From contig OZ220741.1 of the NCBI GenBank assembly GCA_965116885.1, positions 2,496,001 through 2,560,000 of the forward strand: a stretch of DNA of 64,000 nt, written 5' to 3'. Within the stretch, counting starts at the first letter, position 1, and the number at the start of each line of letters is the position of its first letter. The notes beneath the pieces are model-generated. The model ran no database searches and was not told the DNA's origin. It worked only from the letters and a program-made list of their open reading frames with translations. The position numbers were made by a program, and so were the translations under genes. Shown here in pieces: positions 1-64,000 of the stretch. This stretch comes from Candidatus Latescibacterota bacterium. GTDB lineage: Bacteria; Latescibacterota; UBA2968.

Positions 1-545
1 TGTACATTGGCGGGGAGTTGTATATCGTCAAGGCGTTCCATAGCATAGGTATAGAGGTCATGTGTGGGAATGCCGTGTGCAGCCATGACTTTTTGTGCGA
101 TGGCGTTGTATTCAACTTCGTCGCCGGGTTTGCGGATGGACGCGCCTTCGGGAACCGGTGTGGTGGCGCACCAGATCAGTTTGGCACCGGTTTGTGCGAG
201 GCGTTTGACCAGGGTGTCGAGGTTTTGTTCGTATTGGTCGGCAGGCACCTGGTGTTGGCCCTGTGGGGGATCGACGCGCTCACCCTGTTCTGTCATATAG
301 ACGATGTCGTGTAAGCCCCAGTTGAAGTGGATGGCATCCCAGGAATCGTCACCGAGCCAGTTTTCGATTTCTTCTATGCCGCGCTTTGTCGGGCCGCAGT
401 TGGTGAGCGGGCGGTGGAGATTGGCTTTGCCTTTGAGCAGTTCGCGCACGGGCACGGTATAGCCAATGGAGATGGAGTCCCCAATGATCAATACGCGAGG
501 AAGTCCGGGGTCGTCTTCAATGGGTTCGAATGCTGGGTTATTCAC
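1..545 (-). CDS. SGNH/GDSL hydrolase family protein (3' end runs off the window)
   Basis: Not in the ORF track. Manual translation from GTG at 545 (RBS GGAGA upstream) gives [29 protein letters not shown]...[11 protein letters not shown], with the GDS block I and N-x-G-x-H-D block III motifs. Confidence 0.85.
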
Positions 546-1280
546 GTGGTTCTCCTTTGAGTGACGTCGAATAGTGATCGAGGATCATGTCAAGGGCGAG
601 GAGGTGTACTTTAGCTCGTCTATCCATAGGCCAGTTGGATGATGTTTCAGTGATCATGACGTGGTCGGCATGATGGATATAGACATAAGAAGTAAAACCG
701 CTTTCACCCCAGGCGGGATCGACTTGCAAGACGCCCTCTGCGAGTGGGATATCGGTTTCACCGGTATCCGCATCCAGGGGGCCAATTTTTTTGCCCGGTG
801 CGCGATGGCTGGCGCCAACCACGCGCTATCGCGTTTGCCTTCGTAAAAATAAGTACCTGTTGCGTCGTAATCTTCGTGCATGTCGAGGAAGACGTCAAAA
901 CGATATCCCGCAATCTGCTGTTTGACAAGGGTGGATTCGGGAACTTCGTTTTTGAAAGCGCGATTGATGTCTTCACCCTGGATATTTTCTCGCTGGTTGT
1001 TGATGTATCCAGAAGGGTTGACACAGGGTAGAACGATGACGTGAAAGCGCTGGATTATATCTTCGATATCGCGTTCGAAAAATTGAAGGATGGCTTCGAC
1101 CCCCGCGGGTTCATCGCCGTGTACACCTGCCGAGAGGAGAATATTCGGTTTTGATGGCGCAGGTTTGCCAATTGTGAGACAATGAAAAGCATAACCGTGA
1201 ACATGGCCAATGATGCGATGGGCAATGTCGGGGTGCGCGATATTTTTTAAACGGTTTTCAAAAGTGGTGTAGTCTGGCAT
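538..1280 (-). pseudogene. M14 metallocarboxypeptidase / succinylglutamate desuccinylase-like gene split by a -1 frameshift at an A7 run (786-792)
   Basis: ORF 654..1280 has GVHGDEPAG, PCVNPSG, DINRAF and LDMHED motifs. A plausible C-terminus (…MITETSSNWPMDRRAKVH…) continues in the frame of ORF 538..822, switching at GCA AAA AAA TTG. Confidence 0.7.
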
Positions 1281-1323
1281 GGGATTAATCGGACTATCTC
1301 ATATGAATGGGTTTTTTCAGTGC

Positions 1324-2982
1324 TTATGCGTTGTGCCATGCGTCTTCCCAGGGTGTACCTTCGAGCGATTCTGCGGCGATATCCTGGGGATCGCGTTTGA
1401 GCACTTGTTCTTTATATTTTTTGATGCTCAATTTGTCGGGTGATAAGGAGGTTTCTTTGCTGATGGCGCGGGTAAAGGCTTCGGCAAAGGTTTCGATGCT
1501 GTCTTTTTCATCATCGGGCAAGCGTTTGGGCCAGGGGCCGTCGTTGAGGATGACCGTGCGGCATTCTTCTTCTGTGGGAATGCGGGCTGGACCGGGATAC
1601 GAGCGCAGCCTGTCGCTGTCAAGCGGATCACTCAGGCCGTGTTGTCGTTCCCAGGCGGTGATTTGATTGCGAAATTTTGATGCCAGTGCGGGGTGTTCGG
1701 CGATGAGGTTGTGCTGTTCGTGTGGATCGTTTTCAAGGTCGTAGAGTTCTTCGATTCCGCCGTGGGCAAAGAAGGCGTATTTGTGTTTCTGGTTGCGCGC
1801 TGAAATCCAGCGTCTTTTGCCCTTGCTGTAGTCTATAATCGCGGATTCTCGAGGCAGGGACAGGCCTCCACCTGTTGCGCCCAGGAGATTTGCCCCCGGC
1901 AATGGACCGCGTTCTTCTGGATACTGGAGGTCGAGTTCTTCAATGAGGGTGGGAAAGAAGTCGAGCAGGCTGACGAGGTCATCGCATTGTTGTCCTGCTC
2001 GCGTTTTGCCGGGCCAGCGGAGGAGATATGGAATGCGCACGGAGGATTCATAAGGGCAGTTTTTTTGCGAAAGGCCGTGTTCGCCCATCATTTCACCGTG
2101 GTCTGAGACAAAGAGGATGACAGTGTTATCGGATAGGCCGAGGGTTTCGAGTTCATTCAAAATGCGACCGATGCCGTCGTCAACATGGGAGATGAGGCCA
2201 TAGTAGAGGGCGCGCAGGCGGCGCAGGCGGTCGGGGTCGCGGTGAGCACCGTCCAGACGTCCTCGGCTGCCGTAAAAATTGGGGGGCAGGGTTTCGATAG
2301 GGCGGTCGGCAAAGGATGGGAGGGGCATATCGGCGGGGTCGTACATGTCGTCGTACGGTTCGCAGGGTGCAAAGGGCGGATGCGGCGATATCCAGGAACT
2401 CCACAGGAAAAAGGGTTGATTGGTGCGGTAGCGCGTGTGTTCGCGGAGAAAGTCAATGGACCGGTCGGCGACCCAGGTATTTTTGTGGTGTTCAACGGGT
2501 ATGCCGCAGGTTTGGGGCTGGAAGAAGAGCAGATCGCGGATGCCTTTGGGAAAACGGGTGCGGACGCCGTTTTCTCGCAGATAGCGGAGGTAGTCGTCAT
2601 CGACCCGGTGATCGATGCATTCTTCCATTGTGAGGAGATTTCGGAAGCCGTAGTGCCGACCGCGAAAGTGCATCTTTCCAATGCCCTGCGTCCAGTACCC
2701 GGCGCGCAGAAGAAGCGTCATGATGGTGGGGAGTTCGGGTAAGGGCCCAGGTAGCGCGCTGTTGTCTGTCCAGTGGTGTCGGGACATTCTGTGACCGGTG
2801 ATAAAACTCATGCGCGCGGCAACGCAGACGGGAGTAGGTGTGACTGCCTGCGCAAAGCGAATACCTGAACTGGCGAGTGCATCGAGGTTGGGCGTGCGGA
2901 TTGTTGTATTTCCAGCGCAGCCCATGGCATCTGCGCGCTGCTGGTCGGTCATGAGGACGAGAATATTGGGGCGATCTGGCAT
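1324..2982 (-). CDS. Sulfatase-like hydrolase
   Basis: RPNILVLMTDQQR, CVAARMSFITG (CxAxR variant), GKMH and SDHGEM motifs. Confidence 0.92.
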   Translation of the reverse strand: MPDRPNILVLMTDQQRADAMGCAGNTTIRTPNLDALASSGIRFAQAVTPTPVCVAARMSFITGHRMSRHHWTDNSALPGPLPELPTIMTLLLRAGYWTQGIGKMHFRGRHYGFRNLLTMEECIDHRVDDDYLRYLRENGVRTRFPKGIRDLLFFQPQTCGIPVEHHKNTWVADRSIDFLREHTRYRTNQPFFLWSSWISPHPPFAPCEPYDDMYDPADMPLPSFADRPIETLPPNFYGSRGRLDGAHRDPDRLRRLRALYYGLISHVDDGIGRILNELETLGLSDNTVILFVSDHGEMMGEHGLSQKNCPYESSVRIPYLLRWPGKTRAGQQCDDLVSLLDFFPTLIEELDLQYPEERGPLPGANLLGATGGGLSLPRESAIIDYSKGKRRWISARNQKHKYAFFAHGGIEELYDLENDPHEQHNLIAEHPALASKFRNQITAWERQHGLSDPLDSDRLRSYPGPARIPTEEECRTVILNDGPWPKRLPDDEKDSIETFAEAFTRAISKETSLSPDKLSIKKYKEQVLKRDPQDIAAESLEGTPWEDAWHNA

Positions 2983-2993
2983 GGTGTTTGATA

Positions 2994-4490
<1,497 letters not shown>

Positions 4491-4544
4491 CTATAGTAAA
4501 GTCGAGAAAGTCGATGAGGATTATTTTTCCCCTTCAGATAGAAT

Positions 4545-4581
4545 ACAAAAATCCCCTTGACGCAGACACATCAAGGGGATT
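4545..4581 (-). terminator. Intrinsic terminator / attenuator in the guaB 5' leader
   Basis: Perfect 11-bp stem AATCCCCTTGA/TCAAGGGGATT (4550-4560/4571-4581), followed by a T run on the minus strand, about 65 nt before the guaB start. Confidence 0.8.
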
Positions 4582-4679
4582 CAAGCGGTAGGCACAGTTA
4601 CACACTCCGCTCCGAGGCCTGGCGGAGGTGTAAACCGCCGTTTTTTTAGGCAACAATAAGTGTAAAGCCTCTGGTACAT
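4581..4679 (-). CDS. Putative 32-aa leader peptide MYQRLYTYCCLKKRRFTPPPGLGAECVTVPTA
   Basis: ATG at 4679 with GGAGA RBS 5 nt upstream. The TGA stop overlaps the first base of the terminator stem. Confidence 0.6.
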   Translation of the reverse strand: MYQRLYTYCCLKKRRFTPPPGLGAECVTVPTA

Positions 4680-4710
4680 GATCTTCTCCAAAACGCGACT
4701 ATATTTGTCA

Positions 4711-4739
4711 AATATACCGCTTCTCTTTTATTCTGTCAA
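4711..4739 (-). promoter_or_regulatory. sigma70-type promoter for the guaB leader
   Basis: TTGACA-17 nt-TATATT on the minus strand. Confidence 0.7.
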
Positions 4740-4978
4740 TATGTGTGAAATAGATTTTGTTCACAAGGGTCTCTGGAAAAGGGGTTGACACCGGTCTTTA
4801 CGGCTTATATTTTTTATTTTTATTCACTCGCACTTCTAAATATTGCCGTTGATTGATTAGTTGTTTTTACTTTTTGAGACCGGGATAATTAACACTTCTC
4901 ATAACGCATTGTTGCAGTGTTGGATATACCGGGAACTATACTGATTTATATTTCGTTTAATTTGAAGCGGATTTTGGC

Positions 4979-5007
4979 TTGACAGGGTTTTTTTCATTCA
5001 TTAGATT
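4979..5007 (+). promoter_or_regulatory. sigma70-type promoter for the TPR/ExbBD/TonB operon
   Basis: TTGACA-17 nt-TAGATT. Confidence 0.55.
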
Positions 5008-5126
5008 CTTCAGCCCTGCTACCTGTAATCGCATTATTTTGTGGTGTGGGTTATATATTGTTATTAACATGGAAGCGGCTTGTCTAAACTAAGTGTCGTT
5101 TTCTGCCGAATTTTTACCACAATATT

Positions 5127-6338
5127 ATGGAGATTGGGATCATGATTTTAGATTTGAAATTCCGATCTGGTTTTTTGGCTGTGCTGTGCGGTTTTTTTGT
5201 TTTGAGTACTGCGTCTCTTTGTTTTGCCGAAGAAGGCGAGACCGAGATGACACAGGCGGATTCTATCAAGAGGGCCGGTCAACATTTGGGTTGGGGTGAT
5301 CGGTATCTCAAGAGTGGGCAATACGAAGACGCCGAAACACAGTTGTTCAAATCCTGGGGGTTTAATCCCAGAAGAGGAGCAACGGCTCGACGCCTGGGCA
5401 AATTGTATAATGAAACAGAAAAATATGAGGATGCTATTCAGTGGTATCAAAAAGCCATTGAACTTGAACCCAAGAGCAAGTTCACCAAGGGGGCACATTT
5501 TGCCTTGGCTGGTATCTATATTATACAGGAACAGCCCGAGAACGCTATTGGGCATTATGAAGCGTTGCTGGCATTTAACCTCGAGTCAGAGGAAAAAATT
5601 AAATACTATCATGCGCTGGTCAGTTTGAATGTTGAAACTGGAGAATATGAAAAAGCATTGGATTATGCCAAAAAGTGGGGTGAATTGGCTCCTGATGATC
5701 CCGAAGTGCGGGATATGATTGGTAAATTGCATCTGCGAACAGGTGGCGAGGACGAAGCTCTGGCCGAAATGGAGAAAGTTCTGGAGATAAATCCCGATGA
5801 TTACGCTACACTGGAAAAATTGGCGGGTATGTATGAGCGAAGAGGCGATGATGATAAAGCCTTTGATGCCTTTGAAAAATTATATCAAAATGATGATTCG
5901 AGTGTTTTCTTTTTGGAAGAGACCATTAAATTGGGCAAGATGGTGGGAAAACCCAGAAGTTGGGTTGTCAACCGGCTTGAAAAATTACATGCCCTGCGGC
6001 CCGACAATCCGGGGGTGATCGAAGAACTGGCCGAGTTGACCGGGAGCCTCAAGTGGGTCAATAAAGGACTGAAACAAGATCCCCAAAATGGCAGGTACCC
6101 CTATATGATGGGGAATCATTATTCTAACAGGTGGGAAAATTCAAGTGCAAAACAGGATTCGATCAATGCCTTGATATGGTATAGAAGGGCGTTGAAAGAT
6201 CCGATGTGGAAAGGCAATGCCAACGCAATGATCCAAACACTTGATCCACCCCTGACCGAAGAAGAGAAGAAGCGTCGAGAATTTTTTGAAGATAGTAAAA
6301 AGAAAAAGGAGGAGGTGGAAACAGAAGGTAAGAAGTAG
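5127..6338 (+). CDS. Secreted tetratricopeptide-repeat protein
   Basis: Signal-peptide-like N-terminus and repeated TPR helices (AIQWYQKAIELEP, EKVLEINPDD). Confidence 0.85.
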   Translation: MEIGIMILDLKFRSGFLAVLCGFFVLSTASLCFAEEGETEMTQADSIKRAGQHLGWGDRYLKSGQYEDAETQLFKSWGFNPRRGATARRLGKLYNETEKYEDAIQWYQKAIELEPKSKFTKGAHFALAGIYIIQEQPENAIGHYEALLAFNLESEEKIKYYHALVSLNVETGEYEKALDYAKKWGELAPDDPEVRDMIGKLHLRTGGEDEALAEMEKVLEINPDDYATLEKLAGMYERRGDDDKAFDAFEKLYQNDDSSVFFLEETIKLGKMVGKPRSWVVNRLEKLHALRPDNPGVIEELAELTGSLKWVNKGLKQDPQNGRYPYMMGNHYSNRWENSSAKQDSINALIWYRRALKDPMWKGNANAMIQTLDPPLTEEEKKRREFFEDSKKKKEEVETEGKK

Positions 6339-6408
6339 AAGGTTCTATGTTGTTAATCCATTTTTTTTAATTCACACGCAATTCATAACCTAACCTGGGA
6401 GATGTGGC

Positions 6409-7029
6409 ATGGTTGATCTTTTTATTAAAGGCGGAAACTTTATGTATCCGTTGCTGGTGATGTTATTTTTTGGTGTTGTGGTGATGATTGAGCGCTTTTA
6501 TACGCTTTTTAAGGCACATATCAATGCCAAAGAGTTTATGGTAGAGCTTCAGGATGCCCTCAAGCAAAATGGGCCAGAAGGTGCTGCCGAGTTGTGTTCC
6601 AATACGCGCGGCCCGGTCGCCACGGTGCTGCATGCAGGGCTGTTGCGTTTAGATCGCGGTATTGAGCATGTGGAAAAATCGATTGAGGAATCTGGCGCTA
6701 TCGAAATGGCTTTCCTCGAGCGTGGTCTCGTGTGGCTTTCCACTGTCGCAAACCTCGCACCTCTTGTCGGTTTCCTGGGTACCGTGTCGGGTATGATCCG
6801 GGCGTTTAACGATATTGCCGCTGCTGGCGATGTTGATCCCAGTGTTGTGGCTGGCGGTATTTCTGAAGCGTTGATTACAACAGCTTCGGGCCTGGTGGTT
6901 GCTATTCCGGTACAGGCTGCATACAACTTCTTCCTGTCAAAAATTGACAAGATCATCATCGATCTCCAGGAAAGTTCCAATCAATTTGTCGATGACCTGA
7001 TTCAATTGGGCTACGGCAAGGAGGACTAA
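6409..7029 (+). CDS. exbB: MotA/TolQ/ExbB proton channel
   Basis: APLVGFLGTVSGMIRAF and GISEALITTASGLVVAIP motifs. Confidence 0.92.
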   Translation: MVDLFIKGGNFMYPLLVMLFFGVVVMIERFYTLFKAHINAKEFMVELQDALKQNGPEGAAELCSNTRGPVATVLHAGLLRLDRGIEHVEKSIEESGAIEMAFLERGLVWLSTVANLAPLVGFLGTVSGMIRAFNDIAAAGDVDPSVVAGGISEALITTASGLVVAIPVQAAYNFFLSKIDKIIIDLQESSNQFVDDLIQLGYGKED

Positions 7030-7032
7030 GAC

Positions 7033-7437
7033 ATGGCCCTTCAGCGACGCGAAAAATCTTCACCTGAAATCCCCACCGGATCTATGGCAGATATCGTGTT
7101 TTTGTTGCTGGTATTTTTCCTGGTGACAACCACGATGAACCAGGATAAGGGTATTGGTATGCATTTGCCCCCGGCTGGCGAGTCCAAGAAAATCCAGAAG
7201 AAAAATATTTGCAACGTCTGGGTCAATGTCAATGGGGATATTCTCATCAATTTGGAACAAGGTGTACCGCTGAATATGCTTCGAGCAGATATTGAGCAGC
7301 GATTGGCGCAAAATGAGAAGCTGATCGTTTCATTAAAGGCCGACGAAGAAACGCCCTATGAGAAATTTATCGATGTGCTCGACGAGATTAAATTGTCAGG
7401 GGCAGATAAAATTTCGCTCGCCTCGCCCAGTGAGTGA
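7033..7437 (+). CDS. exbD: ExbD/TolR family protein
   Basis: SMADIVFLLLVFFLVTT transmembrane segment with the conserved Asp; LKAD motif. Confidence 0.9.
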   Translation: MALQRREKSSPEIPTGSMADIVFLLLVFFLVTTTMNQDKGIGMHLPPAGESKKIQKKNICNVWVNVNGDILINLEQGVPLNMLRADIEQRLAQNEKLIVSLKADEETPYEKFIDVLDEIKLSGADKISLASPSE

Positions 7438-7452
7438 GTTCAGGAGGTTTTC

Positions 7453-7860
7453 ATGAATTTTAAGAAAAAGGGTGGTGTCTCGCACAGCATTCCTACCGGG
7501 TCTATGGCCGACATTACTTTTTTGCTGCTCATTTTCTTTATGGTTTCTACGGTTTTTGTCCGCTACCGCGTGACGGGCATTATTATGCCCAAGGCCGAAA
7601 AAATCGAAGAACTCAAGAAGCGTCGTCACATCAACTATTTATGGGTTTCTGCTGATCGCAAAATCTATATTGACGACAAGTTGGCGAATCTCGATCAAGT
7701 AGCCGGGATTTTTTACGATCGCCGCGTCAGAGATCCCCGTATGGTTGTGTCACTCAAATGTGACTATCGCGCGCCTTATGGATTGATCAGCAGAGTGATG
7801 GAAGAATTGCGCGAGGCCGATGCGCTGCGCATTAACTTTGCGACTAACCGAGAGGGGTAA
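7453..7860 (+). CDS. exbD: ExbD/TolR family protein (second paralog)
   Basis: SMADITFLLLIFFMVST; LKCD motif. Confidence 0.9.
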   Translation: MNFKKKGGVSHSIPTGSMADITFLLLIFFMVSTVFVRYRVTGIIMPKAEKIEELKKRRHINYLWVSADRKIYIDDKLANLDQVAGIFYDRRVRDPRMVVSLKCDYRAPYGLISRVMEELREADALRINFATNREG

Positions 7861-7863
7861 GCT

Positions 7864-8511
7864 ATGGCAATGATTCGGGGAAAAGCACCAGAAGCCGATT
7901 TGCGACGAAGGTATAATAAGGTTTTTGGATATTGCACGTTGATCACGTTTGTCCTGCATACCGCCGTGGCTGTGATTTTTCCAACTTTTGACGCCTCTGC
8001 GAGTGATCGCAAGAAGAAACAGATTATCATTGAAAATGTGGATATTCCAGAAACCCGGCAGATAAAACGTCCGCCACCGCCACCGCGGCCTGCTGTGCCA
8101 ATTGAGACAGAGAGCGACGATGTGCCCGACGATGTGACTATTGAGAGCACAGATCTCGATTTTGACGATGCAATGGTCGATATGCCACCGCCACCGCCGC
8201 CAGGTTCACAAGAGGAAGAAGAAGAAATTTTCGAGTTTTTCATGGTTGAACAAAAACCAAAAGTCATAAAGCAGGTAAACCCGAAATATCCGGAAATCGC
8301 CCGCAAAGCCGGGTTGACTGGAAAAGTGTTTTTGAAGTTTTTGGTTGATAAGAGCGGGCGGGTAAGCAATGTGTCCGTACTTAGAGGTCAAGAAATTTTC
8401 CGGCAAGCAGCGATTGATGCCGTTTTGCAATTCAGGTTTGAACCAGCCCAGCAAAATGACAAGCCGGTTTCTGTATGGATGACACAGCCGATGTCTTTCC
8501 GTCTGAATTGA
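7864..8511 (+). CDS. tonB: Energy transducer TonB
   Basis: N-terminal TM with His, Pro-rich linker, YPEIARKAGLTGKV C-terminal domain. Confidence 0.92.
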   Translation: MAMIRGKAPEADLRRRYNKVFGYCTLITFVLHTAVAVIFPTFDASASDRKKKQIIIENVDIPETRQIKRPPPPPRPAVPIETESDDVPDDVTIESTDLDFDDAMVDMPPPPPPGSQEEEEEIFEFFMVEQKPKVIKQVNPKYPEIARKAGLTGKVFLKFLVDKSGRVSNVSVLRGQEIFRQAAIDAVLQFRFEPAQQNDKPVSVWMTQPMSFRLN

Positions 8512-8530
8512 GGTAGTAATTTTATGATTA

Positions 8531-8566
8531 AAAGGCCATTGTACAGGATGTACAATGGCCTTTTTT
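8531..8566 (+). terminator. Intrinsic terminator after tonB
   Basis: AAGGCCATTGTACA-gga-TGTACAATGGCCTT plus T run. Confidence 0.85.
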
Positions 8567-8674
8567 GTGTAAATATGTAAACAATACTTGACATATACGC
8601 CGAAATTTTACAATATATATTGCCTAATCCGAATTTTAAGTCTTTGTAAAGGTTCAAAATAGAGGAGATTTTCC

Positions 8675-9871
8675 ATGTACATGCGTTCCTTCTTTGCGAT
8701 GCTTTCATTGTCTGTGCTGATGGCTGGTTCTGCCCTCGCACAGGGAGTGAGCCCCGAATCGGCTGAAAAGTACAATGCCGGACAGGAATTATTCAAGAAA
8801 CGACAGTTTCAAAGAGCACTCGCATCCTTTGAAGAGGCTGTAAAGCTCGATGCCAAAAACGCGCAGGCATATCGCGCGATGGGCACGACGTACAAAAAGC
8901 TGCGCAATTATTCAAAGGCCATCGAAGCTTATCAAATGGCGACTTCAGTTAAGTCTGATTACGCAGCTGCTTATTTTGAAATGGGCGAATTGCAATTTCA
9001 GACCAAAGACTATAAAGGCGCCCAGGCCAGCATACAAAAGGTGCTGGCTACGGATCCCAGCTTTGAAGCAGATAAAACACGGAAGATATTGAAGAACGCC
9101 TATCTTCAAGAGGGCACCACATTGTTCAGGCGGCGCAATTACAAGGATGCTGCGGCTCAATATGAAAATGCCACGCAAATCGACCCTTCGGATGCGACCG
9201 TATTTTACTATTTGGGATTGGCACATAAAAGTGCGCGCAGTGTGAATGCCGCACGCGAAGCGCTTGAGACTGCTATTGAACTGAATCCGAACTATGGCAA
9301 AGCACATCGCGTCTTGGGCGATATCTTCAGGGCGACAGGAAAAAATAGCAGTGCAGCAAGGGCGTACTTAAATGCGATTAAGGCCGATGCAAAAGATACG
9401 AGGTCTCGTCTGAATTTAGCAATAGTCTATCAGGCGATGAAGCAAAATAGCAAAGCGATTTCCGTGCTTTCAAAAGCGGCACAGGTTGACCCCAAAAGTG
9501 CAACGGTTCACACAGCACTTGGCAAAGCCTATTCAGATTCCAGACAATACACAAATGCTGTTGCTTCCTACAAAAGGGCACTGGGCATTAAGAGTACTCC
9601 CGAGGTGAATTATCGGATAGCTGAACCCTATTTTGGACTCAAGCAATACCAAAATGCGATCAGGCACGCCAATAAAGCCGTGTCTTCGTCTAAATGGAGA
9701 GTGCCTGCCAATGTCATTCTGGGCGATTGTTATCGCGAGCTTGGCCAAAAAGAAAGAGCAATATCGCACTACAAAAAAGGGGCCACTGATCGCCGATACA
9801 AGAAATACGCCGAAGACCAGATTGATCGCATTCTCAATCCAATGGGCGGTGGAGAAGAAGAGGCACAGTAA
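8675..9871 (+). CDS. Secreted tetratricopeptide-repeat protein
   Basis: Signal peptide ending ALA and many TPR units. Confidence 0.88.
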   Translation: MYMRSFFAMLSLSVLMAGSALAQGVSPESAEKYNAGQELFKKRQFQRALASFEEAVKLDAKNAQAYRAMGTTYKKLRNYSKAIEAYQMATSVKSDYAAAYFEMGELQFQTKDYKGAQASIQKVLATDPSFEADKTRKILKNAYLQEGTTLFRRRNYKDAAAQYENATQIDPSDATVFYYLGLAHKSARSVNAAREALETAIELNPNYGKAHRVLGDIFRATGKNSSAARAYLNAIKADAKDTRSRLNLAIVYQAMKQNSKAISVLSKAAQVDPKSATVHTALGKAYSDSRQYTNAVASYKRALGIKSTPEVNYRIAEPYFGLKQYQNAIRHANKAVSSSKWRVPANVILGDCYRELGQKERAISHYKKGATDRRYKKYAEDQIDRILNPMGGGEEEAQ

Positions 9872-9897
9872 GCAGTGCAGTGATTTGTGTTAAGAAT

Positions 9898-9928
9898 AAA
9901 AAGGGACTCTTTGTGAGTCCCTTTTTTT
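9898..9928 (+). terminator. Intrinsic terminator (possibly bidirectional)
   Basis: AAAAGGGACTC-tttgt-GAGTCCCTTTTTTT. Confidence 0.8.
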
Positions 9929-9947
9929 GTAGGAGATATCTCCTTTT

Positions 9948-11099
9948 GTGAAAAAAGATACTTTTTTGTATGTCAGTGCCTTTTTAATGGATGGCTGTTT
10001 TTCTCTTGTGGGCATTTGCGTTCCATTATACGCCCTGCAATTCGGTGCGACTTATGACGATCTCGGGCACATCAATGCCTGGGGTGCACTGGCTTATACT
10101 CTGACCAGTCTTGTGTCGGGACGTCTTGCAGATCGCCTGGGTTATCGCCAGATTATGAGAATTGGAAGTTTTTGTCTTTTTCTGACATTTGTGGGATATA
10201 TCGGTGTCAATCGCATCTGGCATTTTATTTTGCTTTCCGTGCTTTCTGCTGTTGCTATTGCACATTATTGGCCTCCGATGCAAGCCTATCTTGGGCGTGG
10301 AAAATCGCGAGACAGGCTGTTACCCGCGTTGGGGCGATTCAATGTGGCATGGACACTGGGTGTGTTTGTTGGACCAGCCGCAGGTGGTGTGTTGTTCGCA
10401 TTCCACCCTTTTAGCGGATTTATTCTGGGTGGTTTTTTGGTCGTTTTGTTATTTGCCGGTTTGCTCGTTGTTCCGATTGTGGAATCGGAGCCTGATGTTG
10501 TAAATAGACGGTCGGTTGCCGCAACGTCGGGACATTTTTTACCGCTTGCATTGCTGGCTAATTTTGCAACGTTTTTTGTGATTGGGCTTATACGTGCGCT
10601 CTTTCCAAAGTTGGCGACGGATCTCGGCATTTCACCGGATTTGCTGGGGTTTTTGCTCGCGCTGATCGCTTTGACCCAACTTGCGGTTTTTTATTTTATG
10701 TCGCGGACAGATCGATGGCAATTTCGCCTGTCACCCATTATTTTTGCTCAGCTTTTGGCCGCTTTTGGCCTCGGTTTGATCGGGATAGGTACAAGGCCGA
10801 TTGCTTTTGCATGTGGTTTTTTGCTGTTGGGTGTGCTGATTGGGGTGACGTTTACAGCGAGTATTTTTTACAGTTTGTACGCCGAAGGGCCTGGAGGCCG
10901 TCGCACGGGTATTCACGAAGCGATTGTGGGGAGTGGATTTTTATTTGGTCCGCTTCTCGGCGGTCTTGTTGCCGAGCATTTTAATGCGCGATTGCCCTAT
11001 TTGATGGGTAGTATGGTTATTCTGGTGACGATAGGTATTCAGTTGTTTGTCCATAAAATGAAAGCTCCCCGCAGCTTTGCGCCACAGGCGGGCGACTAA
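9948..11099 (+). CDS. MFS transporter
   Basis: About 12 hydrophobic segments; GRLADRLGYR motif A. Confidence 0.9.
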   Translation: MKKDTFLYVSAFLMDGCFSLVGICVPLYALQFGATYDDLGHINAWGALAYTLTSLVSGRLADRLGYRQIMRIGSFCLFLTFVGYIGVNRIWHFILLSVLSAVAIAHYWPPMQAYLGRGKSRDRLLPALGRFNVAWTLGVFVGPAAGGVLFAFHPFSGFILGGFLVVLLFAGLLVVPIVESEPDVVNRRSVAATSGHFLPLALLANFATFFVIGLIRALFPKLATDLGISPDLLGFLLALIALTQLAVFYFMSRTDRWQFRLSPIIFAQLLAAFGLGLIGIGTRPIAFACGFLLLGVLIGVTFTASIFYSLYAEGPGGRRTGIHEAIVGSGFLFGPLLGGLVAEHFNARLPYLMGSMVILVTIGIQLFVHKMKAPRSFAPQAGD

Positions 11100-11118
11100 T
11101 TTTCAATTTGTGTGGAGG

Positions 11119-11769
11119 ATGAATTTGAAAAAGCGTTTTAGTAAAGCCGAGAAAGCCGAAAGAATTGCCGAGATTTTGGATGAGTTATATCCCGATCCCG
11201 AAGGGTCGCTGAGACACGGGAGTGCTTATACTCTGCTGGTTGCGGTGTTGTTGTCGGCGCAGTGTACCGATGTGCGGGTCAATCAGGTGACGCCGGTTTT
11301 ATTTGCCAGGGCAGATACGCCAGAGAAGATGGTTGCGCTGTCGGTTGAAGAAATTGAGAGTATTATCCGTCCGTGCGGATTGGCACCTCGAAAAGCGCAG
11401 GCGATTTTTGATTTGTCTTGCATTTTACTGGATAAACACGATGGCGAGGTGCCCCAATCTTATGAAGATTTGGAAGCATTGCCCGGCGTGGGACACAAGA
11501 CGGCGTCGGTGGTGATGGCTCAGGCTTTTGGCGTGCCGGCATTTCCCGTGGATACGCATATTCACCGTCTCGCCTATCGATGGGGATTGTCCAGTGGCAA
11601 AAATGTGGTGCAGACCGAACGCGATTTGAAACGCATTTTTCCCGCGGAAATTTGGAATAAGCTGCATTTGCAGATTATTTTTTTTGGACGAGAATATTGC
11701 CCGGCGAGAGGCCATGATCTCCATCAATGTCGCATTTGTAGTGTGTATGGACGCAGGAGTTTATTGTGA
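11119..11769 (+). CDS. nth: Endonuclease III
   Basis: LLSAQCTDVRVN, HhH LPGVGHKTA, FPVDTH and C-terminal Cys residues; GGAGG RBS (start is ATG 11119 or TTG 11125). Confidence 0.95.
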   Translation: MNLKKRFSKAEKAERIAEILDELYPDPEGSLRHGSAYTLLVAVLLSAQCTDVRVNQVTPVLFARADTPEKMVALSVEEIESIIRPCGLAPRKAQAIFDLSCILLDKHDGEVPQSYEDLEALPGVGHKTASVVMAQAFGVPAFPVDTHIHRLAYRWGLSSGKNVVQTERDLKRIFPAEIWNKLHLQIIFFGREYCPARGHDLHQCRICSVYGRRSLL

Positions 11770-11785
11770 AAGATTGGAGGTGGAA

Positions 11786-12925
11786 GTGAAGATTCGAGCG
11801 ATTTCGATTTCGATTTTTGAGTTGCCTGCCAATACGGGTCGGTTTCGGATGGAACAAACCGGTCAGGGTGCCCGCAAGCGATGGGCAAAGCGGGGTACGG
11901 GTAAGTCGGCAGAGCATATACACGTTTTGCATGTGAAGACCGACGAAGACATCGAAGGGGTGTGTACGGTAGGGGATGCGCGGTACACGACGATGCGTTC
12001 TGAAGATCTGGAGCAATTGCGGTTGCTGGCGATTGGCGAAGATCCATTTGATCGCGAGCGGCTCGCTCAAAAATTACACAAAGCAACGCGCGGCATGTTC
12101 ACGCGCCCTGGATGGTTTGGTGCTTTTGACAATTGTTTGTGGGATATTGCCGGCAAGGTTGCGGAGCTGCCTGTTCACAGTTTGATTGGTCGGGCGCGGT
12201 CTTGTTGTGCGGCTTATTACAATTTTAGAAGTGGGTCACAAGAGGAGGCTGTAGCCGATGCAAAAAAGGCAGTGGATATGGGATTTTTGGCTGTAAAGGA
12301 TCACTTTGGGGGTACGGCAGATGAAAATATCGCGTGTTTTCACGCTGTGCGCGATGCGGTTGGAGATGATGTCGATATTTTGCACGATGCCGCAGGATGT
12401 GATTATACGTTGCAAGATGCGATTCGGGTGGGTAAGACTCTGGAGGCGTTGCGGTTTGGTTGGTTTGAAGAGCCTTTGGCAGATCGAGATCAAAAGAGCT
12501 TGCAGCGTTTGTGCGATGCGCTGGATATTCCCATTTTGGCTCCTGAGACTTTGATGCACGATGTGGATTTGAGCGCGCAATGGATTATTTCTGGGGCAAC
12601 CGATGCCCTGCGCGCCAATGCGCGGCTGGGGACAACTCCGACGTTGAAGTTGGCACATTTGGTGGAGATGCACGGTGCAAATATTGAATTTAATGGACCG
12701 GGTGGGTTGTTTGGGCTGGTGCATGCACATCTGGTTTGTGCCATATCGAATACGAGTTATTACGAGTTTTTCCCCGGGGGATCCCGGGATGTGCGCGGTC
12801 GGGAGATTGGGTTGCTCAATCCACCATTGCCCGAGAATGGCCATATTACACCGCCCAATGATCCCGGATGGGGTGCCGAATGGGATTGGGAATTTTTTGA
12901 GAAGAAGCGGATTGGAGAGTTGTAA
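11786..12925 (+). CDS. Mandelate racemase/enolase superfamily protein
   Basis: DNCLWDIAGK and WFEEPL motifs; GTG start after GGAGG. Confidence 0.88.
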   Translation: MKIRAISISIFELPANTGRFRMEQTGQGARKRWAKRGTGKSAEHIHVLHVKTDEDIEGVCTVGDARYTTMRSEDLEQLRLLAIGEDPFDRERLAQKLHKATRGMFTRPGWFGAFDNCLWDIAGKVAELPVHSLIGRARSCCAAYYNFRSGSQEEAVADAKKAVDMGFLAVKDHFGGTADENIACFHAVRDAVGDDVDILHDAAGCDYTLQDAIRVGKTLEALRFGWFEEPLADRDQKSLQRLCDALDIPILAPETLMHDVDLSAQWIISGATDALRANARLGTTPTLKLAHLVEMHGANIEFNGPGGLFGLVHAHLVCAISNTSYYEFFPGGSRDVRGREIGLLNPPLPENGHITPPNDPGWGAEWDWEFFEKKRIGEL

Positions 12926-12950
12926 AAAGCGACAACTGAAAGGAGATTTT

Positions 12951-14195
12951 ATGGCTTCTGATAAACCAAATATTATTCTGATTTTATCCGATGATTTGGG
13001 ATATGAATGCCTGGGGTGTTATGGGGGGGAATCGTATCAGACTCCCGTGCTGGATGGTTTGAGCAAGGAGGGGATGCGTTTTGACCATGCGTATGTCCTG
13101 CCGTTGTGTACGCCAACGCGGTTACAGTTGATGACGGGTAAATACAATTTTCGCAATTGGCGAGCTTTTGGGGTGATGGATCCGCAGGAGCGCACTTTTG
13201 GACATTTGATGAAAGCGGCTGGCTATAAGACGTGTATTTCGGGCAAATGGCAAATGTATAGCTATAATCCGCCGGATTTTGAACCCGAGTGGCGCGGCAA
13301 GGGGCAATTGGCGGAAGATTCGGGTTTTGACGAGTATTGTTTGTGGCATACGGAACACACGGAGGATAAGGGGTCGCGATATGCCGATCCGGTGATTCAA
13401 CAAAATGGGGCGTATTTGGAGGATACAGAGGGTAAGTACGGTCCGGATATTTATACGGCTTATATTTGCGATTATATCGAGCGACATAAGGACGATCCGT
13501 TTTTTGTTTATTATCCCATGGCGCTGACACACGGTCCGTTTGAACCCACGCCCCATAGCCAAATATGGTCTGAAAACCGACACGATAGCGGGGTGAAGTA
13601 TTTTAAAGATATGGTTGAGTATATGGATGTGGTGATTGGGCGAATTGTGGATAAATTGGATGAGCTTGGGCTTAGAGAGAATACTTTGCTTTTGTTTATT
13701 GGCGATAATGGGTCGCCCCGTCAGGTGACTTCTATGATCAATGGTCGCGAGTTCCAGGGGGGAAAAGGTCTTTCGACGGATGCGGGTACACGGGTGCCAT
13801 TTGTTGCGAGTTGGCCGGGTGCGATTCCACCGGGGTCTGTTTGTGATGATTTGATCGATTGTAGCGATTTTGTGCCCACTATGATGGATATGGCTGGTAT
13901 TTCTTTGCCCGAGGACGATGTGTTTGATGGGGTATCATTTTTGCCGCAGTTAAAGGGTGAGACGGGAACGCCGCGCGAGTGGATTTTTGCCCATCACGAT
14001 CCTTTGCCCGGATGGGGTAAGGAGGGTTACTATTTAAAGCGATGGGCACAGGATAAACGCTGGAAACTCTACGATACAGGCGATTTGTACGATGTGGTAG
14101 CAGATGAGTTGGAAGAGCATCCGGTCGTCGATGGCGGTGCAGACGCAGAGGCAGCGCGACGAAAATTGCAGCCCGTGCTGGATCGGATGAAGTAG
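12951..14195 (+). CDS. Arylsulfatase-like protein
   Basis: KPNIILILSDDLG, CTPTRLQLMTG and GDNG motifs; AGGAG RBS. Confidence 0.92.
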   Translation: MASDKPNIILILSDDLGYECLGCYGGESYQTPVLDGLSKEGMRFDHAYVLPLCTPTRLQLMTGKYNFRNWRAFGVMDPQERTFGHLMKAAGYKTCISGKWQMYSYNPPDFEPEWRGKGQLAEDSGFDEYCLWHTEHTEDKGSRYADPVIQQNGAYLEDTEGKYGPDIYTAYICDYIERHKDDPFFVYYPMALTHGPFEPTPHSQIWSENRHDSGVKYFKDMVEYMDVVIGRIVDKLDELGLRENTLLLFIGDNGSPRQVTSMINGREFQGGKGLSTDAGTRVPFVASWPGAIPPGSVCDDLIDCSDFVPTMMDMAGISLPEDDVFDGVSFLPQLKGETGTPREWIFAHHDPLPGWGKEGYYLKRWAQDKRWKLYDTGDLYDVVADELEEHPVVDGGADAEAARRKLQPVLDRMK

Positions 14196-14381
14196 CAGGT
14201 GTGTTGCACATTTTGTTCTGTGGAATAAGGCTATTGTGAACATATCGTTCAACACCCGCCTGCTCTGATATAGTATAAGTTTTTTTATAACAATAAGTTA
14301 TTGCTCCAAGCGGTTCTGGCACGCTCCTTGCCTGATTCTATTGCTTCTTTTAGTGGGTTCCTTTCAGGCAAGGAGGTTTTG

Positions 14382-15920
14382 ATGACTGCGCGTGTGTTGA
14401 GTTGTGCAATACTGGGTATTGATGCGTATATCGTGCATATTGAGGCGGATATTTCGCGTCGGCTTCCCTCATTTTCAGTGGTGGGTTTGCCCGATAGTGC
14501 TGTGAAGGAGAGCCGGGATCGGGTGATGGCTGCGATTAAAAATGCCGGGCGAACATTTCCAACTAACCGGATTACGGTGAATTTGGCACCGGCAGATATC
14601 CGAAAGGAAGGCTCGGCATTCGATTTGCCGATTGCGATAGGCATTATTGCCGCGATGGGCGATTCAATTTCACCCGAGAAGCTGTCGCAATATCTCATTT
14701 TGGGTGAGTTGGCTTTAGATGGCACGGTGCGACCCGTGCGCGGGGTGCTGTCAATGGCTGTGGAAGCCAAAAAGGCGGGCTTAAAAGGGTTGCTCGTTCC
14801 TGTGGAGAATGCGCGAGAGGCGGCGATTACAGGCGGGTTAGATGTTTTGCCGGTATGCGATTTGAGTGAGGCACTGGATTTTTTCGAGGGGTATTGCGAT
14901 ATCATGCCCTTTGAAATCGATAGTAAGGCGATTTTTCGGCGGGCGCGGATGCATCGGGTGGATTTTAAGGATGTGCGCGGGCAAGAGCATGCAAAGCGCG
15001 CGCTGGAGGTGGCGGCGGCAGGCGCGCATAACGCAATTCTCATGGGGCCTCCCGGATCGGGTAAGACGATGCTCGCCAGGAGATTGCCGACTATTTTACC
15101 CGATCTGACGCTGGATGAGGCTCTGCAGACGACAAAAATTCACTCGGTGGCGGGGTTGTTGACGCCCGATACGGCACTCGTGGCAGTAAGGCCGTTTCGC
15201 TCGCCGCATCACACGATTTCAGATGCGGGGTTGATCGGTGGCGGTCCCTATCCCCGACCAGGAGAGGTGTCGCTGGCACATCACGGGGTGCTGTTTTTGG
15301 ATGAGCTTCCCGAGTTTAAGAAACAGGTTTTGGAATCTCTTCGACAACCTGTTGAGGACAGTTTTGTGACGATTGCCCGCGCGGCGATGTCGCTTTCGTA
15401 TCCCGCGCAGTTTATGCTCGTTTGCGCCATGAATCCGTGTCCGTGCGGGTATTTGGGCGATCCACACCACGAGTGTATTTGCTCGCCACCTGTGGTCCAG
15501 CGCTATGTCAATCGGATCTCGGGACCGCTGATGGATCGCATTGATATTCACGTAGAAGCCCCGGCCGTGCAGTATGAAGAATTGGCCAATGAACCGGCTG
15601 GCGAGTCTTCAGCAGCGGTTCGCAAGCGCGTGCAAAGCGCGCGGCAAATACAGTTGGAACGGTTTGCGGATTATAGCGATTTGTTTAGCAACGCGCACAT
15701 GGGGTCGCGAGAGATTCGGATGTTTTGTAAAATAGATGATAGGAGCGAGGAGTTGTTGCGGATGGCGATTACGCGATTGGGGCTGTCGGCGCGGGCCTAT
15801 GATCGCATTCTGAAGGCGAGCCGCACAATAGCAGACCTGGAAGGCGAAGAGGATATCCAATCGCGCCACGTTGCCGAGGCGATTCAATACCGTAGTCTGG
15901 ATAGAAGATTGTGGGAGTAA
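14382..15920 (+). CDS. comM: YifB/ComM Mg-chelatase-like AAA+ ATPase
   Basis: VGLPDSAVKESRDRV, GPPGSGKT, LFLDELPEF and AMNPCPCG motifs. Confidence 0.95.
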   Translation: MTARVLSCAILGIDAYIVHIEADISRRLPSFSVVGLPDSAVKESRDRVMAAIKNAGRTFPTNRITVNLAPADIRKEGSAFDLPIAIGIIAAMGDSISPEKLSQYLILGELALDGTVRPVRGVLSMAVEAKKAGLKGLLVPVENAREAAITGGLDVLPVCDLSEALDFFEGYCDIMPFEIDSKAIFRRARMHRVDFKDVRGQEHAKRALEVAAAGAHNAILMGPPGSGKTMLARRLPTILPDLTLDEALQTTKIHSVAGLLTPDTALVAVRPFRSPHHTISDAGLIGGGPYPRPGEVSLAHHGVLFLDELPEFKKQVLESLRQPVEDSFVTIARAAMSLSYPAQFMLVCAMNPCPCGYLGDPHHECICSPPVVQRYVNRISGPLMDRIDIHVEAPAVQYEELANEPAGESSAAVRKRVQSARQIQLERFADYSDLFSNAHMGSREIRMFCKIDDRSEELLRMAITRLGLSARAYDRILKASRTIADLEGEEDIQSRHVAEAIQYRSLDRRLWE

Positions 15921-15995
15921 TATCACAATTGTAAAACGATGTCCAGGACGGTATATTATGACATTCCTCGAAACAGTTGAGCAGGAGTATCCAAA

Positions 15996-16337
15996 ATGAA
16001 AAAAGAACTGTTTGATGATTTACTCCAAAGTGTGCGTGAGGGAGGTGCTATTATGCGTGGTGAGATGACACCGAGTCGTGTATTTGATTTTACGCCATTG
16101 GATGTCAAAGCTGTTCGCGAAAAGCTCAATAAGTCTCAACATGAATTTGCACTCCTGATGGGTGTGAGTACGTCAACGCTACAAGATTGGGAAAAAGAGT
16201 GTTGCATTCCCCAGGGCTCTGCCCGTGCAGTATTAAAAATTGTGGAAAAGAATCCCAAAGAGTTTGCCGAGGTATTAGAGGTGTGCAAAAAATCTCTTGC
16301 AGGGGATCGTCAGGACTCGTCCAGTCAACAGGATTAA
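15996..16337 (+). CDS. XRE HTH protein (NadS/HigA-like), no adjacent toxin
   Basis: LFDDLLQSVRE N-terminus and SQHEFALLMGVSTSTLQDWE HTH. Confidence 0.8.
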   Translation: MKKELFDDLLQSVREGGAIMRGEMTPSRVFDFTPLDVKAVREKLNKSQHEFALLMGVSTSTLQDWEKECCIPQGSARAVLKIVEKNPKEFAEVLEVCKKSLAGDRQDSSSQQD

Positions 16338-16367
16338 GTTCATCCTGAATTGGCGGATCTCAAAACA

Positions 16368-16408
16368 AAAAGCGGAGCATTGACAAGTGCTTCGCTTTTT
16401 TTTAGGCT
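16368..16408 (+). promoter_or_regulatory. Terminator hairpin overlapping a sigma70 promoter for the acylase gene
   Basis: AAAAGCGGAGCA..TGCTTCGCTTTT stem; TTGACA (16380)-17 nt-TAGGCT (16403). Confidence 0.55.
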
Positions 16409-16414
16409 TGCAAT

Positions 16415-18583
16415 ATGAAACGCGATGCAAAAAAAATTGTGATACCAGGTATTAAGGGCGAGGTGTGCATTCAGCGGATGGCGCATGGGTTTCCGCATAT
16501 TTCGGCGCAGGATGAAGGGGACCGGTATTATGGTTTGGGTTATGCACATGGCCGGGATAGGCAGATGCATATGTGGTTGCTGAAGCTCATCGGGCGCGGG
16601 AATGCGTCGGTATATTTGAAAGCGGATGACGAGTTGATTGAGGTAGATCGGTTTATGCGCTGGCTCGATATAGCGGGCGATGCGGATCGGGAAGCGCGGC
16701 ATTTGTCACCTGATGTACAAGTGATTTTGGATGCGTATTGCAAGGGGGTGAATCAGGCGGTTCGCGCGACGGGAACGCCTTTTGAATTTAAGTTGATGGG
16801 GTATCGACCAGATGATTGGACGCCGGCAGATGCACTGCTGATGGTCAAGCTGATCGGGTTTGTGGGGCTTTCGCAGATGCAGGGCGATATGGAGAAGTTG
16901 ATTGTTCAGTTGATTCAAAAGGGTCTGGATACGGAGCGTTTGAAGGCGCTTTTTCCGGCGATTCGGGATGATGTATCGGAAGAGTATATAGATTTGATAA
17001 AGAAGGTGCATCTGGTGCGTCCGATGATTCCATCATCTGTTGTGTGGCGCGATTTGTTGCCCGATTTTTCCGCGAGCAATAATTGGGCTGTGCGTCCGTC
17101 AAAGACGGCATCTGGATGGGGAATGATGTGCGGGGATCCGCATCTGCAATTGCAATTGCCTTCGGTTTGGTATCTGGCAGTGCTGTCTGGCGATCAGGAC
17201 TATTTGATGGGTGCGACGCTGCCGGGGTTGCCGGTTGTGGCTATGGGACGGTCATCCCATCTGTCGTGGGCAGCGACCTATGGTACTGCCGATGTGTGTG
17301 ATTATTTTGTGGAGGAGGTGAAGGATGGGAGGTACAGATGCGGGGATAAATGGGTGCCTCTGCGCGTGCGAGAAGAGGTTATTCGGCCTAAGAAGCGGGA
17401 TCCGATAGGGTTGCGCGTTTGCGAGACAGAGCGCGGTTTGCTGGAGGGCGAGGTTGAGGAGGATGGGTATTATTTGTGTTATGCGTGGACGGGTAAGCAG
17501 CAAAAGGGGACGGGGGCGGATTCGCTGGATTGTGTTTTGAGGATTACAAGATCAAAAGGCGTTGAAGAGGCACGGAATTATTTTGCGGGGTTGACGTTTG
17601 CGCCGTTTAATTGGGTGTTTGCAGATCGGGCGGGGAATATTGGATATCAACTCGGCGGGCTGGTGCCCAAACAACCCGAAGGTTCATCGGGTTTGCTTCC
17701 GTTTTTGGGTTGGGATAAGAAACAGAATTGGGATGGGATGGTCGATCCGATATTGTATCCACGCGCGATGAATCCCGAATGCGATTTTATTGTGACGGCA
17801 AATCAGGATCTCAATTTTATGGGGCAGACTGAGCCGATGAAGTTGTCGATTTCGTCTTATCGCGCGGATCGGATCTGTGAGTTGTTGCGGGAGAAGGATG
17901 ATTTGACAGTAGAGGATATGAAGCGGATTCACTGCGATCTCTACGCGCTTCAGGCCCGGGAGTTTATGGCAGTTATACGTCCGTTGTTACGAGAAACGGA
18001 AAATGGGGAGTTATTGCGGGAATGGGATTTGTGTTATGATGCGGATTCTCTGGGTGCGACGCTTTTTGAGCGCGTTTATCGCGAACTGGTTTTGCTCGTT
18101 TTTGGGGATAATGGTTTGGGGCGCGAGATGGTGACGTTTTTGCTGGATGGTACGACGCTGTTCAGTGTCGTGCATGGATATTTTGATCGCATTCTTTTGA
18201 GCGAGGCGTCGGTCTGGTTTGGAGATGAGTCGCGCGAAGCTCTGTATCAAATGGCGATTGAGCGCGGATTAAGGGAGAAAGCCGTGCCGCACGGCGAAGT
18301 GAGTAAGGTTTATATTGAGCATCTTTTTTTCAGGGGGAAGTTGCCGCGGTTTTTGGGGTTTGATTATTCGCTTGCAAATACTGGGAGTCGGTCAACGGTT
18401 TCTCAGGCCGGTGTGTTCAAAGGTGGCGCGCTTGCACCCACTTTTCGAATGATTTGCGATTTTGGGGAGGATGTGCTACACGCAAATGTCGCGGGCGGTG
18501 CTTCAGATCGCCGTTTTTCCAAATTCTATACGTCGGGGTTGGATGCGTGGGCGCAAGGTGAGTACGAGGTGTTAGGACCATAA
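16415..18583 (+). CDS. Penicillin acylase (Ntn hydrolase) family protein
   Basis: GFPHI, GYAHGRDR, ASNNWAV autocleavage site and GDPHL. Confidence 0.92.
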   Translation: MKRDAKKIVIPGIKGEVCIQRMAHGFPHISAQDEGDRYYGLGYAHGRDRQMHMWLLKLIGRGNASVYLKADDELIEVDRFMRWLDIAGDADREARHLSPDVQVILDAYCKGVNQAVRATGTPFEFKLMGYRPDDWTPADALLMVKLIGFVGLSQMQGDMEKLIVQLIQKGLDTERLKALFPAIRDDVSEEYIDLIKKVHLVRPMIPSSVVWRDLLPDFSASNNWAVRPSKTASGWGMMCGDPHLQLQLPSVWYLAVLSGDQDYLMGATLPGLPVVAMGRSSHLSWAATYGTADVCDYFVEEVKDGRYRCGDKWVPLRVREEVIRPKKRDPIGLRVCETERGLLEGEVEEDGYYLCYAWTGKQQKGTGADSLDCVLRITRSKGVEEARNYFAGLTFAPFNWVFADRAGNIGYQLGGLVPKQPEGSSGLLPFLGWDKKQNWDGMVDPILYPRAMNPECDFIVTANQDLNFMGQTEPMKLSISSYRADRICELLREKDDLTVEDMKRIHCDLYALQAREFMAVIRPLLRETENGELLREWDLCYDADSLGATLFERVYRELVLLVFGDNGLGREMVTFLLDGTTLFSVVHGYFDRILLSEASVWFGDESREALYQMAIERGLREKAVPHGEVSKVYIEHLFFRGKLPRFLGFDYSLANTGSRSTVSQAGVFKGGALAPTFRMICDFGEDVLHANVAGGASDRRFSKFYTSGLDAWAQGEYEVLGP

Positions 18584-18594
18584 AGGGCTGACCG

Positions 18595-19968
18595 CTAACG
18601 GGTTGCTCTGTTAATGCCTTTGATTTTTTGGTTTGCTTTGGCGCGCTGGTCGATTTCTTCGGGGGTGACGATGTTGTGGAGATCGGCGCGGAGGTCGGAG
18701 AGGATGTCGGCACAGGTGGGATCGCCGGCGCGATTCTCGGTTTCGTCGGGGTCGTTGGCGACATTGAATAATTGGTCCGGCAGGCCGACGTAGTGGATGT
18801 ATTTCCAGTCGCCTTTTTTGATCATGAAGCCGCCATTTAGCGCGCCCTGGGCGTGGTATTCGCTGAAGATGGGGCGGTCGGGAAAGGGATGACCGCTGAT
18901 GGCGGGCAGGAGGCTGCTGCCGGGTAAGGGCGCGGGGTCTTGTTCGGCGAGGTCGAGAAGGGTGGGGAGGATGTCGATGAGGTTGGCTCCCGCGGCGATG
19001 CGCTGGTTGCCCTCGGCGTTTGGGTGGCGAATGATCATGGGGACGCGCACGGCGTGTTCGTAGAAACATTGTTTTTGCCATATACCGTGGTGTCCGCCCA
19101 TTTCGCCGTGGTCGCTGACGTATATGACGACGGTGTTGTCGCGCAAGGGGGAGTTATCGACTATGTCGAGCAGGCGGCCGATGAGGTCGTCGGTAAAAGA
19201 GATGAGGCCGTAGTAAGACGCGGTTGCGGTGGTGGAGATGGCGTCGGGCAAGGGGTCTTCGTTGCGCAGCCAATGGCGGAGTTGCTGGATGGAAGGGTGC
19301 TGGGTGTCGCAGGGTTCGGTTCTCGTTTGTGGCAAGATGACGCGGTCGGGGTAGTAGCGGTCGAAGTATTCTTGCGGGCACAGGAGGGGAAAGTGGGGGT
19401 TCATGAAGCCGGTGTAGAGGAAGAAGGGATGGTCGGCGTATTGTGCGCGGGATTTGAGGAAGCGTTCTGAGAGATCGGCGGCTGTGCTGTCGTAGTGGAT
19501 TTGCCAGTTTTCTCCGGGACCGCATTCGGTGACGTGGCTGTTGCTGCCGCGCCGGTTTTCGGGCGTGCGCGAGGGGGCACCCATATTCCAGTGTTTCCAT
19601 TTTTCTGCGTCGTCCATGAGGCGCACGCCAAAGCCGTGCAGGCGTTCGGGACCTATGAAGTGGGTGCGGCCGCAGGCTGCGGTTTCGTAGCCCGCGGCTT
19701 CGAGGTAGCTGCCCATTGTGGGGATTGTACCCGCGAGAGGCGAGCCGTTGTCATAGGTGCCGATTTGGTGGACGTATTGTCCGGTCATAAAGGACATACG
19801 CGCCGGTACGCATATCGGGCAGGCGGTATAGGCGTTGTCAAAGGTGGTGCCTTCGGATGCGAGGCGGTCCATGTGTGGCGTTTCGATATGGGGGTGACCG
19901 TAACAGCCGGTGACTGCGGGGTCGTGTTCGTCGCTCATGATGAGCAAGATGTTGGGTCGCTGGTTCAT
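18595..19968 (-). CDS. Choline-sulfatase-like sulfatase
   Basis: RPNILLIMSDEH, CVPARMSFMTG and SDHGEM motifs. Confidence 0.9.
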   Translation of the reverse strand: MNQRPNILLIMSDEHDPAVTGCYGHPHIETPHMDRLASEGTTFDNAYTACPICVPARMSFMTGQYVHQIGTYDNGSPLAGTIPTMGSYLEAAGYETAACGRTHFIGPERLHGFGVRLMDDAEKWKHWNMGAPSRTPENRRGSNSHVTECGPGENWQIHYDSTAADLSERFLKSRAQYADHPFFLYTGFMNPHFPLLCPQEYFDRYYPDRVILPQTRTEPCDTQHPSIQQLRHWLRNEDPLPDAISTTATASYYGLISFTDDLIGRLLDIVDNSPLRDNTVVIYVSDHGEMGGHHGIWQKQCFYEHAVRVPMIIRHPNAEGNQRIAAGANLIDILPTLLDLAEQDPAPLPGSSLLPAISGHPFPDRPIFSEYHAQGALNGGFMIKKGDWKYIHYVGLPDQLFNVANDPDETENRAGDPTCADILSDLRADLHNIVTPEEIDQRAKANQKIKGINRATR

Positions 19969-20025
19969 GCTAATATCTTCCTGTGCGTTTGGGGCCGGGG
20001 TCGGCGCAAATAACGGTATCTCAAG

Positions 20026-20793
20026 TCAGGCCTGGTACAGGCTCTCTGTCGGGATGTCGGTGATCATTGCGTGGCCAGGGGTGTAGGATATCATGAATGG
20101 GAGCCTGGCCTGTTCGGCGACAATGCGGGGTGTGATGCCGCAAGCCCAATACAAGCGGTCCGTTCCTTCGGGTACTTCAAACGGGTGACCGTCCATGTTG
20201 ACGTTCAGTTCTTCAATGCCGAGTTCGTCCGCATTGTTTTTTCCGATTGGGGCGCCGTGACACGCGGGGAAGTGGCTGGTGAATTCCCATATATCGTCGA
20301 TCACGGCCGGATCGAATGAGCGGATGGTGACGGCCATGTTGCCCGAGAAGGGTCCGACTGTTTTGCACGGGAGCGATGTGAGTTGGATGGTCGGTCCGAA
20401 TGCTGCGGGGTAGCCTTTCTCGGCCAGGAGGCCGTCGAAGGAGACGCTCGATCCGATCAGGAAGGTAACGGTTCGGTCGTCGAACAGATCTACGATGTCC
20501 TGCCGGCGTTCGGTGACTTCGCCATCGCGTACGATGTCGTATGACCCCAGGTCGGTTCGGATGTCGAGGGCGCGCGCATACTCGGGGCAGTCCGTTTGGC
20601 CGGGTTCCATTTTAGCGATCAGCGGGCAGGGTTTTGGGTTGGCGCGACAGAATGCCTCGAAATCGTCGGCGTAGTCTATGTCCAGAAAGGCGACGTTGAC
20701 ACACAGGTAGCCGGGAAGGGCTCGGGATGCGAAACCTTCGAGTTCGTTGGCTCTGCAAGCGAGTCTGACGTCTAACGGTGTTTTGAATTTCAT
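20026..20793 (-). CDS. DUF1445 / D-glutamate cyclase-like protein
   Basis: FCRANPKPCPL, HGAPI, WACGITP and PGHAMITD motifs. Confidence 0.8.
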   Translation of the reverse strand: MKFKTPLDVRLACRANELEGFASRALPGYLCVNVAFLDIDYADDFEAFCRANPKPCPLIAKMEPGQTDCPEYARALDIRTDLGSYDIVRDGEVTERRQDIVDLFDDRTVTFLIGSSVSFDGLLAEKGYPAAFGPTIQLTSLPCKTVGPFSGNMAVTIRSFDPAVIDDIWEFTSHFPACHGAPIGKNNADELGIEELNVNMDGHPFEVPEGTDRLYWACGITPRIVAEQARLPFMISYTPGHAMITDIPTESLYQA

Positions 20794-20815
20794 GTTGCGA
20801 TCTCCATTGAAACGC

Positions 20816-22246
20816 TTAATACCTTCCTATGCGTTCGGGACCGGGGTCGGCGCATACCACGGTGTGGTCGAAGTTTTGTTTTATGAGTTGGTATTTCAGG
20901 TCTGTGTGGGATGGGTCTTCCCAGAGGTTGTGAAATTCATCGGGGTCTTCTTGCAGGTCGTAGAGCTCGCCGTAGTCTTCGTTGTGATAGACGACGAGTT
21001 TGTAGCGGTTGTTGCGCAACATGGTCGCCCAACAGGGTGTGTGTTTTTCAGAGGCGTGTGGGGCGAATTTATCGACGACGTCGTAGTATTCACAGCGCAC
21101 AAATTCGTGGTGCGCGTCCCCGGGATCTTCGCCCGTGAGTATGGGGGTGAGGGATTTGCCGTGTGTCCATTCGAGAGGGATGCCGGCGAGGTCGGCGAGG
21201 GTGGGCGCAATGTCTAAGAGCGCGGTGAGGCCGTCTGCGCGTTGGCCCTGGAGAAAGGTGCCGGGCCACGAGATGATGAGGGGAACCCGCACGAGGGCTT
21301 CGTAGAAACGGCAGCCTTTGCCGGTGAGGCCGTGATCGCCGAGCATTTCGCCGTGGTCGCTCGTGAAGATGACCACGGTGTTTTCGCGTTGGCCCGTGCG
21401 CTCAAGTGCATTGAGCATGCGACCGACGTTTTCGTCGATGAGTGCGATCATGCCGTAGTAAGACGCTTTGTTGTGCTGTTCGCGGTCGCCGGGTGGGTTG
21501 CCTTCTTTGTCTGCGAAAAAGCGTTTGAGCCGCGTTTGTGTTTGCAGGTCGCTTTCGCAAAATAGCGGCGGTGGCAAGTCGGCGGGATTGTATTTGTGCG
21601 TGTCGGGGGCGTCAAAAGGTCCGTGCGGGTCAAAGGGGTTGACGCTCATGAGATAGGGGCCGTCGTGGGGGGATTCGATAAATTCAATGGCGCGGTCCGC
21701 ACACCAGGTGGTCTGGTGGTGTTGGGGATTCATGTCGGGGCGATAGTTGCCGTATGTGCCGTCTTTTTTTGTTTGAAAGACGTCGCCGAGGTCTATGCCC
21801 TGTTCGGTGAGCCAGTCGGTGTACTGGTTGCCGTTTCCGATACCCTGATTGTGTGAGTGGCTATACCAGAATTTGCGATACCCGTCGTCAACGCGTTGTT
21901 CTTCGCCGTTCCAGGCAGAGGCGAGGTGGAGTTTGCCCGATAAACCGCAATCGTATCCGGCATCTGCGAGGCGTTTGGTGATGAGTTGTACGCGTTCATT
22001 TGCCGGGAAATAGGCATTGCCATTGCGATTGCCGTGTACGGTGCTGGGATAAAGCCCGGTGAGAAAGCTGGAGCGACTGGGCGTGCATATCGCGCTCTGG
22101 CAGTGGGCATGTGTGAATGCTACGCCTTCGGCGCAGAGGCGGTCGAGGTTGGGTGTCTGGATGTGTTCATTGCCGAGGGCATGGATGGTGTCATAGCGTT
22201 GTTGATCTGTGCAGATCCAGAGGATGTTGGGGCGTTTTGATGTCAA
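20816..22246 (-). CDS. Sulfatase-like hydrolase
   Basis: RPNILWICTDQQR and CTPSRSSFLTG motifs; TTG start after GAGGAG. Confidence 0.9.
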   Translation of the reverse strand: MTSKRPNILWICTDQQRYDTIHALGNEHIQTPNLDRLCAEGVAFTHAHCQSAICTPSRSSFLTGLYPSTVHGNRNGNAYFPANERVQLITKRLADAGYDCGLSGKLHLASAWNGEEQRVDDGYRKFWYSHSHNQGIGNGNQYTDWLTEQGIDLGDVFQTKKDGTYGNYRPDMNPQHHQTTWCADRAIEFIESPHDGPYLMSVNPFDPHGPFDAPDTHKYNPADLPPPLFCESDLQTQTRLKRFFADKEGNPPGDREQHNKASYYGMIALIDENVGRMLNALERTGQRENTVVIFTSDHGEMLGDHGLTGKGCRFYEALVRVPLIISWPGTFLQGQRADGLTALLDIAPTLADLAGIPLEWTHGKSLTPILTGEDPGDAHHEFVRCEYYDVVDKFAPHASEKHTPCWATMLRNNRYKLVVYHNEDYGELYDLQEDPDEFHNLWEDPSHTDLKYQLIKQNFDHTVVCADPGPERIGRY

Positions 22247-22257
22247 TGGTGGTCTCC

Positions 22258-23679
22258 TCAATCGCGCGCGCCTCTGATAACGCGGCCGTTTTCGGTCCAG
22301 TGATCGCGGTAAAAGGTAATGGGTTCAAAGGTGTCGTTTAGTGCGTCCATGCGCGTCCGAATCTGGTCGCGGTAATGCTGGGTTGTTCTGGCATGGTCAG
22401 GGCTGCTGGCGAGGTTGTGCAATTGCAGGGGGTCTTCGCGGTGATTGTAGAGGGATTCTCCATGTTTTTCAATGGCATAGGTGTATTGTTTGTCGCGCAG
22501 AGCACGCCATTCAAAGCCATCGTCCCAATCGACACTGGGGCCCATGCCCTGTAAGAATGCGGATTCGGGTTCATCTCCATGCTGACCAAGTGCGCAATGG
22601 GAAAGGTCAAATCCATCGATACCATTGGGGATATCGACGTTTAAGAGTGAGAGTAGCGTGGGCATGATATCGGGCGTGTTGAGACAGGCATCGCTTTCGG
22701 ATTTGGGCGCGATGCGATTGGGCCAGCGCATGAGAAAGGGGACGCGAGCGGCTTCTTCATAGTAGATGTTTTTCTGAACGCGACCGTGTGCGCCAAACAT
22801 TTCGCCGTGGTCTGACGTGAAGACGACGAGGGTGTCGTGCGCGAGGTTAAATCTGTCTATCGCGTCTAATATTCGGCCCACGTTCCAGTCGAGGTTGGCA
22901 GTCATAGCGGCATAGATTCGCTGCCATTCAACGAGGTTGGGTTTGACGGATTTCATCCACCAATCGCGGTCGAACCATGCATGCCAGTATTCTCCCGATC
23001 CGTCCCGGTAATTTGGCGGCAGGTCAAAGGCCATGTCTTTGAAGTGCATACCCCATTCTTCGGGGACGTTGTCCCAGTTCCAGGGCTGATGAGGTGTGCC
23101 ATAAGAGACGAAGAGGGCGAAGGGTTCTGGATTTTCGCGCGCGTTTTCGAGATAGGAGATGGCGAGGTCGGTCATGGCATCGGGTTCATAGGCCTGGATG
23201 TCGATGCGTTCAAATTTGTCTTCGTAATAAAATCCCTTGTAATAGCTGTGGTTGAAGTTGTAGGCTGCCCAATAGTGGTCAAATCCCAGTCGGTGCGGGC
23301 CTGGGGGCACGAATTGATTGGCGGGATTCTTGTGAAAATCTCCGGCCTGTTTATAAACTTTGCCTTCGGTTGCGTAAATGTGCCATTTGCCGATGTAGGC
23401 ACAATTCGTGCCGTTCTGCGTCAATGTGCCGGCAAGCGTTGGCAGATCGGTGCGGGCGCCCAATTCGTTCATGACGTAGCCATTGGTGGTGGGATAACAG
23501 CCCGTAAAGAGGGATGCGCGATGCGGGCTGCACACGGGATAGACCGAGGTGGCGTTGACAAAGTTGATGCCTTCAGATGATAGGCGGTCGATATTGGGGG
23601 TGCGGGCGCGGTTGTCACCCATATAGCCACAGGATTGCGGGCGGAGTTGATCGGCGAAGATGTATAGAAGGTTAGACAC
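22258..23679 (-). CDS. Sulfatase
   Basis: CSPHRASLFTG, GKWH and SDHGEM motifs. Confidence 0.9.
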   Translation of the reverse strand: MSNLLYIFADQLRPQSCGYMGDNRARTPNIDRLSSEGINFVNATSVYPVCSPHRASLFTGCYPTTNGYVMNELGARTDLPTLAGTLTQNGTNCAYIGKWHIYATEGKVYKQAGDFHKNPANQFVPPGPHRLGFDHYWAAYNFNHSYYKGFYYEDKFERIDIQAYEPDAMTDLAISYLENARENPEPFALFVSYGTPHQPWNWDNVPEEWGMHFKDMAFDLPPNYRDGSGEYWHAWFDRDWWMKSVKPNLVEWQRIYAAMTANLDWNVGRILDAIDRFNLAHDTLVVFTSDHGEMFGAHGRVQKNIYYEEAARVPFLMRWPNRIAPKSESDACLNTPDIMPTLLSLLNVDIPNGIDGFDLSHCALGQHGDEPESAFLQGMGPSVDWDDGFEWRALRDKQYTYAIEKHGESLYNHREDPLQLHNLASSPDHARTTQHYRDQIRTRMDALNDTFEPITFYRDHWTENGRVIRGARD

Positions 23680-23682
23680 AGA

Positions 23683-24519
23683 TTACGCGCTTTCGTGTTC
23701 TGCCCGCATGGCGTTGAAGAAGCGCACATCAATGCGCGCCAGGTCAATTACGGTTTCTATGGGTTCACCGCTGTATTCGCTGTGGAAACTCACGGGGCCT
23801 TCAAAGTTTAATCGATCCAGTGTTTTTACGACTGCGGGCCAATCGCCAAATCCCTGTCCCAGTCGCATTGTTCCACCTGTGGGCGTCCCCTGTACAGTGC
23901 GTCCCAGAGGTCGCTGGCGAATCAGGTCTTTAAATGCCAGGACTGAGAGATATTCGCGCACGATATCCAGCGCCATTTCTATGGGTTCGCCACATATCGA
24001 CAGGTGTCCCGGGTCGGAAAATACGCCGATGTGTTCGGGGTTGAATCCCTTGACCACGTTCATGACGGCACACGAATTTAATCCCATCGATTTGCCCGAA
24101 TGGTTGTGTACTACGGTTTTTACACCGTGTTTTTCCGACAATTTCTCAAAGCTTTCCATCCAGCCCCGGATTTCATCCAACTGATCCCAGTAGTGTTTGG
24201 CATCCGACCAGTGCCAGTAGCCCAGTTTTACGTGCGCTACGCCGGCTTCGCCCAGCGCGCCGTAATAACGCTCGGCGTAATCGATGTCCGGGCGGCTAAA
24301 ATCGCCGGGGGCTGTTACGAGTGGAATGCACAGGCCCGCGGCTTCAAACTGTTTGGCGGCTTCGGGCAGTGCTTTGTCGATATTGTCTGGATTTACCGGA
24401 TATCCCTCTCGCACACATAAATCCGCGCCCTGTACGCCTACCGATTGGAGAGATTCGATGATTTCGGAAACGTCCAGGCCTTCGAGGTGTTTTGTGAACA
24501 TGATGTAGGTGAGCTTCAT
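23683..24519 (-). CDS. Sugar phosphate isomerase/epimerase (xylose isomerase-like TIM barrel)
   Basis: VHNHSG, DPGH, KD and SFHSEY metal-ligand pattern. Confidence 0.82.
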   Translation of the reverse strand: MKLTYIMFTKHLEGLDVSEIIESLQSVGVQGADLCVREGYPVNPDNIDKALPEAAKQFEAAGLCIPLVTAPGDFSRPDIDYAERYYGALGEAGVAHVKLGYWHWSDAKHYWDQLDEIRGWMESFEKLSEKHGVKTVVHNHSGKSMGLNSCAVMNVVKGFNPEHIGVFSDPGHLSICGEPIEMALDIVREYLSVLAFKDLIRQRPLGRTVQGTPTGGTMRLGQGFGDWPAVVKTLDRLNFEGPVSFHSEYSGEPIETVIDLARIDVRFFNAMRAEHESA

Positions 24520-24734
24520 TTTTTTCCTTTCTCTGGTTTATTGTTTGCATTTGTGAGCACTTCAGGATACGCAATTATGTACCTAAAATCAATGGCGAGT
24601 TGAAAGCTCAAATCTTGACAAGCTGTGAAAAATGTATATGTTGTCGTCAAATTGTTGTGAAAAATGACGACAGGGTAGTCAAAAAACACGGTTTCGCATA
24701 TTTCAGCATCCCGGTACAGAGGTCGTAAAAGGCT

Positions 24735-27700
24735 ATGAAACTCAGTCGCTTTGCCATTTTTAAACCCATCAGTACGATTATGATCGCACTTAGTCTTGTG
24801 GTGATGGGTTTTATTTCACTGTTCAAGTTGCCGCTCGAATATTTGCCCAGCGTGACGTTTCCGGTCCTTTTTGTGTCTATCCGGTATCCCTCTTCGTCCC
24901 CAGAGGAAATCGAACGGTTTATCACGCGCCCAATTGAAGAGATATTGGGCACTATGCCCGGCATTGAAAGTATGGGATCCACATCTAATGAGTCTTCTTC
25001 GACTATTCGTCTGGAATTTGCAATGGATGCGGATATGGATCTCGTCGGTATTCATTTGCGCGATAGGCTCGATCAGGTTCGCGCAGATTTGCCCGATGAC
25101 GTGGATTATATTGGGATTAAAAGTTTTGATACCGAAGATATTCCGGCTCTCGAATATACTGTTTCGTGGCTCGGTGAAGATCCCGAAGATCTCTTCGTGG
25201 TTTATAACCAGCGCCTGTTGCCGCGATTGCAACGGCTCGATGGTGTGGCAAGTGTTGAATTAAGAGGGTTACAGCAAAAAGATCTCCTCGTCGAGGTCAA
25301 TCAGAGCGCTATGACAGCGCACAAACTGGATTTTCGCACCATCAATCGCGCGCTTCGCAGAAATAATATCAATATCTCGGCGGGTTATGTCACCGATGGC
25401 GACAGGCGATTTGCCGTGCGAAGTGTGGGCGAGTTTGAGACCGTTGACCAGATTCGCAACTTGCCCATTCGCGCCAGTCTGACGCTGGCCGATGTTGCAT
25501 CGGTTACTTACGATTATCCCCCTGCTCGTCGATTTGATCGCCTCGATGGCATACCTTCTCTTTATCTTTCTGTGCATAAGTCTTCAACGGCAAATATGGT
25601 CGATGTTTGCAAGCGTGCTCGCGAAGAACTCGTCCGCATCAACGAGGAGGTTGGCAAAGATAATCTTCGAATGCTTCTGGTTCGAGACCAGTCAACTGCT
25701 GTTATTGCCAGTATAACCAGCCTCAGCCAATCGGCGATTATGGGTGGTCTCTTGGCCGTTATTGCCATCTTTATTTTTCTTCGCAACTTCCGCAGTACGC
25801 TCATCATTGGCTCCGCCATTCCAATTAGCGCGCTCACGGTGTTTCTCATGATGTATTTTTTGCGGCAATGGGGCACTGATATCACCTTGAACTTGATTTC
25901 GATGATGGGGCTGATGGTCGCTATTGGGATGCTGGTGGATCCCGCTGTTGTGGCTCTGGAGAATATTTTTCGCAAATGTTTTGATGAAGGTCAGAGTGCA
26001 ACACAGGCAGCGCTTGAGGGCAGTGAGGAAATTGGTCTCCCGGTTCTGGCTGCTACGCTTACTACTGTGTGCGTATTTGTTCCGGTCATTTTTGTGACTG
26101 ATTCGAGTACTTCGCTCTTTATGCGGCAATTCTCTGTGACAGTAGTCGTGTCTGTTATTGCATCTTTTTGTGTCGCGCTTTCCCTGATCCCTTTGGCTGC
26201 ATCTCACGCCTTCAATGAAGGGGGAAAGACGCTTGATCGCATTCTCAAAAGTATTTTGGTGCTCGCAATAAGTGTCGGGGTGGGCGCGTATGTATATTAT
26301 ACGGATTTCAGCAAAATTGATTACGCTGGTTTGTGGGACGCAATTTCGAGTACTATCGCTGCTCTGCCTTTGTTTGCCAAAATTGGTTTTCCTACGATAA
26401 TAGCACTGACGCTTTTTTTGTATTTCCGTTACCGCGCCATTGGTGCCAGAGCACTGTACGCGAGGGTGGTTGCCAATACTTTGCACTATCGCTGGGCAAC
26501 GCTATCCGTTGCGTGCGTTCTTCTCTTTTTGGGCAATCACATCTACGGCAAAATAGAACAAGCACCCTTCCGCTATCAACCCACACGCGCGATCAGGCTG
26601 ACAGTGGAGATGCCGCGCACGTACGATTTGGAGCAGGCGAGTAATACTTTCAAAATAGCCGAAGATATACTCATTCCACTGAAAGAAGAACTCGACATAG
26701 AGGCCATTGCAACGAAGTTTAATACGGGTAATCGCCAGGGAAAGAGAAATGCACTTTTGACCATTTATCTCACGCCTGCAGAAGAGAGTAAGTTGACGAC
26801 AGACGAGGTTCAGCACAGGATCATCGCGCTTCTTCCAAAGGATATTCCCGGTGTGCGTTTCAGATCTCGCGGGGGCAAGTCAGGCGGGACTGCGGGGGTG
26901 GGCGTTGAACTCAAAGGGCGAAAGCAGGAAATTCTGGAGGTTCTGGCCGAGGATATTGAAATGAGTATGCAGGGGATGCCCGGCGTTCACGAGATCGAAA
27001 CCAGCCTTGAGACGGGTATGGAAGAGATTCGCGTGGTTGTAAATCGCGAACGGGCGCAGCGGTATGGCATTTCTCCGCGCGATATTGCCACTAATATTGC
27101 TTCGGCACTCGGGTCTCGCGGGGCTTCACACTTCAAAACACCCGAGGGGGAGATCGATATTACCGTTCAACTCCGCGAAGAAGATCGCGCTACTCTCGAG
27201 CAGATCAAAACAACGGAGTTTGAAAGCGATAAGGGCGGGATGGTCACTTTCTCGAGTCTGGCGGATTTCAATCTCATACAAGGACCCAATGCCATCTCCC
27301 GCGAGGACCGCATGCCCACGCTAACTGTTTTTGCCAATACAGAACAAAAAGCAGTGTTCAGCGTGGGGCAGATTATGAAAGCGCGTATGGAAGATGTGCC
27401 CTTGCCCAAAGGATATACCTATCAGATGGACCGCCGCTTCAAGTCTATGGATGCAGAACAGGATCAAGATTTTGAGACGATGATTTTCGCGTTGATTCTC
27501 ATTTATATTATTATGGCTTCGCTCTTTGAATCCTATGTGCATCCGCTCACCATTATGTTCTGCATTTTCTTCGCGTTCATCGGCGTGGCACTCGGTCTCT
27601 ACACTTTCAAGATCGCTATGGATAGCAATGCCAAATACGGCCTTCTCGTGCTTTTTGGTATTGTGGTGAATAATGGCATTGTTCTGGTCGATCATATCAA

Positions 27701-28004
27701 CAGATACCGAAAACAGGGACTTATTCGCCGCGATGCCATTATCCGCGGTGGGCAAGATCGCCTGCGTCCGATTATGATGACTGCCACTACTACTATCATT
27801 GGTCTGATGCCACTTGTCATTCCGATGCTTTTTGGCCATGCCGAAGGCACAGCCCGCCGCTGGGGTCCCATCGGTCTGGTCGTTGTATCGGGATTGTCTA
27901 TTTCAACCATTCTGACGCTTGTTCTCCTGCCTACGATGTATTCCCTGATGGATGACCTCTCCCAATTTGCCAGGCGCGTTGTCGCGGTGGCGCGTGCGCG
28001 ATAG
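24735..28004 (+). CDS. RND efflux permease (AcrB/AcrD/AcrF family)
   Basis: GMLVDPAVVALENI, GIVVNNGIVLVD and RLRPIMMT motifs. Confidence 0.93.
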   Translation: MKLSRFAIFKPISTIMIALSLVVMGFISLFKLPLEYLPSVTFPVLFVSIRYPSSSPEEIERFITRPIEEILGTMPGIESMGSTSNESSSTIRLEFAMDADMDLVGIHLRDRLDQVRADLPDDVDYIGIKSFDTEDIPALEYTVSWLGEDPEDLFVVYNQRLLPRLQRLDGVASVELRGLQQKDLLVEVNQSAMTAHKLDFRTINRALRRNNINISAGYVTDGDRRFAVRSVGEFETVDQIRNLPIRASLTLADVASVTYDYPPARRFDRLDGIPSLYLSVHKSSTANMVDVCKRAREELVRINEEVGKDNLRMLLVRDQSTAVIASITSLSQSAIMGGLLAVIAIFIFLRNFRSTLIIGSAIPISALTVFLMMYFLRQWGTDITLNLISMMGLMVAIGMLVDPAVVALENIFRKCFDEGQSATQAALEGSEEIGLPVLAATLTTVCVFVPVIFVTDSSTSLFMRQFSVTVVVSVIASFCVALSLIPLAASHAFNEGGKTLDRILKSILVLAISVGVGAYVYYTDFSKIDYAGLWDAISSTIAALPLFAKIGFPTIIALTLFLYFRYRAIGARALYARVVANTLHYRWATLSVACVLLFLGNHIYGKIEQAPFRYQPTRAIRLTVEMPRTYDLEQASNTFKIAEDILIPLKEELDIEAIATKFNTGNRQGKRNALLTIYLTPAEESKLTTDEVQHRIIALLPKDIPGVRFRSRGGKSGGTAGVGVELKGRKQEILEVLAEDIEMSMQGMPGVHEIETSLETGMEEIRVVVNRERAQRYGISPRDIATNIASALGSRGASHFKTPEGEIDITVQLREEDRATLEQIKTTEFESDKGGMVTFSSLADFNLIQGPNAISREDRMPTLTVFANTEQKAVFSVGQIMKARMEDVPLPKGYTYQMDRRFKSMDAEQDQDFETMIFALILIYIIMASLFESYVHPLTIMFCIFFAFIGVALGLYTFKIAMDSNAKYGLLVLFGIVVNNGIVLVDHINRYRKQGLIRRDAIIRGGQDRLRPIMMTATTTIIGLMPLVIPMLFGHAEGTARRWGPIGLVVVSGLSISTILTLVLLPTMYSLMDDLSQFARRVVAVARAR

Positions 28005-28012
28005 GATCGCGG

Positions 28013-29992
28013 ATGATAAAAGTGACTTCGAAGAGCACTGTTCTATCAAAAGTGACGCGGCGGTCGCTTGTAATCGGTCTGGTCATGGCGGCATGGGTCA
28101 ATTTTTGGCCCGTGTACGCGAGTCTGGTGCTGCATTCCACGCGCGCTGACCACGCGCATTTGTCCGTGGCTCTGCTCATTCCGTATTTGTTTTTGCTGGT
28201 GGGCAATCTGTTTCTGGGACGGCGCAGTTTGTCGCCATCTGAGTTGCTGGTCGTGTGTTGCATAGGGATAGTGGCTGCGTGTATGCAGGGGGAGTGGTTG
28301 TCGAATTATTTTCTCGAAGCGCTTACTATGCCGCACTATTTTGCGTCGGCAGAGAATCGGTGGGGCGAGTTGTTGTTGCCTCATTTGCCGGGGTGGGCTG
28401 TGGTAAATGATCGCACGGCTGTGACGCATTTTTATGAGGGTCTCCCGCCCGGGGAAGGGTTTCCGTGGCGTTTGTGGATTGCCCCGCTGTTCTGGTGGGG
28501 CACTTTTTTGGGTGCTATACTGGGTGTTAATCTCTGTTTGAGCGTGATTTTGCGAAAGCAGTGGATGGCACACGAGCGGTTGGCTTTTCCCGTGGCACGC
28601 GCGCTTTTGGAACTGACGGGTGTTTCTGGGACGCGCGGTACGCTTTCCTCTCTGGTGCGGTCGCGTTTTTTTCTGGTGGGGTTTGCGGTCACCTTTCTGC
28701 TTATTTGCTGGTTTATGCTCACCTGGTTTTATGTGGCTGTGCCGCCGCCACCCATTTTGAGTGGAAATTTTGCGTCTAAATTGTTGCCACTTGCGCGGGG
28801 TTTTCCGCCTTTTCAGTTGCGGTTCAGTATTTTGACACTGGTGTTTGGCTATTTCACAAATCTGGAAGTGCTGTTTTCAATCTGGTTTTTTCACTTGCTG
28901 GCTATTGTGCAGGCGGGGGTGTTTAATCGCTTTGGTCTGGAAGTGGGGAGTGTGGATCCGTGGGGGTCTTTTCACGCGGCGGTGGGGTGGCAGAGTTTTG
29001 GGGGGATGATCGTCTTTGTGGGCTGGGGCATGTGGATTGCGCGGTCGCATTTGCGGGATGTTTTTCGCAAAGCGTTCTGGGGCGATGATCGCGTGGATGA
29101 TACAGGGGAATTGATGTCTTATCGAACCTCTGTGTGGATGATGCTGGGCTGTTCTGTATATCTTTTGTTGTGGTTGAAAAGCGCGGGTATGGCCTGGGGA
29201 CCCATTTTGGCATTTTATTTTGCCACGCTGGTTTTGTATTTGGGATTGGCGCGGATTATGGTGGAGAGCGGGCTTATATTTTTGCGCGGGCCGATCACGG
29301 CACAGGCTTTTACCTGGCATTTGTTCGGCGTTTTGGGCATGGGGCCGGGCAGTGCGGTGATTTTGACGCTGACCAATGCGTTTGCCTGCGATGCCAAGAC
29401 GTTTGCGATGACGCCTATGGCGCATGTGCCCAGGTTGGGGATGGCGATAAATCGCAGGTTGCGCAAAGTGCTCGCGCCGGGCGTGATGTTGGGGGCGTTG
29501 ATTGGGGCTGTGACGGCGGTGGGGTTTATTTTGTATTACGGCTATTTCGTGATGGGGAGTTACAACTTTGGGACTGTGAGTTTTCGGGGGATTGGGGCGC
29601 TGAATCTGGCGGGATTTAACCAACTCGCTGTGGGGCGCATTCAAGCCGGGACTATGGGTACGAGTTGGGATCGCATCGGTTTTTTGGGGATTGGTGCCGC
29701 ATTTACGGGTTTGTTGTTTTTCTTGCGGTATCGGTTTCCGGGTTTTCCGCTTCATCCGATTGGATTTACGATTTCAGCTTCTGCACCGCTTCGCAATACG
29801 ACACTGACGATTTTTCTTGTTTGGGCTTTGAAGACGATTGTGTTGCGGCTTGGCGGATTGGAGCGCTATCGCAAGTTGACACCGCTTTTTCTGGGGATGA
29901 TGGTTGCTTATATGGCGGGCACGGCAATCGGTGTTGTTGTGGATTGGATCTGGTTCCGCGGACAGGGGCATATGATCCATGTCGCGTGGTGA
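28013..29992 (+). CDS. Polytopic membrane protein, DUF6785/DUF6784-like putative transporter
   Basis: RKQWMAHERLAFP and FPLHPIGF motifs; many TM segments. Confidence 0.65.
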   Translation: MIKVTSKSTVLSKVTRRSLVIGLVMAAWVNFWPVYASLVLHSTRADHAHLSVALLIPYLFLLVGNLFLGRRSLSPSELLVVCCIGIVAACMQGEWLSNYFLEALTMPHYFASAENRWGELLLPHLPGWAVVNDRTAVTHFYEGLPPGEGFPWRLWIAPLFWWGTFLGAILGVNLCLSVILRKQWMAHERLAFPVARALLELTGVSGTRGTLSSLVRSRFFLVGFAVTFLLICWFMLTWFYVAVPPPPILSGNFASKLLPLARGFPPFQLRFSILTLVFGYFTNLEVLFSIWFFHLLAIVQAGVFNRFGLEVGSVDPWGSFHAAVGWQSFGGMIVFVGWGMWIARSHLRDVFRKAFWGDDRVDDTGELMSYRTSVWMMLGCSVYLLLWLKSAGMAWGPILAFYFATLVLYLGLARIMVESGLIFLRGPITAQAFTWHLFGVLGMGPGSAVILTLTNAFACDAKTFAMTPMAHVPRLGMAINRRLRKVLAPGVMLGALIGAVTAVGFILYYGYFVMGSYNFGTVSFRGIGALNLAGFNQLAVGRIQAGTMGTSWDRIGFLGIGAAFTGLLFFLRYRFPGFPLHPIGFTISASAPLRNTTLTIFLVWALKTIVLRLGGLERYRKLTPLFLGMMVAYMAGTAIGVVVDWIWFRGQGHMIHVAW

Positions 29993-29998
29993 GTGGGC

Positions 29999-30958
29999 CT
30001 ACTTTGCTCTTATCTGTCGGTACAGATTGGGGATTGTCTCCCGGTGGTCACCCTGAATATAATAGCTTTCGCCGCCGTCGCGCACTGTGCGAACGAGGAT
30101 GGTTTTGAAGGGACGGTAGTAGTAGCGGGGGTCGGTTTTGGGAGCTTCGGTGTCGAGGTCGTCGCCGAGGGGGATGAGGTCGAAGACTGCTGTGGTAAAT
30201 TTGGCGATGCTGCGACTTTCCTGGCGGGCGACATTGCGGGCCATGGCGAGGGCTTTGAGATAGACTTCGGGGCCCATGATGGCCGTGCCGATGTTGAGGA
30301 GGACGCCGCCTTCGAGGTGGGAGATGGATTCTGTGAAGATTAAGAAGTCGGTGTAGGTGCTTGCGCCAATTGCGGCACCGTCGCAGTTGGGGTGTTCGTG
30401 GACGATGTCATAACCGATGCTGACGTGTGTGGTGATGGGGATGTTGAGTCGGACTGCAGCGGCAAAAATGCTGATGTCTTTGTGTGGGTAATTGCTTTCG
30501 AGGATGTCGCGTCCGACCGCTTCGCCCAGTCCAATGCCTTTTTGCGCCGCTGTTTGGGCAATGAGGTTGAGGTCGCCGGTTTCGGTCCACAGTCCAAATT
30601 CTCCGGTGCGGATATATTTGCCCACGCTTTCGGTGGTTGCGCCGATGCGGGCAAATTCGTAGTCGTGTATGGCACAGGCGCCATTGCCCGCAATATGGGT
30701 GATGAGGCCGCGTTCCATCAGGTCGATGAGATAGCGCGCGGTGCCAGCGCGAATGACGTGTGCGCCGATCATGAAGATGACCGCGCGATTGTTTTGTCTG
30801 GCGCGTACTATTCGATCAGCGACAATGGGTAGGTTGGGGTTGTCGAAAGGTGGGATCGGCGCGTTGAGGGCGGGGATTTGATCGACTGTGAGGTCGTGTT
30901 CCCGCTGGTTGAGCGGGCGGAGTTTGAGTTTGGAGCGGTCGAAGGTTTTGTAGGGCAT
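29999..30958 (-). CDS. Conserved hypothetical protein (deoxyhypusine-synthase-like fold)
   Basis: GAHVIRAG, HIAGNGACAIHDYE and GTAIMGPEVYLKAL motifs; the fold assignment is an inference. Confidence 0.55.
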   Translation of the reverse strand: MPYKTFDRSKLKLRPLNQREHDLTVDQIPALNAPIPPFDNPNLPIVADRIVRARQNNRAVIFMIGAHVIRAGTARYLIDLMERGLITHIAGNGACAIHDYEFARIGATTESVGKYIRTGEFGLWTETGDLNLIAQTAAQKGIGLGEAVGRDILESNYPHKDISIFAAAVRLNIPITTHVSIGYDIVHEHPNCDGAAIGASTYTDFLIFTESISHLEGGVLLNIGTAIMGPEVYLKALAMARNVARQESRSIAKFTTAVFDLIPLGDDLDTEAPKTDPRYYYRPFKTILVRTVRDGGESYYIQGDHRETIPNLYRQIRAK

Positions 30959-30969
30959 GTTAGGGATTT

Positions 30970-31692
30970 TTAGATGTATTGGTATTCTTTCATCGCGGGA
31001 TGCAAAAACTCAAAGTCATGGACGCCATCATCGGTTTTCCATCTGCCCACGGAATCGGGGCGTACGATTACTTTGCCCAATGGAAATCCGAGGAATGCCT
31101 CTAACCGAGCAAATGTCTCATCCTGATTTAATATCGCATCCTCAAATCGCACGGTGATACAGTGTTTGGGCACGGGCGTGGATTTCATGATTTCGTACTG
31201 ATACAACCAGGAAATCGCCCGTCGCTCGCGTATGTCATCTGTTTGCGGATATTGAATGTCGAAGTCGCGCAGATCATCTGTTTTGTGCCCACTCAAAATA
31301 CAATCGCGCGGGTCGCGCACCCAGTGAATATATTTGGCATCGGGAAACATGCGCACGATCCACGGATAGACCAGTGTGGTTTCGGGCAATTTCCATCCGT
31401 AGTTCTCATACCGGCTTCTGGGGGGCAGCACGTCTTGCAAATAGGTTTCGACGAGGTGGATAAATTCGGGATCGATGTCCATGGTGTGCAGGTCATCAAA
31501 ATCCCACGATAGATCGCCATTCCATTTCACGTATTTTGCCATTACGCGGCACGCATCGTACAGCGCCTGGGGAGGCATTTTATCGCCCGATGCATTGATC
31601 AAGCGTCCCATGTACATACCGCTGGCATAGAGCGTGTGCGAGATCAATCGCGTGCCCGAATGCCCACGTCCGATAACCGTGACTAACGACAA
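30970..31692 (-). CDS. Sulfotransferase family protein
   Basis: GRGHSGT 5'-PSB, WKLPE, VRDPRDCILS 3'-PB and RFED motifs. Confidence 0.85.
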   Translation of the reverse strand: MSLVTVIGRGHSGTRLISHTLYASGMYMGRLINASGDKMPPQALYDACRVMAKYVKWNGDLSWDFDDLHTMDIDPEFIHLVETYLQDVLPPRSRYENYGWKLPETTLVYPWIVRMFPDAKYIHWVRDPRDCILSGHKTDDLRDFDIQYPQTDDIRERRAISWLYQYEIMKSTPVPKHCITVRFEDAILNQDETFARLEAFLGFPLGKVIVRPDSVGRWKTDDGVHDFEFLHPAMKEYQYI

Positions 31693-31704
31693 GGTTCTAC
31701 CTCC

Positions 31705-32514
31705 TTATAGTTTTTCTTCAAACTCGTTTTTTATGCGAATTTTGTCGGCTGCATTTCCAAAGCCCAGGCTGAACCATCCGTCATAGCCCATGGCATTTAA
31801 GCGTTTGAAAAGCGCGTCAAAGTCGATTGTTCCTTCCCCTGGTACCAGGTGTATTTCATAATCGCCATTGTTATCATTGATGCGTACCTGGCCGATGTTA
31901 TCTACGCCAAAGGTATCGAGAAATCCACCCCAGCCCTCGGGTACGAGATGTCCGTGCGCGACGTTAAAAGCCCACTTGAAGTGATCGGATTGAATGGCGT
32001 CAAAAAACCATTGCGTCTCCTCGACATTGTGCGGCAAGTAGTGAATTTCGGCGTGTTCGGGTTCCAGGTTGTGGTTTTCAAAATAGATCGCTACGTCGGT
32101 TTTTTCCGCTCGATGTACCAGGCGTTTCATGCGTTCCATGACAGCATCCCGGCGCAAGGCTATATCGCCAAAGTGATAGCCCCCATGGCCGACGATCCAG
32201 CCGCATCCCAACTGAACTGCCAGATCAAAATTGGCGTTTACATAGACATCGACTGCTTCGGATAAAATTGGGACATATTCGGCATTGTTAATGGCGGATG
32301 AGGGGTGTACGCCGATTTGCACTGCGTGCTTTTCGCACAGGTCTCGAATGTGTTTTACGCGCGCATTGTCAAAAGAGGCGAGATTATTTGGGGGCATGTC
32401 GGCTTGAAAGTCGATATAGCGAAATCCATTTTCTGCGCCCCATACAATACCCTCTTCAAGGGGTGTGGTTCTGTCCATGTTGTATCCAAATCGTCCGCTC
32501 ACTCTTGCCTCCAT
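31705..32514 (-). CDS. Xylose isomerase-like TIM barrel protein
   Basis: FENH and NDNNGDYEIHLVPGEGTIDF motifs. Confidence 0.8.
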   Translation of the reverse strand: MEARVSGRFGYNMDRTTPLEEGIVWGAENGFRYIDFQADMPPNNLASFDNARVKHIRDLCEKHAVQIGVHPSSAINNAEYVPILSEAVDVYVNANFDLAVQLGCGWIVGHGGYHFGDIALRRDAVMERMKRLVHRAEKTDVAIYFENHNLEPEHAEIHYLPHNVEETQWFFDAIQSDHFKWAFNVAHGHLVPEGWGGFLDTFGVDNIGQVRINDNNGDYEIHLVPGEGTIDFDALFKRLNAMGYDGWFSLGFGNAADKIRIKNEFEEKL

Positions 32515-32532
32515 AAAGATGTAAAAAAATCA

Positions 32533-33732
32533 TTACTCAGTCAGTGCCTGGTACACGAGTGTCTTAAATTCAGCGCGAATGCGATAGTAATTTGCGGGCA
32601 TAAATTGCGTGAGCAATAGCCCGACGAGTTCTTCTTCATAATCGATCCAGAACGCAGTTGTTGCCGCACCACCCCAGCGAAATGTTCCCACACTGCCGGG
32701 ACCGCCAGCGGCTGCATCGAGCAAAATTGCGCCTCCCAATCCAAAACCTTCACCCGATAGATTTGCCAGTCCGAGAGAGATGGGCATCAATTCGTCGGGC
32801 AAGTGGTTCATTGTCATTAGTTCGACGGTTTTGCGTCCCAGAAGGCGCACGCCTTGAAACGCGCCCCCATTGAGCATCATGTGGCAGAAGCGGATGTAAT
32901 CAGAGGCTGTGGAGACCAATCCGCCGCCGCCGGAATAGAATTTTTGTGGACTGGAAAATTTGCTGGTTGCCGGGTCGTCAATTACGCGAATCCCACCTTC
33001 TTGTGTCGGGCCGTAATTTGTTGCAAACCGATGTCCCTGGCCCTCGCGCACCCAAAATTCCGTGTCTTCCATGCCCAGGGGATCTAAAATTCGCTCTCTG
33101 AAAAACGCATTGAGAGGCATGCCGGAGATAACTTCGACAAGATGACCGAGTACATCGGTCGATACGCTGTAGCGCCAGGCTGTACCCGGTTGATTCGCCA
33201 GGGGTAGCGTTGCCAGTGTTTGCACCATTTCTTTTGTGGAATGGTCTGGCCGATTAATTTTTGCCTGGTTGTACATTTGTTCGACGGGCGAGTTGCCCAA
33301 AAAGCCATAGGTCATCCCCGATGTGTGGGTCATTAAATGGCGAATCGTGATTTCTCGCTCCAGGTCTTCTGGTGGAACGTCTGTACCGGCGAAGACTTGT
33401 ACATTTTTTAATTCTGGAATAAAATCCGATACGGGGTCATCCAGTTGAAAAAGTCCCTCTTCAAAGAGCATCATGGCCGCGACAGTTGTGATCGGTTTGG
33501 TCATTGAATAAATTCGATAAATCGTATCGCGCGTTGTGGGTACTGTTGTGTCTTGCGTTCCAAAGCAAGAAAAATGCGCGATTTTGCTCTGCCGACAAAC
33601 CATCGTTATGATGCTGACGAGTTTGCCTTCGTCGATATAGCGTTGCATCACGCGGTTGATGCGGTGCAAGCGCGTAGCCGATAGTCCCACATCTTCTGGT
33701 GCAACGGTGGGAAGCCCTGGATCACTGTTCAA
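32533..33732 (-). CDS. Serine hydrolase, beta-lactamase family
   Basis: SMTK (SxxK), LMTHTSG, YSV and WGGAA motifs; TTG start after AGGAG. Confidence 0.9.
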   Translation of the reverse strand: MNSDPGLPTVAPEDVGLSATRLHRINRVMQRYIDEGKLVSIITMVCRQSKIAHFSCFGTQDTTVPTTRDTIYRIYSMTKPITTVAAMMLFEEGLFQLDDPVSDFIPELKNVQVFAGTDVPPEDLEREITIRHLMTHTSGMTYGFLGNSPVEQMYNQAKINRPDHSTKEMVQTLATLPLANQPGTAWRYSVSTDVLGHLVEVISGMPLNAFFRERILDPLGMEDTEFWVREGQGHRFATNYGPTQEGGIRVIDDPATSKFSSPQKFYSGGGGLVSTASDYIRFCHMMLNGGAFQGVRLLGRKTVELMTMNHLPDELMPISLGLANLSGEGFGLGGAILLDAAAGGPGSVGTFRWGGAATTAFWIDYEEELVGLLLTQFMPANYYRIRAEFKTLVYQALTE

Positions 33733-33764
33733 AATTCGCTCCTTTTGATTAAAGTATGTTTCTC

Positions 33765-34925
33765 TCAATTCGCTGTCCCGTTCAGTCCGGCCACCAGATC
33801 TGACGGTATAGATGCCACGTGAATCTGGGGCTGTCCGCTCAGGTCGGATGTGAATACCAGCCACCGCATATCCGGAGAGGCGTAGGCGTGCGGATGCGCT
33901 TTTTTGACGAGGATTGAGGTGCGGGCATCGCATACGACCGCATTTTTTCCCGTCTGAATGGATCCCAGTATGAGCTTGCCGGACCCCTGCCAGTCATCGG
34001 CAAAAAAGTACTGGCCACACGGAGATGTCCCCAGGTGATTAAACCGGTACCCGCGCGAGACGCTCCGGGGCGGTGCCCCGGCTTTTACGCCCAGGAGGTT
34101 GCCCTTTTCGGGTGTGTAATCGCCTTCTGCAAAATACCATTCTTCGGGGCTGTGTAGCCCACGGGCGTTTGGGGCACGGACTGTGAGCAAGATCTCGTTC
34201 GTTCCCGCAATCCAGGCCTCGTGTCCCACGATGCTGGGCGTATAAGGTTCCCCTACCTGCAACCGCGTCACCTTTCCGCTCGGGATATCCAGGAGAAATT
34301 CCGTGGCACCCTGCTCTCCGAAAATTACCGCCCTGGTACCGTCGGGTAGCACCTCGCATCCCCGGTTGTGCTGTACCATAATTTGCTTGCCCCAGGTGGG
34401 CTCGAACTGGGTGTGGGGGTTGCAAATATCCGGATCGGTGTGGATGAGATCCCGCGTGCCGGTTTTCAAATCCAGCAGTTCGATCCCGAACATCTGGGGT
34501 TCCAGGCTGAGGGTGACGCCATAGGCATAGTAGCGCTCGTCGGGAGACACCGTGTCCATCCCCCGGTGCTGAAAATCTTCGGGAAATTCGAAAATTACCT
34601 CCCATTTGCCCGTGGCGAGATCCACCCGCCGCAGTTCCAGGCATTTTCCCTCCCGAACATGGCGGTAGTAAAAGATCCCGGTATGGCTCATCCCCGGTGC
34701 CCGCAGTCCCTGCCCCACAACCTCACGCTTCCAGGTCCCGAATTCGCAGGTCACATATTCGGTATGGTTCGGGCCGGGTTTCGGGTTTTGTTGTTCGTAC
34801 ACAAAAACCCGGGAATCCGCCGAACAGTAGGGTTGTTCGCAGTAAATATTGGATTTTTCGAGTGGGTCGTCGGTGATCTGATAGACGACAGCGCCGCTTG
34901 CATCTTCCTCAAGTATTCTGGCCAT
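33765..34925 (-). CDS. Oligogalacturonate lyase-like beta-propeller protein
   Basis: NIYCEQP, HTQFEPT, GHEAW and HPHAYASPDMRWLVFTSD motifs. Confidence 0.65.
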   Translation of the reverse strand: MARILEEDASGAVVYQITDDPLEKSNIYCEQPYCSADSRVFVYEQQNPKPGPNHTEYVTCEFGTWKREVVGQGLRAPGMSHTGIFYYRHVREGKCLELRRVDLATGKWEVIFEFPEDFQHRGMDTVSPDERYYAYGVTLSLEPQMFGIELLDLKTGTRDLIHTDPDICNPHTQFEPTWGKQIMVQHNRGCEVLPDGTRAVIFGEQGATEFLLDIPSGKVTRLQVGEPYTPSIVGHEAWIAGTNEILLTVRAPNARGLHSPEEWYFAEGDYTPEKGNLLGVKAGAPPRSVSRGYRFNHLGTSPCGQYFFADDWQGSGKLILGSIQTGKNAVVCDARTSILVKKAHPHAYASPDMRWLVFTSDLSGQPQIHVASIPSDLVAGLNGTAN

Positions 34926-34975
34926 CGCTGGTCTCCTTTTTTATTGTCCTCCTGGTTCCGGTGGCCAATGTCCTG

Positions 34976-36127
34976 TTATGGTTCAATCAGATTGTCGTTA
35001 ATATAGTCCCAGTTGAAATCAAATCCCAGACCTGGTAGCTGAGGGAGGATGACATTGCCGTCATCATCCAGGGGATCTACAATGGAATTCAAATAGGGCG
35101 GTGGGGTTTCGTAGTCGAAGTCGGGACGCAAGAGGCCGCGTTCATAGTATTCACAGGTTGCTTCTGTTGTTGCGCCCAGGATTTGACAGTTTGCCCATCC
35201 GCCATAGTGCATTTCACACTGAATGCCGAAGGCCTGTGCCACATTCACCATTTTATAGCATCCCGTGATGCCGCCATAGTTTTGGTCAATGCGCAGCATG
35301 TCAGATGCCCCCTGGAGCACCCATTCGGCACGTGTGAAGACGCCGCCGGGAATGTGTTCTGGCGAGAGTATGGCGATGTCCAGTTCGCGGGTCAATCGTC
35401 GGTATGCTTCTGTTCGCGTTTCTACCATGGGGTGTTCGAGCCAGTAATAGTTCAGTTTTTCCAGTTCGCGGCCGACCCACAGAGATTGCTCCAGGGTATA
35501 TACGCCGAAGGGATCGAGCATCAAGACCATGTCGTCGCCGACCGCTTCGCGCACGGCTTTACATACTTCTATGTCTTCTTTGGGAAATCCGGGAACTTGA
35601 GGCGCAGGTTCCCAGGTGTGAGGATTCCAGCAGATGTACGCGTGAACTTTGTAGGCTTTGTATCCCTGTTTTTTGCATTCGAGCGCATGTTCGGCATAAT
35701 CTTCTGGTTTGCCGATGTTGGGATAGGTGCTGGCATAAGCTTTTACTTTGTCGCGGGCACCGCCGAGAATTTTGTGTACGGGCAGGTCAACCATTCTGCC
35801 GAACAGGTCCCAAAGGGCGCAATCGACTGCACCCATAACATGCTCGGGCAATGAATGACCGAAGGTGACCAACTGGTCCATCCAGTTCCAGATGGTTTCA
35901 CGCGCAAGAGGATCCTCGCCGATTAACATGCGCTTGATCGGACCTTCGAGATATCGCCGATCGCCGCCAACCATATATCCTTCAAGCCCTTCATCAGTTA
36001 CAATTTTGAAGATTGAGCTTGCCGACTCTTTTTGTTCTTCTCCCCAGACGCCGTAACCCCACTTACTCGGTCGAGACCTGCCGCCTGGCGTGCGGAATGT
36101 AATCACTTCGATGTCTGTAATTTTCAT
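34976..36127 (-). CDS. Mandelate racemase/enolase superfamily protein
   Basis: MKITDIEV, DCALWDLFGR and WLEHPM motifs. Confidence 0.88.
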   Translation of the reverse strand: MKITDIEVITFRTPGGRSRPSKWGYGVWGEEQKESASSIFKIVTDEGLEGYMVGGDRRYLEGPIKRMLIGEDPLARETIWNWMDQLVTFGHSLPEHVMGAVDCALWDLFGRMVDLPVHKILGGARDKVKAYASTYPNIGKPEDYAEHALECKKQGYKAYKVHAYICWNPHTWEPAPQVPGFPKEDIEVCKAVREAVGDDMVLMLDPFGVYTLEQSLWVGRELEKLNYYWLEHPMVETRTEAYRRLTRELDIAILSPEHIPGGVFTRAEWVLQGASDMLRIDQNYGGITGCYKMVNVAQAFGIQCEMHYGGWANCQILGATTEATCEYYERGLLRPDFDYETPPPYLNSIVDPLDDDGNVILPQLPGLGFDFNWDYINDNLIEP

Positions 36128-36262
36128 GGGGACCTCAATTCAAAAGACGAAAAGGAATACAGATTACTCGCGATGTTTCAAATTAGCTTCTTATACTCAA
36201 AAATCAAGAATAATAGATTGACATTTGTTCATGGGTTTTAGATTGCCTTCTTTTTTTGCATT

Positions 36263-36297
36263 AAAAAAGGCTTACAAGAATTTTTGTAAGCCTTTTT
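36263..36297 (-). terminator. Intrinsic terminator after tRNA-Val
   Basis: AAAAAGGCTTACAA/TTGTAAGCCTTTTT inverted repeat. Confidence 0.85.
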
Positions 36298-36304
36298 GTG
36301 TTTA

Positions 36305-36381
36305 TGGTGGGCGATACTGGATTCGAACCAGTGACCTCCTGCTTGTAAGGCAGGCGCTCTAACCAGCTGAGCTAACCGCCC
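36305..36381 (-). tRNA. tRNA-Val(TAC)
   Basis: GGGCGGTTAGCTCAGCTGG…CCTTACAAG…GGTTCGAATCC…CGCCCACCA cloverleaf with encoded CCA. Confidence 0.97.
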
Positions 36382-36395
36382 GGATAATGTTAAAC

Positions 36396-36650
36396 CTATC
36401 CCACATCAGTTGATGGCTCCTCTTCTTTCTGCCTGCTGAGCAGGGCTATTGGGATGAATACGCAGTAACCGAGCACGAGCAGCAGCGGGGCAAGCGTGAG
36501 GGACATAAAACCATCGACTGGCGGTAGGGAGAGAAAAATATAGCCCAGTGCAATGGCGACAAGTCCAAGCCCAAAAAGCCACATATTCCGTTCTGAATAG
36601 GGCAGCTTTGGCCGGGATTTGGGACGTTGTCGCGCTCGGCGAGGAGGCAT
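36396..36650 (-). CDS. Small 2-TM membrane protein (DUF3098-like)
   Basis: LGYIFLS…SLTLAPLLLVLGY…PIALL pattern. Confidence 0.65.
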   Translation of the reverse strand: MPPRRARQRPKSRPKLPYSERNMWLFGLGLVAIALGYIFLSLPPVDGFMSLTLAPLLLVLGYCVFIPIALLSRQKEEEPSTDVG

Positions 36651-36660
36651 AATAGAATTC

Positions 36661-37008
36661 CTATCGACGTTCTGTAATGCGGGCAGCACGACCGCGCCGA
36701 TCGCGTAGATAATAAATTTTTGATCGACGCACTTTACCGCGACGCAGTACGTCTATTTTAGCTATGCGAGGCGTGTGCAGTGGAAAGATGCGCTCTACCC
36801 CAACGCCCGCCGTGCTAATTTTGCGAACCGTAAATGTCGCGTGAATGCCCGGTCCTCGGCGCTGGATGACCACACCCTCAAAAAGCTGGATGCGTTCTTT
36901 TTGTCCTTCTACCACGCGGACATGCACGCGCACGGTATCGCCGGCTTCAAACTCGGGCACATCATCGCGCAGTTGTGCTTTGGAAACAGATTTCAAAATG
37001 GCATCCAT
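36661..37008 (-). CDS. rplS: 50S ribosomal protein L19
   Basis: [23 protein letters not shown] and GVGVERIFP motifs. Confidence 0.98.
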
Positions 37009-37052
37009 GATGTACATACTCCTGAAAAAAATGAAAGTTCAAACAAAGTTGG

Positions 37053-37718
37053 TTATTCCAACAAATCGGGGCGTCGCTCAAGTGTGCGTTTTCGAGCGTT
37101 GTCCCGCCGCCATTGGGCGACTTTTTTGTGATCTCCGCTGAGCAATGCCTCTGGCACGGTCAGGCCTTCAAATTCACGAGGTCGCGTGTACCACGCACAA
37201 TCCAACAGACTATTTTGAAACGAGTCTTCAAGTGCCGACTCGGCATTGCCAATGGCACCCGGAATCAACCGGATCAACGCATCGATCAAAATGAGGGCGG
37301 GCAATTCACCACCGCTGAGGACGTAATCGCCGATTGAAATTTCATCATCGACATAGTTTTTGCGAACGCGCTCATCAATGCCGCGATAGTGACCGCACAA
37401 CAATACGAGATGGTCCGACAAAGACAATTCATTAGCGACAGATTGCGTAAATAGCCGCCCTTGAGGTGTGAGAAAAATCACGCGACCACCTGTGGGGAGT
37501 GCTTCTATCGCGCGTGCAATGGGTTCGGGTTTGAAGATCATTCCCGCGCCACCGCCATAAGGCGTGTCGTCGATTGTTTTGTGCTTGTCGTTTGCGTGGT
37601 CTCGAAGGTCGTGCGCCAAAACGTCGATCAATCCCGCATCAATGGCGCGTCGCGGGATACTGTACTTTAGTACATCCCGAATCAGATCGGGAAAAATTGT
37701 GATCACGTCTATTCGCAT
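37053..37718 (-). CDS. trmD: tRNA (guanine37-N1)-methyltransferase
   Basis: DDTPYGGGAGM and SIGDYVLSGGE motifs. Confidence 0.97.
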   Translation of the reverse strand: MRIDVITIFPDLIRDVLKYSIPRRAIDAGLIDVLAHDLRDHANDKHKTIDDTPYGGGAGMIFKPEPIARAIEALPTGGRVIFLTPQGRLFTQSVANELSLSDHLVLLCGHYRGIDERVRKNYVDDEISIGDYVLSGGELPALILIDALIRLIPGAIGNAESALEDSFQNSLLDCAWYTRPREFEGLTVPEALLSGDHKKVAQWRRDNARKRTLERRPDLLE

Positions 37719-37732
37719 CACAGATGGTCGTC

Positions 37733-38266
37733 CTACAAAAGTCCTTCGATTTCCTGAACGACAATTTTGCCGGCTTTTTGATCCACGCGGACAATCTCGC
37801 GTACGGCTGGGATCAATACGTCTTCGCCGTTGCGATCCACCACATACACATCGTTGGCCGGATACGACAAGACTTCTACGACATGTCCCACCATGGTGCC
37901 AGATGCTGTTTCAACTGGCAATCCCTCGATTTCAAAAACGTAAAACGAATTGTCGGGCAAGGGATGCACGGCATCGCGAGCTACTAAAATGAAGTGCTCG
38001 CGCAATCGCCCCACATGTTCAGGGGTATCAATGTCTTGAAATTTGATCGCCAGGCGAGAACCATAAGCGCGTACATAAGCCACATTCAATACAGAATATG
38101 TGCCATCGGGTGCTTCGACGCGCACAGAGTCCAAATCGTCAAATCGCTGCGGAAAGTCGGTCAGCGGTAGCAAAAAAGCTTCACCCCGAATGCCTCGGGG
38201 TTTCATAATTTTGCCAACCGTGATAAAGTCTGTGCTGGAGTGGTTTAATTCAGTATCCGGCTCCAA
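37733..38266 (-). CDS. rimM: 16S rRNA processing protein RimM
   Basis: GKIMKPRGIRGE and ANDVYVV…LIP motifs; conserved operon position. Confidence 0.95.
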   Translation of the reverse strand: MEPDTELNHSSTDFITVGKIMKPRGIRGEAFLLPLTDFPQRFDDLDSVRVEAPDGTYSVLNVAYVRAYGSRLAIKFQDIDTPEHVGRLREHFILVARDAVHPLPDNSFYVFEIEGLPVETASGTMVGHVVEVLSYPANDVYVVDRNGEDVLIPAVREIVRVDQKAGKIVVQEIEGLL

Positions 38267-38269
38267 GAC

Positions 38270-38572
38270 TTATTCCTCAGATGGCGCGTCTGACTCAGCA
38301 TCCTCAGGTTGTGCGTCTTCATCGCGATTTTGTTTGAGCAGACCCTTTTGGCGAAATAAACTACGCACTGTATCGGAGGGCTGTGCGCCCACGCCCAACC
38401 AATACCTTATGCGGTCTTCTTTCAATTCGATAATCTGGGGATCTTTTGTCGGATTATAATGCCCCAAAATCTCGATGAATCGACCGTCGCGAGGTGAGGC
38501 GGAATCAGTCGCTACCACGCGGTAGAACGGCGCTTTTTTTGCGCCCATACGACGTAAGCGAAGTCGAACCAA
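38270..38572 (-). CDS. rpsP: 30S ribosomal protein S16
   Basis: [19 protein letters not shown]…RDGRFIE. Confidence 0.98.
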
Positions 38573-38588
38573 ATCAAACTCCTTTGTG

Positions 38589-39914
38589 TTATCCGAACAT
38601 CGGGATTGCCATTTTGCCCTGTTTTTCCATACGGGACATGCGTTTCATCATTTTTTGCATCATGTTGAATTGCTTGAGCAATTTGTTGACATCTTGAATA
38701 CTGCGTCCGCTGCCATTTGCTATGCGTTTGCGCCTGCTGCCATTAATAATATGCGGTTTGTCGCGTTCTGCTGGTGTCATCGAATAGATGATTGCCTCAA
38801 TATGCGAGAAGGTCTTTTCATCTACCTGCAAATCCGGCATGGACTTGCTTACTCCGGGAATCATTTTCATCAATTGATCTAAGGGCCCCATTTGCCTGAT
38901 TTGCGCCATTTGCTCGAGAAAATCGTCAAATGTGAAGGATGCCGAGCGGAGTTTTTGCTCGACTTTTCTGGCCTGTTCATCGTCAATGGACGCCTGTGCT
39001 TTTTCCACCAGTGTAACCACATCGCCCATGCCCAAAATGCGGGAGGCCATGCGGTCGGGATGAAATACTTCCAGACCATCGATTTTCTCGCTGACGCCGA
39101 TGTATTTAATCGGAACGCCCGCAACCTCGCGGATGGATAAAGCCGCACCGCCGCGGGTATCGCTGTCCATGCGCGTGAGTATCACACCCGAAAAATTGAG
39201 TTTTTCGTAAAAGGCCGAGGCTGACGATACGGCATCTTGCCCGGTCATGGCGTCGCACACGAACAGAATTTCTGAGGGCGATACGGCCTCGCGGATGCGA
39301 AATACCTCATCCATGCGCTCGTCATCAACGTGTAGCCGGCCCGCCGTGTCGAGAATTACCACATCGAAATTTTCATTTTTCGCCCGATCCATCGCTTGCG
39401 TGCAAATATCGACCGGATCGGTACCTTCTGGCGCCCGATGCACGGGTGCGCCTACTTGCTCGCCGAGTACGCAAAGTTGATCAATTGCTGCGGGACGATA
39501 AATATCAGCCGCCACGAGCAGGGATTTTTTGTTTTCCGATGCCAATAATCGGGCCAATTTTGCTGCGGCTGTCGTTTTTCCCGCTCCTTGAAGCCCGACC
39601 ATCATTATTGCTGAGGGCGGCGATTCTGCAAATTGCAACGCGGCATTTTGATTGCCCATCAACGCGATCAATTCGTCGTGGACAACTTTTACAACTTGCT
39701 GCCCGGGCGTGATGCTTTTGAGCACTTCACGCCCTATGGCGCGTTCTTTGACCCGCGCGATAAACGAGCGGGCGACCTTGTAGTTGACATCTGCCTCGAG
39801 CAATGCCCGGCGCACCTCTCGCATGGCGTCGTCGATGTTCGATTCGCTCAATCGACCGCGGCTGCGAAGTTGCTTAAAAACGCCATTGAGGCGCTCTGTC
39901 AACATTTCAAACAT
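38589..39914 (-). CDS. ffh: Signal recognition particle protein
   Basis: [21 protein letters not shown] and M domain. Confidence 0.98.
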
Positions 39915-40009
39915 AAATAAACCTTAAAAAATAACTGGGCAAGACGGAAGAATATAGAAGATTCGTCGATTTTATGCAAGAAATAAGCTGACGAAAAAAC
40001 CCCTCCTGA

Positions 40010-40666
40010 CTATCCCATTGCCGCCTGGCGAATGGTCTGTATGTTTTTTGCAATAGCCCCGTCGCGAAATACTGCCGAACCCGCTACGAGCACTTGTACG
40101 CCGGCTTCGACTACCTGATGCGCGTTTTCCACGCCAATGCCGCCGTCAATTTCTATTTCTACATCCAATCCCCGCCGCGCAATTTCGGCTTTTAATGCCC
40201 GCACCCGGTCGAGAGACGCCGGCATAAACGACTGGCCACCAAAGCCCGGTTCGACCGACATAATGAGTGCGAGGTCCAGGCTGGGTAACAGTGGAAATAA
40301 CGCCTCGATCTCCGTGCCCGGGCGCAGGGTAGCACCGGCTTTCATATTGGCTTTTCGGATGCGGTCCAACAGTGTGGGTACATCTTCTTCGACTTCGACA
40401 TGAACGGTCAAAATATCTGTGCCGGCATCGGCAAAGTCTTTCAGATATTTACCGGGTTCAGAGATCATGAGATGCACGTCCAGCACCAGGTCTGTTGTTT
40501 TGCGAATGGCTTCAACGACCAGCGCTCCAAATGTGATATTGGGCACAAAATGTCCGTCCATAATATCCAGATGGATATATTCGGCACCGGCCTCTTCGAC
40601 CAGACGCACCTGATTTTCGAGTGTGCGGAAATCGGCAGAGAGAAATGATGGGGCGATTTTTACCAT
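40010..40666 (-). CDS. rpe: Ribulose-phosphate 3-epimerase
   Basis: HLDIMDGHFVPN, MSVEPGFGGQ and IDGG motifs. Confidence 0.97.
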   Translation of the reverse strand: MVKIAPSFLSADFRTLENQVRLVEEAGAEYIHLDIMDGHFVPNITFGALVVEAIRKTTDLVLDVHLMISEPGKYLKDFADAGTDILTVHVEVEEDVPTLLDRIRKANMKAGATLRPGTEIEALFPLLPSLDLALIMSVEPGFGGQSFMPASLDRVRALKAEIARRGLDVEIEIDGGIGVENAHQVVEAGVQVLVAGSAVFRDGAIAKNIQTIRQAAMG

Positions 40667-40688
40667 TTTAACCTCAAATAAGACTTTT

Positions 40689-41429
40689 TCACAGTTTGCT
40701 CACAATCAATAGGACAGGAGACCCGCGTTTTATTGGCGTGTCCGATTCTGGCGCCTGGCGGATTACGACGTCGGGTTCATAAGCGGTGCTAAATTCGTAT
40801 CGGATATTATTTGGCTGCAGACCGAGCGATAATAGCAAGCGCCGGGCTTCATCTAATTTTAGCTCGGTAACCCGGGGCATATTGACATAAGCGCGAGGTG
40901 GACCCGTGCTTACAATCAGTTCGACCTGCGTCCCCTGGGCGACTTTCTCGCCAGCTTTGGGTTTGTGATCGATAATATTGCCCTCTTTTATTTCTGAAGA
41001 TGATATTTCGGTGACTTTACCGACGGTCAAATCTGCCTGTGCAATCCACAACTGAGCCTGTCGCAAAGGACGGTTGAGAAGATCGGGTACGGCGTGGAGA
41101 CGCTGTCCCAAACTCGACGCGACATAGACCGTACGATTGGGTTTTACATGCGAGAGAGCAGACGGATTTTGCCACACAATTTGTCCTGCAGGCACAGAAG
41201 TATCCCAGCGAGGTTCTCGTTCTTTCATGCGCAGGCCCTTGTCTTGTAATCGCGCCTGTGCCTGTGAAGGAGTAAGCCCGATGAGATCGGGAACAGCGAC
41301 TTCTACGCCTTGCCGCACATAGATCGGCATTGCAATTTGATCGACCACAATCAATCCGACTATTGCCGTAAGTATGGCACACGTCCCAAAAAGAGCGATT
41401 TCGCGCAAAATTTTTAAACCCAAATTCAT
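40689..41429 (-). CDS. PASTA domain protein (3 PASTA repeats)
   Basis: TM segment followed by VPDLIG, VPDLLN and MPRV repeats. Confidence 0.88.
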   Translation of the reverse strand: MNLGLKILREIALFGTCAILTAIVGLIVVDQIAMPIYVRQGVEVAVPDLIGLTPSQAQARLQDKGLRMKEREPRWDTSVPAGQIVWQNPSALSHVKPNRTVYVASSLGQRLHAVPDLLNRPLRQAQLWIAQADLTVGKVTEISSSEIKEGNIIDHKPKAGEKVAQGTQVELIVSTGPPRAYVNMPRVTELKLDEARRLLLSLGLQPNNIRYEFSTAYEPDVVIRQAPESDTPIKRGSPVLLIVSKL

Positions 41430-41499
41430 TCAGGCCTCCAACTCCCAAAATAGCTGAAGGCCCAAATCCTGTCAAGCGCGGATGCTTTATAACGCGGGG

Positions 41500-42309
41500 T
41501 TAATGCTCATAGATTACTGAAGCGCGATGCGTGATTCCCAGTATTGTATGCCATACTGCAGCATAGTCAATCGCAAAGCCGCCTGTTCGCAGGCCAAAGC
41601 CCGCGCTCAATCGTTCCGGCTGGCCGCCTGCACCCGTGCGCAGTACCAGTTGGGGATGGATATGATATATTATCCCTATGCCCGCACCTGTGGGGAAATT
41701 CGCTTCTTTCTGTATATCCGCCACCAGCGCGACCTGTGGCATGATGGCAATACCCATTCCCACGGTACCACTCTGTCCCAAAAGCGATGTATGACTGCCA
41801 CCTGCATTCCATATTGCTGCGCCGAGAAAGACGCCTTCGCGTATCTGCAATTTTATTCCCGCGTCGAATACTACCCAGTGTTGTGTGGGCATTCCCGCTG
41901 TGCTCAGTTGCAAGGCGCGTATGCCGAACCCCAGGCCCAGTTGTTGAAATACGCGCAGTCCATAAATGAGACCCAATACCTGTTCTTTGTATAGCGCGAA
42001 TCCAAATCCCGTATATCTCAGGCCCAGGCCGTGACGTCCAGTCCGCAGGCCAGCACTGAACGCATGGGTTGCCAGTTCGGCTATTCCAAAGGGCCGGTCA
42101 TACGTGCCAAACAAGCTTATTCGCTTGCCCCAGGCCAATGCTGCGGGATTCCAAAAAGCACCTGCGGCACCGGTAGCCAGTGCCACGCCTGCATCGCCAG
42201 TAGCGGAGGTATGGGCTCCAATGGGTTGAAATTCAAAGGCTGTGTGAGCAGATGAAGGGAGGAGTGTGAAAAGTAAAACAAGGATAATCTGACGATATTT
42301 TGTTCGCAT
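41500..42309 (-). CDS. Outer-membrane beta-barrel protein (PorV/FadL-like)
   Basis: Signal peptide, GAFWNPAAL motif and alternating beta strands. Confidence 0.6.
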   Translation of the reverse strand: MRTKYRQIILVLLFTLLPSSAHTAFEFQPIGAHTSATGDAGVALATGAAGAFWNPAALAWGKRISLFGTYDRPFGIAELATHAFSAGLRTGRHGLGLRYTGFGFALYKEQVLGLIYGLRVFQQLGLGFGIRALQLSTAGMPTQHWVVFDAGIKLQIREGVFLGAAIWNAGGSHTSLLGQSGTVGMGIAIMPQVALVADIQKEANFPTGAGIGIIYHIHPQLVLRTGAGGQPERLSAGFGLRTGGFAIDYAAVWHTILGITHRASVIYEH

Positions 42310-42713
42310 AAGCGGACTGAGAAACAGTTGATCTGGCATGTGAGACCACGTATGAAATGGGTTAGAGGATGCGTGTTGTCGCAATTTATCTGCAAATACC
42401 CTGCCAGACTGATGATTTTACCCATTTTCTTTTTAACTCGTTGATATTACACGCCAAAATCTGTCTTATTGCCAGTCAGGGCGAGCGGGTACCTGTCGGC
42501 GGATATGCGACAGAGTATTTCAATCTGTCGCTTGTTATTAGACAAGCGATGCGCGTTCTTCGGGGAGTAAAACGCGATGTCATAAGGAAATTCTTTTGAG
42601 GTTGGGGCATGGGAAGGATAAACGGCGGTTCGCTTCGCGTTTGATTTTTTTTACAAAAAAGCTGATATTTTATCCGTCCGGTTTCTGCGAATCTTCACCT
42701 GGGAGAGAAGGTT

Positions 42714-43451
42714 ATGGCTTATTTTACCGACGAAGAGAAATTGCATTTTAAAGAACAGGGGTATGTTGTCAAACGCGATGTCGTGCCGATGCATTTGATC
42801 GATAAGGCGGTGGATGTGTTGTGGGAGGAGATTGAGGCAGATCGCGATGATCCCGAAACGTGGATCAATGCGGGGCCGAAGGGAAATTTGAAATGCAGCA
42901 GTCATCCCGATGTGCGGGCGACGTTGACGGAGACGCCGATTCAGGATATGTGCGAAGAGATGGTGGGTAAAGGGACTCTGGCAGTGTCGAATTACACGTT
43001 TGCCAAGATGATTTATCCCGAAGGGCACGACAATTGGACGACGGCCAGACAGATGCATCTGGATGGCTATACGTGTGAAGGCGTGGTGGATACTTTTGCG
43101 ATCGCGGTGACGGTGAATATCAATCACGTTAAGCCGCGTTCGGGAGGGTTTTCGATATGGCCGGGTGCTCACAAGCGGGCATACGAGTATTTTAAGACGC
43201 ACAGTCTGGTGAATGGGTTAGATGCGTTTCGCAATGAGCGGGGGGAATATTACGACCTTCCCACGCCGGTTGATGTTACAGGGCCACCGGGTACGGTGAC
43301 GTTCTGGCATCATTTGATGTTGCACAGCCCCGGGGTAAATTGTGGGCGGGATATTCGCATGGCATTTGTGAGCCGATTTCGGCGGCGGGATAATAACGAT
43401 ATGCGCTTTGAGACGCCGGATGATATGTGGGCGTATTGGGATGGATTATAA
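42714..43451 (+). CDS. Phytanoyl-CoA dioxygenase (PhyH) family protein
   Basis: FKEQGYVV, HLD, WPGAH and LH…N…R motifs. Confidence 0.85.
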   Translation: MAYFTDEEKLHFKEQGYVVKRDVVPMHLIDKAVDVLWEEIEADRDDPETWINAGPKGNLKCSSHPDVRATLTETPIQDMCEEMVGKGTLAVSNYTFAKMIYPEGHDNWTTARQMHLDGYTCEGVVDTFAIAVTVNINHVKPRSGGFSIWPGAHKRAYEYFKTHSLVNGLDAFRNERGEYYDLPTPVDVTGPPGTVTFWHHLMLHSPGVNCGRDIRMAFVSRFRRRDNNDMRFETPDDMWAYWDGL

Positions 43452-43470
43452 GCCGATTTCTCGTTGAAAG

Positions 43471-43507
43471 ACAAAAGGCCAAGACAGCAAACGTCCTGGC
43501 CTTTTGT
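43471..43507 (+). terminator. Intrinsic terminator-like hairpin
   Basis: ACAAAAGGCCA…TGGCCTTTTGT. Confidence 0.65.
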
Positions 43508-43607
43508 ATTGTTGCCAATTAGATGAGCAGTCAAGTTGGTGTCAATTGACAGTTGATATGACTTTGCACATATTAGGAGCTACTAAACCAGTTGGTATTT
43601 TAGACCT

Positions 43608-46600
43608 ATGACCTCTAAAAACGAACAAATAAAAAAACGCAGATCACGCAGAAAGCGGCCGAGTCTGATGTCGGCTGTGTGGTCGCTGTTGCCCGCGTGT
43701 ATGCTCAAAGATGGCATGGAGATTGCGCGGCAGTTGCGGCAAATACAGCGGCAAAAGCGGCGCGATACGGCGCGGTTGAAGAAATTGAAGGTACAGGCAG
43801 AGCGGTCGGCGGCGTTGCGGAAAGACCGCGGGGAGAATCCGCTGTCTGTGACGTATCCAGAAGCGTTGCCGATTTCGGCGCGGAAGGATGAGATTGTCAG
43901 GGCGATTCGAGAACATCCGGTGGTGATTGTGGCGGGTGAGACGGGATCGGGAAAGACGACGCAGTTGCCCAAGATGTGTTTGGAGGCTGGCCGTGGTGTG
44001 GCGGCGAAGATTGCGTGTACTCAACCCCGGCGCGTGGCGGCGCTGTCGGTGTCGCGGCGTATTGCAGAGGAGTTAAATGTCGCGTGGGGTGCCGAGGTGG
44101 GGTGCAAAATTCGGTTTAAGGATGAGACTGCGCCCGAGACGCGGATCAAGATGATGACGGATGGGATGTTGCTCGCGGAGATTCAGGGCGATCCGAATTT
44201 GTATGAGTACGATACGATTATTATTGATGAGGCGCATGAGCGCAGTTTGAATATCGATTTTTTGCTGGGGTATTTGCGTCTGTTGCAAAAGCGCCGCCCC
44301 GAGTTGCGGATCGTGATTACATCGGCGACGATTGATACGGAGGCGTTTTCAAAGGCGTTTGACAATGCGCCCATTATTGAAGTGTCCGGGCGGATGTATC
44401 CGGTGGATGTGCAATACTGGCCTATAGAAGATCTCTCCGGGGAGACGTATATCGATGCGGCGGTGACCGCAGTGGATATGGTGGTTGATGCGGGACGCGG
44501 CGATGTTCTGGTTTTTATGCCCACGGAGAAGGATATCCACGAGACGCGCAGGCGTTTGGAGGGGCGACACTTCCGCTTTACAGAAATTTTGCCGCTGTTT
44601 GGGCGGTTGACAGCGGGCGATCAACAGAAGGTGTTTCACAAGCAGAGATATCGGCGCATTGTGGTGGCGACGAATATTGCGGAGACGTCGATTACGATTC
44701 CGGGTATTCGATATGTGATCGATACGGGGCTGGCGCGAATCAGCCGGCACAATCCGCGCAATCAGACGCATCGGCTACCGGTGGAGGAGATTTCTCAAAG
44801 CAGTGCCAGGCAGCGAGCAGGGCGGTGTGGGCGCGTGCAAAATGGGGTGTGTATTCGTCTGTACGATGAGAAGAGTTTTCTCTCGCGACCAGAGTACACG
44901 CAGCCCGAGATCCAGCGGTCGGATTTGGCTGAGGTTATTTTGCGGATGATTGCGCTGCGGCTGGGCGATGTCGAGACGTTTCCATTTATTGATCCCCCCC
45001 GTTCTCAGGCGATTCAGGGGGGATTTAATGTGTTGAGGGCGTTGGATGCGATTGATGATAACAAGCGTCTGACGCCGTTGGGACGCGATATGGCGCGTTT
45101 GCCGCTTGCGCCGACAGTATCGCGGATGATTTTGCAAGCCCGGAAAGAACGCGCTTTGCGCGAGGTGCTGGTTATTGCGTCGGCAATCAGCATTCAGGAT
45201 CCGCGCGTGCGGCCGCTCGAGCAAGAGAAGGCGGCAGATCAGGAACACAAGCGGTTTGTGGATGGAGAATCGGATTTTATCGCGCTGCTGAATATCTGGA
45301 AGGCGTATCACGATACGTTTGAGAAATTGAGAACGCAGAGCCAGATGCGGAGATTTTGCAAGCAGCATTTTTTGTCTTTTAATCGCATGCGCGAATGGCG
45401 CGATATTTATATGCAGATCCGACACACTCTGCGCGAGATGGGTGATTTTCGGATGAATCGGGACGATGCGGGATACGATGCGATTCATCGGTCGGTGGTG
45501 AGTGGGTTGTTGGGCAATGTGGCGCAAAAGAAGGAAGGCAATATGTATCGCGCAGCGCGCGGGCGCGATGTGATGTTGTTTCCGGGGTCTGGTTTGTTTC
45601 AACGGAGAGAGGGAAGCGAGGAAGATAAAAAGAATACACCCGGTTGGGTGGTGGCTGCAGAGGTGGTGGAGACGTCGCGTTTGTTTGCGCGCACTGTGGC
45701 TCGCATACAGCCGTCCTGGCTGGTGGAATTGGGCGCGCATTTGTGCCGGGCGTCTTATAAGGAGCCGTTTTACAGCGTGCGGTCGGGGCGGGTGCTGGCG
45801 ACCGAGACATTGACGTTGCACGGTTTGCAGGTGGGGCAAAAGCGCGTGGGATATGGACGCATAGATGCCAGTGCTGCGACGGAGATTTTTATCCGCGAGG
45901 CTCTGGTGAATGATGAGGTGGCGTTGCCATATCCATTTGTGACGCAGAATCGGGATTTGCGCGCGCGCGTGGAAACCTGGCAGATGCAACAGCGTTTGAT
46001 GCAATTTCTGGATCTGGACGAGGCTGCGTATCGGTTTTATGCCGAGCGATTGGAGAATATATCTTCCACGCACGATTTAAATCGCTTGATCAAGAGAAAG
46101 GGCGCGGATTTTTTGCTGATGTCCGAAAAGCATCTGGCGGGTGAGCAGGTGGATTTTGATCGGGATGCGTTTCCCGATTTTTTGGAGGTGGATGGCGAAC
46201 AGGTGCCGCTTTCTTATGCGTATCGGCCCGGACAGGATCGGGATGGCGTGACGTTGCAACTGCCGTACAAGATGGTGCATTTTGTACAGCCGGAGGTGCT
46301 GGACTGGCTGGTGCCGGGGTTGTTGGAAGAAAAGATCACGCATTTGTTGCGCGGGCTTCCAAAAAGTATTCGCAAGCGGTTTGTTCCCGTGCCGGATAAG
46401 GCGCGAGAGATTGCCGCGGTTTTGCAACCGACGCACAGTGCGTTTTTGGATTCGCTGTCTGCCCATATTTTGAGTCATTACGGTATTGAGATTTCTCAGA
46501 ACGATTGGAATGTGCGCGATTTGCCCGACCATTTGCAGATGCGCGTGGAAGTTCGAGACGAGAAAGAGAAGGCGATTGTGGCAGCGCGGGATTTGCGCGT

Positions 46601-47501
46601 GTTGCGCGAGCAGTTAGACGCGCGCGAAGAAGATGTGCAGTCCGATGCGTGGATGCGGGCGCAGAAGCAGGTGTCGCGCCGAGATGTGACGGGGCAGACG
46701 ATAGGTGAATTGCCCGAGCGCGTAGAGGTGATGCAAGCCGGTGGGATGCCGGTGTTTGGCTATGTGGGGTTGAAGCGCGAGGGGGATCGCGTGGATGTGT
46801 GTTTGTTTAAGCGCGCAGACGAGGCAGAACGCGAGACCCGGGCGGGTTGGATGCGGTTGTGCGAGCGCGAAATGCGGGATGAGATGCGGGCGTTGAAGCG
46901 GTCTTTGGGCGATTTGGCACAATTTGAGGGGGGGCGCGAGGCTTTGCGCGAGGGCGCGTACGCAAATTTAATGGCGCATCTGTTCACGCGCGAAGCGGCG
47001 TTTCCCATAACGCGCCAGCGCTTTGATTCGCGGGTTCAACAGGCGCGGTTGTATTTGCAGCATCTGGCGCCGCAATTGATTCAGGCGATGGCGTCGCTGT
47101 TTGAGACGCATCGAGAAATCCGCCTGTTGCGCGGTGGATATCCCGAGATGGAGGCCGATGTCGCGCGTTTGATGCCGACGGATTTTTTGCGACAAACGCC
47201 TTATGATCAGGTGTTGCATTTGAGTCGGTTTTTGAAGGCGATTGTGATACGGGCCGAACGCGCGATGCTCGATCCGATGAAGGACCGACAAAAGGCCGAG
47301 CAGGTTCAACCCTTTCAAGATGCGGTGGATGAGTTGATGGATTCGGAGTTGACGGGGGAGAAGCGCGATGCAGTGCAGGCACTACGGTGGATGGTCGAGG
47401 AGTTTCGGGTGTCGGTTTTTGCACAGGAACTCGGCACGGCGCAAAAGGTGTCGCCAAAGCGGTTGTACGATAAATTGGAGCAGGTGAGAGGGATGGCGTA
47501 G
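43608..47501 (+). CDS. hrpA: ATP-dependent RNA helicase HrpA
   Basis: GETGSGKTTQLP, DEAH, QRAGRCGR and C-terminal EEFRVSVFAQELGT. Confidence 0.96.
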   Translation: MTSKNEQIKKRRSRRKRPSLMSAVWSLLPACMLKDGMEIARQLRQIQRQKRRDTARLKKLKVQAERSAALRKDRGENPLSVTYPEALPISARKDEIVRAIREHPVVIVAGETGSGKTTQLPKMCLEAGRGVAAKIACTQPRRVAALSVSRRIAEELNVAWGAEVGCKIRFKDETAPETRIKMMTDGMLLAEIQGDPNLYEYDTIIIDEAHERSLNIDFLLGYLRLLQKRRPELRIVITSATIDTEAFSKAFDNAPIIEVSGRMYPVDVQYWPIEDLSGETYIDAAVTAVDMVVDAGRGDVLVFMPTEKDIHETRRRLEGRHFRFTEILPLFGRLTAGDQQKVFHKQRYRRIVVATNIAETSITIPGIRYVIDTGLARISRHNPRNQTHRLPVEEISQSSARQRAGRCGRVQNGVCIRLYDEKSFLSRPEYTQPEIQRSDLAEVILRMIALRLGDVETFPFIDPPRSQAIQGGFNVLRALDAIDDNKRLTPLGRDMARLPLAPTVSRMILQARKERALREVLVIASAISIQDPRVRPLEQEKAADQEHKRFVDGESDFIALLNIWKAYHDTFEKLRTQSQMRRFCKQHFLSFNRMREWRDIYMQIRHTLREMGDFRMNRDDAGYDAIHRSVVSGLLGNVAQKKEGNMYRAARGRDVMLFPGSGLFQRREGSEEDKKNTPGWVVAAEVVETSRLFARTVARIQPSWLVELGAHLCRASYKEPFYSVRSGRVLATETLTLHGLQVGQKRVGYGRIDASAATEIFIREALVNDEVALPYPFVTQNRDLRARVETWQMQQRLMQFLDLDEAAYRFYAERLENISSTHDLNRLIKRKGADFLLMSEKHLAGEQVDFDRDAFPDFLEVDGEQVPLSYAYRPGQDRDGVTLQLPYKMVHFVQPEVLDWLVPGLLEEKITHLLRGLPKSIRKRFVPVPDKAREIAAVLQPTHSAFLDSLSAHILSHYGIEISQNDWNVRDLPDHLQMRVEVRDEKEKAIVAARDLRVLREQLDAREEDVQSDAWMRAQKQVSRRDVTGQTIGELPERVEVMQAGGMPVFGYVGLKREGDRVDVCLFKRADEAERETRAGWMRLCEREMRDEMRALKRSLGDLAQFEGGREALREGAYANLMAHLFTREAAFPITRQRFDSRVQQARLYLQHLAPQLIQAMASLFETHREIRLLRGGYPEMEADVARLMPTDFLRQTPYDQVLHLSRFLKAIVIRAERAMLDPMKDRQKAEQVQPFQDAVDELMDSELTGEKRDAVQALRWMVEEFRVSVFAQELGTAQKVSPKRLYDKLEQVRGMA

Positions 47502-47504
47502 TTT

Positions 47505-49283
47505 ATGAGTCTCAATTTTTTTAAGCCCTTTGCGGAGTATGTATATCCCCATCGGTGGAAGATTTTTTGGGGATTGGTGCTGTTGCTGGGTACGCAAGCG
47601 GTTCAGGCGCTTGTTCCGTTGTTGATGAAATGGGCGATTGACACGGCCAAAGCGGGGCTGGATGCCGGGGATCTTACTGGTGATGTGGTCGATACAATCA
47701 CGGGTACCCCGATGGGCGATTTGCAGATGTACGGAGCACTCATGGTCGTGCTCGGTATCGCGCAATGGGGCATGTCCTTTGGGATGCGCTGGTTTATTGC
47801 CAGTGCTTCTCGCTTTATAGAGCGCGATATTCGCACGATTTATGTGCGACATATTGTGCGGCTACCGATGAGTTTTTTTCAGGCGCAGCGCGTGGGCGAT
47901 TTAATGGCGCGAGCGACCAATGATGTGGAAGCGATTCAGCGGTTTTTTTATTTTGCGTATCGCCTGTCGCTACAGGCGGTTTTGAGTTTTGTGATCAGTC
48001 TCATTTTGATGTGCATCATTGACTGGCAGTTGGCGCTTTTGGCGCTGGCTCCTATGCCCGTGATGGCTTTTTGTGCGCGGTGGGTCGGGCAAAAGGTGCG
48101 CGTGGGCTACCGACGGGTTCAGGAACAATTTGCCGCCGTTAGTTCAAAAATTCAGGAAAATTTGACGGGTATGCGAATGGTCAAAGCCTTTGCCCTGCGC
48201 CCGCTTGAGATTGTGGATTTCGGGATTCTCAATGAGGAGTACGTCACGCGCAACCGCCATCTGATTAAGATCCGCAGTCTGTATTATCCGTTCACGTTTT
48301 TGTTGAGTGGTGTTTCTATGATTGTGATTTTGTGGCTGGGCGGTCTGCGGGTGATTGAGGGGAGTTTGAGTCTGGGGGCATTTGTGGCGTTCAATGCGTA
48401 TTTGTTGCGTATGAGTCGCCCGATGTCGATGTTGGGGCGAATTGTCGATGAGTATCAACGCGCCGTGGCTTCGCTGAGGCGTATTGAAGAGGTTTTGAAA
48501 GTATCGCCGCAACCCGATGTGGTGGGTGGTACAACGGGGGATATCAGAGGGGAGATCGAGTTTCGCAATGCGAATTTTTCGTACAATGGTCAACGGGTGC
48601 TCAAAGATATCAATCTTCGGATTCCAGCGGGAAGTACGCTTGCGGTGGTGGGGCGCGTGGGGTCGGGAAAATCCACGCTGGCGCGGTTGATCCCCCGGTT
48701 GATCCAGGCGGATGAAGGGCGGGTTTTTATCGATGGCAAGCCGGTGGAAGAGATACCGCTTCAGACGATTCGAGACGCGACCGGGTATGTGCCGCAGGAC
48801 GCTTTTTTGTTTTCGGATACGATTCGGGAGAATGTGGCTTTGGGTACGCGGGCAGAGGGCGATGTTGCGCGCGCGACTGAGATTTCGCAGTTGGCTCCGG
48901 ATTTGCACCTTTTTCCCGATGAGTTGGAGACGATTGTGGGAGAGCGGGGGGTCACGCTTTCGGGGGGACAAAAACAGCGCACAGCAATTGCGCGCGCGGT
49001 GATCCGAGAGCCGCAGATTCTGATTATGGACGATGCATTGGCGAGTGTGGATACGCGGACAGAGGAAGAGATTCTCAAACAGTTGCGCGAGATTATGGCT
49101 TCGCGCACGACGATTTTGATTGCCCATCGCATTTCGACTGTGAAAGATGCCGATCATATTATTGTGCTGGATGAAGGGCGCATTGTAGAGCAGGGGGCAC
49201 ACGACGAATTGGTTGCACGCGATGGGATTTACGCCGATATGTTTCGACGCCAGCACCTGGCTCAGGAATTGGAGAGTTTTTAA
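47505..49283 (+). CDS. ABC exporter, TMD+NBD subunit (degenerate Walker B)
   Basis: GRVGSGKST, LSGGQKQR and MDDA motifs. Confidence 0.93.
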   Translation: MSLNFFKPFAEYVYPHRWKIFWGLVLLLGTQAVQALVPLLMKWAIDTAKAGLDAGDLTGDVVDTITGTPMGDLQMYGALMVVLGIAQWGMSFGMRWFIASASRFIERDIRTIYVRHIVRLPMSFFQAQRVGDLMARATNDVEAIQRFFYFAYRLSLQAVLSFVISLILMCIIDWQLALLALAPMPVMAFCARWVGQKVRVGYRRVQEQFAAVSSKIQENLTGMRMVKAFALRPLEIVDFGILNEEYVTRNRHLIKIRSLYYPFTFLLSGVSMIVILWLGGLRVIEGSLSLGAFVAFNAYLLRMSRPMSMLGRIVDEYQRAVASLRRIEEVLKVSPQPDVVGGTTGDIRGEIEFRNANFSYNGQRVLKDINLRIPAGSTLAVVGRVGSGKSTLARLIPRLIQADEGRVFIDGKPVEEIPLQTIRDATGYVPQDAFLFSDTIRENVALGTRAEGDVARATEISQLAPDLHLFPDELETIVGERGVTLSGGQKQRTAIARAVIREPQILIMDDALASVDTRTEEEILKQLREIMASRTTILIAHRISTVKDADHIIVLDEGRIVEQGAHDELVARDGIYADMFRRQHLAQELESF

Positions 49284-49284
49284 T

Positions 49285-49314
49285 CCGCAGATGGGCGCAG
49301 ATAGGCGCAGATAA
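49285..49314 (+). repeat. 3 x 10-bp tandem repeat (CGCAGAT core)
   Basis: ccgcagatgg gcgcagatag gcgcagataa. Confidence 0.7.
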
Positions 49315-49326
49315 GAGGCGATAATT

Positions 49327-49450
49327 TGTAGGGGCAGTGCGTGAACGGGTCTGGACAGCGCCCCGTTGTAAACCGCTCGTGCCTGCCCATTGTAGGGGCG
49401 GTGCCCCTGTGCCTGCCCATTGTAGGGGCGGTGCCCCTGTGCCCGCCCAT
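49327..49450 (+). repeat. Cluster of GTAG-type REP elements (one interrupted plus two tandem 30-bp copies)
   Basis: TGTAGGGGCGGTGCCCCTGTGCCYGCCCAT at 49391 and 49421; an interrupted copy starts at 49327. Confidence 0.85.
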
Positions 49451-49467
49451 AAGAGTAAGGTTCTACG

Positions 49468-51222
49468 ATGGAAGAAGAGGAAATTGGTCATAAGGGTTTT
49501 GATCTGCGTTTGATGGCGCGGTTGATGAACTTTCTCAGGCCCTACAAGTGGTGGGTTGTTCTGACGTTTGTGCTCATTATTGTCGCATCGGTTGTGCGGC
49601 AGGCCGGGCCTTATTTGACCAAGATTGCGGTGGATGATTATATCGTGCCGGGAGATGCGGATGGGTTGACCTATCTGGTCATGATCTATATCGGTCTGCT
49701 TGTCGCGCAATTCGGGGTGGGGTATTGCCAGAGTTGGACGACCAATATGATTGGGCAATGGGCTATGCACGATGTGCGGTTGCAGATTTTTATGCATTTG
49801 CAGCGGTTGCCCATGCGTTTTTTCGACCGCACGCCTGTGGGGCGTTTGATGGCGCGCAATACAAATGATGTGGATGCCCTCAACGAGTTGTTTACCGATG
49901 GCATTGTGTCGATGATCAGCGATATTTTTACGATTATTACGATTCTCGCATACATTTTTTATATGGATGTTACGCTCGGTTTGATGATCTGTCTCGCATT
50001 GCCGGTGGCTTTTGTCGCAACGATGTGGCTGCAGAATAAGACCTTTTTTGCGTATCGCGTTGCGCGCACGCTGTTCGCGCGATTTAGTTCTTCGTTGCAG
50101 GAGACCGTGTCCGGGATGGAGGTGGTGCAGTTATTCGGTTGCGAAGATCGCTGTGTGAAGCGGTTTGAAGATCCGAATAAGGAGTATCTGGATGCGCGGT
50201 TAAAGAGTGCGTATTACCATGCGATTTATTTTCCGATTATGGAGTTGGGCGGTGTTTTGTTGTCTGCTTTGGTGTTGTGGTATGGCGGCGCACGGGTGCT
50301 GGACGAGGAGATCCAGTGGGGCGTGCTCGTGGCGATGTTGCAGTATGTTCCGCGGTTTTTTATGCCTCTCCGCGATATTGCCGATCGCTTTACCGTGCTT
50401 CAGGTTGCGATGGCGTCTTCAGAGCGCATTTTTGAGTTGCTGGATACAAAACCAGAATCGCTTGGCGGCACTGTGAAGGCAGATCACTTGAAGGGCGAGA
50501 TCGAGTTTCAAAATGTCTGGTTTGCGTACAATGAAGGCGAATGGGTGTTGCGCGATGTGTCTTTTCGCGTTGCGCCAGGGCAGAGTTTGGCATTGGTTGG
50601 GGCGACGGGCGCGGGTAAGAGTACGGTGATTGGTCTGGTGTGTCGGTTTTACGATATTCAGCGGGGGGCGATTCTGGTGGATGGTGTCGATATTCGCGAG
50701 TGGGATGTGGAGGAGCTTCGCAGACGCATTGGGGTCGTGCAACAGGATGTTTTTCTTTTTGCTGGCGATATTGAAGACAATATTAGCCTGGGACATCCGC
50801 GCATTAGCCGCCAGGAGGTCGAGCAAGCCGCGCGCGATGTCAATGCGGACCGGTTTATCGACAAGTTGCCCGATACCTATCAGCACGAGGTCCTGGAGCG
50901 GGGCAGTTCTCTGTCGGTTGGTCAGCGTCAGTTGATATCTTTTGCGCGTACCCTGGCTTCTGGACCGGATATTCTCATTCTGGATGAGGCGACGGCGAAT
51001 GTGGATACGGAGACCGAGATGTGGATTCAGGATGCGGTGGCAAAGTTGATGCGGTCGCGGACTTCGATTGCGATTGCACACCGTCTTTCGACCATTCGAA
51101 ATGCGGATAATATTCTGGTGATGCACCGCGGGCAAATCCGCGAGGAAGGCGACCACGATACGCTGCTCAAGCAGAATGGGATTTATGCCCGGCTTTACCA
51201 GTTGCAGTATCAAGAGGAGTAG
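49468..51222 (+). CDS. ABC exporter, TMD+NBD subunit (consensus Walker B); likely heterodimer partner
   Basis: GATGAGKST, LSVGQRQ and LDEAT motifs. Confidence 0.93.
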   Translation: MEEEEIGHKGFDLRLMARLMNFLRPYKWWVVLTFVLIIVASVVRQAGPYLTKIAVDDYIVPGDADGLTYLVMIYIGLLVAQFGVGYCQSWTTNMIGQWAMHDVRLQIFMHLQRLPMRFFDRTPVGRLMARNTNDVDALNELFTDGIVSMISDIFTIITILAYIFYMDVTLGLMICLALPVAFVATMWLQNKTFFAYRVARTLFARFSSSLQETVSGMEVVQLFGCEDRCVKRFEDPNKEYLDARLKSAYYHAIYFPIMELGGVLLSALVLWYGGARVLDEEIQWGVLVAMLQYVPRFFMPLRDIADRFTVLQVAMASSERIFELLDTKPESLGGTVKADHLKGEIEFQNVWFAYNEGEWVLRDVSFRVAPGQSLALVGATGAGKSTVIGLVCRFYDIQRGAILVDGVDIREWDVEELRRRIGVVQQDVFLFAGDIEDNISLGHPRISRQEVEQAARDVNADRFIDKLPDTYQHEVLERGSSLSVGQRQLISFARTLASGPDILILDEATANVDTETEMWIQDAVAKLMRSRTSIAIAHRLSTIRNADNILVMHRGQIREEGDHDTLLKQNGIYARLYQLQYQEE

Positions 51223-51272
51223 GGATCGGCGGAACGGTGTGCTATTGACCGCCTCTCAGGTTAGTTCATCAG

Positions 51273-51300
51273 TGTAGGGGCGGTGCCCCTGTGCCCGCCC
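51273..51300 (+). repeat. GTAG-type REP element
   Basis: TGTAGGGGCGGTGCCCCTGTGCCCGCCC. Confidence 0.85.
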
Positions 51301-51351
51301 GTTTGGTGGGATGGATTCGTCTATTCGTTCTTTATTTCAAGGAGGTGCAAT

Positions 51352-52233
51352 ATGTTGTTCGGAGAAGGCGATTATCGGTACGAGGAAGTCGAGGGATGGG
51401 CGAAGTTGCCCGAGGGATGGGTGTTTACACAGGTGTCGGATGCCGCGGTGGATTCACAGGGCCGCATTTACGCCTTTACGCGCGGTATTCATCCCGTGGT
51501 CGTGTTTGATAAGGATGGCAATTTTATTACGTCGTGGGGGTATGGCGATTTTGGTATTTCGCCGAATTTGATCAGTCAGTCACACGGCATTTTTATCGAT
51601 CCGGACGATAAGGTGTTTTTGACGGATTCGTTTCAGCATATTGTCAGGCGTTATACCCGACTGGGGGAGTTGGAGCGCGAATGGGGCAATCGCGGGGTTC
51701 CGGGTCCGACATTTCACCGCAGGGAATACAATATGCCGACGGGTGTTGCTTATGCGCCAGATGGCAATTCGTTTTACGTGTCGGATGGGTATGGCAGCCG
51801 GTGTGTTCACAAGTATTCGCGCGAGGGCGAGCATATCGGGGTGTGGGGCGAGGGGGGCAGTGGGCCGGGGCAGTTTGCATTGGTACACAATATCGGGTGC
51901 GATAAGACCGGGCGGGTTCTGGTGTGCGACCGGGAGAATAATCGCATTCAGATTTTTGATCCAGATGGCAAGTTTATGGAGATGTGGACCGATGTGATGA
52001 TGCCGGGGGATGTGTGGATTACGGATGACAATACGATTTATGTGGCAGAGCAGGGGGGCGGGGGACGCATTAGCGTGTGGTCTGCGGATGGGGAGTTGAT
52101 TTGCCGCTTTCAAGATCAGAGTGCTGTGCAGTCGCCGCATGGGCTTTGCGTGGATGACGAGGGCAGTATTTATGTGGCTGAGATCGGTATGGAGGGAAAG
52201 GGACAGCGGTTGCAGAAGTTTGCGAGGGTTTAG
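51352..52233 (+). CDS. NHL-repeat / peptidyl-alpha-hydroxyglycine lyase-like protein
   Basis: SHGIFID, YVSDGYG, GSGPGQF and DRENNRIQIF motifs; GGAGG RBS. Confidence 0.85.
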   Translation: MLFGEGDYRYEEVEGWAKLPEGWVFTQVSDAAVDSQGRIYAFTRGIHPVVVFDKDGNFITSWGYGDFGISPNLISQSHGIFIDPDDKVFLTDSFQHIVRRYTRLGELEREWGNRGVPGPTFHRREYNMPTGVAYAPDGNSFYVSDGYGSRCVHKYSREGEHIGVWGEGGSGPGQFALVHNIGCDKTGRVLVCDRENNRIQIFDPDGKFMEMWTDVMMPGDVWITDDNTIYVAEQGGGGRISVWSADGELICRFQDQSAVQSPHGLCVDDEGSIYVAEIGMEGKGQRLQKFARV

Positions 52234-52266
52234 GTTTTTAAGTAATTACAACATAGCGAGGTTTTT

Positions 52267-53010
52267 ATGGCTACACCAAATCGCATTCTCGAGCGTTATC
52301 GCAATGGCGAAAAGGCCGTTGGCGTGCAGATGAGTTTTGTTTCGGAAATTGTGATTGAAGTGGCGGCTAAGATGGGGATGGATTTTATTTCGCTGGATGG
52401 GCAGCACGGGGCGTTGACGCTGCCGACTATTGAGACGGTTTGTCGCCTTTGCGATGCTTATGGTATGACGCCTACTATGCGGGTTGTGGATCAGTCCGAG
52501 GCGGCTATTTTGACGGCGCTGGACCGGGGTATGCAGATGATTACGGTGCCCAATTTGCAGACTGCTGAGGAGGCCGAGCGGATTGTGCAGTTTGGTTTTT
52601 ACGGGCCTTTGGGTCGGCGGAGCGCGATGAGCCAGCGCGTGGCTTATGGTTTGAATGATACCAGCGATAGTCGGAAGATTTTTGAGTTTACAAATGACAA
52701 TACGATTATTGTGCCGCAGCTCGAGAGCAAGACGGCTTTTGACAATTTGGATGAGATTCTCCAGGTTGATGGGCTTATGTTTTTTGCGGGCGGTCCGCAA
52801 GATATTGCGCAGTCTATGGGGTACCCCGGAGAGCCGAATCATCCAGAGTGCATAGCGGCGTATGAGGCGGCGTGTGAGAAGGTGCGCGCGGCAGGGAAGC
52901 ACATGAGTGGCGATGTGATGGTTAGTCTGGATGCCTTTGGGGCGATTTACGATGCGGGGAAGGCGTTGCTCGAAGCACACGGCCGCGAGTGCGGTATGAA
53001 GATTGGGTAA
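52267..53010 (+). CDS. HpcH/HpaI aldolase family protein
   Basis: LDGQHG, QLES and GPQDIAQSMG motifs. Confidence 0.87.
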   Translation: MATPNRILERYRNGEKAVGVQMSFVSEIVIEVAAKMGMDFISLDGQHGALTLPTIETVCRLCDAYGMTPTMRVVDQSEAAILTALDRGMQMITVPNLQTAEEAERIVQFGFYGPLGRRSAMSQRVAYGLNDTSDSRKIFEFTNDNTIIVPQLESKTAFDNLDEILQVDGLMFFAGGPQDIAQSMGYPGEPNHPECIAAYEAACEKVRAAGKHMSGDVMVSLDAFGAIYDAGKALLEAHGRECGMKIG

Positions 53011-53029
53011 AGATATCGGTGTGCGATAT

Positions 53030-53115
53030 TGTAGGGGCGGTGCCCCCGTGCCCGCCCGCTGGGTGGCTGGGTGGGGTTCGTTGATTCGCTGATTCGTCTA
53101 TTCGCTGATTCGTTT
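53030..53115 (+). repeat. REP element followed by about 5 x 8-bp ATTCG-core tandem repeats
   Basis: TGTAGGGGCGGTGCCCCCGTGCCCGCCC (53030-53057); gttcgttg attcgctg attcgtct attcgctg attcgttt (53076-53115). Confidence 0.8.
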
Positions 53116-53126
53116 GCGAGGTACAT

Positions 53127-54536
53127 TTGTCTAAGGCACAGGTTGAACCCGGGGAGGCAGAACCGCTGTCTCCCCGGGCGGCTCGGCGCGTGTTGATTAG
53201 CCTGATGTTTTCGTCTATGCTGATGCCTATGGTGTCTGGCATGTCGCGGGTTGCATTGCCGGTTATTCGGGATGATTTTGGGATTCCCGCAGATTTGACG
53301 GCGTGGGTTCTGGCAGCTTTTATGCTGCCTTTTGTCGTTTTGATGCCGATTTATGGGCGTTTGAGCGATGGGGTTGACCGGCGGTTGTTGATTCTTTTGG
53401 GGACTGTGATTTTTGGCGTGGGTTCCGCGATGACGTTTATGGCGCCGAATATGCGCTGGTTGATGGCCGGGCGTGCGATTCAGGGGATTGGCGTGGGGGG
53501 GATGACGCCGATGGGTATGGCGCTGCTCGCGTCGATTTTTAGTGAGGGAGAGCGCGGGCGCGTTCTGGGTACGTGGAGTGCGGTGGGTCCGGCGATGAGT
53601 TTTTCGTCGTCGTTTGTCGCGGGTCTTCTCATTGCGCTTTGGGGGTGGCGCGCCGCTTTTGTGCCGGGGCTTTTGCTCAGTGTTGTGACTTTTGTCGCGA
53701 TTTACAGGGGGGTGCCTTCTCAGGTGATTGGTGAGGCGTCTAAATTTTTGCGGCAGTTTGATTGGGGTGGGGTCGGGTTGTTGTCGGGTGGGATTGTGTT
53801 TTTGATGTTTTATTTGTCCAGTCGGTCTGTGACGGGGGTTGCCCCGTTTGAGGATTGGCGGTTGCTTTTGGGCGCGGGGGTGTTTTTTGCGGGTTTCTGG
53901 TGGTGGGAGAGAGGGCGGAGAGATCCTTTTCTTCCGCTCAATTTTTTTGGCAATCGCATGTTTTGCCGGGTGACGTTTTGCGCTTCGATGCGGATGTTTG
54001 TGCAGGGCGGTATTGGGGTGTTGATGCCGCTGTATCTGGTCGATGTTCACCAGATGGGTCCGGCACTGTTGGGCGTGTTTTTGATTATTAGCTCTGCGGC
54101 GATGACGCTGATTGTGCGGTTCGGCGGGCAGATGTCCGATCGTTTTCAGAGTCGGTGGCTGGTGATGATTGGGATGTTTGTGCAGTTGACGGTGATGCTG
54201 GGCTTTGCCCATTTGTCCGATGCGATTTCGACATGGGTTATTGCTGGTCTGCTGGCGTATTATGGGCTTGGGGCAGGGTTGATGCTGGCTGCTTTGCACA
54301 GTACGGTTATGGGGACTGTCGATTCAGATCAGATGGGGGCTGCTGCAGGGCTTTATAGTATGCTGCGGTTTATGGGTATGGCGATCAGTACAGCCCTGAT
54401 CGGGGTGGTGTTGCAGTTTTTCTTCGATGCAAATTTATCTACTCTCGACGCGTATCAGAAGGTATTTATGGTGCTTGCGATATTTCCCGTTCTGGGGATG
54501 GTGGTGGCATTTGGATTGCGGGAAAAGAGGTTGTGA
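53127..54536 (+). CDS. MFS drug:H+ antiporter (DHA2, 14-TM)
   Basis: YGRLSDGVDRR, GRAIQGIG and FDWGG motifs. Confidence 0.9.
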   Translation: MSKAQVEPGEAEPLSPRAARRVLISLMFSSMLMPMVSGMSRVALPVIRDDFGIPADLTAWVLAAFMLPFVVLMPIYGRLSDGVDRRLLILLGTVIFGVGSAMTFMAPNMRWLMAGRAIQGIGVGGMTPMGMALLASIFSEGERGRVLGTWSAVGPAMSFSSSFVAGLLIALWGWRAAFVPGLLLSVVTFVAIYRGVPSQVIGEASKFLRQFDWGGVGLLSGGIVFLMFYLSSRSVTGVAPFEDWRLLLGAGVFFAGFWWWERGRRDPFLPLNFFGNRMFCRVTFCASMRMFVQGGIGVLMPLYLVDVHQMGPALLGVFLIISSAAMTLIVRFGGQMSDRFQSRWLVMIGMFVQLTVMLGFAHLSDAISTWVIAGLLAYYGLGAGLMLAALHSTVMGTVDSDQMGAAAGLYSMLRFMGMAISTALIGVVLQFFFDANLSTLDAYQKVFMVLAIFPVLGMVVAFGLREKRL

Positions 54537-54753
54537 TCACCGCTTGGGTATTTATCAATATTCTCTTAGATCCTACCTATAACCCTTTATTCTTTTTAAA
54601 ATCTGAAGCAGATCGGTCTTTTTTTAGGGAATTATATACAAAAGGGCCAGACAAATATTCCTATTAACGCGATTGACAAATGACCCGAACCTCACACATC
54701 CGTTTATACCATTATTTTGAAAATTCGCTTTCCAACTGATAGTCAAAAAATTT

Positions 54754-54919
54754 GGTAGTGCCTCATTTTGAAAATTCTCGGATGTTTTCTCTCTAAATGG
54801 GTGTCTCTTTTTCAATTTAAATTGGGGCGCGAGGCGCGAGAAACTCAAGAGTATAAAGAAAAGTGTCTCACTTTGAAATCCATCTGAAATCCGCAACGAA
54901 AATTTCAAAGTGAGACACT
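54754..54919 (+). repeat. Left end: five GTGTCTCAnTTTGAAA-like sites (fwd, fwd, rev, fwd, rev)
   Basis: Sites at 54754, 54797, 54829 (partial), 54862 and 54903; the last two form a perfect 18-bp inverted pair. Confidence 0.85.
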
Positions 54920-54938
54920 AAAAAAAGTTGAAAAAATT

Positions 54939-55193
54939 TTAGATGGACGAAATGCTTGAGTTTGGGACGCTATCGCCGAAACGAAATCTATTAAATTGTA
55001 ACTTGTCAAAGCGAGACAGTTGACGGTGCAATCCCAGTATCCCTTTGAAATAACACTCTGGCTTTAAGACGTTGCCATTTTCGTCTTTGCGATACACAAT
55101 AAACACGTCCTCGCGTGGACTACGCCTTGTAGCTGTAATTGTAGCGCAAGAGTAATCATCAGAAAATTCGAGTCGTACATTGGAAAATCCCAT
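54939..55193 (-). CDS. Small hypothetical protein (84 aa, MGFSNV…)
   Basis: ATG at 55193 after AAGGAG; upstream TTCCGT-17-TATAAT promoter (55277-55305). Confidence 0.6.
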   Translation of the reverse strand: MGFSNVRLEFSDDYSCATITATRRSPREDVFIVYRKDENGNVLKPECYFKGILGLHRQLSRFDKLQFNRFRFGDSVPNSSISSI

Positions 55194-55279
55194 GACTGTT
55201 CTCCTTACTTTGTGGTTGGAGCGGAATGGGATAGTGAGTGGGCGGTGGACAGACCGCCCACTCACGCTAAATTTTGATT
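55178..55279 (-). promoter_or_regulatory. Structured 5' leader, copy 1 (13-bp hairpin plus start-codon-sequestering stem)
   Basis: Direct repeat of 56379-56472; stem 55234-55246/55253-55265. Confidence 0.65.
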
Positions 55280-55396
55280 ATATTGGTAAAGATAGACAAA
55301 CGGAAGATTGCCTACAAGTTTTTCTCAATTCTAACAACAAATCCGTCTCGGAGTCATTGTGCCTTTTGGGGCGAGCGATTCAAAGAAAGGAAGTAA

Positions 55397-56167
55397 ATGA
55401 CACAATCTCGCATTATTGTAGAACCATCATGCAAATGGCGTCTGCAAGTAACTGAATTACAGGCATTATTAGAAAATGTAAGAGATGTTTTTGATGATCT
55501 ACTGGTTTGTCCGCCTGAATCTGGTATTATCGTGCGCTACTGTCCATCAGGTCCCAGAGTATTACACAAGCGGGCGGATGATGGATCGTATATTGTACTT
55601 CTTTTTGTATCGACTGATGGTTATGGTCAACCCATTTTTCAATTCGCTCATGAATACGGGCATATCCTCTCTAACTACCGATTTTATGGGCGTCACAAGA
55701 AACAGATTTGGTTTGAAGAATCAATATGTGCATTAGCATCTGCGTTTGCATTGAAAGGATTACAAACTAAATGGAATAACAGCGTGGACGATATGGCAAG
55801 AAATGTAAGGGCGTATCATGTGGGCGATTACTTTAAGTCCGCGTTTGGAGATATTTCTCGCCAATCAAATTTTGCACAATGGTACAGGAATAATAGAGAA
55901 GAACTTGAGAATATCGACTATCATCAGAGCGATAAAAAAGATATAGAACGTATTAGAAAGAAAAACGATATAGTGGCTATTGAGCTTCTTGATATTTTTG
56001 AAAAGTATCCCACTAAGTCGTGGAACGCCGTGCGCTACATGAATCAAGGTCACATAAGTATTGTGGACGAAAGCCTCACCCATTACTTAAACGACTGGCG
56101 TAAACGAACACCTGAACAGTGGCAATTTATAATAGGAAAAATTATGAAGCGATTTGAAATATCTTAA
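55397..56167 (+). CDS. HExxH zinc-metallopeptidase-like protein
   Basis: QFAHEYGHILS…WFEESIC (gluzincin-like HExxH plus downstream E). Confidence 0.7.
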   Translation: MTQSRIIVEPSCKWRLQVTELQALLENVRDVFDDLLVCPPESGIIVRYCPSGPRVLHKRADDGSYIVLLFVSTDGYGQPIFQFAHEYGHILSNYRFYGRHKKQIWFEESICALASAFALKGLQTKWNNSVDDMARNVRAYHVGDYFKSAFGDISRQSNFAQWYRNNREELENIDYHQSDKKDIERIRKKNDIVAIELLDIFEKYPTKSWNAVRYMNQGHISIVDESLTHYLNDWRKRTPEQWQFIIGKIMKRFEIS

Positions 56168-56190
56168 TCTGTTCACATTGGGCTTTCGCT

Positions 56191-56394
56191 CTAATTTCTG
56201 GCGGAATAAAGAAACTCGCGCAATACACTCAGAGGGTGAGTCTTAACCCAAACAGTTTCGGCATTGCCGTCATAGGTCGGAAACGTCTCGCCCTTAACAA
56301 TCATTAAATTCACCCTCCGGTCAGGTTTGTGTTCAGGGTTATAAATGCCAGGCTCCAGACACTTTTCGCCTGTTCTACCATTGGAAAATCCCAT
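56191..56394 (-). CDS. Small YjzC-like protein (67 aa, MGFSNG…)
   Basis: TGEKCLEPGIY…KGETFPT pattern; AGGAG RBS; paralog at 57400-57636. Confidence 0.65.
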   Translation of the reverse strand: MGFSNGRTGEKCLEPGIYNPEHKPDRRVNLMIVKGETFPTYDGNAETVWVKTHPLSVLREFLYSARN

Positions 56395-56472
56395 GACTAT
56401 CTCCTGCTATGGGGTTAATTGGGATAGTGTGTGGGTGGTGTCCCGACCGCCCACACACACTAAATTTTGATT
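56379..56472 (-). promoter_or_regulatory. Structured 5' leader, copy 2
   Basis: Direct repeat of 55178-55279 with a compensatory stem change; stem 56427-56439/56446-56458. Confidence 0.65.
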
Positions 56473-56543
56473 GTTGCTTTCTATAATTTACGATAGTCCG
56501 ATTTTAAAGTCCAGGTTCAAACTGAGACACTTGTACACAAAAA

Positions 56544-56582
56544 AGTCTGGCGAGCCATTTAATTAAAATGACCCGCCAGACT
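56544..56582 (-). terminator. Minus-strand intrinsic terminator; also the left direct repeat of the FRG gene
   Basis: AGTCTGGCGGGTCATTT-taatt-AAATGGCTCGCCAGACT plus T run (17-bp stem with two G-U pairs). Confidence 0.75.
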
Positions 56583-56610
56583 CAGCACAACACAATTTTG
56601 GGTTGACTTT

Positions 56611-57384
56611 ATGGAGAAAATAAAAATGAATAAAGAATTTTTTGATTGTTATTCGGAAGTGATTAAAAGCATTGTTGACTTATCGAAAAAACGATGTGGG
56701 GAAGGTTCTGGTATTGAAGTTCTTTATAGGGGAGAGCCTCAAAAGTATTCTTATATATCTTCTGGTTTGTATCGTTTTCTTTCGGATGTGTATAAGTGGG
56801 ACGAATTAGATTATGTGATGAAAAATCGTATTATAGTCAAGTCTGAAGAACTTATTGCACGGGATATTGTTTCTTTTGAAGGTATTGATGGGCATTATGT
56901 GGATATATGGCGGAATCAGGGGTATATGCCAACTCAATTAGTTAAATATTTTGCTGAAATTCAACATCTTGGCGGTATGACTAATTTGATAGATTTTACA
57001 AAGGATATTAACATAGCGTTGGTTTTTGCATGCAATACTCCTGATAGTTTGTTGGGTGACGAAGAAGGGGATGGACGTATCATAATTTATTATCATGACC
57101 GAAAAAACAGAAATGGAAATGATGTCCTTCATTTTCCCAAAAGTGGTTATGGTCACTTTCAATCGAGTATTTTGATTCGTCCTTTTGAAAATGGGATTCT
57201 TAAAGAAGATCAGGATTTTGTTGATATATTTGATATACCGTTTGAGAAAAAAGAGCCAATTTTGATAGCATTAAAAGAATACTATAATTTAACTGCTCGC
57301 TCTATTTATTCTGATTTGAATGGCTATATTCGGAATCAAAAGGGGTTTCTTAAAGTTGCTCTTTCAAATTTGGCGAATAAATAG
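56611..57384 (+). CDS. FRG domain protein
   Basis: LYRGE, SSGLYR and QHLGGMTNLIDFTKDINIALVFAC motifs; very AT-rich. Confidence 0.85.
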   Translation: MEKIKMNKEFFDCYSEVIKSIVDLSKKRCGEGSGIEVLYRGEPQKYSYISSGLYRFLSDVYKWDELDYVMKNRIIVKSEELIARDIVSFEGIDGHYVDIWRNQGYMPTQLVKYFAEIQHLGGMTNLIDFTKDINIALVFACNTPDSLLGDEEGDGRIIIYYHDRKNRNGNDVLHFPKSGYGHFQSSILIRPFENGILKEDQDFVDIFDIPFEKKEPILIALKEYYNLTARSIYSDLNGYIRNQKGFLKVALSNLANK

Positions 57385-57385
57385 A

Positions 57386-57419
57386 GGCGAACCATCCAAT
57401 TAAAATGACCCACCAGACT
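57386..57419 (+). repeat. Right 34-bp direct repeat of the FRG gene
   Basis: GGCGAACCATCCAATTAAAATGACCCACCAGACT versus 56549-56582 (30/34). Confidence 0.8.
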
Positions 57420-57636
57420 TCACGCCAATAAAACTGAGAACATAATCGCGTAACACGCGCAGATGTCCAGTCTGTTTCCAGTTAGTTTCGTTATTGCAAT
57501 TATAGGTCGGAAATACCTCGCCCTAAAAAATGATTAAATTTACGGTCTGGTCATGCCAGTGCTCAGGATTGTAAACCCCTGATACAAGGCACTTTTCGCC
57601 TTGACCATCAATTGTTTTCAGCGTGTTGCATCTCAT
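57400..57636 (-). pseudogene. Second YjzC-like gene with an in-frame TAG
   Basis: Manual translation GEKCLVSGVYNPEHWHDQTVNLIIF*GEVFPTY…LRVLRDY aligns with 56191-56394. TAG at 57523-57525 replaces AAG (Lys). The start position is uncertain. Confidence 0.75.
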
Positions 57637-57922
57637 TGATGAGGTCAATAAGATGCTCGGTTAATGTGTCAATGCGCCTGAATGCGTCATTTATCCGCAT
57701 GTTCGTTTGGTTTATGCGACTGTAAATTTGATGTATTCGCCTGTCCGTTTCGATTCGTGATTCGCACATTTGGTCTGTGATTAGCCTATTCATATTAAAC
57801 AAATGTTCTTTCATGTGCTCTTGCTCGTCAATGTGCTCTTGAATATGCTCATGAATGAACCTGTGCAGAATCTCTGACAAGCCATTGACCTCTGTTGTTG
57901 AGTGTATTTCGTGTATAGTCAT
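57608..57922 (-). CDS. Hypothetical coiled-coil protein
   Basis: Heptad-like RIETDRRIHQIYSRINQTNMRIND; GGGAGA RBS; upstream TTGCAT-17-TATCTT promoter. Confidence 0.6.
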   Translation of the reverse strand: MTIHEIHSTTEVNGLSEILHRFIHEHIQEHIDEQEHMKEHLFNMNRLITDQMCESRIETDRRIHQIYSRINQTNMRINDAFRRIDTLTEHLIDLINEMQHAENN

Positions 57923-58050
57923 TGTTCCTTCTCCCTTGCAATGAATATATAAGAATGTAGTTGTGCTGTTTGCAGGAGAAGATAGCGAAAACAGTATTGC
58001 GATGCAAGGGAAAAATTTGCGTAAGTTATTAAATTAAAATACTTTACAGC

Positions 58051-58201
58051 AGGTTTCTCACTTTGAAATTACAATCTAAAACTTTCAAAATGAGACACAA
58101 AAAGAAAAGAGTGCCTCGCATTTTACAATCATTTTGAAAGCGAGACACCCATGCAAATCTACGGCAAAAATGCTGATGAAATTTCAAACTGAGACTTTAC
58201 C
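58051..58201 (-). repeat. Right end: five sites mirroring the left end
   Basis: Sites at 58051, 58083, 58111 (partial), 58132 and 58182. Confidence 0.85.
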
Positions 58202-58208
58202 AAAAATT

Positions 58209-58949
58209 TTAACGAATCCGTATGATTGTTGCTCTAAAATCACAGGAACCCATTATACTCAACCTGGTTTGTAATAATGATAAATTTTCATCAAGTATCA
58301 CACCATTAGCTCCACGTCTTTTGGCATCCTCGCGCACAACTTCTAAAACTTCAAGAGGGGTAGAACGACGAATTACTTTAACAAAAATTTGTCCAATTTC
58401 TTCGTATTTCACGTTACTTGCACGATGTTCAAAAATTTTTACTTGCCCATCCCATTTCTCATACGTTTTTCCAGTCTCTAAAAACTCAATCTGAATATTA
58501 TTAGAAATAACACGTTTAGGCACAGTCTTAAAAACTCTCTTTGGAGATTCACTACCACCATCTCTAATATCTTTTAACCTATCTCTTATCCCATCAATAT
58601 CCCGCTTCATCTCCTCAATACTTACACGTACAGACCCAACAACCTGACCCAAATCATCCAGCCTTTTATTTTTTTTAATATTATTCCCTTTTAATTCAGA
58701 ATAATCTTCTTTGTCAATACCTGAATTTTTATTTTCTGAAACACCCTCATGAATCTCACGAACCTCACGCATTTCTAACCTGTAAACCTGATCGTACAAA
58801 GAATCAATTTTAACAGATAAAACATGCAACGAATCTTGTCCCTCACTATATAAATCATCCGTCCTAACAGATAATTGCTGTAAATTCAAATACAAAATCA
58901 CAGTAATTACAAAAAGTACAAACGTACATAACCATAACCCTTTGGACAT
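58209..58949 (-). CDS. Membrane-anchored coiled-coil hypothetical protein (passenger of the outer cassette)
   Basis: N-terminal TM, coiled coil and C-terminal AKRRGANGVIL (YbjQ-like) segment; GGAG RBS. Confidence 0.7.
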   Translation of the reverse strand: MSKGLWLCTFVLFVITVILYLNLQQLSVRTDDLYSEGQDSLHVLSVKIDSLYDQVYRLEMREVREIHEGVSENKNSGIDKEDYSELKGNNIKKNKRLDDLGQVVGSVRVSIEEMKRDIDGIRDRLKDIRDGGSESPKRVFKTVPKRVISNNIQIEFLETGKTYEKWDGQVKIFEHRASNVKYEEIGQIFVKVIRRSTPLEVLEVVREDAKRRGANGVILDENLSLLQTRLSIMGSCDFRATIIRIR

Positions 58950-59134
58950 ATAGATACTCCAGTCTAAAAAAATGAATATCTCATAAATACTGCATAGTTA
59001 CCATATTTAGTCCCGTCAAGAACACTCAAACTTTCCCTCGGCCCGTTTGTATATAATTCCCTTTTTTAAATGCAAGTTGTGAATGGGTACCATTTATATC
59101 GGTCAGAACCAAATTGCTGGACCTGATATTCATT

Positions 59135-59863
59135 TTACCACTCCCCTGATGTGTACTTAGTTTCCAATTCATTGAGTCCCATGAATTTCACACGTTTACG
59201 AATTTCGTGGAAAGTGTCCATTGAGATTTTGTCGGTAAAAATGTTTATCCGATGTTTTGGGGCAACAATGCTGAATTGTATATAAAAATCTTGCAGTTCG
59301 TTGAATTTAATCAACGAATTCTGCATATCCGTGGACATTTCAACTTCGAACATCGCTTCTGGCATCTTTCGTCGATTGAACCAGATAACATCCACGGTTT
59401 TGGCTTTACGCATAAAGTCTGGATAGCCAAAATTGGGTAGCTGCGTCGAATCGCATACATCGCCAAGTTTTTGATTACCGCCGAAGACTTGATTTTTGTC
59501 TTGAGCAGGGACATAGGTCTTGTAATCACGAGCCTTGCCGATTTCCACCAGCAAGCCCTGATAATGCGTGTGATTGCGTTTCTCCGCGTCACGCGGGATG
59601 TCGCCGCGTTGTGGGATTTTGTACTCTTTTTCAAATTCCTCGGCGCGTTCAGTAAGGCAATATAACCCCGGTTTGAGACGGTAAAAGTAGTCAGATTTTT
59701 CTTGCACAATGCGCCGAATGGTCGCCTCCGGTGTCTTGGTCTTCCAATTCACCCCAGCCCCGTTTGGCGGAAGAATATCGGAATTCAACTGTGATAATGT
59801 GGCGATACCACCCAGCCTTTTGAGTGCTTCTAAAACCTGCATCCACTGTGGAATACTTTTCAT
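59135..59863 (-). CDS. Winged-HTH (HARE-HTH-like) + PD-(D/E)XK restriction-endonuclease-like protein
   Basis: WKTKTPEATIRRIVQ…PGLY N-terminal domain; HTHYQGLLVEIG and VDVIWF…FEVEMST nuclease-like motif. Confidence 0.7.
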   Translation of the reverse strand: MKSIPQWMQVLEALKRLGGIATLSQLNSDILPPNGAGVNWKTKTPEATIRRIVQEKSDYFYRLKPGLYCLTERAEEFEKEYKIPQRGDIPRDAEKRNHTHYQGLLVEIGKARDYKTYVPAQDKNQVFGGNQKLGDVCDSTQLPNFGYPDFMRKAKTVDVIWFNRRKMPEAMFEVEMSTDMQNSLIKFNELQDFYIQFSIVAPKHRINIFTDKISMDTFHEIRKRVKFMGLNELETKYTSGEW

Positions 59864-60017
59864 CTATTTCCCCGTTTGGGCTTAGTCCTTTGGATTTGGA
59901 CTTGACCCGTTTTAGCGGACAACTTATCTCTTTCATGGATTCCACTAGACATAGGAGAGATCTCCTTTGCTGTAACAATGACTTCCATTTCTGAGCTCTC
60001 TAATTGATCTAACCTGT

Positions 60018-60599
60018 CTAATAGTTTTTTGTCCATAATTCCTCTTCTTCGGTCTCTGGCCTAATTTGTTTCTTCCTCAATTCTTCAAACTCATAATTAT
60101 CCAGTTCGATTTTGAGTTTAGTAAGATCTATCATTCGGACCAGCAAACAGAAAACATACCCTATTGCCACTGATATTAAAATAATAGACACAAAGAGCAT
60201 CCAGTATAGCTTAGGCTGTGTGGCGTTAGCGGATGTGTCATTTATTGGCGGATTTATTATAATCGCACAGAAAACAGCCAACATAGAACAGGCGACCACA
60301 AAGATCCAGCGCCAAATCAGCTCTATTTGCACATCTCCCAATTTATGAAAGAGTTCTTCTGCTCTATCGGAGTATTTGATGCCCTGTATCAGTGTTCGAG
60401 TTTGCGATATCCAACCGATACTCCATCCAACCAGAATTCCGGCAATAGCCGAGAAATTCCCAAGTGTCCGGACTATTTCAGTTGCTGTTTGAGGCGTTGG
60501 AAATAAATTAAATAAATAGACACACATAGACCCCAGGGAACCCAGAGCTCCAAAAAACATTGCCTGAATGAGGAGTTTTTTTGCCATATTCATGCCCAT
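60018..60599 (-). CDS. Hypothetical 4-TM membrane protein
   Basis: Four hydrophobic segments; co-oriented with and downstream of 60664-61620. Confidence 0.7.
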   Translation of the reverse strand: MGMNMAKKLLIQAMFFGALGSLGSMCVYLFNLFPTPQTATEIVRTLGNFSAIAGILVGWSIGWISQTRTLIQGIKYSDRAEELFHKLGDVQIELIWRWIFVVACSMLAVFCAIIINPPINDTSANATQPKLYWMLFVSIILISVAIGYVFCLLVRMIDLTKLKIELDNYEFEELRKKQIRPETEEEELWTKNY

Positions 60600-60663
60600 T
60601 TCTCAGTTTATTGGATACATGGATATACTCTCTAATTGCTTATTCAAAAAGTATTTATTTCCA

Positions 60664-61620
60664 TCATATATGTTCTTGTAGAGCCAGAGAATTATGCCAT
60701 TCGATCATTTTACGAAAAATATCTTGGTCATCAGGCATGTCATTTATGTGGACCACATCTTTTCGGGTGCTTAGCCGTAATTCATCGTATTTTAGCGTGC
60801 CTGAATCGGTTTCTACTTCAATGTGAATGTCTGTGTCATCGCCAACATGGCGAAAAGTGTTTGCCAGCGCGTCAATTTGGTCAGAAAGCCTTCTTGTCCC
60901 TCTCTTTTTTTTCAAAGCGAGAGATAGAGTGACTTCAATATCTTGGTCTTGGGTAACTCCGCGTGTGTATGTCTCTGTGATGTGTTCAGAGGATAGACCT
61001 GTCATTGCTTTTATCGCATCCCATCCACGTCCTATAGGCGGTAATGACCTTCTGGTTTTCAAGTCAGTGCTCAGAGGGGCTGAAATGTTGATTCGTCGTG
61101 CCCCTCTGATTTTGTCTCGGGATTTTCTCGATATTGTTCGCCGAATTATCATTTGCCGTTCTTTGAAAAATCCTGTCGCGCGTTTACAAAACATACTATT
61201 GAGATATTTTTCCAAGTGTCGCACTTGAAGGTGCTGATCTTGGGCGGCAATCAAGTAATTACGATAGCAGACAAAATAAAGTTTTCCCTTAAGAAATTGT
61301 TGATCAGTTCCATCCTGAGCAGGTGGGGCTTTGAGCACACCAGCCTGAAGTTCTTCACTATCAAGATCTTCTTTAATTATTTCTCCAATTCCATTCTTGT
61401 CATACTGGAAGAAGTTGGCACAAAAGAAACCTCTATAGATACTATTATAGTTGATGAGGTTGAGGCGGTTCGCTGCTATGTATTCATCAACTTCACGCAG
61501 CCGATCCCTAACTTTTGTATCTCTAAAAACATATATCAATAGATCTTGTAGTGTATAATTGTAGGGTTCATTAAACTGAGCCTGCCAATAAGTGAAACTT
61601 TTCTTTTTGAAATTAGCCAT
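60664..61620 (-). CDS. Hypothetical soluble protein (about 318 aa)
   Basis: Long AT-rich ORF; no motif recognised with confidence. Confidence 0.7.
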   Translation of the reverse strand: MANFKKKSFTYWQAQFNEPYNYTLQDLLIYVFRDTKVRDRLREVDEYIAANRLNLINYNSIYRGFFCANFFQYDKNGIGEIIKEDLDSEELQAGVLKAPPAQDGTDQQFLKGKLYFVCYRNYLIAAQDQHLQVRHLEKYLNSMFCKRATGFFKERQMIIRRTISRKSRDKIRGARRINISAPLSTDLKTRRSLPPIGRGWDAIKAMTGLSSEHITETYTRGVTQDQDIEVTLSLALKKKRGTRRLSDQIDALANTFRHVGDDTDIHIEVETDSGTLKYDELRLSTRKDVVHINDMPDDQDIFRKMIEWHNSLALQEHI

Positions 61621-61779
61621 AACTGTCAATGTCTTCCAAGCTTTTGTAAATACTGCGCTAGTGGGTATTTATATCTCTAAGATTTTATCTTCTTGAGAAG
61701 ATTCGATAGACTCCATTTAGACGCAAAATAAGAAAACGGTTAGAACTGAACCAGCTAAAAGCTGTCTGTGGCGTATATT

Positions 61780-61986
61780 TCAATTTTTTTTATTTGCTTT
61801 TCTCTGTTCCATTGCAGCTTTGCTTATCTCAGCGACATTTCTCTCGGACCAGAGGTTTTGCTGCCATTTCGTATAATCGAATGGCTCTCGCAAGATCAAG
61901 CTGATAAATTTCTCAGCTTCAACATCTCCCAAAACATCTACCAGTGCGCGTAGTCCATTTACTCGTATTTCAGTATCGGTTCTCAT
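61780..61986 (-). CDS. Putative antitoxin paired with the PIN protein
   Basis: GLRALVDVLGDVEAEKFI…FDYTKWQ; ATGA overlap with the PIN gene. Confidence 0.75.
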   Translation of the reverse strand: MRTDTEIRVNGLRALVDVLGDVEAEKFISLILREPFDYTKWQQNLWSERNVAEISKAAMEQRKANKKN

Positions 61987-62417
61987 AGATTCATCTCCCG
62001 AACAAAAGAGGTTGGATCTAAAACACTAATCCCCTGTATGTTTTGGCTACGCTTGAGGATTCTGTCATCCGTTGTCAAAAAATGACCACATCCTCCAGCT
62101 ATGGCACACGACAAGTGTAAAGCGTCCTTCGGCTTTAGCCCAAGTTTAACCAGATCGTCCGCTTTTTGCAAGATTACAGTCGTTTCCTCAAGATCGATAG
62201 CCGCGTATCGCTTCCAGTTAGTGATTACCGCGCGTCGCTCCTCAAAAGGATTCGCTTCGTTCTCAGAATCGATAATATATGACCAGACAAGTTCCAGCGT
62301 ACCCTCCCGAATATTCTCCTGAATACACAGCTTCGCTTCCGCTTCAAGGCGGACTCTTGTTTGCCCTTGATCATCAAATGGGCGATTGAAACAACAGTTA
62401 TCGAGATAGACTCTCAT
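61983..62417 (-). CDS. PIN domain (VapC-like) toxin
   Basis: VYLDNCCFNRPFDD, DALHLSCA and FLTTDD motifs. Confidence 0.88.
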   Translation of the reverse strand: MRVYLDNCCFNRPFDDQGQTRVRLEAEAKLCIQENIREGTLELVWSYIIDSENEANPFEERRAVITNWKRYAAIDLEETTVILQKADDLVKLGLKPKDALHLSCAIAGGCGHFLTTDDRILKRSQNIQGISVLDPTSFVREMNL

Positions 62418-62473
62418 ATCCGATCTCACATTTTTTGAGGACTTCTGCGGGGGAAAATCAACGGCACTTAACT

Positions 62474-63334
62474 TCAATCATCACCCAATAGCTTCTGTGC
62501 GTTTTGATATGTTATTTTGTCGAATGCTTCTTTCGGCAGGTTCAGGCGTTGTAGATAGTCCATCAGGCGCGTGTCGAAGTAATCCCTTCCAAATAACAGG
62601 CTATCTTGAAAATCGATCAGGAATTGCCTGCCAAATGCTTCGTCTCTGCTGATTGCGGTCAGTCCCGATCCCGCTGAGAGGTCGGCGTATAGATTGTCGT
62701 ATTTTTTGAGCATCTGGGGGACTTTGCCGCCGGGTTCAATTGGACCTGTGGGATAGGCTTCTTTGTCGAATTTGCCGTCGCCGGAAATGTGCGCCCAGAA
62801 TCCCGGGGCGTGGCCGATGAAGTTGGTTTCGGGACATGCGATAATTGCCCGTTCAAATGCTTCGATGCTGCCGCCGTACCACCAGTTTGGTCGCGGGTAA
62901 TCCCCGCGTCCGTGGTCGATGGGATAGTCGAGATGGATTGTGATTGGCAGGCCCATTTCTCCACAGGCATGATATAGTCTGAGGGCATCCGGGTCGTCAA
63001 ATACCACCCGCACCTTTAGTTCGCTGGCAACCCGAATCCCGTGAATTTCTACGGCTGCTTTCAGGCGGTCAATTGCGTCGGGCCGCTTTGGGTGTGGCAT
63101 GTATCCCAGTACAAATCGGTCGGGGGCTGTGCGCCCTACCTGTATCACGTCTTCGAGGGGGATGCACACGCCTGTTGGGGGCAATACTTTGTGATAGCTG
63201 GGACTGTATTCATCTTCTGGCGCTTCCCAGGAAAAGAGCCACATCTGGTCGATGTTTTGCTCGTCCATGTTTTTCAATATTTTTTCGGCGTTGAATCCGT
63301 GCCAGTTTGGGTGATTGTGCGCGTCGATTAACAT
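62474..63334 (-). CDS. Amidohydrolase_2 family protein
   Basis: IDAHNH, FIGHA, YADLSAGSG and LFGRD motifs. Confidence 0.88.
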   Translation of the reverse strand: MLIDAHNHPNWHGFNAEKILKNMDEQNIDQMWLFSWEAPEDEYSPSYHKVLPPTGVCIPLEDVIQVGRTAPDRFVLGYMPHPKRPDAIDRLKAAVEIHGIRVASELKVRVVFDDPDALRLYHACGEMGLPITIHLDYPIDHGRGDYPRPNWWYGGSIEAFERAIIACPETNFIGHAPGFWAHISGDGKFDKEAYPTGPIEPGGKVPQMLKKYDNLYADLSAGSGLTAISRDEAFGRQFLIDFQDSLLFGRDYFDTRLMDYLQRLNLPKEAFDKITYQNAQKLLGDD

Positions 63335-63345
63335 GTGGTCTCCTT

Positions 63346-64000
63346 TCAAACCAGATATTCGCCATCCCGGATGATTTGACGTGTCTTCCCGTCTGCTGAA
63401 ATCAACAGGAGTGACGCCACTTGAATCGGGCTGTCTTTGGCATAGACGATGTCCTGGTGAACAATGTGTGCGGGGGATTTGAATTGTTCTGGCCCAATTG
63501 TGCCGCCGAGATGTTCGCTGCGTCCGTAAGCCCAGTGAAAGCCCGCTTTTTCATCTTCTAAGACATTGCCCCAAACAACGGCTTTGGGATTGCATCCCAG
63601 GGCGAGTTCGGCGATGTTGCCGCGTATTGGATCTTCTTCGAAATAGGCTTTGAAACTCGCGGCCTGTGTTGTTTTGCCCGCGACATCTACTATCCGATTG
63701 TTCTCGACTCGAAATACGATGACATCGCCATTATCACTGACGGGTATTTCGCCTTCCGTGCGGCTCGGTTCGCCCTTTCTTTCTCCTTCGTAGGGGACCT
63801 GGAAACTTTCCCCACTCGGCAAGTTGATGATGGGGAAGTCCGAGTTTGCCTTTTCTCGGGGCAGTTGCCCGTCGTCTTTGTGGGCTTCGCGGTAGCGCAG
63901 GTCAACGGTCCATTTGTGGCCGGTTGAAAAAATAACCCGTGCGGATTCTGCTTCGGAGAGGGCGTCCATTAATATCTGGCAGCGGCGCGCCACTTCGGTA
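63346..64000 (-). CDS. Thermophilic metalloprotease (M29)-like aminopeptidase (5' end outside the window)
   Basis: NLPSGE, NIAELALGCN, DEKAGFHWAYG and HQD motifs. Confidence 0.8.
   Translation of the reverse strand, partial: TEVARRCQILMDALSEAESARVIFSTGHKWTVDLRYREAHKDDGQLPREKANSDFPIINLPSGESFQVPYEGERKGEPSRTEGEIPVSDNGDVIVFRVENNRIVDVAGKTTQAASFKAYFEEDPIRGNIAELALGCNPKAVVWGNVLEDEKAGFHWAYGRSEHLGGTIGPEQFKSPAHIVHQDIVYAKDSPIQVASLLLISADGKTRQIIRDGEYLV

Follow-up and report, generated by a model that had tools for sequence, protein, structure and literature searches.

The window analyzed here is a 64,000-nt stretch of DNA from an uncultured Latescibacteria-like host, within which two core genes converge: an MFS transporter ending at position 54536 and an amidohydrolase ending at 62474. 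The intergenic gap between them contains an outer element (54627–59061) that surrounds a second, inner element, and together they make up 4.4 kb of a 7.85-kb island that is variable and defense-rich in this host. The outer element is delimited by two 22-bp terminal inverted repeats. The left repeat, GGGAATTATATACAAAAGGGCC, lies on the plus strand at 54627–54648, and the right repeat, on the minus strand at 59040–59061, matches it at 21 of 22 positions. Direct reading of the sequence, a pattern search and a repeat finder all recovered the pair, which the repeat finder lists as I2 (23 nt, 96%). A pattern search allowing up to three mismatches located these two 22-mers alone in the window, and none of 100 shuffled windows held two or more matches, ruling out a chance origin of the repeat pair.

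The outer repeats are flanked by a putative target duplication, TTTTTTA, read at 54620–54626 on the left (54619–54626 in an 8-bp reading) and at 59062–59068 on the right. The flanks agree at 7/7 positions as tttttta and at 7/8 positions as an 8-bp duplication (ttttttta versus ttttttaa). We compared the outer flanks of nine known ends in all 36 pairs (1 true and 35 non-cognate). A score of 7/7 was obtained by the true pair alone (0/35 non-cognate), and a score of 7/8 by the true pair and one of the 35 non-cognate pairs. The duplicated sequence is a homopolymer-like tract of low complexity, and the duplication is weakly significant.

Between its repeats, the outer unit has a single original open reading frame, the passenger gene (58209–58949, minus strand; 246 aa), which contains no transposase domain. 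The gene was called as an ORF and characterized through its homologs and predicted structure. One homolog (P0001, encoded on a 1932-bp contig) is 91% identical and another is 44% identical (E = 1e-28), and on this comparative basis we regard the predicted passenger as a real gene. The protein, which we take for an envelope protein, is laid out as an N-terminal membrane helix, a long coiled coil and a small C-terminal alpha/beta domain (residues about 150–246). Its single-sequence fold was poor (pLDDT 49), and folding with a 10-sequence alignment gave the C-terminal domain a pLDDT of about 90. A Foldseek search against the PDB returned no matches at E ≤ 0.001, with FvfA (3e-3) and small RcsF-, YahO- and YdgH-type periplasmic domains as the top leads. 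No Atlas feature score reached 0.9, leaving RcsF, DUF4156 and YbjQ as leads only, and PADLOC and NCBIfam gave no match to the passenger. The gene's upstream region (58950–59039, minus strand) resembles another locus, L008, from base 58970 on, and a consensus scan found no promoter 5′ of the gene. The GC content is 33% at 58–59 kb and 51–56% in the core leftward. Rfam models found nothing between 53000 and 63000 in the window (E ≤ 0.1).

The inner element (54754–58201; 3448 bp) was read from the sequence by its imperfect terminal inverted repeats, GGTAGTGCCTCATTTTGAAAATT and the complement of AAATTTCAAACTGAGACTTTACC, which agree at 18 of 23 positions by manual count, and several GTCTCAnTTTGAAA sites lie at each of its ends. 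It is flanked by an exact 8-bp duplication (8/8), AAAAATTT, read at 54746–54753 and 58202–58209. Its cargo includes an M78-like ORF, an FRG-domain ORF and small YjzC-like ORFs, with no transposase among its ORFs. On its left side, a non-coding subterminal stretch (54649–54745) reads as the 3′ flank of the passenger before the inner insertion. On its right side, the copy of AAAAATTT ends with a T at position 58209 that opens the forward-strand tta, read on the minus strand as the passenger's stop codon TAA. Consequently, the passenger remains intact, because this T belongs to its stop codon.

Subtracting the inner element and one copy of its duplication (4435 − 3448 − 8) leaves a 979-bp unit with the order repeat, single 246-aa membrane-protein gene, repeat. 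IS-type inverted repeats at both ends are a defining trait of mobile insertion cassettes, and the unit has them. The preliminary description of this DNA had proposed a transposase-less cassette with one passenger and a nested second repeat-bounded element, and this anatomy was borne out. Its component claims also held: the 21/22 repeats by all three methods, the 979-bp unit by arithmetic, the inner insertion at the stop codon with ORF 58209–58949 undisrupted, and the TTTTTTA duplication (7 bp exact, 7/8 as 8 bp) with the reservation that the tract is of low complexity and one non-cognate pair also gives 7/8.

The 22-mer in other genomes

We scanned 185,579 genomes, one per species (596 Gb on each of two strands), using the first 19 positions of the repeat, of which 18 are specified. 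The scan demanded 18 exact bases, so that copies which had diverged would have escaped it, as would an autonomous parent whose ends differ slightly. It returned 18 matches, compared to about 17 predicted by chance (596 Gb × 2 / 4^18). Eight of the 18 run on into the unselected GCC and form the full 22-mer; of the remaining 10, seven fall inside ORFs of at least 140 aa and are chance-like. The intact 22-mer thus recurs outside the window at eight loci, seven in Latescibacterota/Latescibacteria MAGs and one in a Candidatus Poriferihabitans MAG (Gammaproteobacteria). The inner-element motif was absent from all 18 loci. A comparison to 72,556 plasmids yielded no match to the passenger with the right end and only 18-base chance matches to the left end (E = 3). 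Rfam found nothing in the eight loci at the gathering score.

An alignment of 10 ends shows little or no variation at the 22 positions, and identity drops exactly at base 1 in the outward direction and after base 22–23 in the inward direction. In the outer 8-bp flanks of nine independent ends, A or T occupies 67 of 72 bases (93%). Judged from the alignment, sharp edges together with A/T-rich outer flanks are the behavior of a transposon terminus. Pairwise comparisons show related internal DNA behind different outer flanks. Loci L003 and L016 have about 600 bp inward in common at 80% identity and nothing outward. The orthologous loci L012 and L017 have the end at junctions that differ by 96 bp. 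L008 matches the right end of the window element (58970–59065, 84% identical) over the 22-mer, about 70 bp inward and 4 flanking bases, at a different site; this right end is the only part found there, and the scan uncovered no second full copy of the cassette. In the other loci, GC content to either side of the 22-mer did not mark a consistent boundary.

These copies also introduce an alternative, in which each 22-mer of the window is the solo scar of a separate element, possibly a larger one, the two happen to lie 4.4 kb apart and inverted in an insertion hot spot, and the 979-bp cassette has never been mobile as a whole. Each of the seven independent copies outside the window is a solo end, and within 8 kb of them no partner was found at up to five mismatches, save a degenerate one (17/22) in L016 that lies 96 bp away and has no duplication. 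The loci are rearranged defense islands in which IS3 copies or fragments adjoin the 22-mer in four of eight cases (L003, L008, L013 and L017), and L012 and L017 show that a single hot spot can hold ends at a spacing of 96 bp. The weak TTTTTTA agreement, equaled at 7/8 by one of the 35 non-cognate pairs, also fits separate scars. However, the window pair is correctly inverted around a compact single-gene unit, its 7/7 flank agreement was reached by none of the non-cognate pairs, and its right subterminal region runs unbroken into the gene that it precedes. When partners were sought with the 22-mer (up to five mismatches) and with its first 14 bases (up to three mismatches), together with a duplication check, the window pair alone qualified. 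We consider independent scars unlikely, and the origin of the pair as the two ends of one cassette is the reading that we carry forward.

The 22-mer could instead be where a site-specific recombinase acts, or a regulatory element or promoter common to island genes. It is a short motif, exactly conserved in defense islands with no transposase near it, and its strand reading GGCCCTTTTGTATATAATTCCC includes TATAAT. In L016, moreover, it closes a 96-bp imperfect palindrome straight after a gene's stop codon, superficially resembling a cassette recombination site. Against these roles, its position and orientation relative to neighboring genes vary: the 22-mer adjoins a gene start at the right end of the window element and in L008, and a gene end in L003, L016 and L012. 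No second promoter hexamer is conserved beside it, because the inner flanks are unrelated between copies. No integrase or recombinase domain was found in 96 ORFs neighboring the other copies, apart from IS3 rve transposases. With A/T-rich flanks outside it and a sharp outer edge, the motif fits a transposon end, and we judge both roles to be very improbable.

The one related genome that lacks the island, L013 (about 93% identical), constrains the age of the cassette. It retains the left repeat and a further 49 bp (54627–54697 conserved) and lacks 54698–62480, with breakpoints at 54697/54698 and 62480/62481 beside an IS3 fragment. Because the left end occupies the same site in both genomes, the insertion would predate their split. 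The preliminary description had looked to relatives for an empty site or an uninterrupted 979-bp copy; L013 offers neither, since it breaks inside the outer element, and none was seen. It had also named two observations that jointly would tell against it, breakpoints away from the element's ends and a repeat confined to this locus. The first is what L013 displays, whereas the second is contradicted by the eight loci above.

Transposase search and family assignment

The preliminary description had proposed looking for an IS1595-family transposase between the same repeats. Pfam scans found no IS1595/ISXO2-type DDE transposase in the 58 ORFs of the window (13 + 45), and no IS1595-type transposase in the 96 ORFs (39 + 57) within 8 kb of the seven other copies, where the transposases were of the IS3 type (rve) only. 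Among the genomes matching the 18 exact bases, no protein combining a zinc ribbon with an IS1595-type DDE domain has these ends, and the sampled DNA contained no cognate autonomous IS sharing them.

The ends themselves offer a clue to the family. A putative end consensus of the ISNwi1 group is ggnnatTAT, and the start of the outer end, GGGAATTAT, fits it at all positions. A putative target of 8 bp that is rich in A/T is consistent with the A/T-rich 8-bp direct repeats reported for ISApl4, an IS1595-family member (PMC12561309). We leave the element unassigned to a family, with IS1595/ISNwi1 as our best guess from the end sequence and the target.

It is quite possible, if not the favored assignment, that the element is a true cassette of another IS family, either a different one with 8-bp duplications or an undescribed one. 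The support for ISNwi1 is the putative end consensus, and a full-text literature search for the string ggnnatTAT gave no match; no IS1595-type protein was seen in the window or around the other copies, and nothing similar was found in the 72,556 plasmids. Set against this are the fit of GGGAATTAT to ggnnatTAT throughout and the agreement of the putative 8-bp A/T-rich target with the family report (PMC12561309).

A more far-reaching proposal is that the 22-mer is the signature of an undescribed cassette family in which each member shuttles a single gene, carrying small envelope and defense-associated genes into A/T-rich defense islands and shared by unrelated community members (Latescibacterota and a gammaproteobacterium), with the transposase borne by a phage or plasmid or by some other member of the community. 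Several of the records that hold the other copies are titled whole chromosomes or are megabase contigs (3.4–6.5 Mb), yet they contain only one or two pattern matches each, a point against the cassette reading itself. A transposase located off the host chromosomes would explain why ends alone appear in megabase-scale assemblies. We hold this proposal to be speculative and give it little credence.

Proposed history of the locus

Our preferred reading, to which we assign a probability of about 0.6, is that 54627–59061 is a non-autonomous cassette of the mobile insertion cassette type, with two 22-bp IS-like ends, one passenger and no transposase, that was mobilized in trans and later nested. The outer cassette would have inserted once, most likely by the action of a DDE-type transposase supplied in trans. 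Its target would have been a T-run in the gap between the convergent MFS and amidohydrolase genes, with 7–8 bp duplicated. Later, a second, unrelated non-autonomous element (54754–58201) entered AAAAATTT at the passenger's stop codon, creating the nested arrangement. The outer element is probably now an immobile relic. The repeats, their flanks, the nesting, the recurrence of the 22-mer and the lack of a nearby transposase are observations, from which transposition, an enzyme acting in trans and the family are inferred. The preliminary description had attributed the island to two A/T-targeting systems that built it by nesting. Both elements do occupy A/T tracts, but nesting accounts for only 4.4 of the 7.85 kb.

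If this reading is true, the locus is another case in which cassettes derived from IS elements and lacking a transposase, along with nested insertions, have shaped a variable, defense-rich island, here in an uncultured and poorly studied host phylum. The cassette opens no new mechanism. Its added value is modest and lies in the 22-mer, which can serve as a marker in a search for the parent transposon and may be used to trace exchange between Latescibacterota and a gammaproteobacterial lineage.

Comparison with known systems

Mobile insertion cassettes (MICs) are exemplified by MIC231, which is derived from IS231. They carry one or more passenger genes, and the window element resembles them in having IS-type terminal inverted repeats around a passenger gene and no transposase, with mobilization in trans presumed. 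It differs in that no known cognate IS in the sampled DNA shares its ends, and in that a single intact copy is known, the other copies being solo ends, in an uncultured Latescibacteria-like host. It may resemble IS1595/ISNwi1 elements in its outer end, which begins GGGAATTAT, and in a putative 7–8 bp duplication within an A/T tract, but no Zn-ribbon/DDE transposase lies in or near any copy of the 22-mer. Passages of two papers, citing the 2009 IS1595 study, describe IS1595 passenger genes as extra genes carried by IS copies besides the transposase, unlike the arrangement here, and those passages do not mention the passenger-only derivatives that the preliminary description had ascribed to the ISNwi1 group (PMC3129680, PMC4611040).

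A likeness to MITEs and solo inverted repeats is seen in the 96-bp imperfect palindrome of L016 and the seven solo 22-mers, which look as if they came from one parent. MITEs, however, are under about 300 bp, non-coding and multicopy. The window unit is 979 bp, coding and contains a complete, expressed-looking gene, which places it among cassettes and not among miniature elements; the L016 palindrome alone is MITE-like, and it has no duplication. Transposase-less cassettes (MICs), MITEs and solo inverted repeats are all recognized IS derivatives (PMC3129680), and the window cassette is an ordinary relic of mobile DNA, of a kind that is already known.

Structure of the outer and inner elements

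The outer element (54627-59061) is bounded by a 22-nt terminal inverted repeat, the 22-mer, whose left copy, GGGAATTATATACAAAAGGGCC, lies at 54627-54648 and whose inverted right copy, at 59040-59061, matches it at 21 of 22 positions; both were identified by reading the sequence, pattern search and a repeat finder. The pair accounts for the only two matches in the 64 kb when up to three mismatches are allowed, and none of 100 shuffled sequences contained two matches. The heptamer TTTTTTA, seen on reading the sequence, abuts both copies (54620-54626 and 59062-59068); when read as 8 bp, this flanking duplication is a 7/8 match. The duplication is a near-homopolymer. When the flanks of nine ends were paired with one another (n = 36), a 7/8 match occurred in the true pair and in one unrelated pair, and a 7/7 match in the true pair only.

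The inner element (54754-58201) has imperfect terminal inverted repeats, found by reading and by the repeat finder, and is surrounded by an exact AAAAATTT duplication read at 54746-54753 and 58202-58209. The window contains eight GTCTCAnTTTGAAA matches against 0.57 expected, with several at each end of the inner element; its terminal and subterminal sites, counted in both orientations, number five near the left end and five near the right, with one more at 56516. Subtracting the inner element and one duplication from the outer element, 4435 - (3448 + 8), leaves a 979-bp unit composed of repeat, 97 bp, a gene for a 246-aa passenger protein, 90 bp of its upstream sequence, and repeat. The passenger ORF (58209-58949, minus strand) is intact because the last base of the right AAAAATTT copy belongs to its stop codon. 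The observation and the nesting are real, and the preliminary description was accurate in its repeats, TTTTTTA flanks, nesting, 979-bp unit and uncut passenger gene, with coordinates and arithmetic that agree with ours.

No transposase was found in the inner element. Its cargo comprises an FRG-domain protein (56611-57384, plus strand; Pfam E 9e-9) that matches the PADLOC candidate defence family PDC-S15 (E 3e-8) and an ORF at 55397-56167 (plus strand) whose match to M78/IrrE-like proteins is weak (E 0.01). Beside the cargo are repeated modules, each consisting of a small minus-strand YjzC-like ORF (54939-55265 and 56191-56394) with a preceding 32-nt GC-rich hairpin (55234-55265 and 56427-56458); a degenerate YjzC-like copy, 71% identical, lies at 57439-57601.

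The passenger protein

Searches of Pfam, NCBIfam and PADLOC assigned the passenger to no family above noise. One near relative (P0001, 91% identity) is encoded on a 1932-bp contig. An exhaustive phmmer search returned nine matches at E <= 0.001, of which one has 44% identity (E 1e-28) and the others match residues ~150-235 only. By our reading of the alignment, several relatives have a Cys at the expected end of a lipoprotein signal peptide. AlphaFold, supplied with the relatives' alignment, modeled a C-terminal alpha/beta domain with confidence (pLDDT ~90), in addition to a membrane helix and a long coiled coil. Foldseek found no match to this model at E <= 0.001; the best-scoring entry was FvfA (3e-3), followed by RcsF, YahO and YdgH-type domains, and all Atlas feature scores fell below 0.9. 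The Foldseek matches and Atlas features point only loosely towards small periplasmic or lipoprotein domains, and we read the passenger as an envelope protein.

The terminal repeat in other genomes

We scanned one genome per species, across 185,579 species, with the first 19 positions of the 22-mer, 18 of them specified. The scan yielded 18 loci, compared to ~17 expected by chance according to our arithmetic. Ten part from the repeat right after the pattern, seven of them within ORFs of at least 140 aa, and look like chance matches. The other eight (L003, L007, L008, L012, L013, L014, L016 and L017) extend into the unselected GCC; seven are from Latescibacterota or Latescibacteria MAGs, and L007 is from a gammaproteobacterial Candidatus Poriferihabitans MAG. 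In L007, a match to group II intron domain V/VI (7926-8000; RF00029, E 6.5e-4) scores 32.2 bits, under the gathering score; it extends exactly up to the 22-mer's inner edge and lies just downstream of a truncated reverse-transcriptase ORF (7058-7909).

Across an alignment of ten ends, the 22 positions show little or no variation. On the outside, similarity stops at base 1 exactly; on the inside, it reaches no further than base 22-23. Of the 72 bases that make up the outer 8-bp flanks of nine independent ends, 67 are A/T. Three locus comparisons show the end joined to movable DNA. Inward of the end, L003 and L016 are 80% identical over ~600 bp that include a 163-aa ORF and a 96-bp imperfect palindrome; outward they have nothing in common. 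L008 matches the window's right end at 84% identity over the repeat and ~70 bp inward; its site is unrelated, and a different small ORF follows. L012 and L017 are orthologous, with 91% identity on both sides, while their end junctions lie 96 bp apart and the inner DNA differs, which implies one of two histories: two insertions into a single hot spot, or a deletion that began at the end. Together, the sharp bounds, the A/T-rich flanks and these comparisons fit a transposon terminus that would prefer A/T-rich targets.

At seven independent loci, a partner sought within 8 kb with up to five mismatches revealed no intact 22-mer pair outside the window; the one exception to solo ends is L016, with a 17/22 partner 96 bp away and no duplication. 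Several of these records either bear whole-chromosome titles or are megabase-scale contigs (3.4-6.5 Mb), and they contain one or two pattern matches each. The shortage of intact pairs is what one would expect if the outer unit's two ends were independent scars, the main rival explanation, which we consider unlikely. We favor instead, at a probability of roughly 60%, that the outer unit is a transposase-less, repeat-bounded single-gene cassette, now a relic, that later received a nested insertion.

An IS1595-family transposase with these ends, which the preliminary description proposed to look for, was absent from the 58 window ORFs and from 96 ORFs located up to 8 kb away from the other copies; the same ORFs included no transposases other than IS3. 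At four of eight loci, complete or partial IS3 elements are found no more than ~1.5 kb from the 22-mer (L003 5997-7416; L008 6449-7846; L017 7815-7906; L013 8072 onward), a proximity that may simply mean that both favor A/T-rich island DNA. The other copies sit in defence islands, encoding PglZ, Eco57I/MmeI-type methylases, AbiE, Schlafen/AlbA_2, MazF, a Gp49-type toxin, and an OLD-type ATPase with a UvrD helicase. In L016, an OLD-type ATPase/TOPRIM ORF and a UvrD-type helicase ORF form a Gabija-like gene pair directly outside the 22-mer (8270-11859), and an AbiEi/AbiEii pair lies inside it.

The island and its counterpart in a related genome

The related genome L013 (OX638329.1) aligns to the window at ~93% identity between 46.6 kb and 54697 and again from 62481 on. 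Its left flank is the one seen in the window, followed by the left repeat and another 49 bases, indicating that the outer element's left end was in place here before the two genomes diverged. Then follow, at L013 8072-8396, a truncated IS3-type orfA, of which the initial part is present (start MPPTRPPYPPELKRQIVELVRAGRSPSELAKEF), and ~150 bp of other sequence before the alignment rejoins at the end of the amidohydrolase gene; the replacement looks like an IS3-associated deletion. The ~150-bp stretch includes a repeat also found in L017. The breakpoints (54697/54698 and 62480/62481) lie away from the element's ends, the left one inside the element, and L013 therefore does not supply the empty site sought downstream of the MFS gene. 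Of two outcomes named beforehand as counting against the element, a repeat occurring nowhere else is clearly contradicted by the eight other loci, whereas breakpoints at other positions are what L013 has.

Nesting had also been proposed to build the island, the stretch between the convergent MFS transporter and amidohydrolase genes; the nesting stands, and the nested pair covers 4.4 of the island's 7.85 kb. GC is low in the remainder (59.07-62.48 kb) too. Within 59135-62477, this part encodes a 242-aa ORF that PADLOC matches to a type II restriction-enzyme-like family (E 1.5e-7), a 193-aa ORF with weak membrane-protein family matches, none significant, a 321-aa ORF with no match, and, at 61983-62477, a PIN-domain ORF overlapping a 68-aa ORF, which look like a toxin-antitoxin pair. 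In the window's core genome (1-54000), the GC skew of coding strands is unusually strong, reaching 0.34 per kb; this region encodes a sulfotransferase and at least five sulfatases (1324-2982, 12675-14195, 18595-19968, 20816-22261 and 22258-23679).

Comparison with known systems

The outermost bases, GGGAATTAT, agree with what we take to be the end consensus of the ISNwi1 group, a string not met in a full-text literature search, and the ISNwi1 label is a reasonable guess. We do not file the outer element under IS1595, since our search for the transposase that defines the family found none. What is unusual is confined to two points: the 22-mer is perfectly conserved across two phyla, and the assemblies sampled hold no intact autonomous copy.

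A/T-rich 8-bp direct repeats are described for ISApl4, an IS1595-family member (PMC12561309), and two articles cite the 2009 IS1595 family paper on IS copies carrying passenger genes (PMC3129680, PMC4611040). Recognised derivatives of IS elements include transposase-less cassettes (MICs), MITEs and solo IRs (PMC3129680). No parent IS was found in the sampled DNA, and the outer element would work like a mobile insertion cassette.

Follow-up and report, generated by a model that had tools for sequence, protein, structure and literature searches.

Insertion sequences of the IS1 family end in the tip consensus GGnnnTG and duplicate 8-9 bp of their target. The E. coli representative, 768 bp long, has insA and insB but carries no cargo, and its IS1A tips read GGTAATG and GGTGATG; ISfinder lists an IS1 subgroup, ISMhu11, whose elements can reach ~4.6 kb. 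The IS1595 family, which is reportedly related to IS1, comprises "transporter IS" with passenger genes and 8-bp, often AT-rich duplications. Several transposase-binding sites per end are, for their part, a property of Mu, Tn7, IS21 and the IR/DR elements of the Tc1 type (Sleeping Beauty), and IS231, from which the cassette MIC231 derives, belongs to the IS4 family. Derivatives without a transposase that are mobilised in trans are defined in a passage of PMC3129680, where IS inverted repeats surround either passenger genes (mobile insertion cassettes, MICs) or nothing (MITEs).

The window, i.e., the whole 64-kb stretch of DNA that was analysed, contains at 54754-58201 an element of ~3.4 kb that very probably is a non-autonomous cargo derivative (a MIC) of an IS1-family lineage; a mechanism for its movement is proposed below. 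Much of this is not new, in the sense that transposase-less cargo derivatives of insertion sequences have already been named MICs and that the tips belong to the long-known IS1 family. As in a MIC, IS-type inverted repeats enclose passenger genes and no transposase, although the parent family is unlike that of MIC231. To our knowledge, no described MIC has multi-site ends or an internal cassette array, and it is the ~150-165-bp four-site ends, which at the sequence level set the element apart from the IS1-family relatives examined, and the cassette interior that look new.

Limits of the element and target duplication

The outer features are the following.

54746-54753, no strand: left copy of the target-site duplication, AAAAATTT, identical to 58202-58209
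54754-54919, plus strand: left end, with the tip site GGTAGTGCCTCATTTTGAAA (core 54758-54773), site 2 (54801-54816), the motif GCGAGGC (54829-54835), site 4 (54863-54878) and site 5 (54903-54918, reversed)
58053-58201, minus strand: right end, with the tip site GGTAAAGTCTCAGTTTGAAA (core 58182-58197), site 2 (58133-58148), the motif GCGAGGC (58113-58119), site 4 (58083-58098) and site 5 (58053-58068, reversed)
58202-58209, no strand: right copy of AAAAATTT, whose last base is the first base of the stop codon of the minus-strand ORF 58209-58949

The GGTA tip begins at 54754 and the TACC tip finishes at 58201, and the flanks match at 8/8 positions, 8 bp being the best register, which agrees with the duplication proposed in the first-pass annotation; it is a genuine transposable element that has duplicated 8 bp of its target. 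Being nearly self-complementary, AAAAATTT could be read from the window alone as an extension of the inverted repeat, and the tip position is settled by relatives with non-palindromic 8-bp duplications. The insertion spot is AT-rich and intergenic, directly after a stop codon, within a low-GC island. The GC content of the element (38-41%) lies below that of the upstream flank (53-56%), which is counted as support for a foreign origin. The intergenic region that received the insertion extends from an MFS gene to 58209.

Tips, transposases and family assignment

None of the element's six ORFs encodes a transposase or recombinase recognisable by Pfam, NCBIfam or PADLOC, including an IS1-type DDE transposase (Pfam PF03400 / NCBIfam NF033558), and a tblastn search with the IS1-family transposase P0001 returned no match in the 64-kb window, so that the earlier description as six cargo ORFs with neither type of enzyme stands. 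Having cargo and no transposase of its own, the element would have to be, and presumably is, moved in trans; with no IS1-type gene inside, it can only be a non-autonomous derivative.

The family was assigned through the tips, which represent the ~20-bp inverted repeat GGTAGTGTCTCAGTTTGAAA in diverged form. The family tip GGTAGTGTCTCAGTTTGAA (19-20 bp) resembles the ends of E. coli IS1 (GGTAATGACTCC; the two ends of IS1A are GGTAATGACTCC and GGTGATGCTGCC), and the family 19-mer with at most 2 mismatches marks both window tips, the left one at 2 mismatches. An Acidiphilium right end, GGTAATGTCTC, coincides with E. coli IS1A at 10 of its first 11 bases. The window element and the IS1 family thus have in common the GGTA(A/G)TG.CTC tip and the 8-bp duplication. 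The left tip reads GGTAGTG, a start found in at least one tip of 10 of the 13 other paired relatives, and the right one GGTAAAG, one base off the GGnnnTG form, due to which the element may, to judge from its letters, have lost its mobility.

Listing other end pairs with their duplications, a check proposed in the first-pass annotation, gave 14 elements bounded by a pair of inverted tips: their 8-bp flanks agree fully in six (the window element, L009, L031, L055, L062 and L064) and at 7/8 positions in four (L042, L043, L054 and L002), and the duplication is absent in the remaining four. The same annotation had called for a copy encoding the transposase. From 14 plasmid records matched, four full-length P0001 homologues were examined (58-100% identity, at least 98% coverage), and in all four (L055, L062, L063 and L064) the family tip, as an identical 19-20-bp inverted repeat, bounds a gene for an IS1-type DDE transposase, with exact 8-bp duplications in three of them. 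The gene is directed toward the right tip, with 9-902 bp between its end and the tip, and in L055 no inverted repeat lies nearer to the gene than the family tip. All four of these autonomous relatives come from alphaproteobacteria, with a single site at each end; single-ORF IS1-family elements are annotated in the alphaproteobacterial plasmids NZ_CP011481.1, NZ_CP041717.1, CP050295.1 and NZ_CP136863.1. The search for the transposase was thereby answered in part: the tip encloses IS1-family genes in four plasmids, but none of the four copies has multi-site ends, and the cognate enzyme of the window lineage is therefore one that we infer rather than see. Tip-bounded derivatives of 49-880 bp without transposase occur in several phyla.

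The first-pass annotation had found no matching element family and had named IS1595 as the nearest. The former view gives way to the terminal ~20 bp: they are the inverted repeat of a lineage that is widespread and that, in its autonomous members, codes for an IS1-family DDE transposase. A cargo derivative of IS1595 would account for the 8-bp duplication and the passenger genes, is favoured by the kinship of both families and by a weak match of P0001 to the NCBIfam IS1595 model (18.7 bits, E 0.0012, cutoff 75), and is nonetheless quite improbable, since the transposases found at window-type tips fit IS1 models better. P0001 matches Pfam DDE_Tnp_IS1 (PF03400) at 3e-07, above the gathering score, its best NCBIfam model is IS1 (1.9e-18; 67.1 bits, below the model cutoff of 100 bits), and it aligns to E. 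coli InsB over the catalytic D, D and E blocks (BLASTP E 1e-06). NCBI annotates the P0001-type gene as IS1 family transposase, a name that also predominates among the best 120 homologue clusters listed, of at least 8000; the agreement of GGTAATGTCTC with IS1A points the same way.

For four of the six ORFs no family was matched significantly, which would leave room for an autonomous element in which one unannotated ORF is a new kind of transposase. This is very improbable: elements with the same tips carry wholly different cargo or none (an NTF2-like gene in L054, small ORFs in L043, nothing in the 49-77-bp copies), so that no ORF of the window element is needed for movement, the IS1-type transposase is the only gene common to the larger relatives, and the ORF of 256 aa resembles an HExxH peptidase.

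The multi-site ends

A search of the window with the 16-bp site GTGTCTCANTTTGAAA, allowing at most 3 mismatches, gave 12 matches against 2.05 +/- 1.48 in shuffled sequence (0 of 100 shuffles reached 12). Of these, ten fall within 54758-58197: the two ends contain eight, and the other two are internal, at 55004-55019 (3 mismatches) and 56515-56530 (1 mismatch). Read inward, the two ends agree in the order and orientation of their four ungapped copies (+,+,+,-), which start at +5, +48, +110 and +150 on the left and at +5, +54, +104 and +134 on the right, and sites 4 and 5 of the left end form an 18-bp perfect inverted pair. The ends had been described as mirrored and five-sited. The mirrored order and orientation hold, as does the variant ATGGGTGTCTC at site 2 of both ends, but the number of clear sites is four, plus one shared motif: at the supposed third, reversed site no ungapped copy is present in either end, even at 4 mismatches, and only GCGAGGC is common to both (54829-54835 and, as reverse complement, 58113-58119). 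The spacers are unrelated, as had been claimed, with 42% identity between left and right (46/109) against 41% for shuffled spacers, whereas the sites are 86% identical (55/64). Over all between-end comparisons, the sites reach 83-86% and the spacers 42-53%, against 41-45% when shuffled. Among the relatives examined, the four-site layout is shared only by L051, a metagenomic relative, and the transposase-bearing copies have one site per end.

Such ends could also be debris that built up as tiny family derivatives or solo ends inserted into them repeatedly in nested fashion, in which case only the outermost site matters. The 49-77-bp derivatives are indeed made up of two tip sites in inverted orientation, separated by 10-40 bp, a geometry like that of the site 4/5 pair, the left end of L043 holds a complete tiny element followed by cargo, and a stray site lies inside the window element at 56515-56530. 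Nevertheless, debris is an unlikely origin: three ends of two diverged elements agree in the number, order, orientation and approximate spacing of their sites, ATGGGTGTCTC recurs at site 2 of both window ends, the sites are conserved between spacers at the shuffled level, and the inner sites have neither a GGTA tip nor an 8-bp repeat beside them. The stray internal site may be left over from an earlier end or from two elements that fused.

In Mu, Tn7, IS21 and Sleeping Beauty, too, the terminal site recurs subterminally and only its outermost copy sits at the cleavage point; the window element differs from them in transposase family, tips, duplication length and the symmetry of its ends; with Tn7 and Mu the likeness is one of design only. 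That the element descends from a Tn7-, Mu- or Tn552-type ancestor with lost genes, as its several subterminal repeats at each end might suggest, has a negligible probability, given that the tips are GG...CC and not TG...CA, that the duplication is 8 bp and not 5 bp in 10 of the 14 relatives, that the two ends are symmetric, and that the same tips bound IS1-type and not rve-type genes. The first-pass annotation had likewise set the element apart from Tn7 and Mu, on grounds that the tips and the duplication bear out.

Under the preferred reading as an IS1-family cargo derivative, a transposase encoded elsewhere in the genome would bind the GTGTCTCAnTTTGAAA core via its N-terminal helix-turn-helix domain, cleave at the GG tip and integrate the element at a cut staggered by 8 bp. 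Each end has three further, subterminal copies without a GGTA tip, and these we purely infer to be transposase-binding sites: putative additional ones, bound but uncleaved, they would help to build or regulate the transpososome, comparably to IR/DR or Mu/Tn7-type ends, and would be conserved while the spacers became randomised. The innermost inverted pair may double as a terminator of outward transcription.

Cargo modules and their significance

The interior consists of ~1.2-kb cassettes, in each of which a conserved hairpin leader accompanies a small ORF and a gene of conflict type.

54939-55193, minus strand: small ORF A, 84 aa from a conserved ATG (MGFSNVRLE...), no Pfam family
55234-55265, minus strand: leader hairpin upstream of small ORF A, 13-bp stem
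55397-56167, plus strand: cargo ORF of 256 aa, putative metallopeptidase with an HEYGH (HExxH) motif in its translation and no Pfam hit
56191-56394, minus strand: small ORF B, 67 aa, YjzC-like (PF14168 E 0.007, below cutoff)
56427-56458, minus strand: leader hairpin upstream of small ORF B, the same repeat as that upstream of small ORF A
56515-56530, minus strand: internal end-site copy GTGTCTCAGTTTGAAC, 1 mismatch, without GGTA tip
56543-56583, no strand: hairpin repeat upstream of the FRG gene, first D5/D6 copy, from a repeat search
56611-57384, plus strand: cargo ORF of 257 aa, FRG-domain protein and candidate anti-phage effector (Pfam FRG 9e-09; PADLOC PDC-S15 2.7e-08)
57386-57414, no strand: second D5/D6 hairpin copy, at the FRG stop codon (D6 88% identity, 837 bp spacing)
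57439-57601, minus strand: degenerate third copy of the YjzC-like gene, 71% identical to 56209-56371
57608-57922, minus strand: cargo ORF of 104 aa, His/Glu-rich, function unassigned, weak PADLOC PDC-S15 match (E 7.7e-4)

For small ORF A, a search of 5.8 billion proteins gave only three clusters, its own included, and the ORF has a counterpart in L051 (6390-6596; 82% nucleotide and 72% amino-acid identity), as has small ORF B (L051 8633-8830; 71% nucleotide identity). Three pairs of the 13-bp leader stem covary over five copies, and of the degenerate YjzC-like copy only a 41-aa ORF is left (57523-57648). The nearest Atlas cluster to the 256-aa ORF is named 'putative M64 family metallopeptidase' (score 0.98), and a passage of PMC9503650 assigns Frg to the ADP-ribosyltransferase superfamily and predicts it to be an antiviral effector. 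The cassettes of L051 include putAbiC (1.7e-14) and FRG (5.4e-10) genes, and plasmid copies of the lineage carry XRE-M78 and ClpP-like protease genes. The cargo of the window element is likely, on these matches, to be anti-phage genes. It would form a short array of ~1.2-kb modules in which the leader and small ORF stand beside a convergent conflict/defence-type gene of ~210-270 aa, and modules of this content suggest that the element may act as a carrier of anti-phage genes.

In integron cassette arrays, too, units of similar size follow one another in tandem, each with a payload gene of its own and a conserved boundary that forms a hairpin. Unlike integron cassettes, the window units are convergent gene pairs with the hairpin in the leader upstream of the small ORF, not at the cassette 3' end, and no recombinase, including an IntI tyrosine recombinase, was found among the six ORFs of the element and seven neighbouring ones. 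The analysis gave no sign of site-specific recombination. A more far-reaching idea can be held only tentatively, namely that an IS1 sub-lineage with symmetric four-site ends of ~150-165 bp might serve as a transposase-less shuttle for a recombining array of ~1.2-kb defence cassettes, each with its 13-bp covarying hairpin leader and small ORF, as an integron-like anti-phage store moved in trans.

An element that formerly looked like an orphan becomes a testable case, with its likely transposase family named and with natural autonomous, cargo-only and miniature members identified together with their duplications. If the subterminal sites truly bind, IS1-type enzymes can use multi-site ends that are otherwise tied to Mu, Tn7 or IR/DR elements, and the cassette-like interior with its covarying leader hairpin may serve in regulation or recombination. 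Conflict genes recur in the cargo of the lineage (FRG, AbiC-like and HExxH peptidase genes in the window element and L051; XRE-M78 and ClpP-like protease genes in plasmids), which would add a small and easily missed vehicle to the routes by which defence genes spread.

Boundaries and end sites of the element

The element lying at positions 54754-58201 of the window, which carries cargo genes without a transposase of its own, is 3448 bp long, starts with GGTA at 54754, ends with TACC at 58201 and has the same 8 bp, AAAAATTT, on both sides, the right copy overlapping the stop codon of a minus-strand ORF (58209-58949). An MFS gene (53127-54536) lies on its left side. This exact duplication, together with the GGTA and TACC at the tips (a tip being the terminal inverted repeat of about 20 bp), bears out the first-pass annotation in its call of a genuine mobile element. 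At up to three mismatches, the 16-mer GTGTCTCANTTTGAAA occurs 12 times in the window, with 10 of these copies inside the element, while the expectation from 100 dinucleotide-preserving shuffles is 2.05 +/- 1.48 and none of them reached 12. Each end contains four ungapped copies of this site in the inward order +, +, +, -, instead of the five that had been claimed: four sites per end stand, but the supposed third, reversed one has no match at up to four mismatches, and only GCGAGGC is common to the two ends there. Between the left and the right end the sites are 86% identical and the spacers 42%, shuffled spacers reaching 41%.

Site positions in the element
Left end, site starts: +5, +48, +110, +150
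Right end, site starts: +5, +54, +104, +134
56515-56530: lone internal copy of the end site (one mismatch, without GGTA tip), between two cassettes

This internal copy may have been left behind by an earlier end or by the fusion of two elements. Regarding structured RNAs, an Rfam search gave nothing but a tRNA at the gathering score, and the hairpin formed by the innermost inverted site pair (site 4/5) returned only three sub-threshold microRNA look-alikes.

Relatives with the same tip

No similar DNA was found for the whole element by blastn against plasmid and phage collections (E<=1e-3), and three short matches of its left end alone against plasmids (E<=10) were judged spurious. When 185,579 representative genomes were scanned for the site 4/5 pair (TCTCANTTTGAA-N(9-39)-TTCAAANTGAGA), 53 loci came out, 38 of which lack the 16-mer at up to two mismatches; the solitary ones among these 38 were taken as ordinary hairpins. 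The scan also met the multi-copy repeats of Roseovarius and Sediminispirochaeta (nine loci each), which are different elements from that of the window. The latter, a repeat of about 140 nt in two MAGs (L001, L004, L007, L017, L035, L037, L038, L046, L048), has the end GCAATTCTCATTTTGAAG and two more ATTCTCAnTTTG copies inside, with no transposase evident among the ORFs of two loci (L004, L007), and represents a MITE-like element in its own right, in which sites are repeated. The former, present in nine copies in one MAG (L003, L010, L011, L014, L015, L021, L024, L026, L050), shows a long palindrome (GATGATCTCTCCCTCTCATTTTGAAGCC...) with flanks conserved on both sides, and probably belongs to some multi-copy mobile element that has no relation to the one studied here.

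Apart from these repeats, the scan revealed tiny elements of 49-77 bp formed by two inverted tip sites only (GGTAGTGTCTCAGTTTGAA...TTCAAACTGAGACACTACC), and one element of 880 bp.

Small elements with the same tip
L009, Terriglobales MAG: tiny element
L031, Chitinophagaceae MAG: tiny element
L042, Pseudohongiella: tiny element
L002 and L025, Binatia: tiny elements
L022, alphaproteobacterium: tiny element
L053, Geobacter: tiny element
L043, Parvularculaceae MAG: 880-bp element with three small ORFs

Another locus from the scan is L051, a contig of an uncultured bacterium with a window-like, four-site right end and homologues of several window genes: small ORF A (82% nucleotide identity), the YjzC-like small ORF B plus its leader (71%) and an FRG gene. 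The left end of this element has probably been destroyed, since its expected place (4396-5376) is occupied by a Y1 transposase gene of IS200 type (Pfam 2.2e-40) together with a DDE_Tnp_1 transposase fragment; long ORFs lie upstream.

The L009 mini-element matched nine plasmid records (blastn, E<=10), eight of them from Hyphomicrobiales, and six of the nine were examined (Shinella, Hoeflea, Bradyrhizobium, Rhizobium sp. TH2 and both Mesorhizobium). The Shinella element (L054) is a single NTF2-like gene between two tips, 543 bp in total, with flanks agreeing at 7/8 positions. The solo tips of L056/L058 and of L057/L059 (the same Rhizobium sp. TH2 locus) have no partner tip within 44 kb and 41 kb, respectively, and L060 and L061 show one tip each. 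An IS66 element in L058, considered as a candidate family for the 8-bp duplications, showed no related inverted repeat.

Transposase-bearing copies and family assignment

The Hoeflea tips delimit 4224 bp, are flanked by an exact duplication (GATGATTG) and enclose a gene annotated as 'IS1 family transposase', around which no closer inverted repeat is found. Its 293-aa product (P0001) matched 14 plasmid records by tblastn, and the four with at least 98% coverage, the Hoeflea element itself among them, were examined. The same tip bounds all four, three of them with exact duplications, and in every case the transposase gene is aimed at the right tip, its end being 9-902 bp away.

Transposase-bearing plasmid elements with the same tip
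L055, Hoeflea: 4224 bp, flanks GATGATTG (8/8)
L062, Acidiphilium: 2634 bp, flanks AAGCCGAG (8/8)
L064, Mesorhizobium loti: 3370 bp, flanks CGCTGGTG (8/8)
L063, Methylocapsa: 3125 bp, flanks 4/8

Considering the 14 elements with paired tips (i.e., leaving the single-tip loci L051, L056/L058, L057/L059, L060 and L061 outside the count), the 8-bp flanks agree at 8/8 positions in six, at 7/8 in four and at 4/8 or fewer in four, 8 bp being the best duplication register in the ten elements of the first two classes. About 60-95 bp from the left tip, just upstream of the first small ORF, L055, L062 and L064 have in common a short palindrome (ATGCTT..AAGCAT), which may be a regulatory site of the transposase-bearing plasmid lineage. 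The Rhizobium sp. TH2 plasmid (L057 6870-6959, equal to L059 39058-39147) retains a 30-aa C-terminal remnant, 67% identical to P0001, about 1 kb inside the solo right tip, and this looks like a decayed autonomous copy.

IS1 elements generate duplications of 8-9 bp, their tip consensus is GGnnnTG, and ISfinder has an IS1 subgroup with passenger genes. P0001 matches Pfam DDE_Tnp_IS1 (3e-07, 31.3 bits; gathering score 24.1), and its best NCBIfam model is IS1 (1.9e-18; 67 bits, under the model cutoff of 100), the IS481, IS6, IS1595 and ISL3 models scoring far lower. Its alignment with InsB of E. coli (E 1e-06) covers the D, D and E blocks, and its homologues form at least 8000 clusters, with 'IS1 family transposase' accounting for most source names among the best 120; PDB sequences gave no match below E 0.25. 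Regarding the tips, the two ends of IS1A as annotated in E. coli K-12 read GGTAATGACTCCAACTT and GGTGATGCTGCCAACTT, and 10 of the first 11 bases of the Acidiphilium right end (GGTAATGTCTCAGTTTG) are identical to IS1A. Because of the model and InsB matches, the cluster names and this likeness of the tips, the ends of the window element are, on sequence grounds, assigned to the IS1 family. The earlier view that the element matches no recognised family is thus not supported, as the tip bounds IS1-type transposase genes elsewhere. A search around distant IS1-family genes (H14/H17) gave no clear inverted repeat in Sphingomonas and a 53-bp repeat containing GGTAGTTGTCTGG in Deinococcus.

Having IS1-type ends and no transposase, the window element is therefore very likely a cargo derivative of this family, that is, a mobile insertion cassette as the ISfinder group uses the term (PMC3129680). 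In the literature searched, no mention of ISMhu11 was found, a full-text search with three forms of the end sequence gave no related match, and no title on IS1 cargo elements appeared among the matches listed for IS1-family elements with passenger genes.

Multi-site ends and cassette-like interior

The number of sites per end is one in the Shinella element and the four transposase-bearing relatives, and two in the left end of the 880-bp element; four-site ends occur only in the window element (both ends) and in L051 (its one visible end). As to the transposase-encoding copy envisaged in the first-pass annotation, the four plasmid elements provide it as far as the tip is concerned, but none with four-site ends was found among the relatives examined. 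Are the inner sites, then, the debris of nested mini-elements? This seems unlikely: the same four-site layout is common to three ends of two diverged elements, with conserved sites and spacers at the shuffled level, and for this reason the inner sites are read as functional, most simply as additional putative transposase-binding sites without a cleavage tip.

The interior is periodic (window, about 1.19-1.23 kb; L051, about 1.155-1.16 kb), and in both each unit consists of a conserved leader, then a small ORF and, convergent with it, a larger gene. Every leader contains a 13-bp hairpin without a match in Rfam. At three of its pairs both bases vary across the five copies, so the hairpin is probably a structured element at the RNA or DNA level.

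Hairpins and larger genes of the interior
Window 55234-55265 and 56427-56458: leader hairpin copies
L051 6300-6335, 7463-7500 and 8623-8659: leader hairpin copies
Window 55397-56167: ORF with HEYGH motif
Window 56611-57384: ORF with FRG domain
Window 56543-56583 and 57386-57414: second hairpin repeat
Window 55370-55388: partial third copy of the second hairpin, upstream of the HExxH gene

The FRG gene stands between the two full copies of the second hairpin, which share 88% identity at a spacing of 837 bp and resemble cassette boundaries. A sigma-70 promoter scan gave 13 matches, no better than the 12.1 of shuffles.

As for the cargo, the FRG domain (Pfam 9e-09) is accompanied by a match to PDC-S15 (2.7e-08), a candidate defence gene in PADLOC, and the nearest Atlas cluster of the HEYGH protein is 'putative M64 metallopeptidase' (0.98). 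Two small window ORFs start with MGFSN and one is weakly YjzC-like; small ORF A has only two relatives among 5.8 billion proteins and no usable match in the Atlas. The units of L051 encode a putative AbiC (1.7e-14), a 210-aa ORF without known function and an FRG protein (5.4e-10), and the cargo of the plasmid relatives includes XRE-Peptidase_M78 fusions and a ClpP-like protease. According to PMC9503650, Frg belongs to the ADP-ribosyltransferase superfamily and is predicted to be an antiviral effector, perhaps with NADase activity.

The element (38-41% GC, versus 53-56% in the upstream flank) is situated on the border of a stretch of low GC at about 54.5-62 kb. This stretch (about 54540-62000; 33-44% GC versus about 53% elsewhere) includes an ORF weakly matching type II restriction enzymes (59135-59863; PADLOC 1.5e-07) and several ORFs without family. 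At positions 1-54000 the GC skew is strongly and persistently positive (0.2-0.34) across most plus-strand coding stretches. The low-GC stretch may be a defence island that received the element by insertion. Two features of this element look new, its four-site ends and its cassette-like interior carrying defence-type genes.

Follow-up and report, generated by a model that had tools for sequence, protein, structure and literature searches.

Two neighbouring small-protein genes, termed ORF A and ORF B, are each preceded by a copy of the same leader of about 100 bases. They lie 1.2 kb apart in a low-GC island (38-42% GC) of the window, i.e., the whole 64-kb stretch of DNA that was analysed. Both leaders are on the minus strand (copy 1 from 55279 to 55178, copy 2 from 56472 to 56379) and share four blocks, while the two proteins are unrelated beyond their common start. 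We regard the leader as a well-documented two-copy candidate and propose, with a probability of about 40%, that it is a cis-acting 5' leader common to the two co-located genes and co-regulating them. The repeat would be the 5' leader of both ORF A and ORF B, the genes being transcribed separately, and it would have two cis effects on the mRNA. Near the 5' end, a highly stable hairpin of 13 bp may mark or stabilise the transcript or be bound by a factor, and in a weaker helix the AUCCCA(U) just past the hairpin would pair with the start-codon (A)UGGGAU. Since the latter helix would enclose the SD, translation of both genes would hinge on the opening of the same helix. The first four codons (AUG GGA UUU UCC) would then be constrained as RNA, and MGFS in the unrelated proteins would be largely a by-product. 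The features are as follows.

55267..55279, minus strand: leader copy 1, block 1 AATCAAAATTTAG, identical to copy 2 at 13/13 positions
55234..55265, minus strand: copy 1 GC-rich hairpin of 13 bp in the MFE fold, GTGAGTGGGCGGT, loop CTGTCC, ACCGCCCACTCAC
55226..55233, minus strand: copy 1 TATCCCA (7/7 identical to copy 2) plus T; AUCCCAU forms the 5' side of the predicted start-codon helix with AUGGGAU (MFE and alifold)
55198..55225, minus strand: copy 1 variable segment, SD GGAG at 55201-55204; CUCC at 55219-55222 pairs with the SD in the MFE fold
55178..55197, minus strand: copy 1 start block AGTCATGGGATTTTCCAATG, ATG at 55193-55191, 20/20 identical to copy 2
54939..55193, minus strand: ORF A, 84 aa, MGFSNVRLEFS..., five relatives with 58-75% identity
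56460..56472, minus strand: leader copy 2, block 1 AATCAAAATTTAG
56427..56458, minus strand: copy 2 hairpin, GTGTGTGGGCGGT, loop CGGGAC, ACCACCCACACAC, with 12/13 pairs and one C.A mismatch
56420..56426, minus strand: copy 2 TATCCCA; AUCCCA is predicted to pair with UGGGAU at the start codon (MFE and alifold)
56399..56419, minus strand: copy 2 variable segment, SD GGAG at 56401-56404
56379..56398, minus strand: copy 2 start block AGTCATGGGATTTTCCAATG, ATG at 56394-56392, 20/20 identical to copy 1
56191..56394, minus strand: ORF B, 67 aa, MGFSNGRTGEKC..., six relatives, dN/dS 0.31 against its paralogue B'
57400..57609, minus strand: B', a third B-type body without leader and without MGFSN, with an in-frame TAG at 57523-57525

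The direct repeat consists of a longer part of 53 nt with 87% identity (55227-55279 / 56420-56472) and a shorter part of 20 nt with 100% identity (55178-55197 / 56379-56398). An earlier first-pass annotation had described diverged direct repeats upstream of the two ORFs, each with a GGAG ribosome binding site and an identical first 16 coding nucleotides. These observations hold, and the identity is slightly longer than had been noted: 20 nt, made up of AGTC and the 16 coding nt and taking in four synonymous sites. GGAG lies 7 nt ahead of ATG in copy 1 and 6 nt ahead in copy 2, and both start sites are well-formed. In the hairpin, the 5' arm is identical at 12/13 positions, the loop at 3/6 and the 3' arm at 11/13. 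The SD segment between TATCCCA and the start block (29 nt vs 21 nt) is diverged and essentially unalignable, the blocks being conserved far above the spacer between them. A 19-mer at the start, with up to 3 mismatches allowed, occurs twice in comparison with 0.06 expected (0/100 shuffles reach two occurrences), and the 27-nt upstream pattern occurs twice with 0.00 expected. Pattern search and covariance model agree on two leader copies in the 64 kb, each preceding an ORF. No third copy was detected in the window by the covariance model with filters off, and a six-frame scan of the window revealed no MGFS-type ORF starts other than those of ORF A and ORF B. Synonymous divergence between B and B' amounts to a dS of 0.90, and sites of such age would have diverged in the absence of constraint, not stayed identical.

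ORF A and ORF B are real conserved genes belonging to rare protein families, with 13 members found across the two families in several genomes. The relatives are 48-104 aa in length, and both ORF products are hydrophilic. The N-terminus is M-[GE]-[FY]-[SL] or M-x-T-G-F-S in 13/13 members and exactly MGFS in 8/13. One relative (P0003) starts with MEFS, which would produce a mismatch in the start-codon helix unless compensated, and in two others (P0007 and P0008) the called start lies two codons ahead of GFSN. Insertions and deletions occur directly after MGFS in both families (FY added in A; three residues lost or one gained in B), and both vary most at residues 5-8. Between ORF A and ORF B only residues 1-7 can be aligned (hhalign probability 8.5%), and BLASTP of one against the other found nothing. 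We rejected distant homology of the two proteins, as hhalign stops at residue 7, BLASTP is empty and past codon 7 the DNA scores like shuffles. A frameshifted origin was rejected too, the best off-frame score (31) being below the shuffle maximum (32). The earlier claims that the proteins are unrelated after the shared start, and that a duplicated structured leader has been joined to two unrelated ORF bodies, are thereby borne out.

Both MFE folds contain the 5' hairpin and the AUCCCA:UGGGAU helix across the SD and start codon, and the helix is also present in the alifold consensus, in agreement with the pairing that had been proposed from inspection. The hairpin with its compensatory A-T to T-A change was likewise confirmed: copy 1 forms 13 bp, one pair differs at both positions (A-U vs U-A); copy 2 forms 12/13 pairs, the remaining one being a C.A mismatch. 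The arms, 13 bp long, have 69% GC. The copy 1 leader folds with z = -5.03 (0/200 shuffles as good) and the copy 2 leader with z = -2.63 (2/200 shuffles as good). Two leader sequences give no statistical covariation, and the start-codon helix, being invariant in both copies, yields no information for or against itself. TATCCCA and the start block, which flank the SD, are mutually complementary over 6-7 nt. Among 20000 random 7-mers from the island, 263 have a Watson-Crick complement of at least 6 nt in the start block, and 2420/20000 match it when G.U pairs are allowed. Opening the region from -14 to +6 is predicted to cost 12.5 kcal/mol in A and 9.0 in B; 44 long ORFs taken from the window average 7.5. 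The masking of copy 1 is above controls (attained in 9/300 shufflings of the intervening segment), whereas that of copy 2 is ordinary (reached by 63/300 shuffles and by 10/44 background genes). A strong form of the translational lock suggested by the first-pass annotation is therefore not upheld, the opening energy being unusual in copy 1 only. The ordinary masking of copy 2, together with the frequency of 7-mer matches with G.U pairs, counts against a start-masking leader. Warming from 15 to 45 C lowers the opening energy of A from 18.5 to 10.4 kcal/mol and that of B from 14.2 to 7.4 kcal/mol, as it would for any helix.

The position of the hairpin in the transcript depends on the promoter. 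TTCCGT-17-TATAAT had been reported directly upstream of copy 1 and is present at 55305-55277. The start predicted from its TATAAT (55277-55282), the last 3 nt of which are the first 3 nt of block 1, would lie 3-6 nt ahead of the stem. However, its -35 agrees with TTGACA at 2/6 positions, and it is absent from the promoter-scan listing, which gives ATGACT-18-TAGAAT, with TG before it, about 50 nt farther upstream; a start from this alternative site would place the hairpin about 55 nt within the transcript. At the position of TATAAT, copy 2 has AACAAT. Given the poor -35, the alternative upstream site and the AACAAT of copy 2, the 5'-terminal hairpin that we infer may not hold; of the original claim, the sequence stands and the placing of the hairpin at the 5' end stays conditional. 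The ompA 5' UTR carries a 5'-terminal stabiliser hairpin of a bacterial mRNA, and the leader resembles it in having a very stable stem-loop near the presumed 5' end, before a single-stranded start region; it differs in that the hairpin position here depends on the predicted start.

The ROSE-type RNA thermometers are 5' leaders that mask the SD and AUG upstream of small heat-shock genes, at several genes per genome. They share with the present leader a length of about 100 nt, more than one hairpin, a 3' helix over the SD and start codon and an occurrence at several genes. Unlike them, this leader has no Rfam match, its downstream genes are not heat-shock genes (family scans of ORF A and ORF B gave no match to heat-shock, cold-shock or virulence families), its copy 2 masking helix is not clearly above controls, and its conservation extends into codons 2-5 of unrelated proteins. 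Among type I toxins, mRNAs locked through folding of the 5' UTR have been described for aapA1/IsoA1 (PMC5416894) and dinQ (PMC5066626). The likeness lies in multi-copy small ORFs, a start site enclosed by leader structure and a possible antisense partner, and the difference in the products, which are hydrophilic conserved proteins of 67-84 aa here and membrane peptides of 30-50 aa there. The type I toxin-like character proposed earlier is not borne out by the hydrophilicity and length of A and B and of their relatives, nor by the ORF A model, which is without a membrane helix.

Four other explanations were weighed against a shared cis-acting leader. The promoter-proximal hairpin, start site and first four codons might be a portable module, moved or copied onto small-ORF bodies by recombination or gene conversion, so that the identity between A and B reflects exchange as much as selection; this is compatible with a cis-acting leader, and we hold it to be doubtful. 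It agrees with an identical module on unrelated bodies, with length variation exactly after MGFS in both families and with rearrangement scars nearby, among them a 34-nt repeat that flanks the FRG-domain gene. It agrees also with B', which retains the B body; its homology to B begins at GGCGAAAAGTG, about 8 nt past the end of the start block, and upstream of that point the end of another ORF replaces the leader module. The B' boundary and the indels after MGFS thus lend some circumstantial support to the suggestion of the first-pass annotation that ORF bodies may be swapped after codon 5. Yet 13/13 members of both families already have an MGFS-type start, which implies that the fusions are old and stable. 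Apart from the decaying B', no body is seen both with and without the module; two bodies are known, a third copy is absent from the window, and no recombinase or target-site features adjoin the leader. In its fullest form, in which leader and first four codons are a self-contained, exchangeable control module grafted by recombination in variable islands, the idea seems to us improbable; such a module would be the bacterial counterpart of a 5' exon shared by small proteins, with its junction just after codon 4-7. The common start may alternatively be read at the protein level, MGFSNxR being a peptide signal (for recognition, processing or targeting) common to two co-acting proteins and the upstream likeness a promoter and 5' UTR inherited through duplication, which we consider unlikely. 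Residue 7 is Arg in both proteins via different codons (CGA and AGA), and this, with residues 3-10 forming a beta strand in the ORF A model, fits an N-terminal constraint on the protein and speaks against a constraint on RNA only. GFSN is retained in P0007 and P0008 in spite of their upstream called starts. An A-family and a B-family member, each on a 2714 bp contig from one source, suggest that the families move jointly. The gene for a gluzincin-like HExxH protein sits between ORF A and ORF B; a complex prediction of this protein with ORF A scored 0.01 and 0.00, the mark being 0.32, a result that speaks neither for nor against binding. A peptide signal leaves unexplained the 20/20 nt identity with its four synonymous sites and the 4 nt before ATG, as well as the conserved hairpin, block 1 and TATCCCA; moreover, residues 5-8 are where both families vary most, and no known signal of such form was matched.

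The remaining two explanations concern the other strand and the DNA itself. A cis-antisense RNA spanning the start codon and SD of A or B might end with the hairpin read on the plus strand, followed by CUAAAUUUUGAUU; SymR/symE and type I toxin-antitoxin systems have such an arrangement. In the scan, each hairpin counts as a plus-strand terminator-like element, the conserved block 1 would be accounted for as the complement of a U-rich tail, and a plus-strand promoter-like TTGCCA-17-CACAAT is found at 55072-55100, within ORF A. We nevertheless judge this quite unlikely. The stems themselves qualify as terminator stems, but the tails after them (GCTAAATTTT and ACTAAATTTT) have one U in their first six bases (GCUAAA / ACUAAA), the T run beginning 6 nt past the stem, which makes for a poor intrinsic terminator; the scan rule is lenient. 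The promoter-like site is present in 1/2 copies, none being listed within ORF B; a cis-antisense RNA requires no sequence conservation between loci; and the products are not small hydrophobic toxins. A plus-strand coding sequence across the hairpin was rejected: the copies read WDSEWAVDRPPTHAKF vs WDSVWVVSRPPTHTKF, and each difference alters the residue (translations compared by eye). Finally, the 32-bp perfect palindrome might be the operator of a dimeric repressor at or just past the transcription start, controlling A, B and perhaps divergent genes. The A-T to T-A change leaves the dyad symmetry intact, as changes in both half-sites would, and the palindrome is located within divergent intergenic regions, A/HExxH-gene and B/FRG-gene. 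Against an operator, which we think very improbable, stand arms whose GC content within such a low-GC island looks selected for helix stability, the broken symmetry at one position of copy 2, the conserved start block, which it leaves unexplained, and the neighbouring genes, among which no DNA-binding protein was recognised.

Searches beyond the two copies were carried out at the DNA and protein levels. In Rfam 15 (4227 models), run on the whole window at the gathering threshold, the sole match was a tRNA at 36308-36381; in the region 54900-56700, an E limit of 10 let in three weak matches (E 1.1-6.9), none of them on the leaders. Genome contigs were scanned with a degenerate 18-mer at the start codon and 10-kb flanks, yielding 83 loci that did not include the source genome. 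The hairpin or leader was found upstream in 0/83, and the loci are chance matches within unrelated genes. The covariance model run on these loci (1.30 Mb) gave 3 matches at E <= 1 (27.5, 25.1 and 18.4 bits), each on the searched 18-mer. No match was found for the leader DNA or ORF A in plasmids or for the ORF B protein in plasmids and phages; ORF A matched two records of one Rhodococcus phage with E = 0.05, which we took as noise. The Atlas neighbours of Ffh, the signal recognition particle protein, come from several phyla. The leader does not have the character of a dispersed mobile repeat, a REP/MITE or an integron attC, there being two copies in 64 kb and the scanned island ORFs lacking integrase and transposase domains.

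If it does function as RNA, the leader would be an undescribed cis-regulatory motif; the literature on YjzC and on shared leaders that was searched does not describe it, although, the search being incomplete, the motif may have been published elsewhere. A shared cis-acting leader would link two rare, uncharacterised small-protein families that apparently co-travel in a defence-type island, and it would provide a clean case of RNA-level constraint fixing how unrelated proteins begin. With one leader and two reporters there would be a simple handle for studying the ORF A and ORF B proteins. Should the module be exchanged between ORF bodies, it would offer a route for new small genes to gain ready-made expression signals.

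As to the proteins themselves, no match under E 0.07 emerged when PDB sequences were searched with profiles. ORF B aligns to the Pfam family YjzC (PF14168), with residues 7-51 on profile positions 8-55 of 55; at E = 0.007 and 17.1 bits, this weak YjzC-like alignment falls short of the 25 bits set as curated cut-off. The AF2 model of ORF B (pLDDT 42) is unusable. ORF A has no match in Pfam, NCBIfam or PADLOC. Its AF2 model (pLDDT 74) is beta-rich, with four main beta strands, the first being residues 3-10, followed by a helix. Foldseek comparison of this model with the PDB gave none at E <= 0.001 (best E 0.078); a resemblance to the four-strands-plus-helix arrangement of Pur-alpha (TM 0.44, E 0.17) may serve as a lead only.

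Two small minus-strand genes of the window, ORF A and ORF B, are each headed by one copy of a leader repeat, and the layout read from the sequence is as follows.

55279 to 55178, minus strand: leader copy 1, whole unit
55279-55267, minus strand: copy 1 block 1, the conserved 5' segment AATCAAAATTTAG, 13/13 identical to copy 2
55265-55234, minus strand: copy 1 hairpin of 13 bp, GTGAGTGGGCGGT / CTGTCC / ACCGCCCACTCAC, one base after block 1
55233-55227, minus strand: copy 1 TATCCCA, 7/7 identical to copy 2
Between TATCCCA and the start block, minus strand: copy 1 middle segment, 29 nt, containing AAGGAG
55197-55178, minus strand: copy 1 start block AGTCATGGGATTTTCCAATG, spanning the ATG at 55193, 20/20 identical to copy 2
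56472 to 56379, minus strand: leader copy 2, same block order, 21-nt middle segment, ATG at 56394
54939..55193, minus strand: ORF A, 84 aa, no family match in the scans
56191..56394, minus strand: ORF B, 67 aa, sub-threshold YjzC-like match (17.1 bits, cut-off 25)

The two hairpins agree at 12 of 13 positions in the 5' arm, 3 of 6 in the loop and 11 of 13 in the 3' arm, and the middle segments (29 vs 21 nt) do not align. With up to 3 mismatches the start 19-mer occurs twice against 0.06 expected (0/100 shuffles reach 2), and the 27-nt pattern upstream likewise has two occurrences, with 0.00 expected. A covariance model of the two copies, as proposed in the first-pass annotation, was built and run on the whole window with filters off; it recovered the two copies only (135.5 and 120.5 bits), also matching both hairpins on the opposite strand, and one further match (E 9.5) was taken as noise. 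Because of these counts and the covariance-model result, the repeat reported by that annotation is not a product of chance.

Both ORFs carry the GGAG ribosome-binding site described earlier, 6-7 nt before the ATG. Relatives number five for ORF A (58-75% identity) and six for ORF B; the B family is rare, with only 5 representatives at E 0.001 or below in a set of 1.84 billion proteins. Since both have relatives, and ORF B compared with B' (a third B-type body, also in the window) gives a dN/dS of 0.31 (dS 0.90, over 51 codons), ORF A and ORF B are real genes. Their proteins are unrelated after residue 7: hhalign aligns residues 1-7 alone, BLASTP gave no match, the pair shows no relation in another frame, and their DNA is not similar past codon 7.

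In the predicted fold of both leaders, the 5' hairpin is followed by a second domain that AUCCCA(U):(A)UGGGAU pairing closes, with the Shine-Dalgarno (SD) sequence inside, and the alifold consensus retains both helices; the pairing over the ribosome-binding site, noted earlier, is predicted in both copies. The compensatory change noted earlier is one hairpin pair altered on either side (A-U to U-A); copy 2 also has one C.A mismatch. The whole-leader z-score is -5.03 for copy 1 (0/200 shuffles as good) and -2.63 for copy 2 (2/200). The conserved blocks on either side of the SD are mutually complementary; random 7-mers from the surrounding low-GC island have a Watson-Crick complement of at least 6 nt in the start block in 263 of 20000 cases, rising to 2420 of 20000 when G.U pairs are allowed. 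Opening the -14..+6 region at 37 C is predicted to cost 12.5 kcal/mol for ORF A and 9.0 for ORF B, compared with a mean of 7.5 (sd 3.4) over 44 long ORFs in the window (3 reach 12.5 and 10 reach 9.0), a rough control because the background DNA is mostly of higher GC and start codons were picked by a simple rule. When the hairpin-to-SD segment alone was shuffled, the ORF A value was reached in 9/300 cases and the ORF B value in 63/300. On these figures the predicted hairpin is solid, and the translational lock suggested in the first-pass annotation is plausible for ORF A and unremarkable for ORF B.

The promoter claimed for copy 1, TTCCGT-17-TATAAT, is present at 55305-55277; its -35 is poor, and the promoter scan lists instead ATGACT-18-TAGAAT with a preceding TG, about 50 nt upstream. 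Copy 2 has AACAAT in place of TATAAT, and a TGGACT-17-TAAATT candidate, read by eye, lies ~20 nt farther upstream. Because of the poor -35, the rival upstream sites and AACAAT in copy 2, we infer only provisionally that the hairpin would stand at the transcript's 5' end.

Each of the 13 proteins in the two families opens with the same short N-terminal motif, exactly MGFS in 8 of them, and the residues just past it are the most variable and the site of indels in both; conservation beyond the window was judged on protein sequences (P numbers denote relatives).

A family, MGFSNVR: window ORF A and P0010
A family, MGFSFYDVK: P0006
A family, MGYSFYNVK: P0009
A family, MITGFSNVR: P0007
A family, MTTGFSNVR: P0008
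B family, MGFSNGR: window ORF B and P0002
B family, MEFSNGR: P0003
B family, MGFSIERT: P0004
B family, MGFLKGM: P0011
B family, MGFSKGM: P0012
B family, MGFSVGEKC: P0013

Since the motif opens all 13, the joining of a leader-type start to the body is old in both families rather than a recent local accident. P0008 and P0002 each lie on a single 2714-bp contig from the same source, which suggests, and does not prove, that the A/B pair also occurs together elsewhere. The leader matches no Rfam family, and an exact-pattern scan of genome contigs gave 83 loci, all chance matches and none a leader homologue. Four of these (L033, L046, L056 and L076) fall in a near-identical ~100-nt repeat carried by four contigs of a single Candidatus Micrarchaeota metagenome-assembled genome; the repeat is multi-copy there and unrelated to the leader.

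We tentatively favor, at a probability of about 0.4, a cis-acting 5' leader shared by the two genes, in which a stable hairpin near the mRNA 5' end and a weaker helix tying the start codon to the conserved upstream hexamer would jointly place these co-located small-protein genes under common post-transcriptional control, and constraint on the RNA would keep codons 1-4 frozen while codons 5-8 vary most. Known elements set beside it were ROSE thermometers, ompA-type 5' hairpins, hok/sok or SymR, and CsrA sites. It is credible as a new candidate motif of a known general kind, drawn from two copies. The earlier observation is confirmed, and its interpretation is supported in part. An exchangeable module, compatible with the shared leader, is unlikely as the explanation; the covariance model found no further dispersed copies in the window and no recombinase was found beside the leader, and the modular aspect is intriguing but unproven. 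Equally unlikely is an N-terminal tag acting at the protein level. A type I toxin, also proposed earlier, was rejected because the products are hydrophilic and conserved; the predicted ORF A model (pLDDT 74) has beta strands then a helix, with residues 3-10 as the first strand. A cis-antisense RNA using the leader hairpin as its terminator is improbable: a plus-strand scan rates both hairpins terminator-like, which keeps it alive, but the T run begins 6 nt past the stem, making the terminator weak. A DNA operator is more improbable still.

The genes lie in a low-GC island of about 54.5-62 kb (54500-62500; 38-42% GC against 50-57% in surrounding DNA), which also holds several ORFs without family and has defence-type content. 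From high to low coordinates the order is 104-aa ORF(-), B'(-), FRG gene(+), leader and B(-), HExxH gene(+), leader and A(-).

57608..57922, minus strand: 104-aa ORF, its stop overlapped by B'
57609->57400, minus strand: B', in-frame TAG at 57523-57525, no leader, no MGFSN
56611..57384, plus strand: FRG-domain gene, matching PADLOC candidate defence family PDC-S15
55397-56167, plus strand: HExxH protein, 256 aa, HEYGH and Glu 18 residues on (gluzincin-like motif, by eye)
59135..59863: type II restriction-enzyme-like protein
61983..62477: PIN-domain protein

The HExxH protein has no Pfam or NCBIfam match, and the Atlas cluster closest to it bears the automatic name 'putative M64 family metallopeptidase' (score 0.98). 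Homology of B' to B begins only about 8 nt past the conserved start block; ahead of that point lies the end of the 104-aa ORF. A direct repeat of 34 nt (88% identical, 56549-56582 and 57386-57419) flanks the FRG gene, and on the minus strand both copies form a terminator-like hairpin with a T run after it, suggesting an earlier tandem arrangement of B' and B, with the FRG gene inserted into the terminator that separated them.

All 8 occurrences of a 17-nt motif, GTGTCTCACTTTGAAAT (up to 3 mismatches allowed, 0.21 expected), fall inside the low-GC island, at these sites.

54758-54918: GTGTCTCACTTTGAAAT sites
56514-56530: GTGTCTCACTTTGAAAT site
58053-58197: GTGTCTCACTTTGAAAT sites

Inverted pairs form long hairpins then T runs (e.g. 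54863-54918, right past ORF A), and a solo copy precedes leader copy 2 by ~40 nt; the motif could be a palindromic terminator family or a common protein-binding site. A 23-nt inverted repeat (22/23; 54626-54648 and 59040-59062) encloses 4.4 kb with both leader genes, the HExxH and FRG genes, B', the 104-aa ORF and a 246-aa ORF, its left arm lying at the GC drop after a major-facilitator (MFS) transporter gene.
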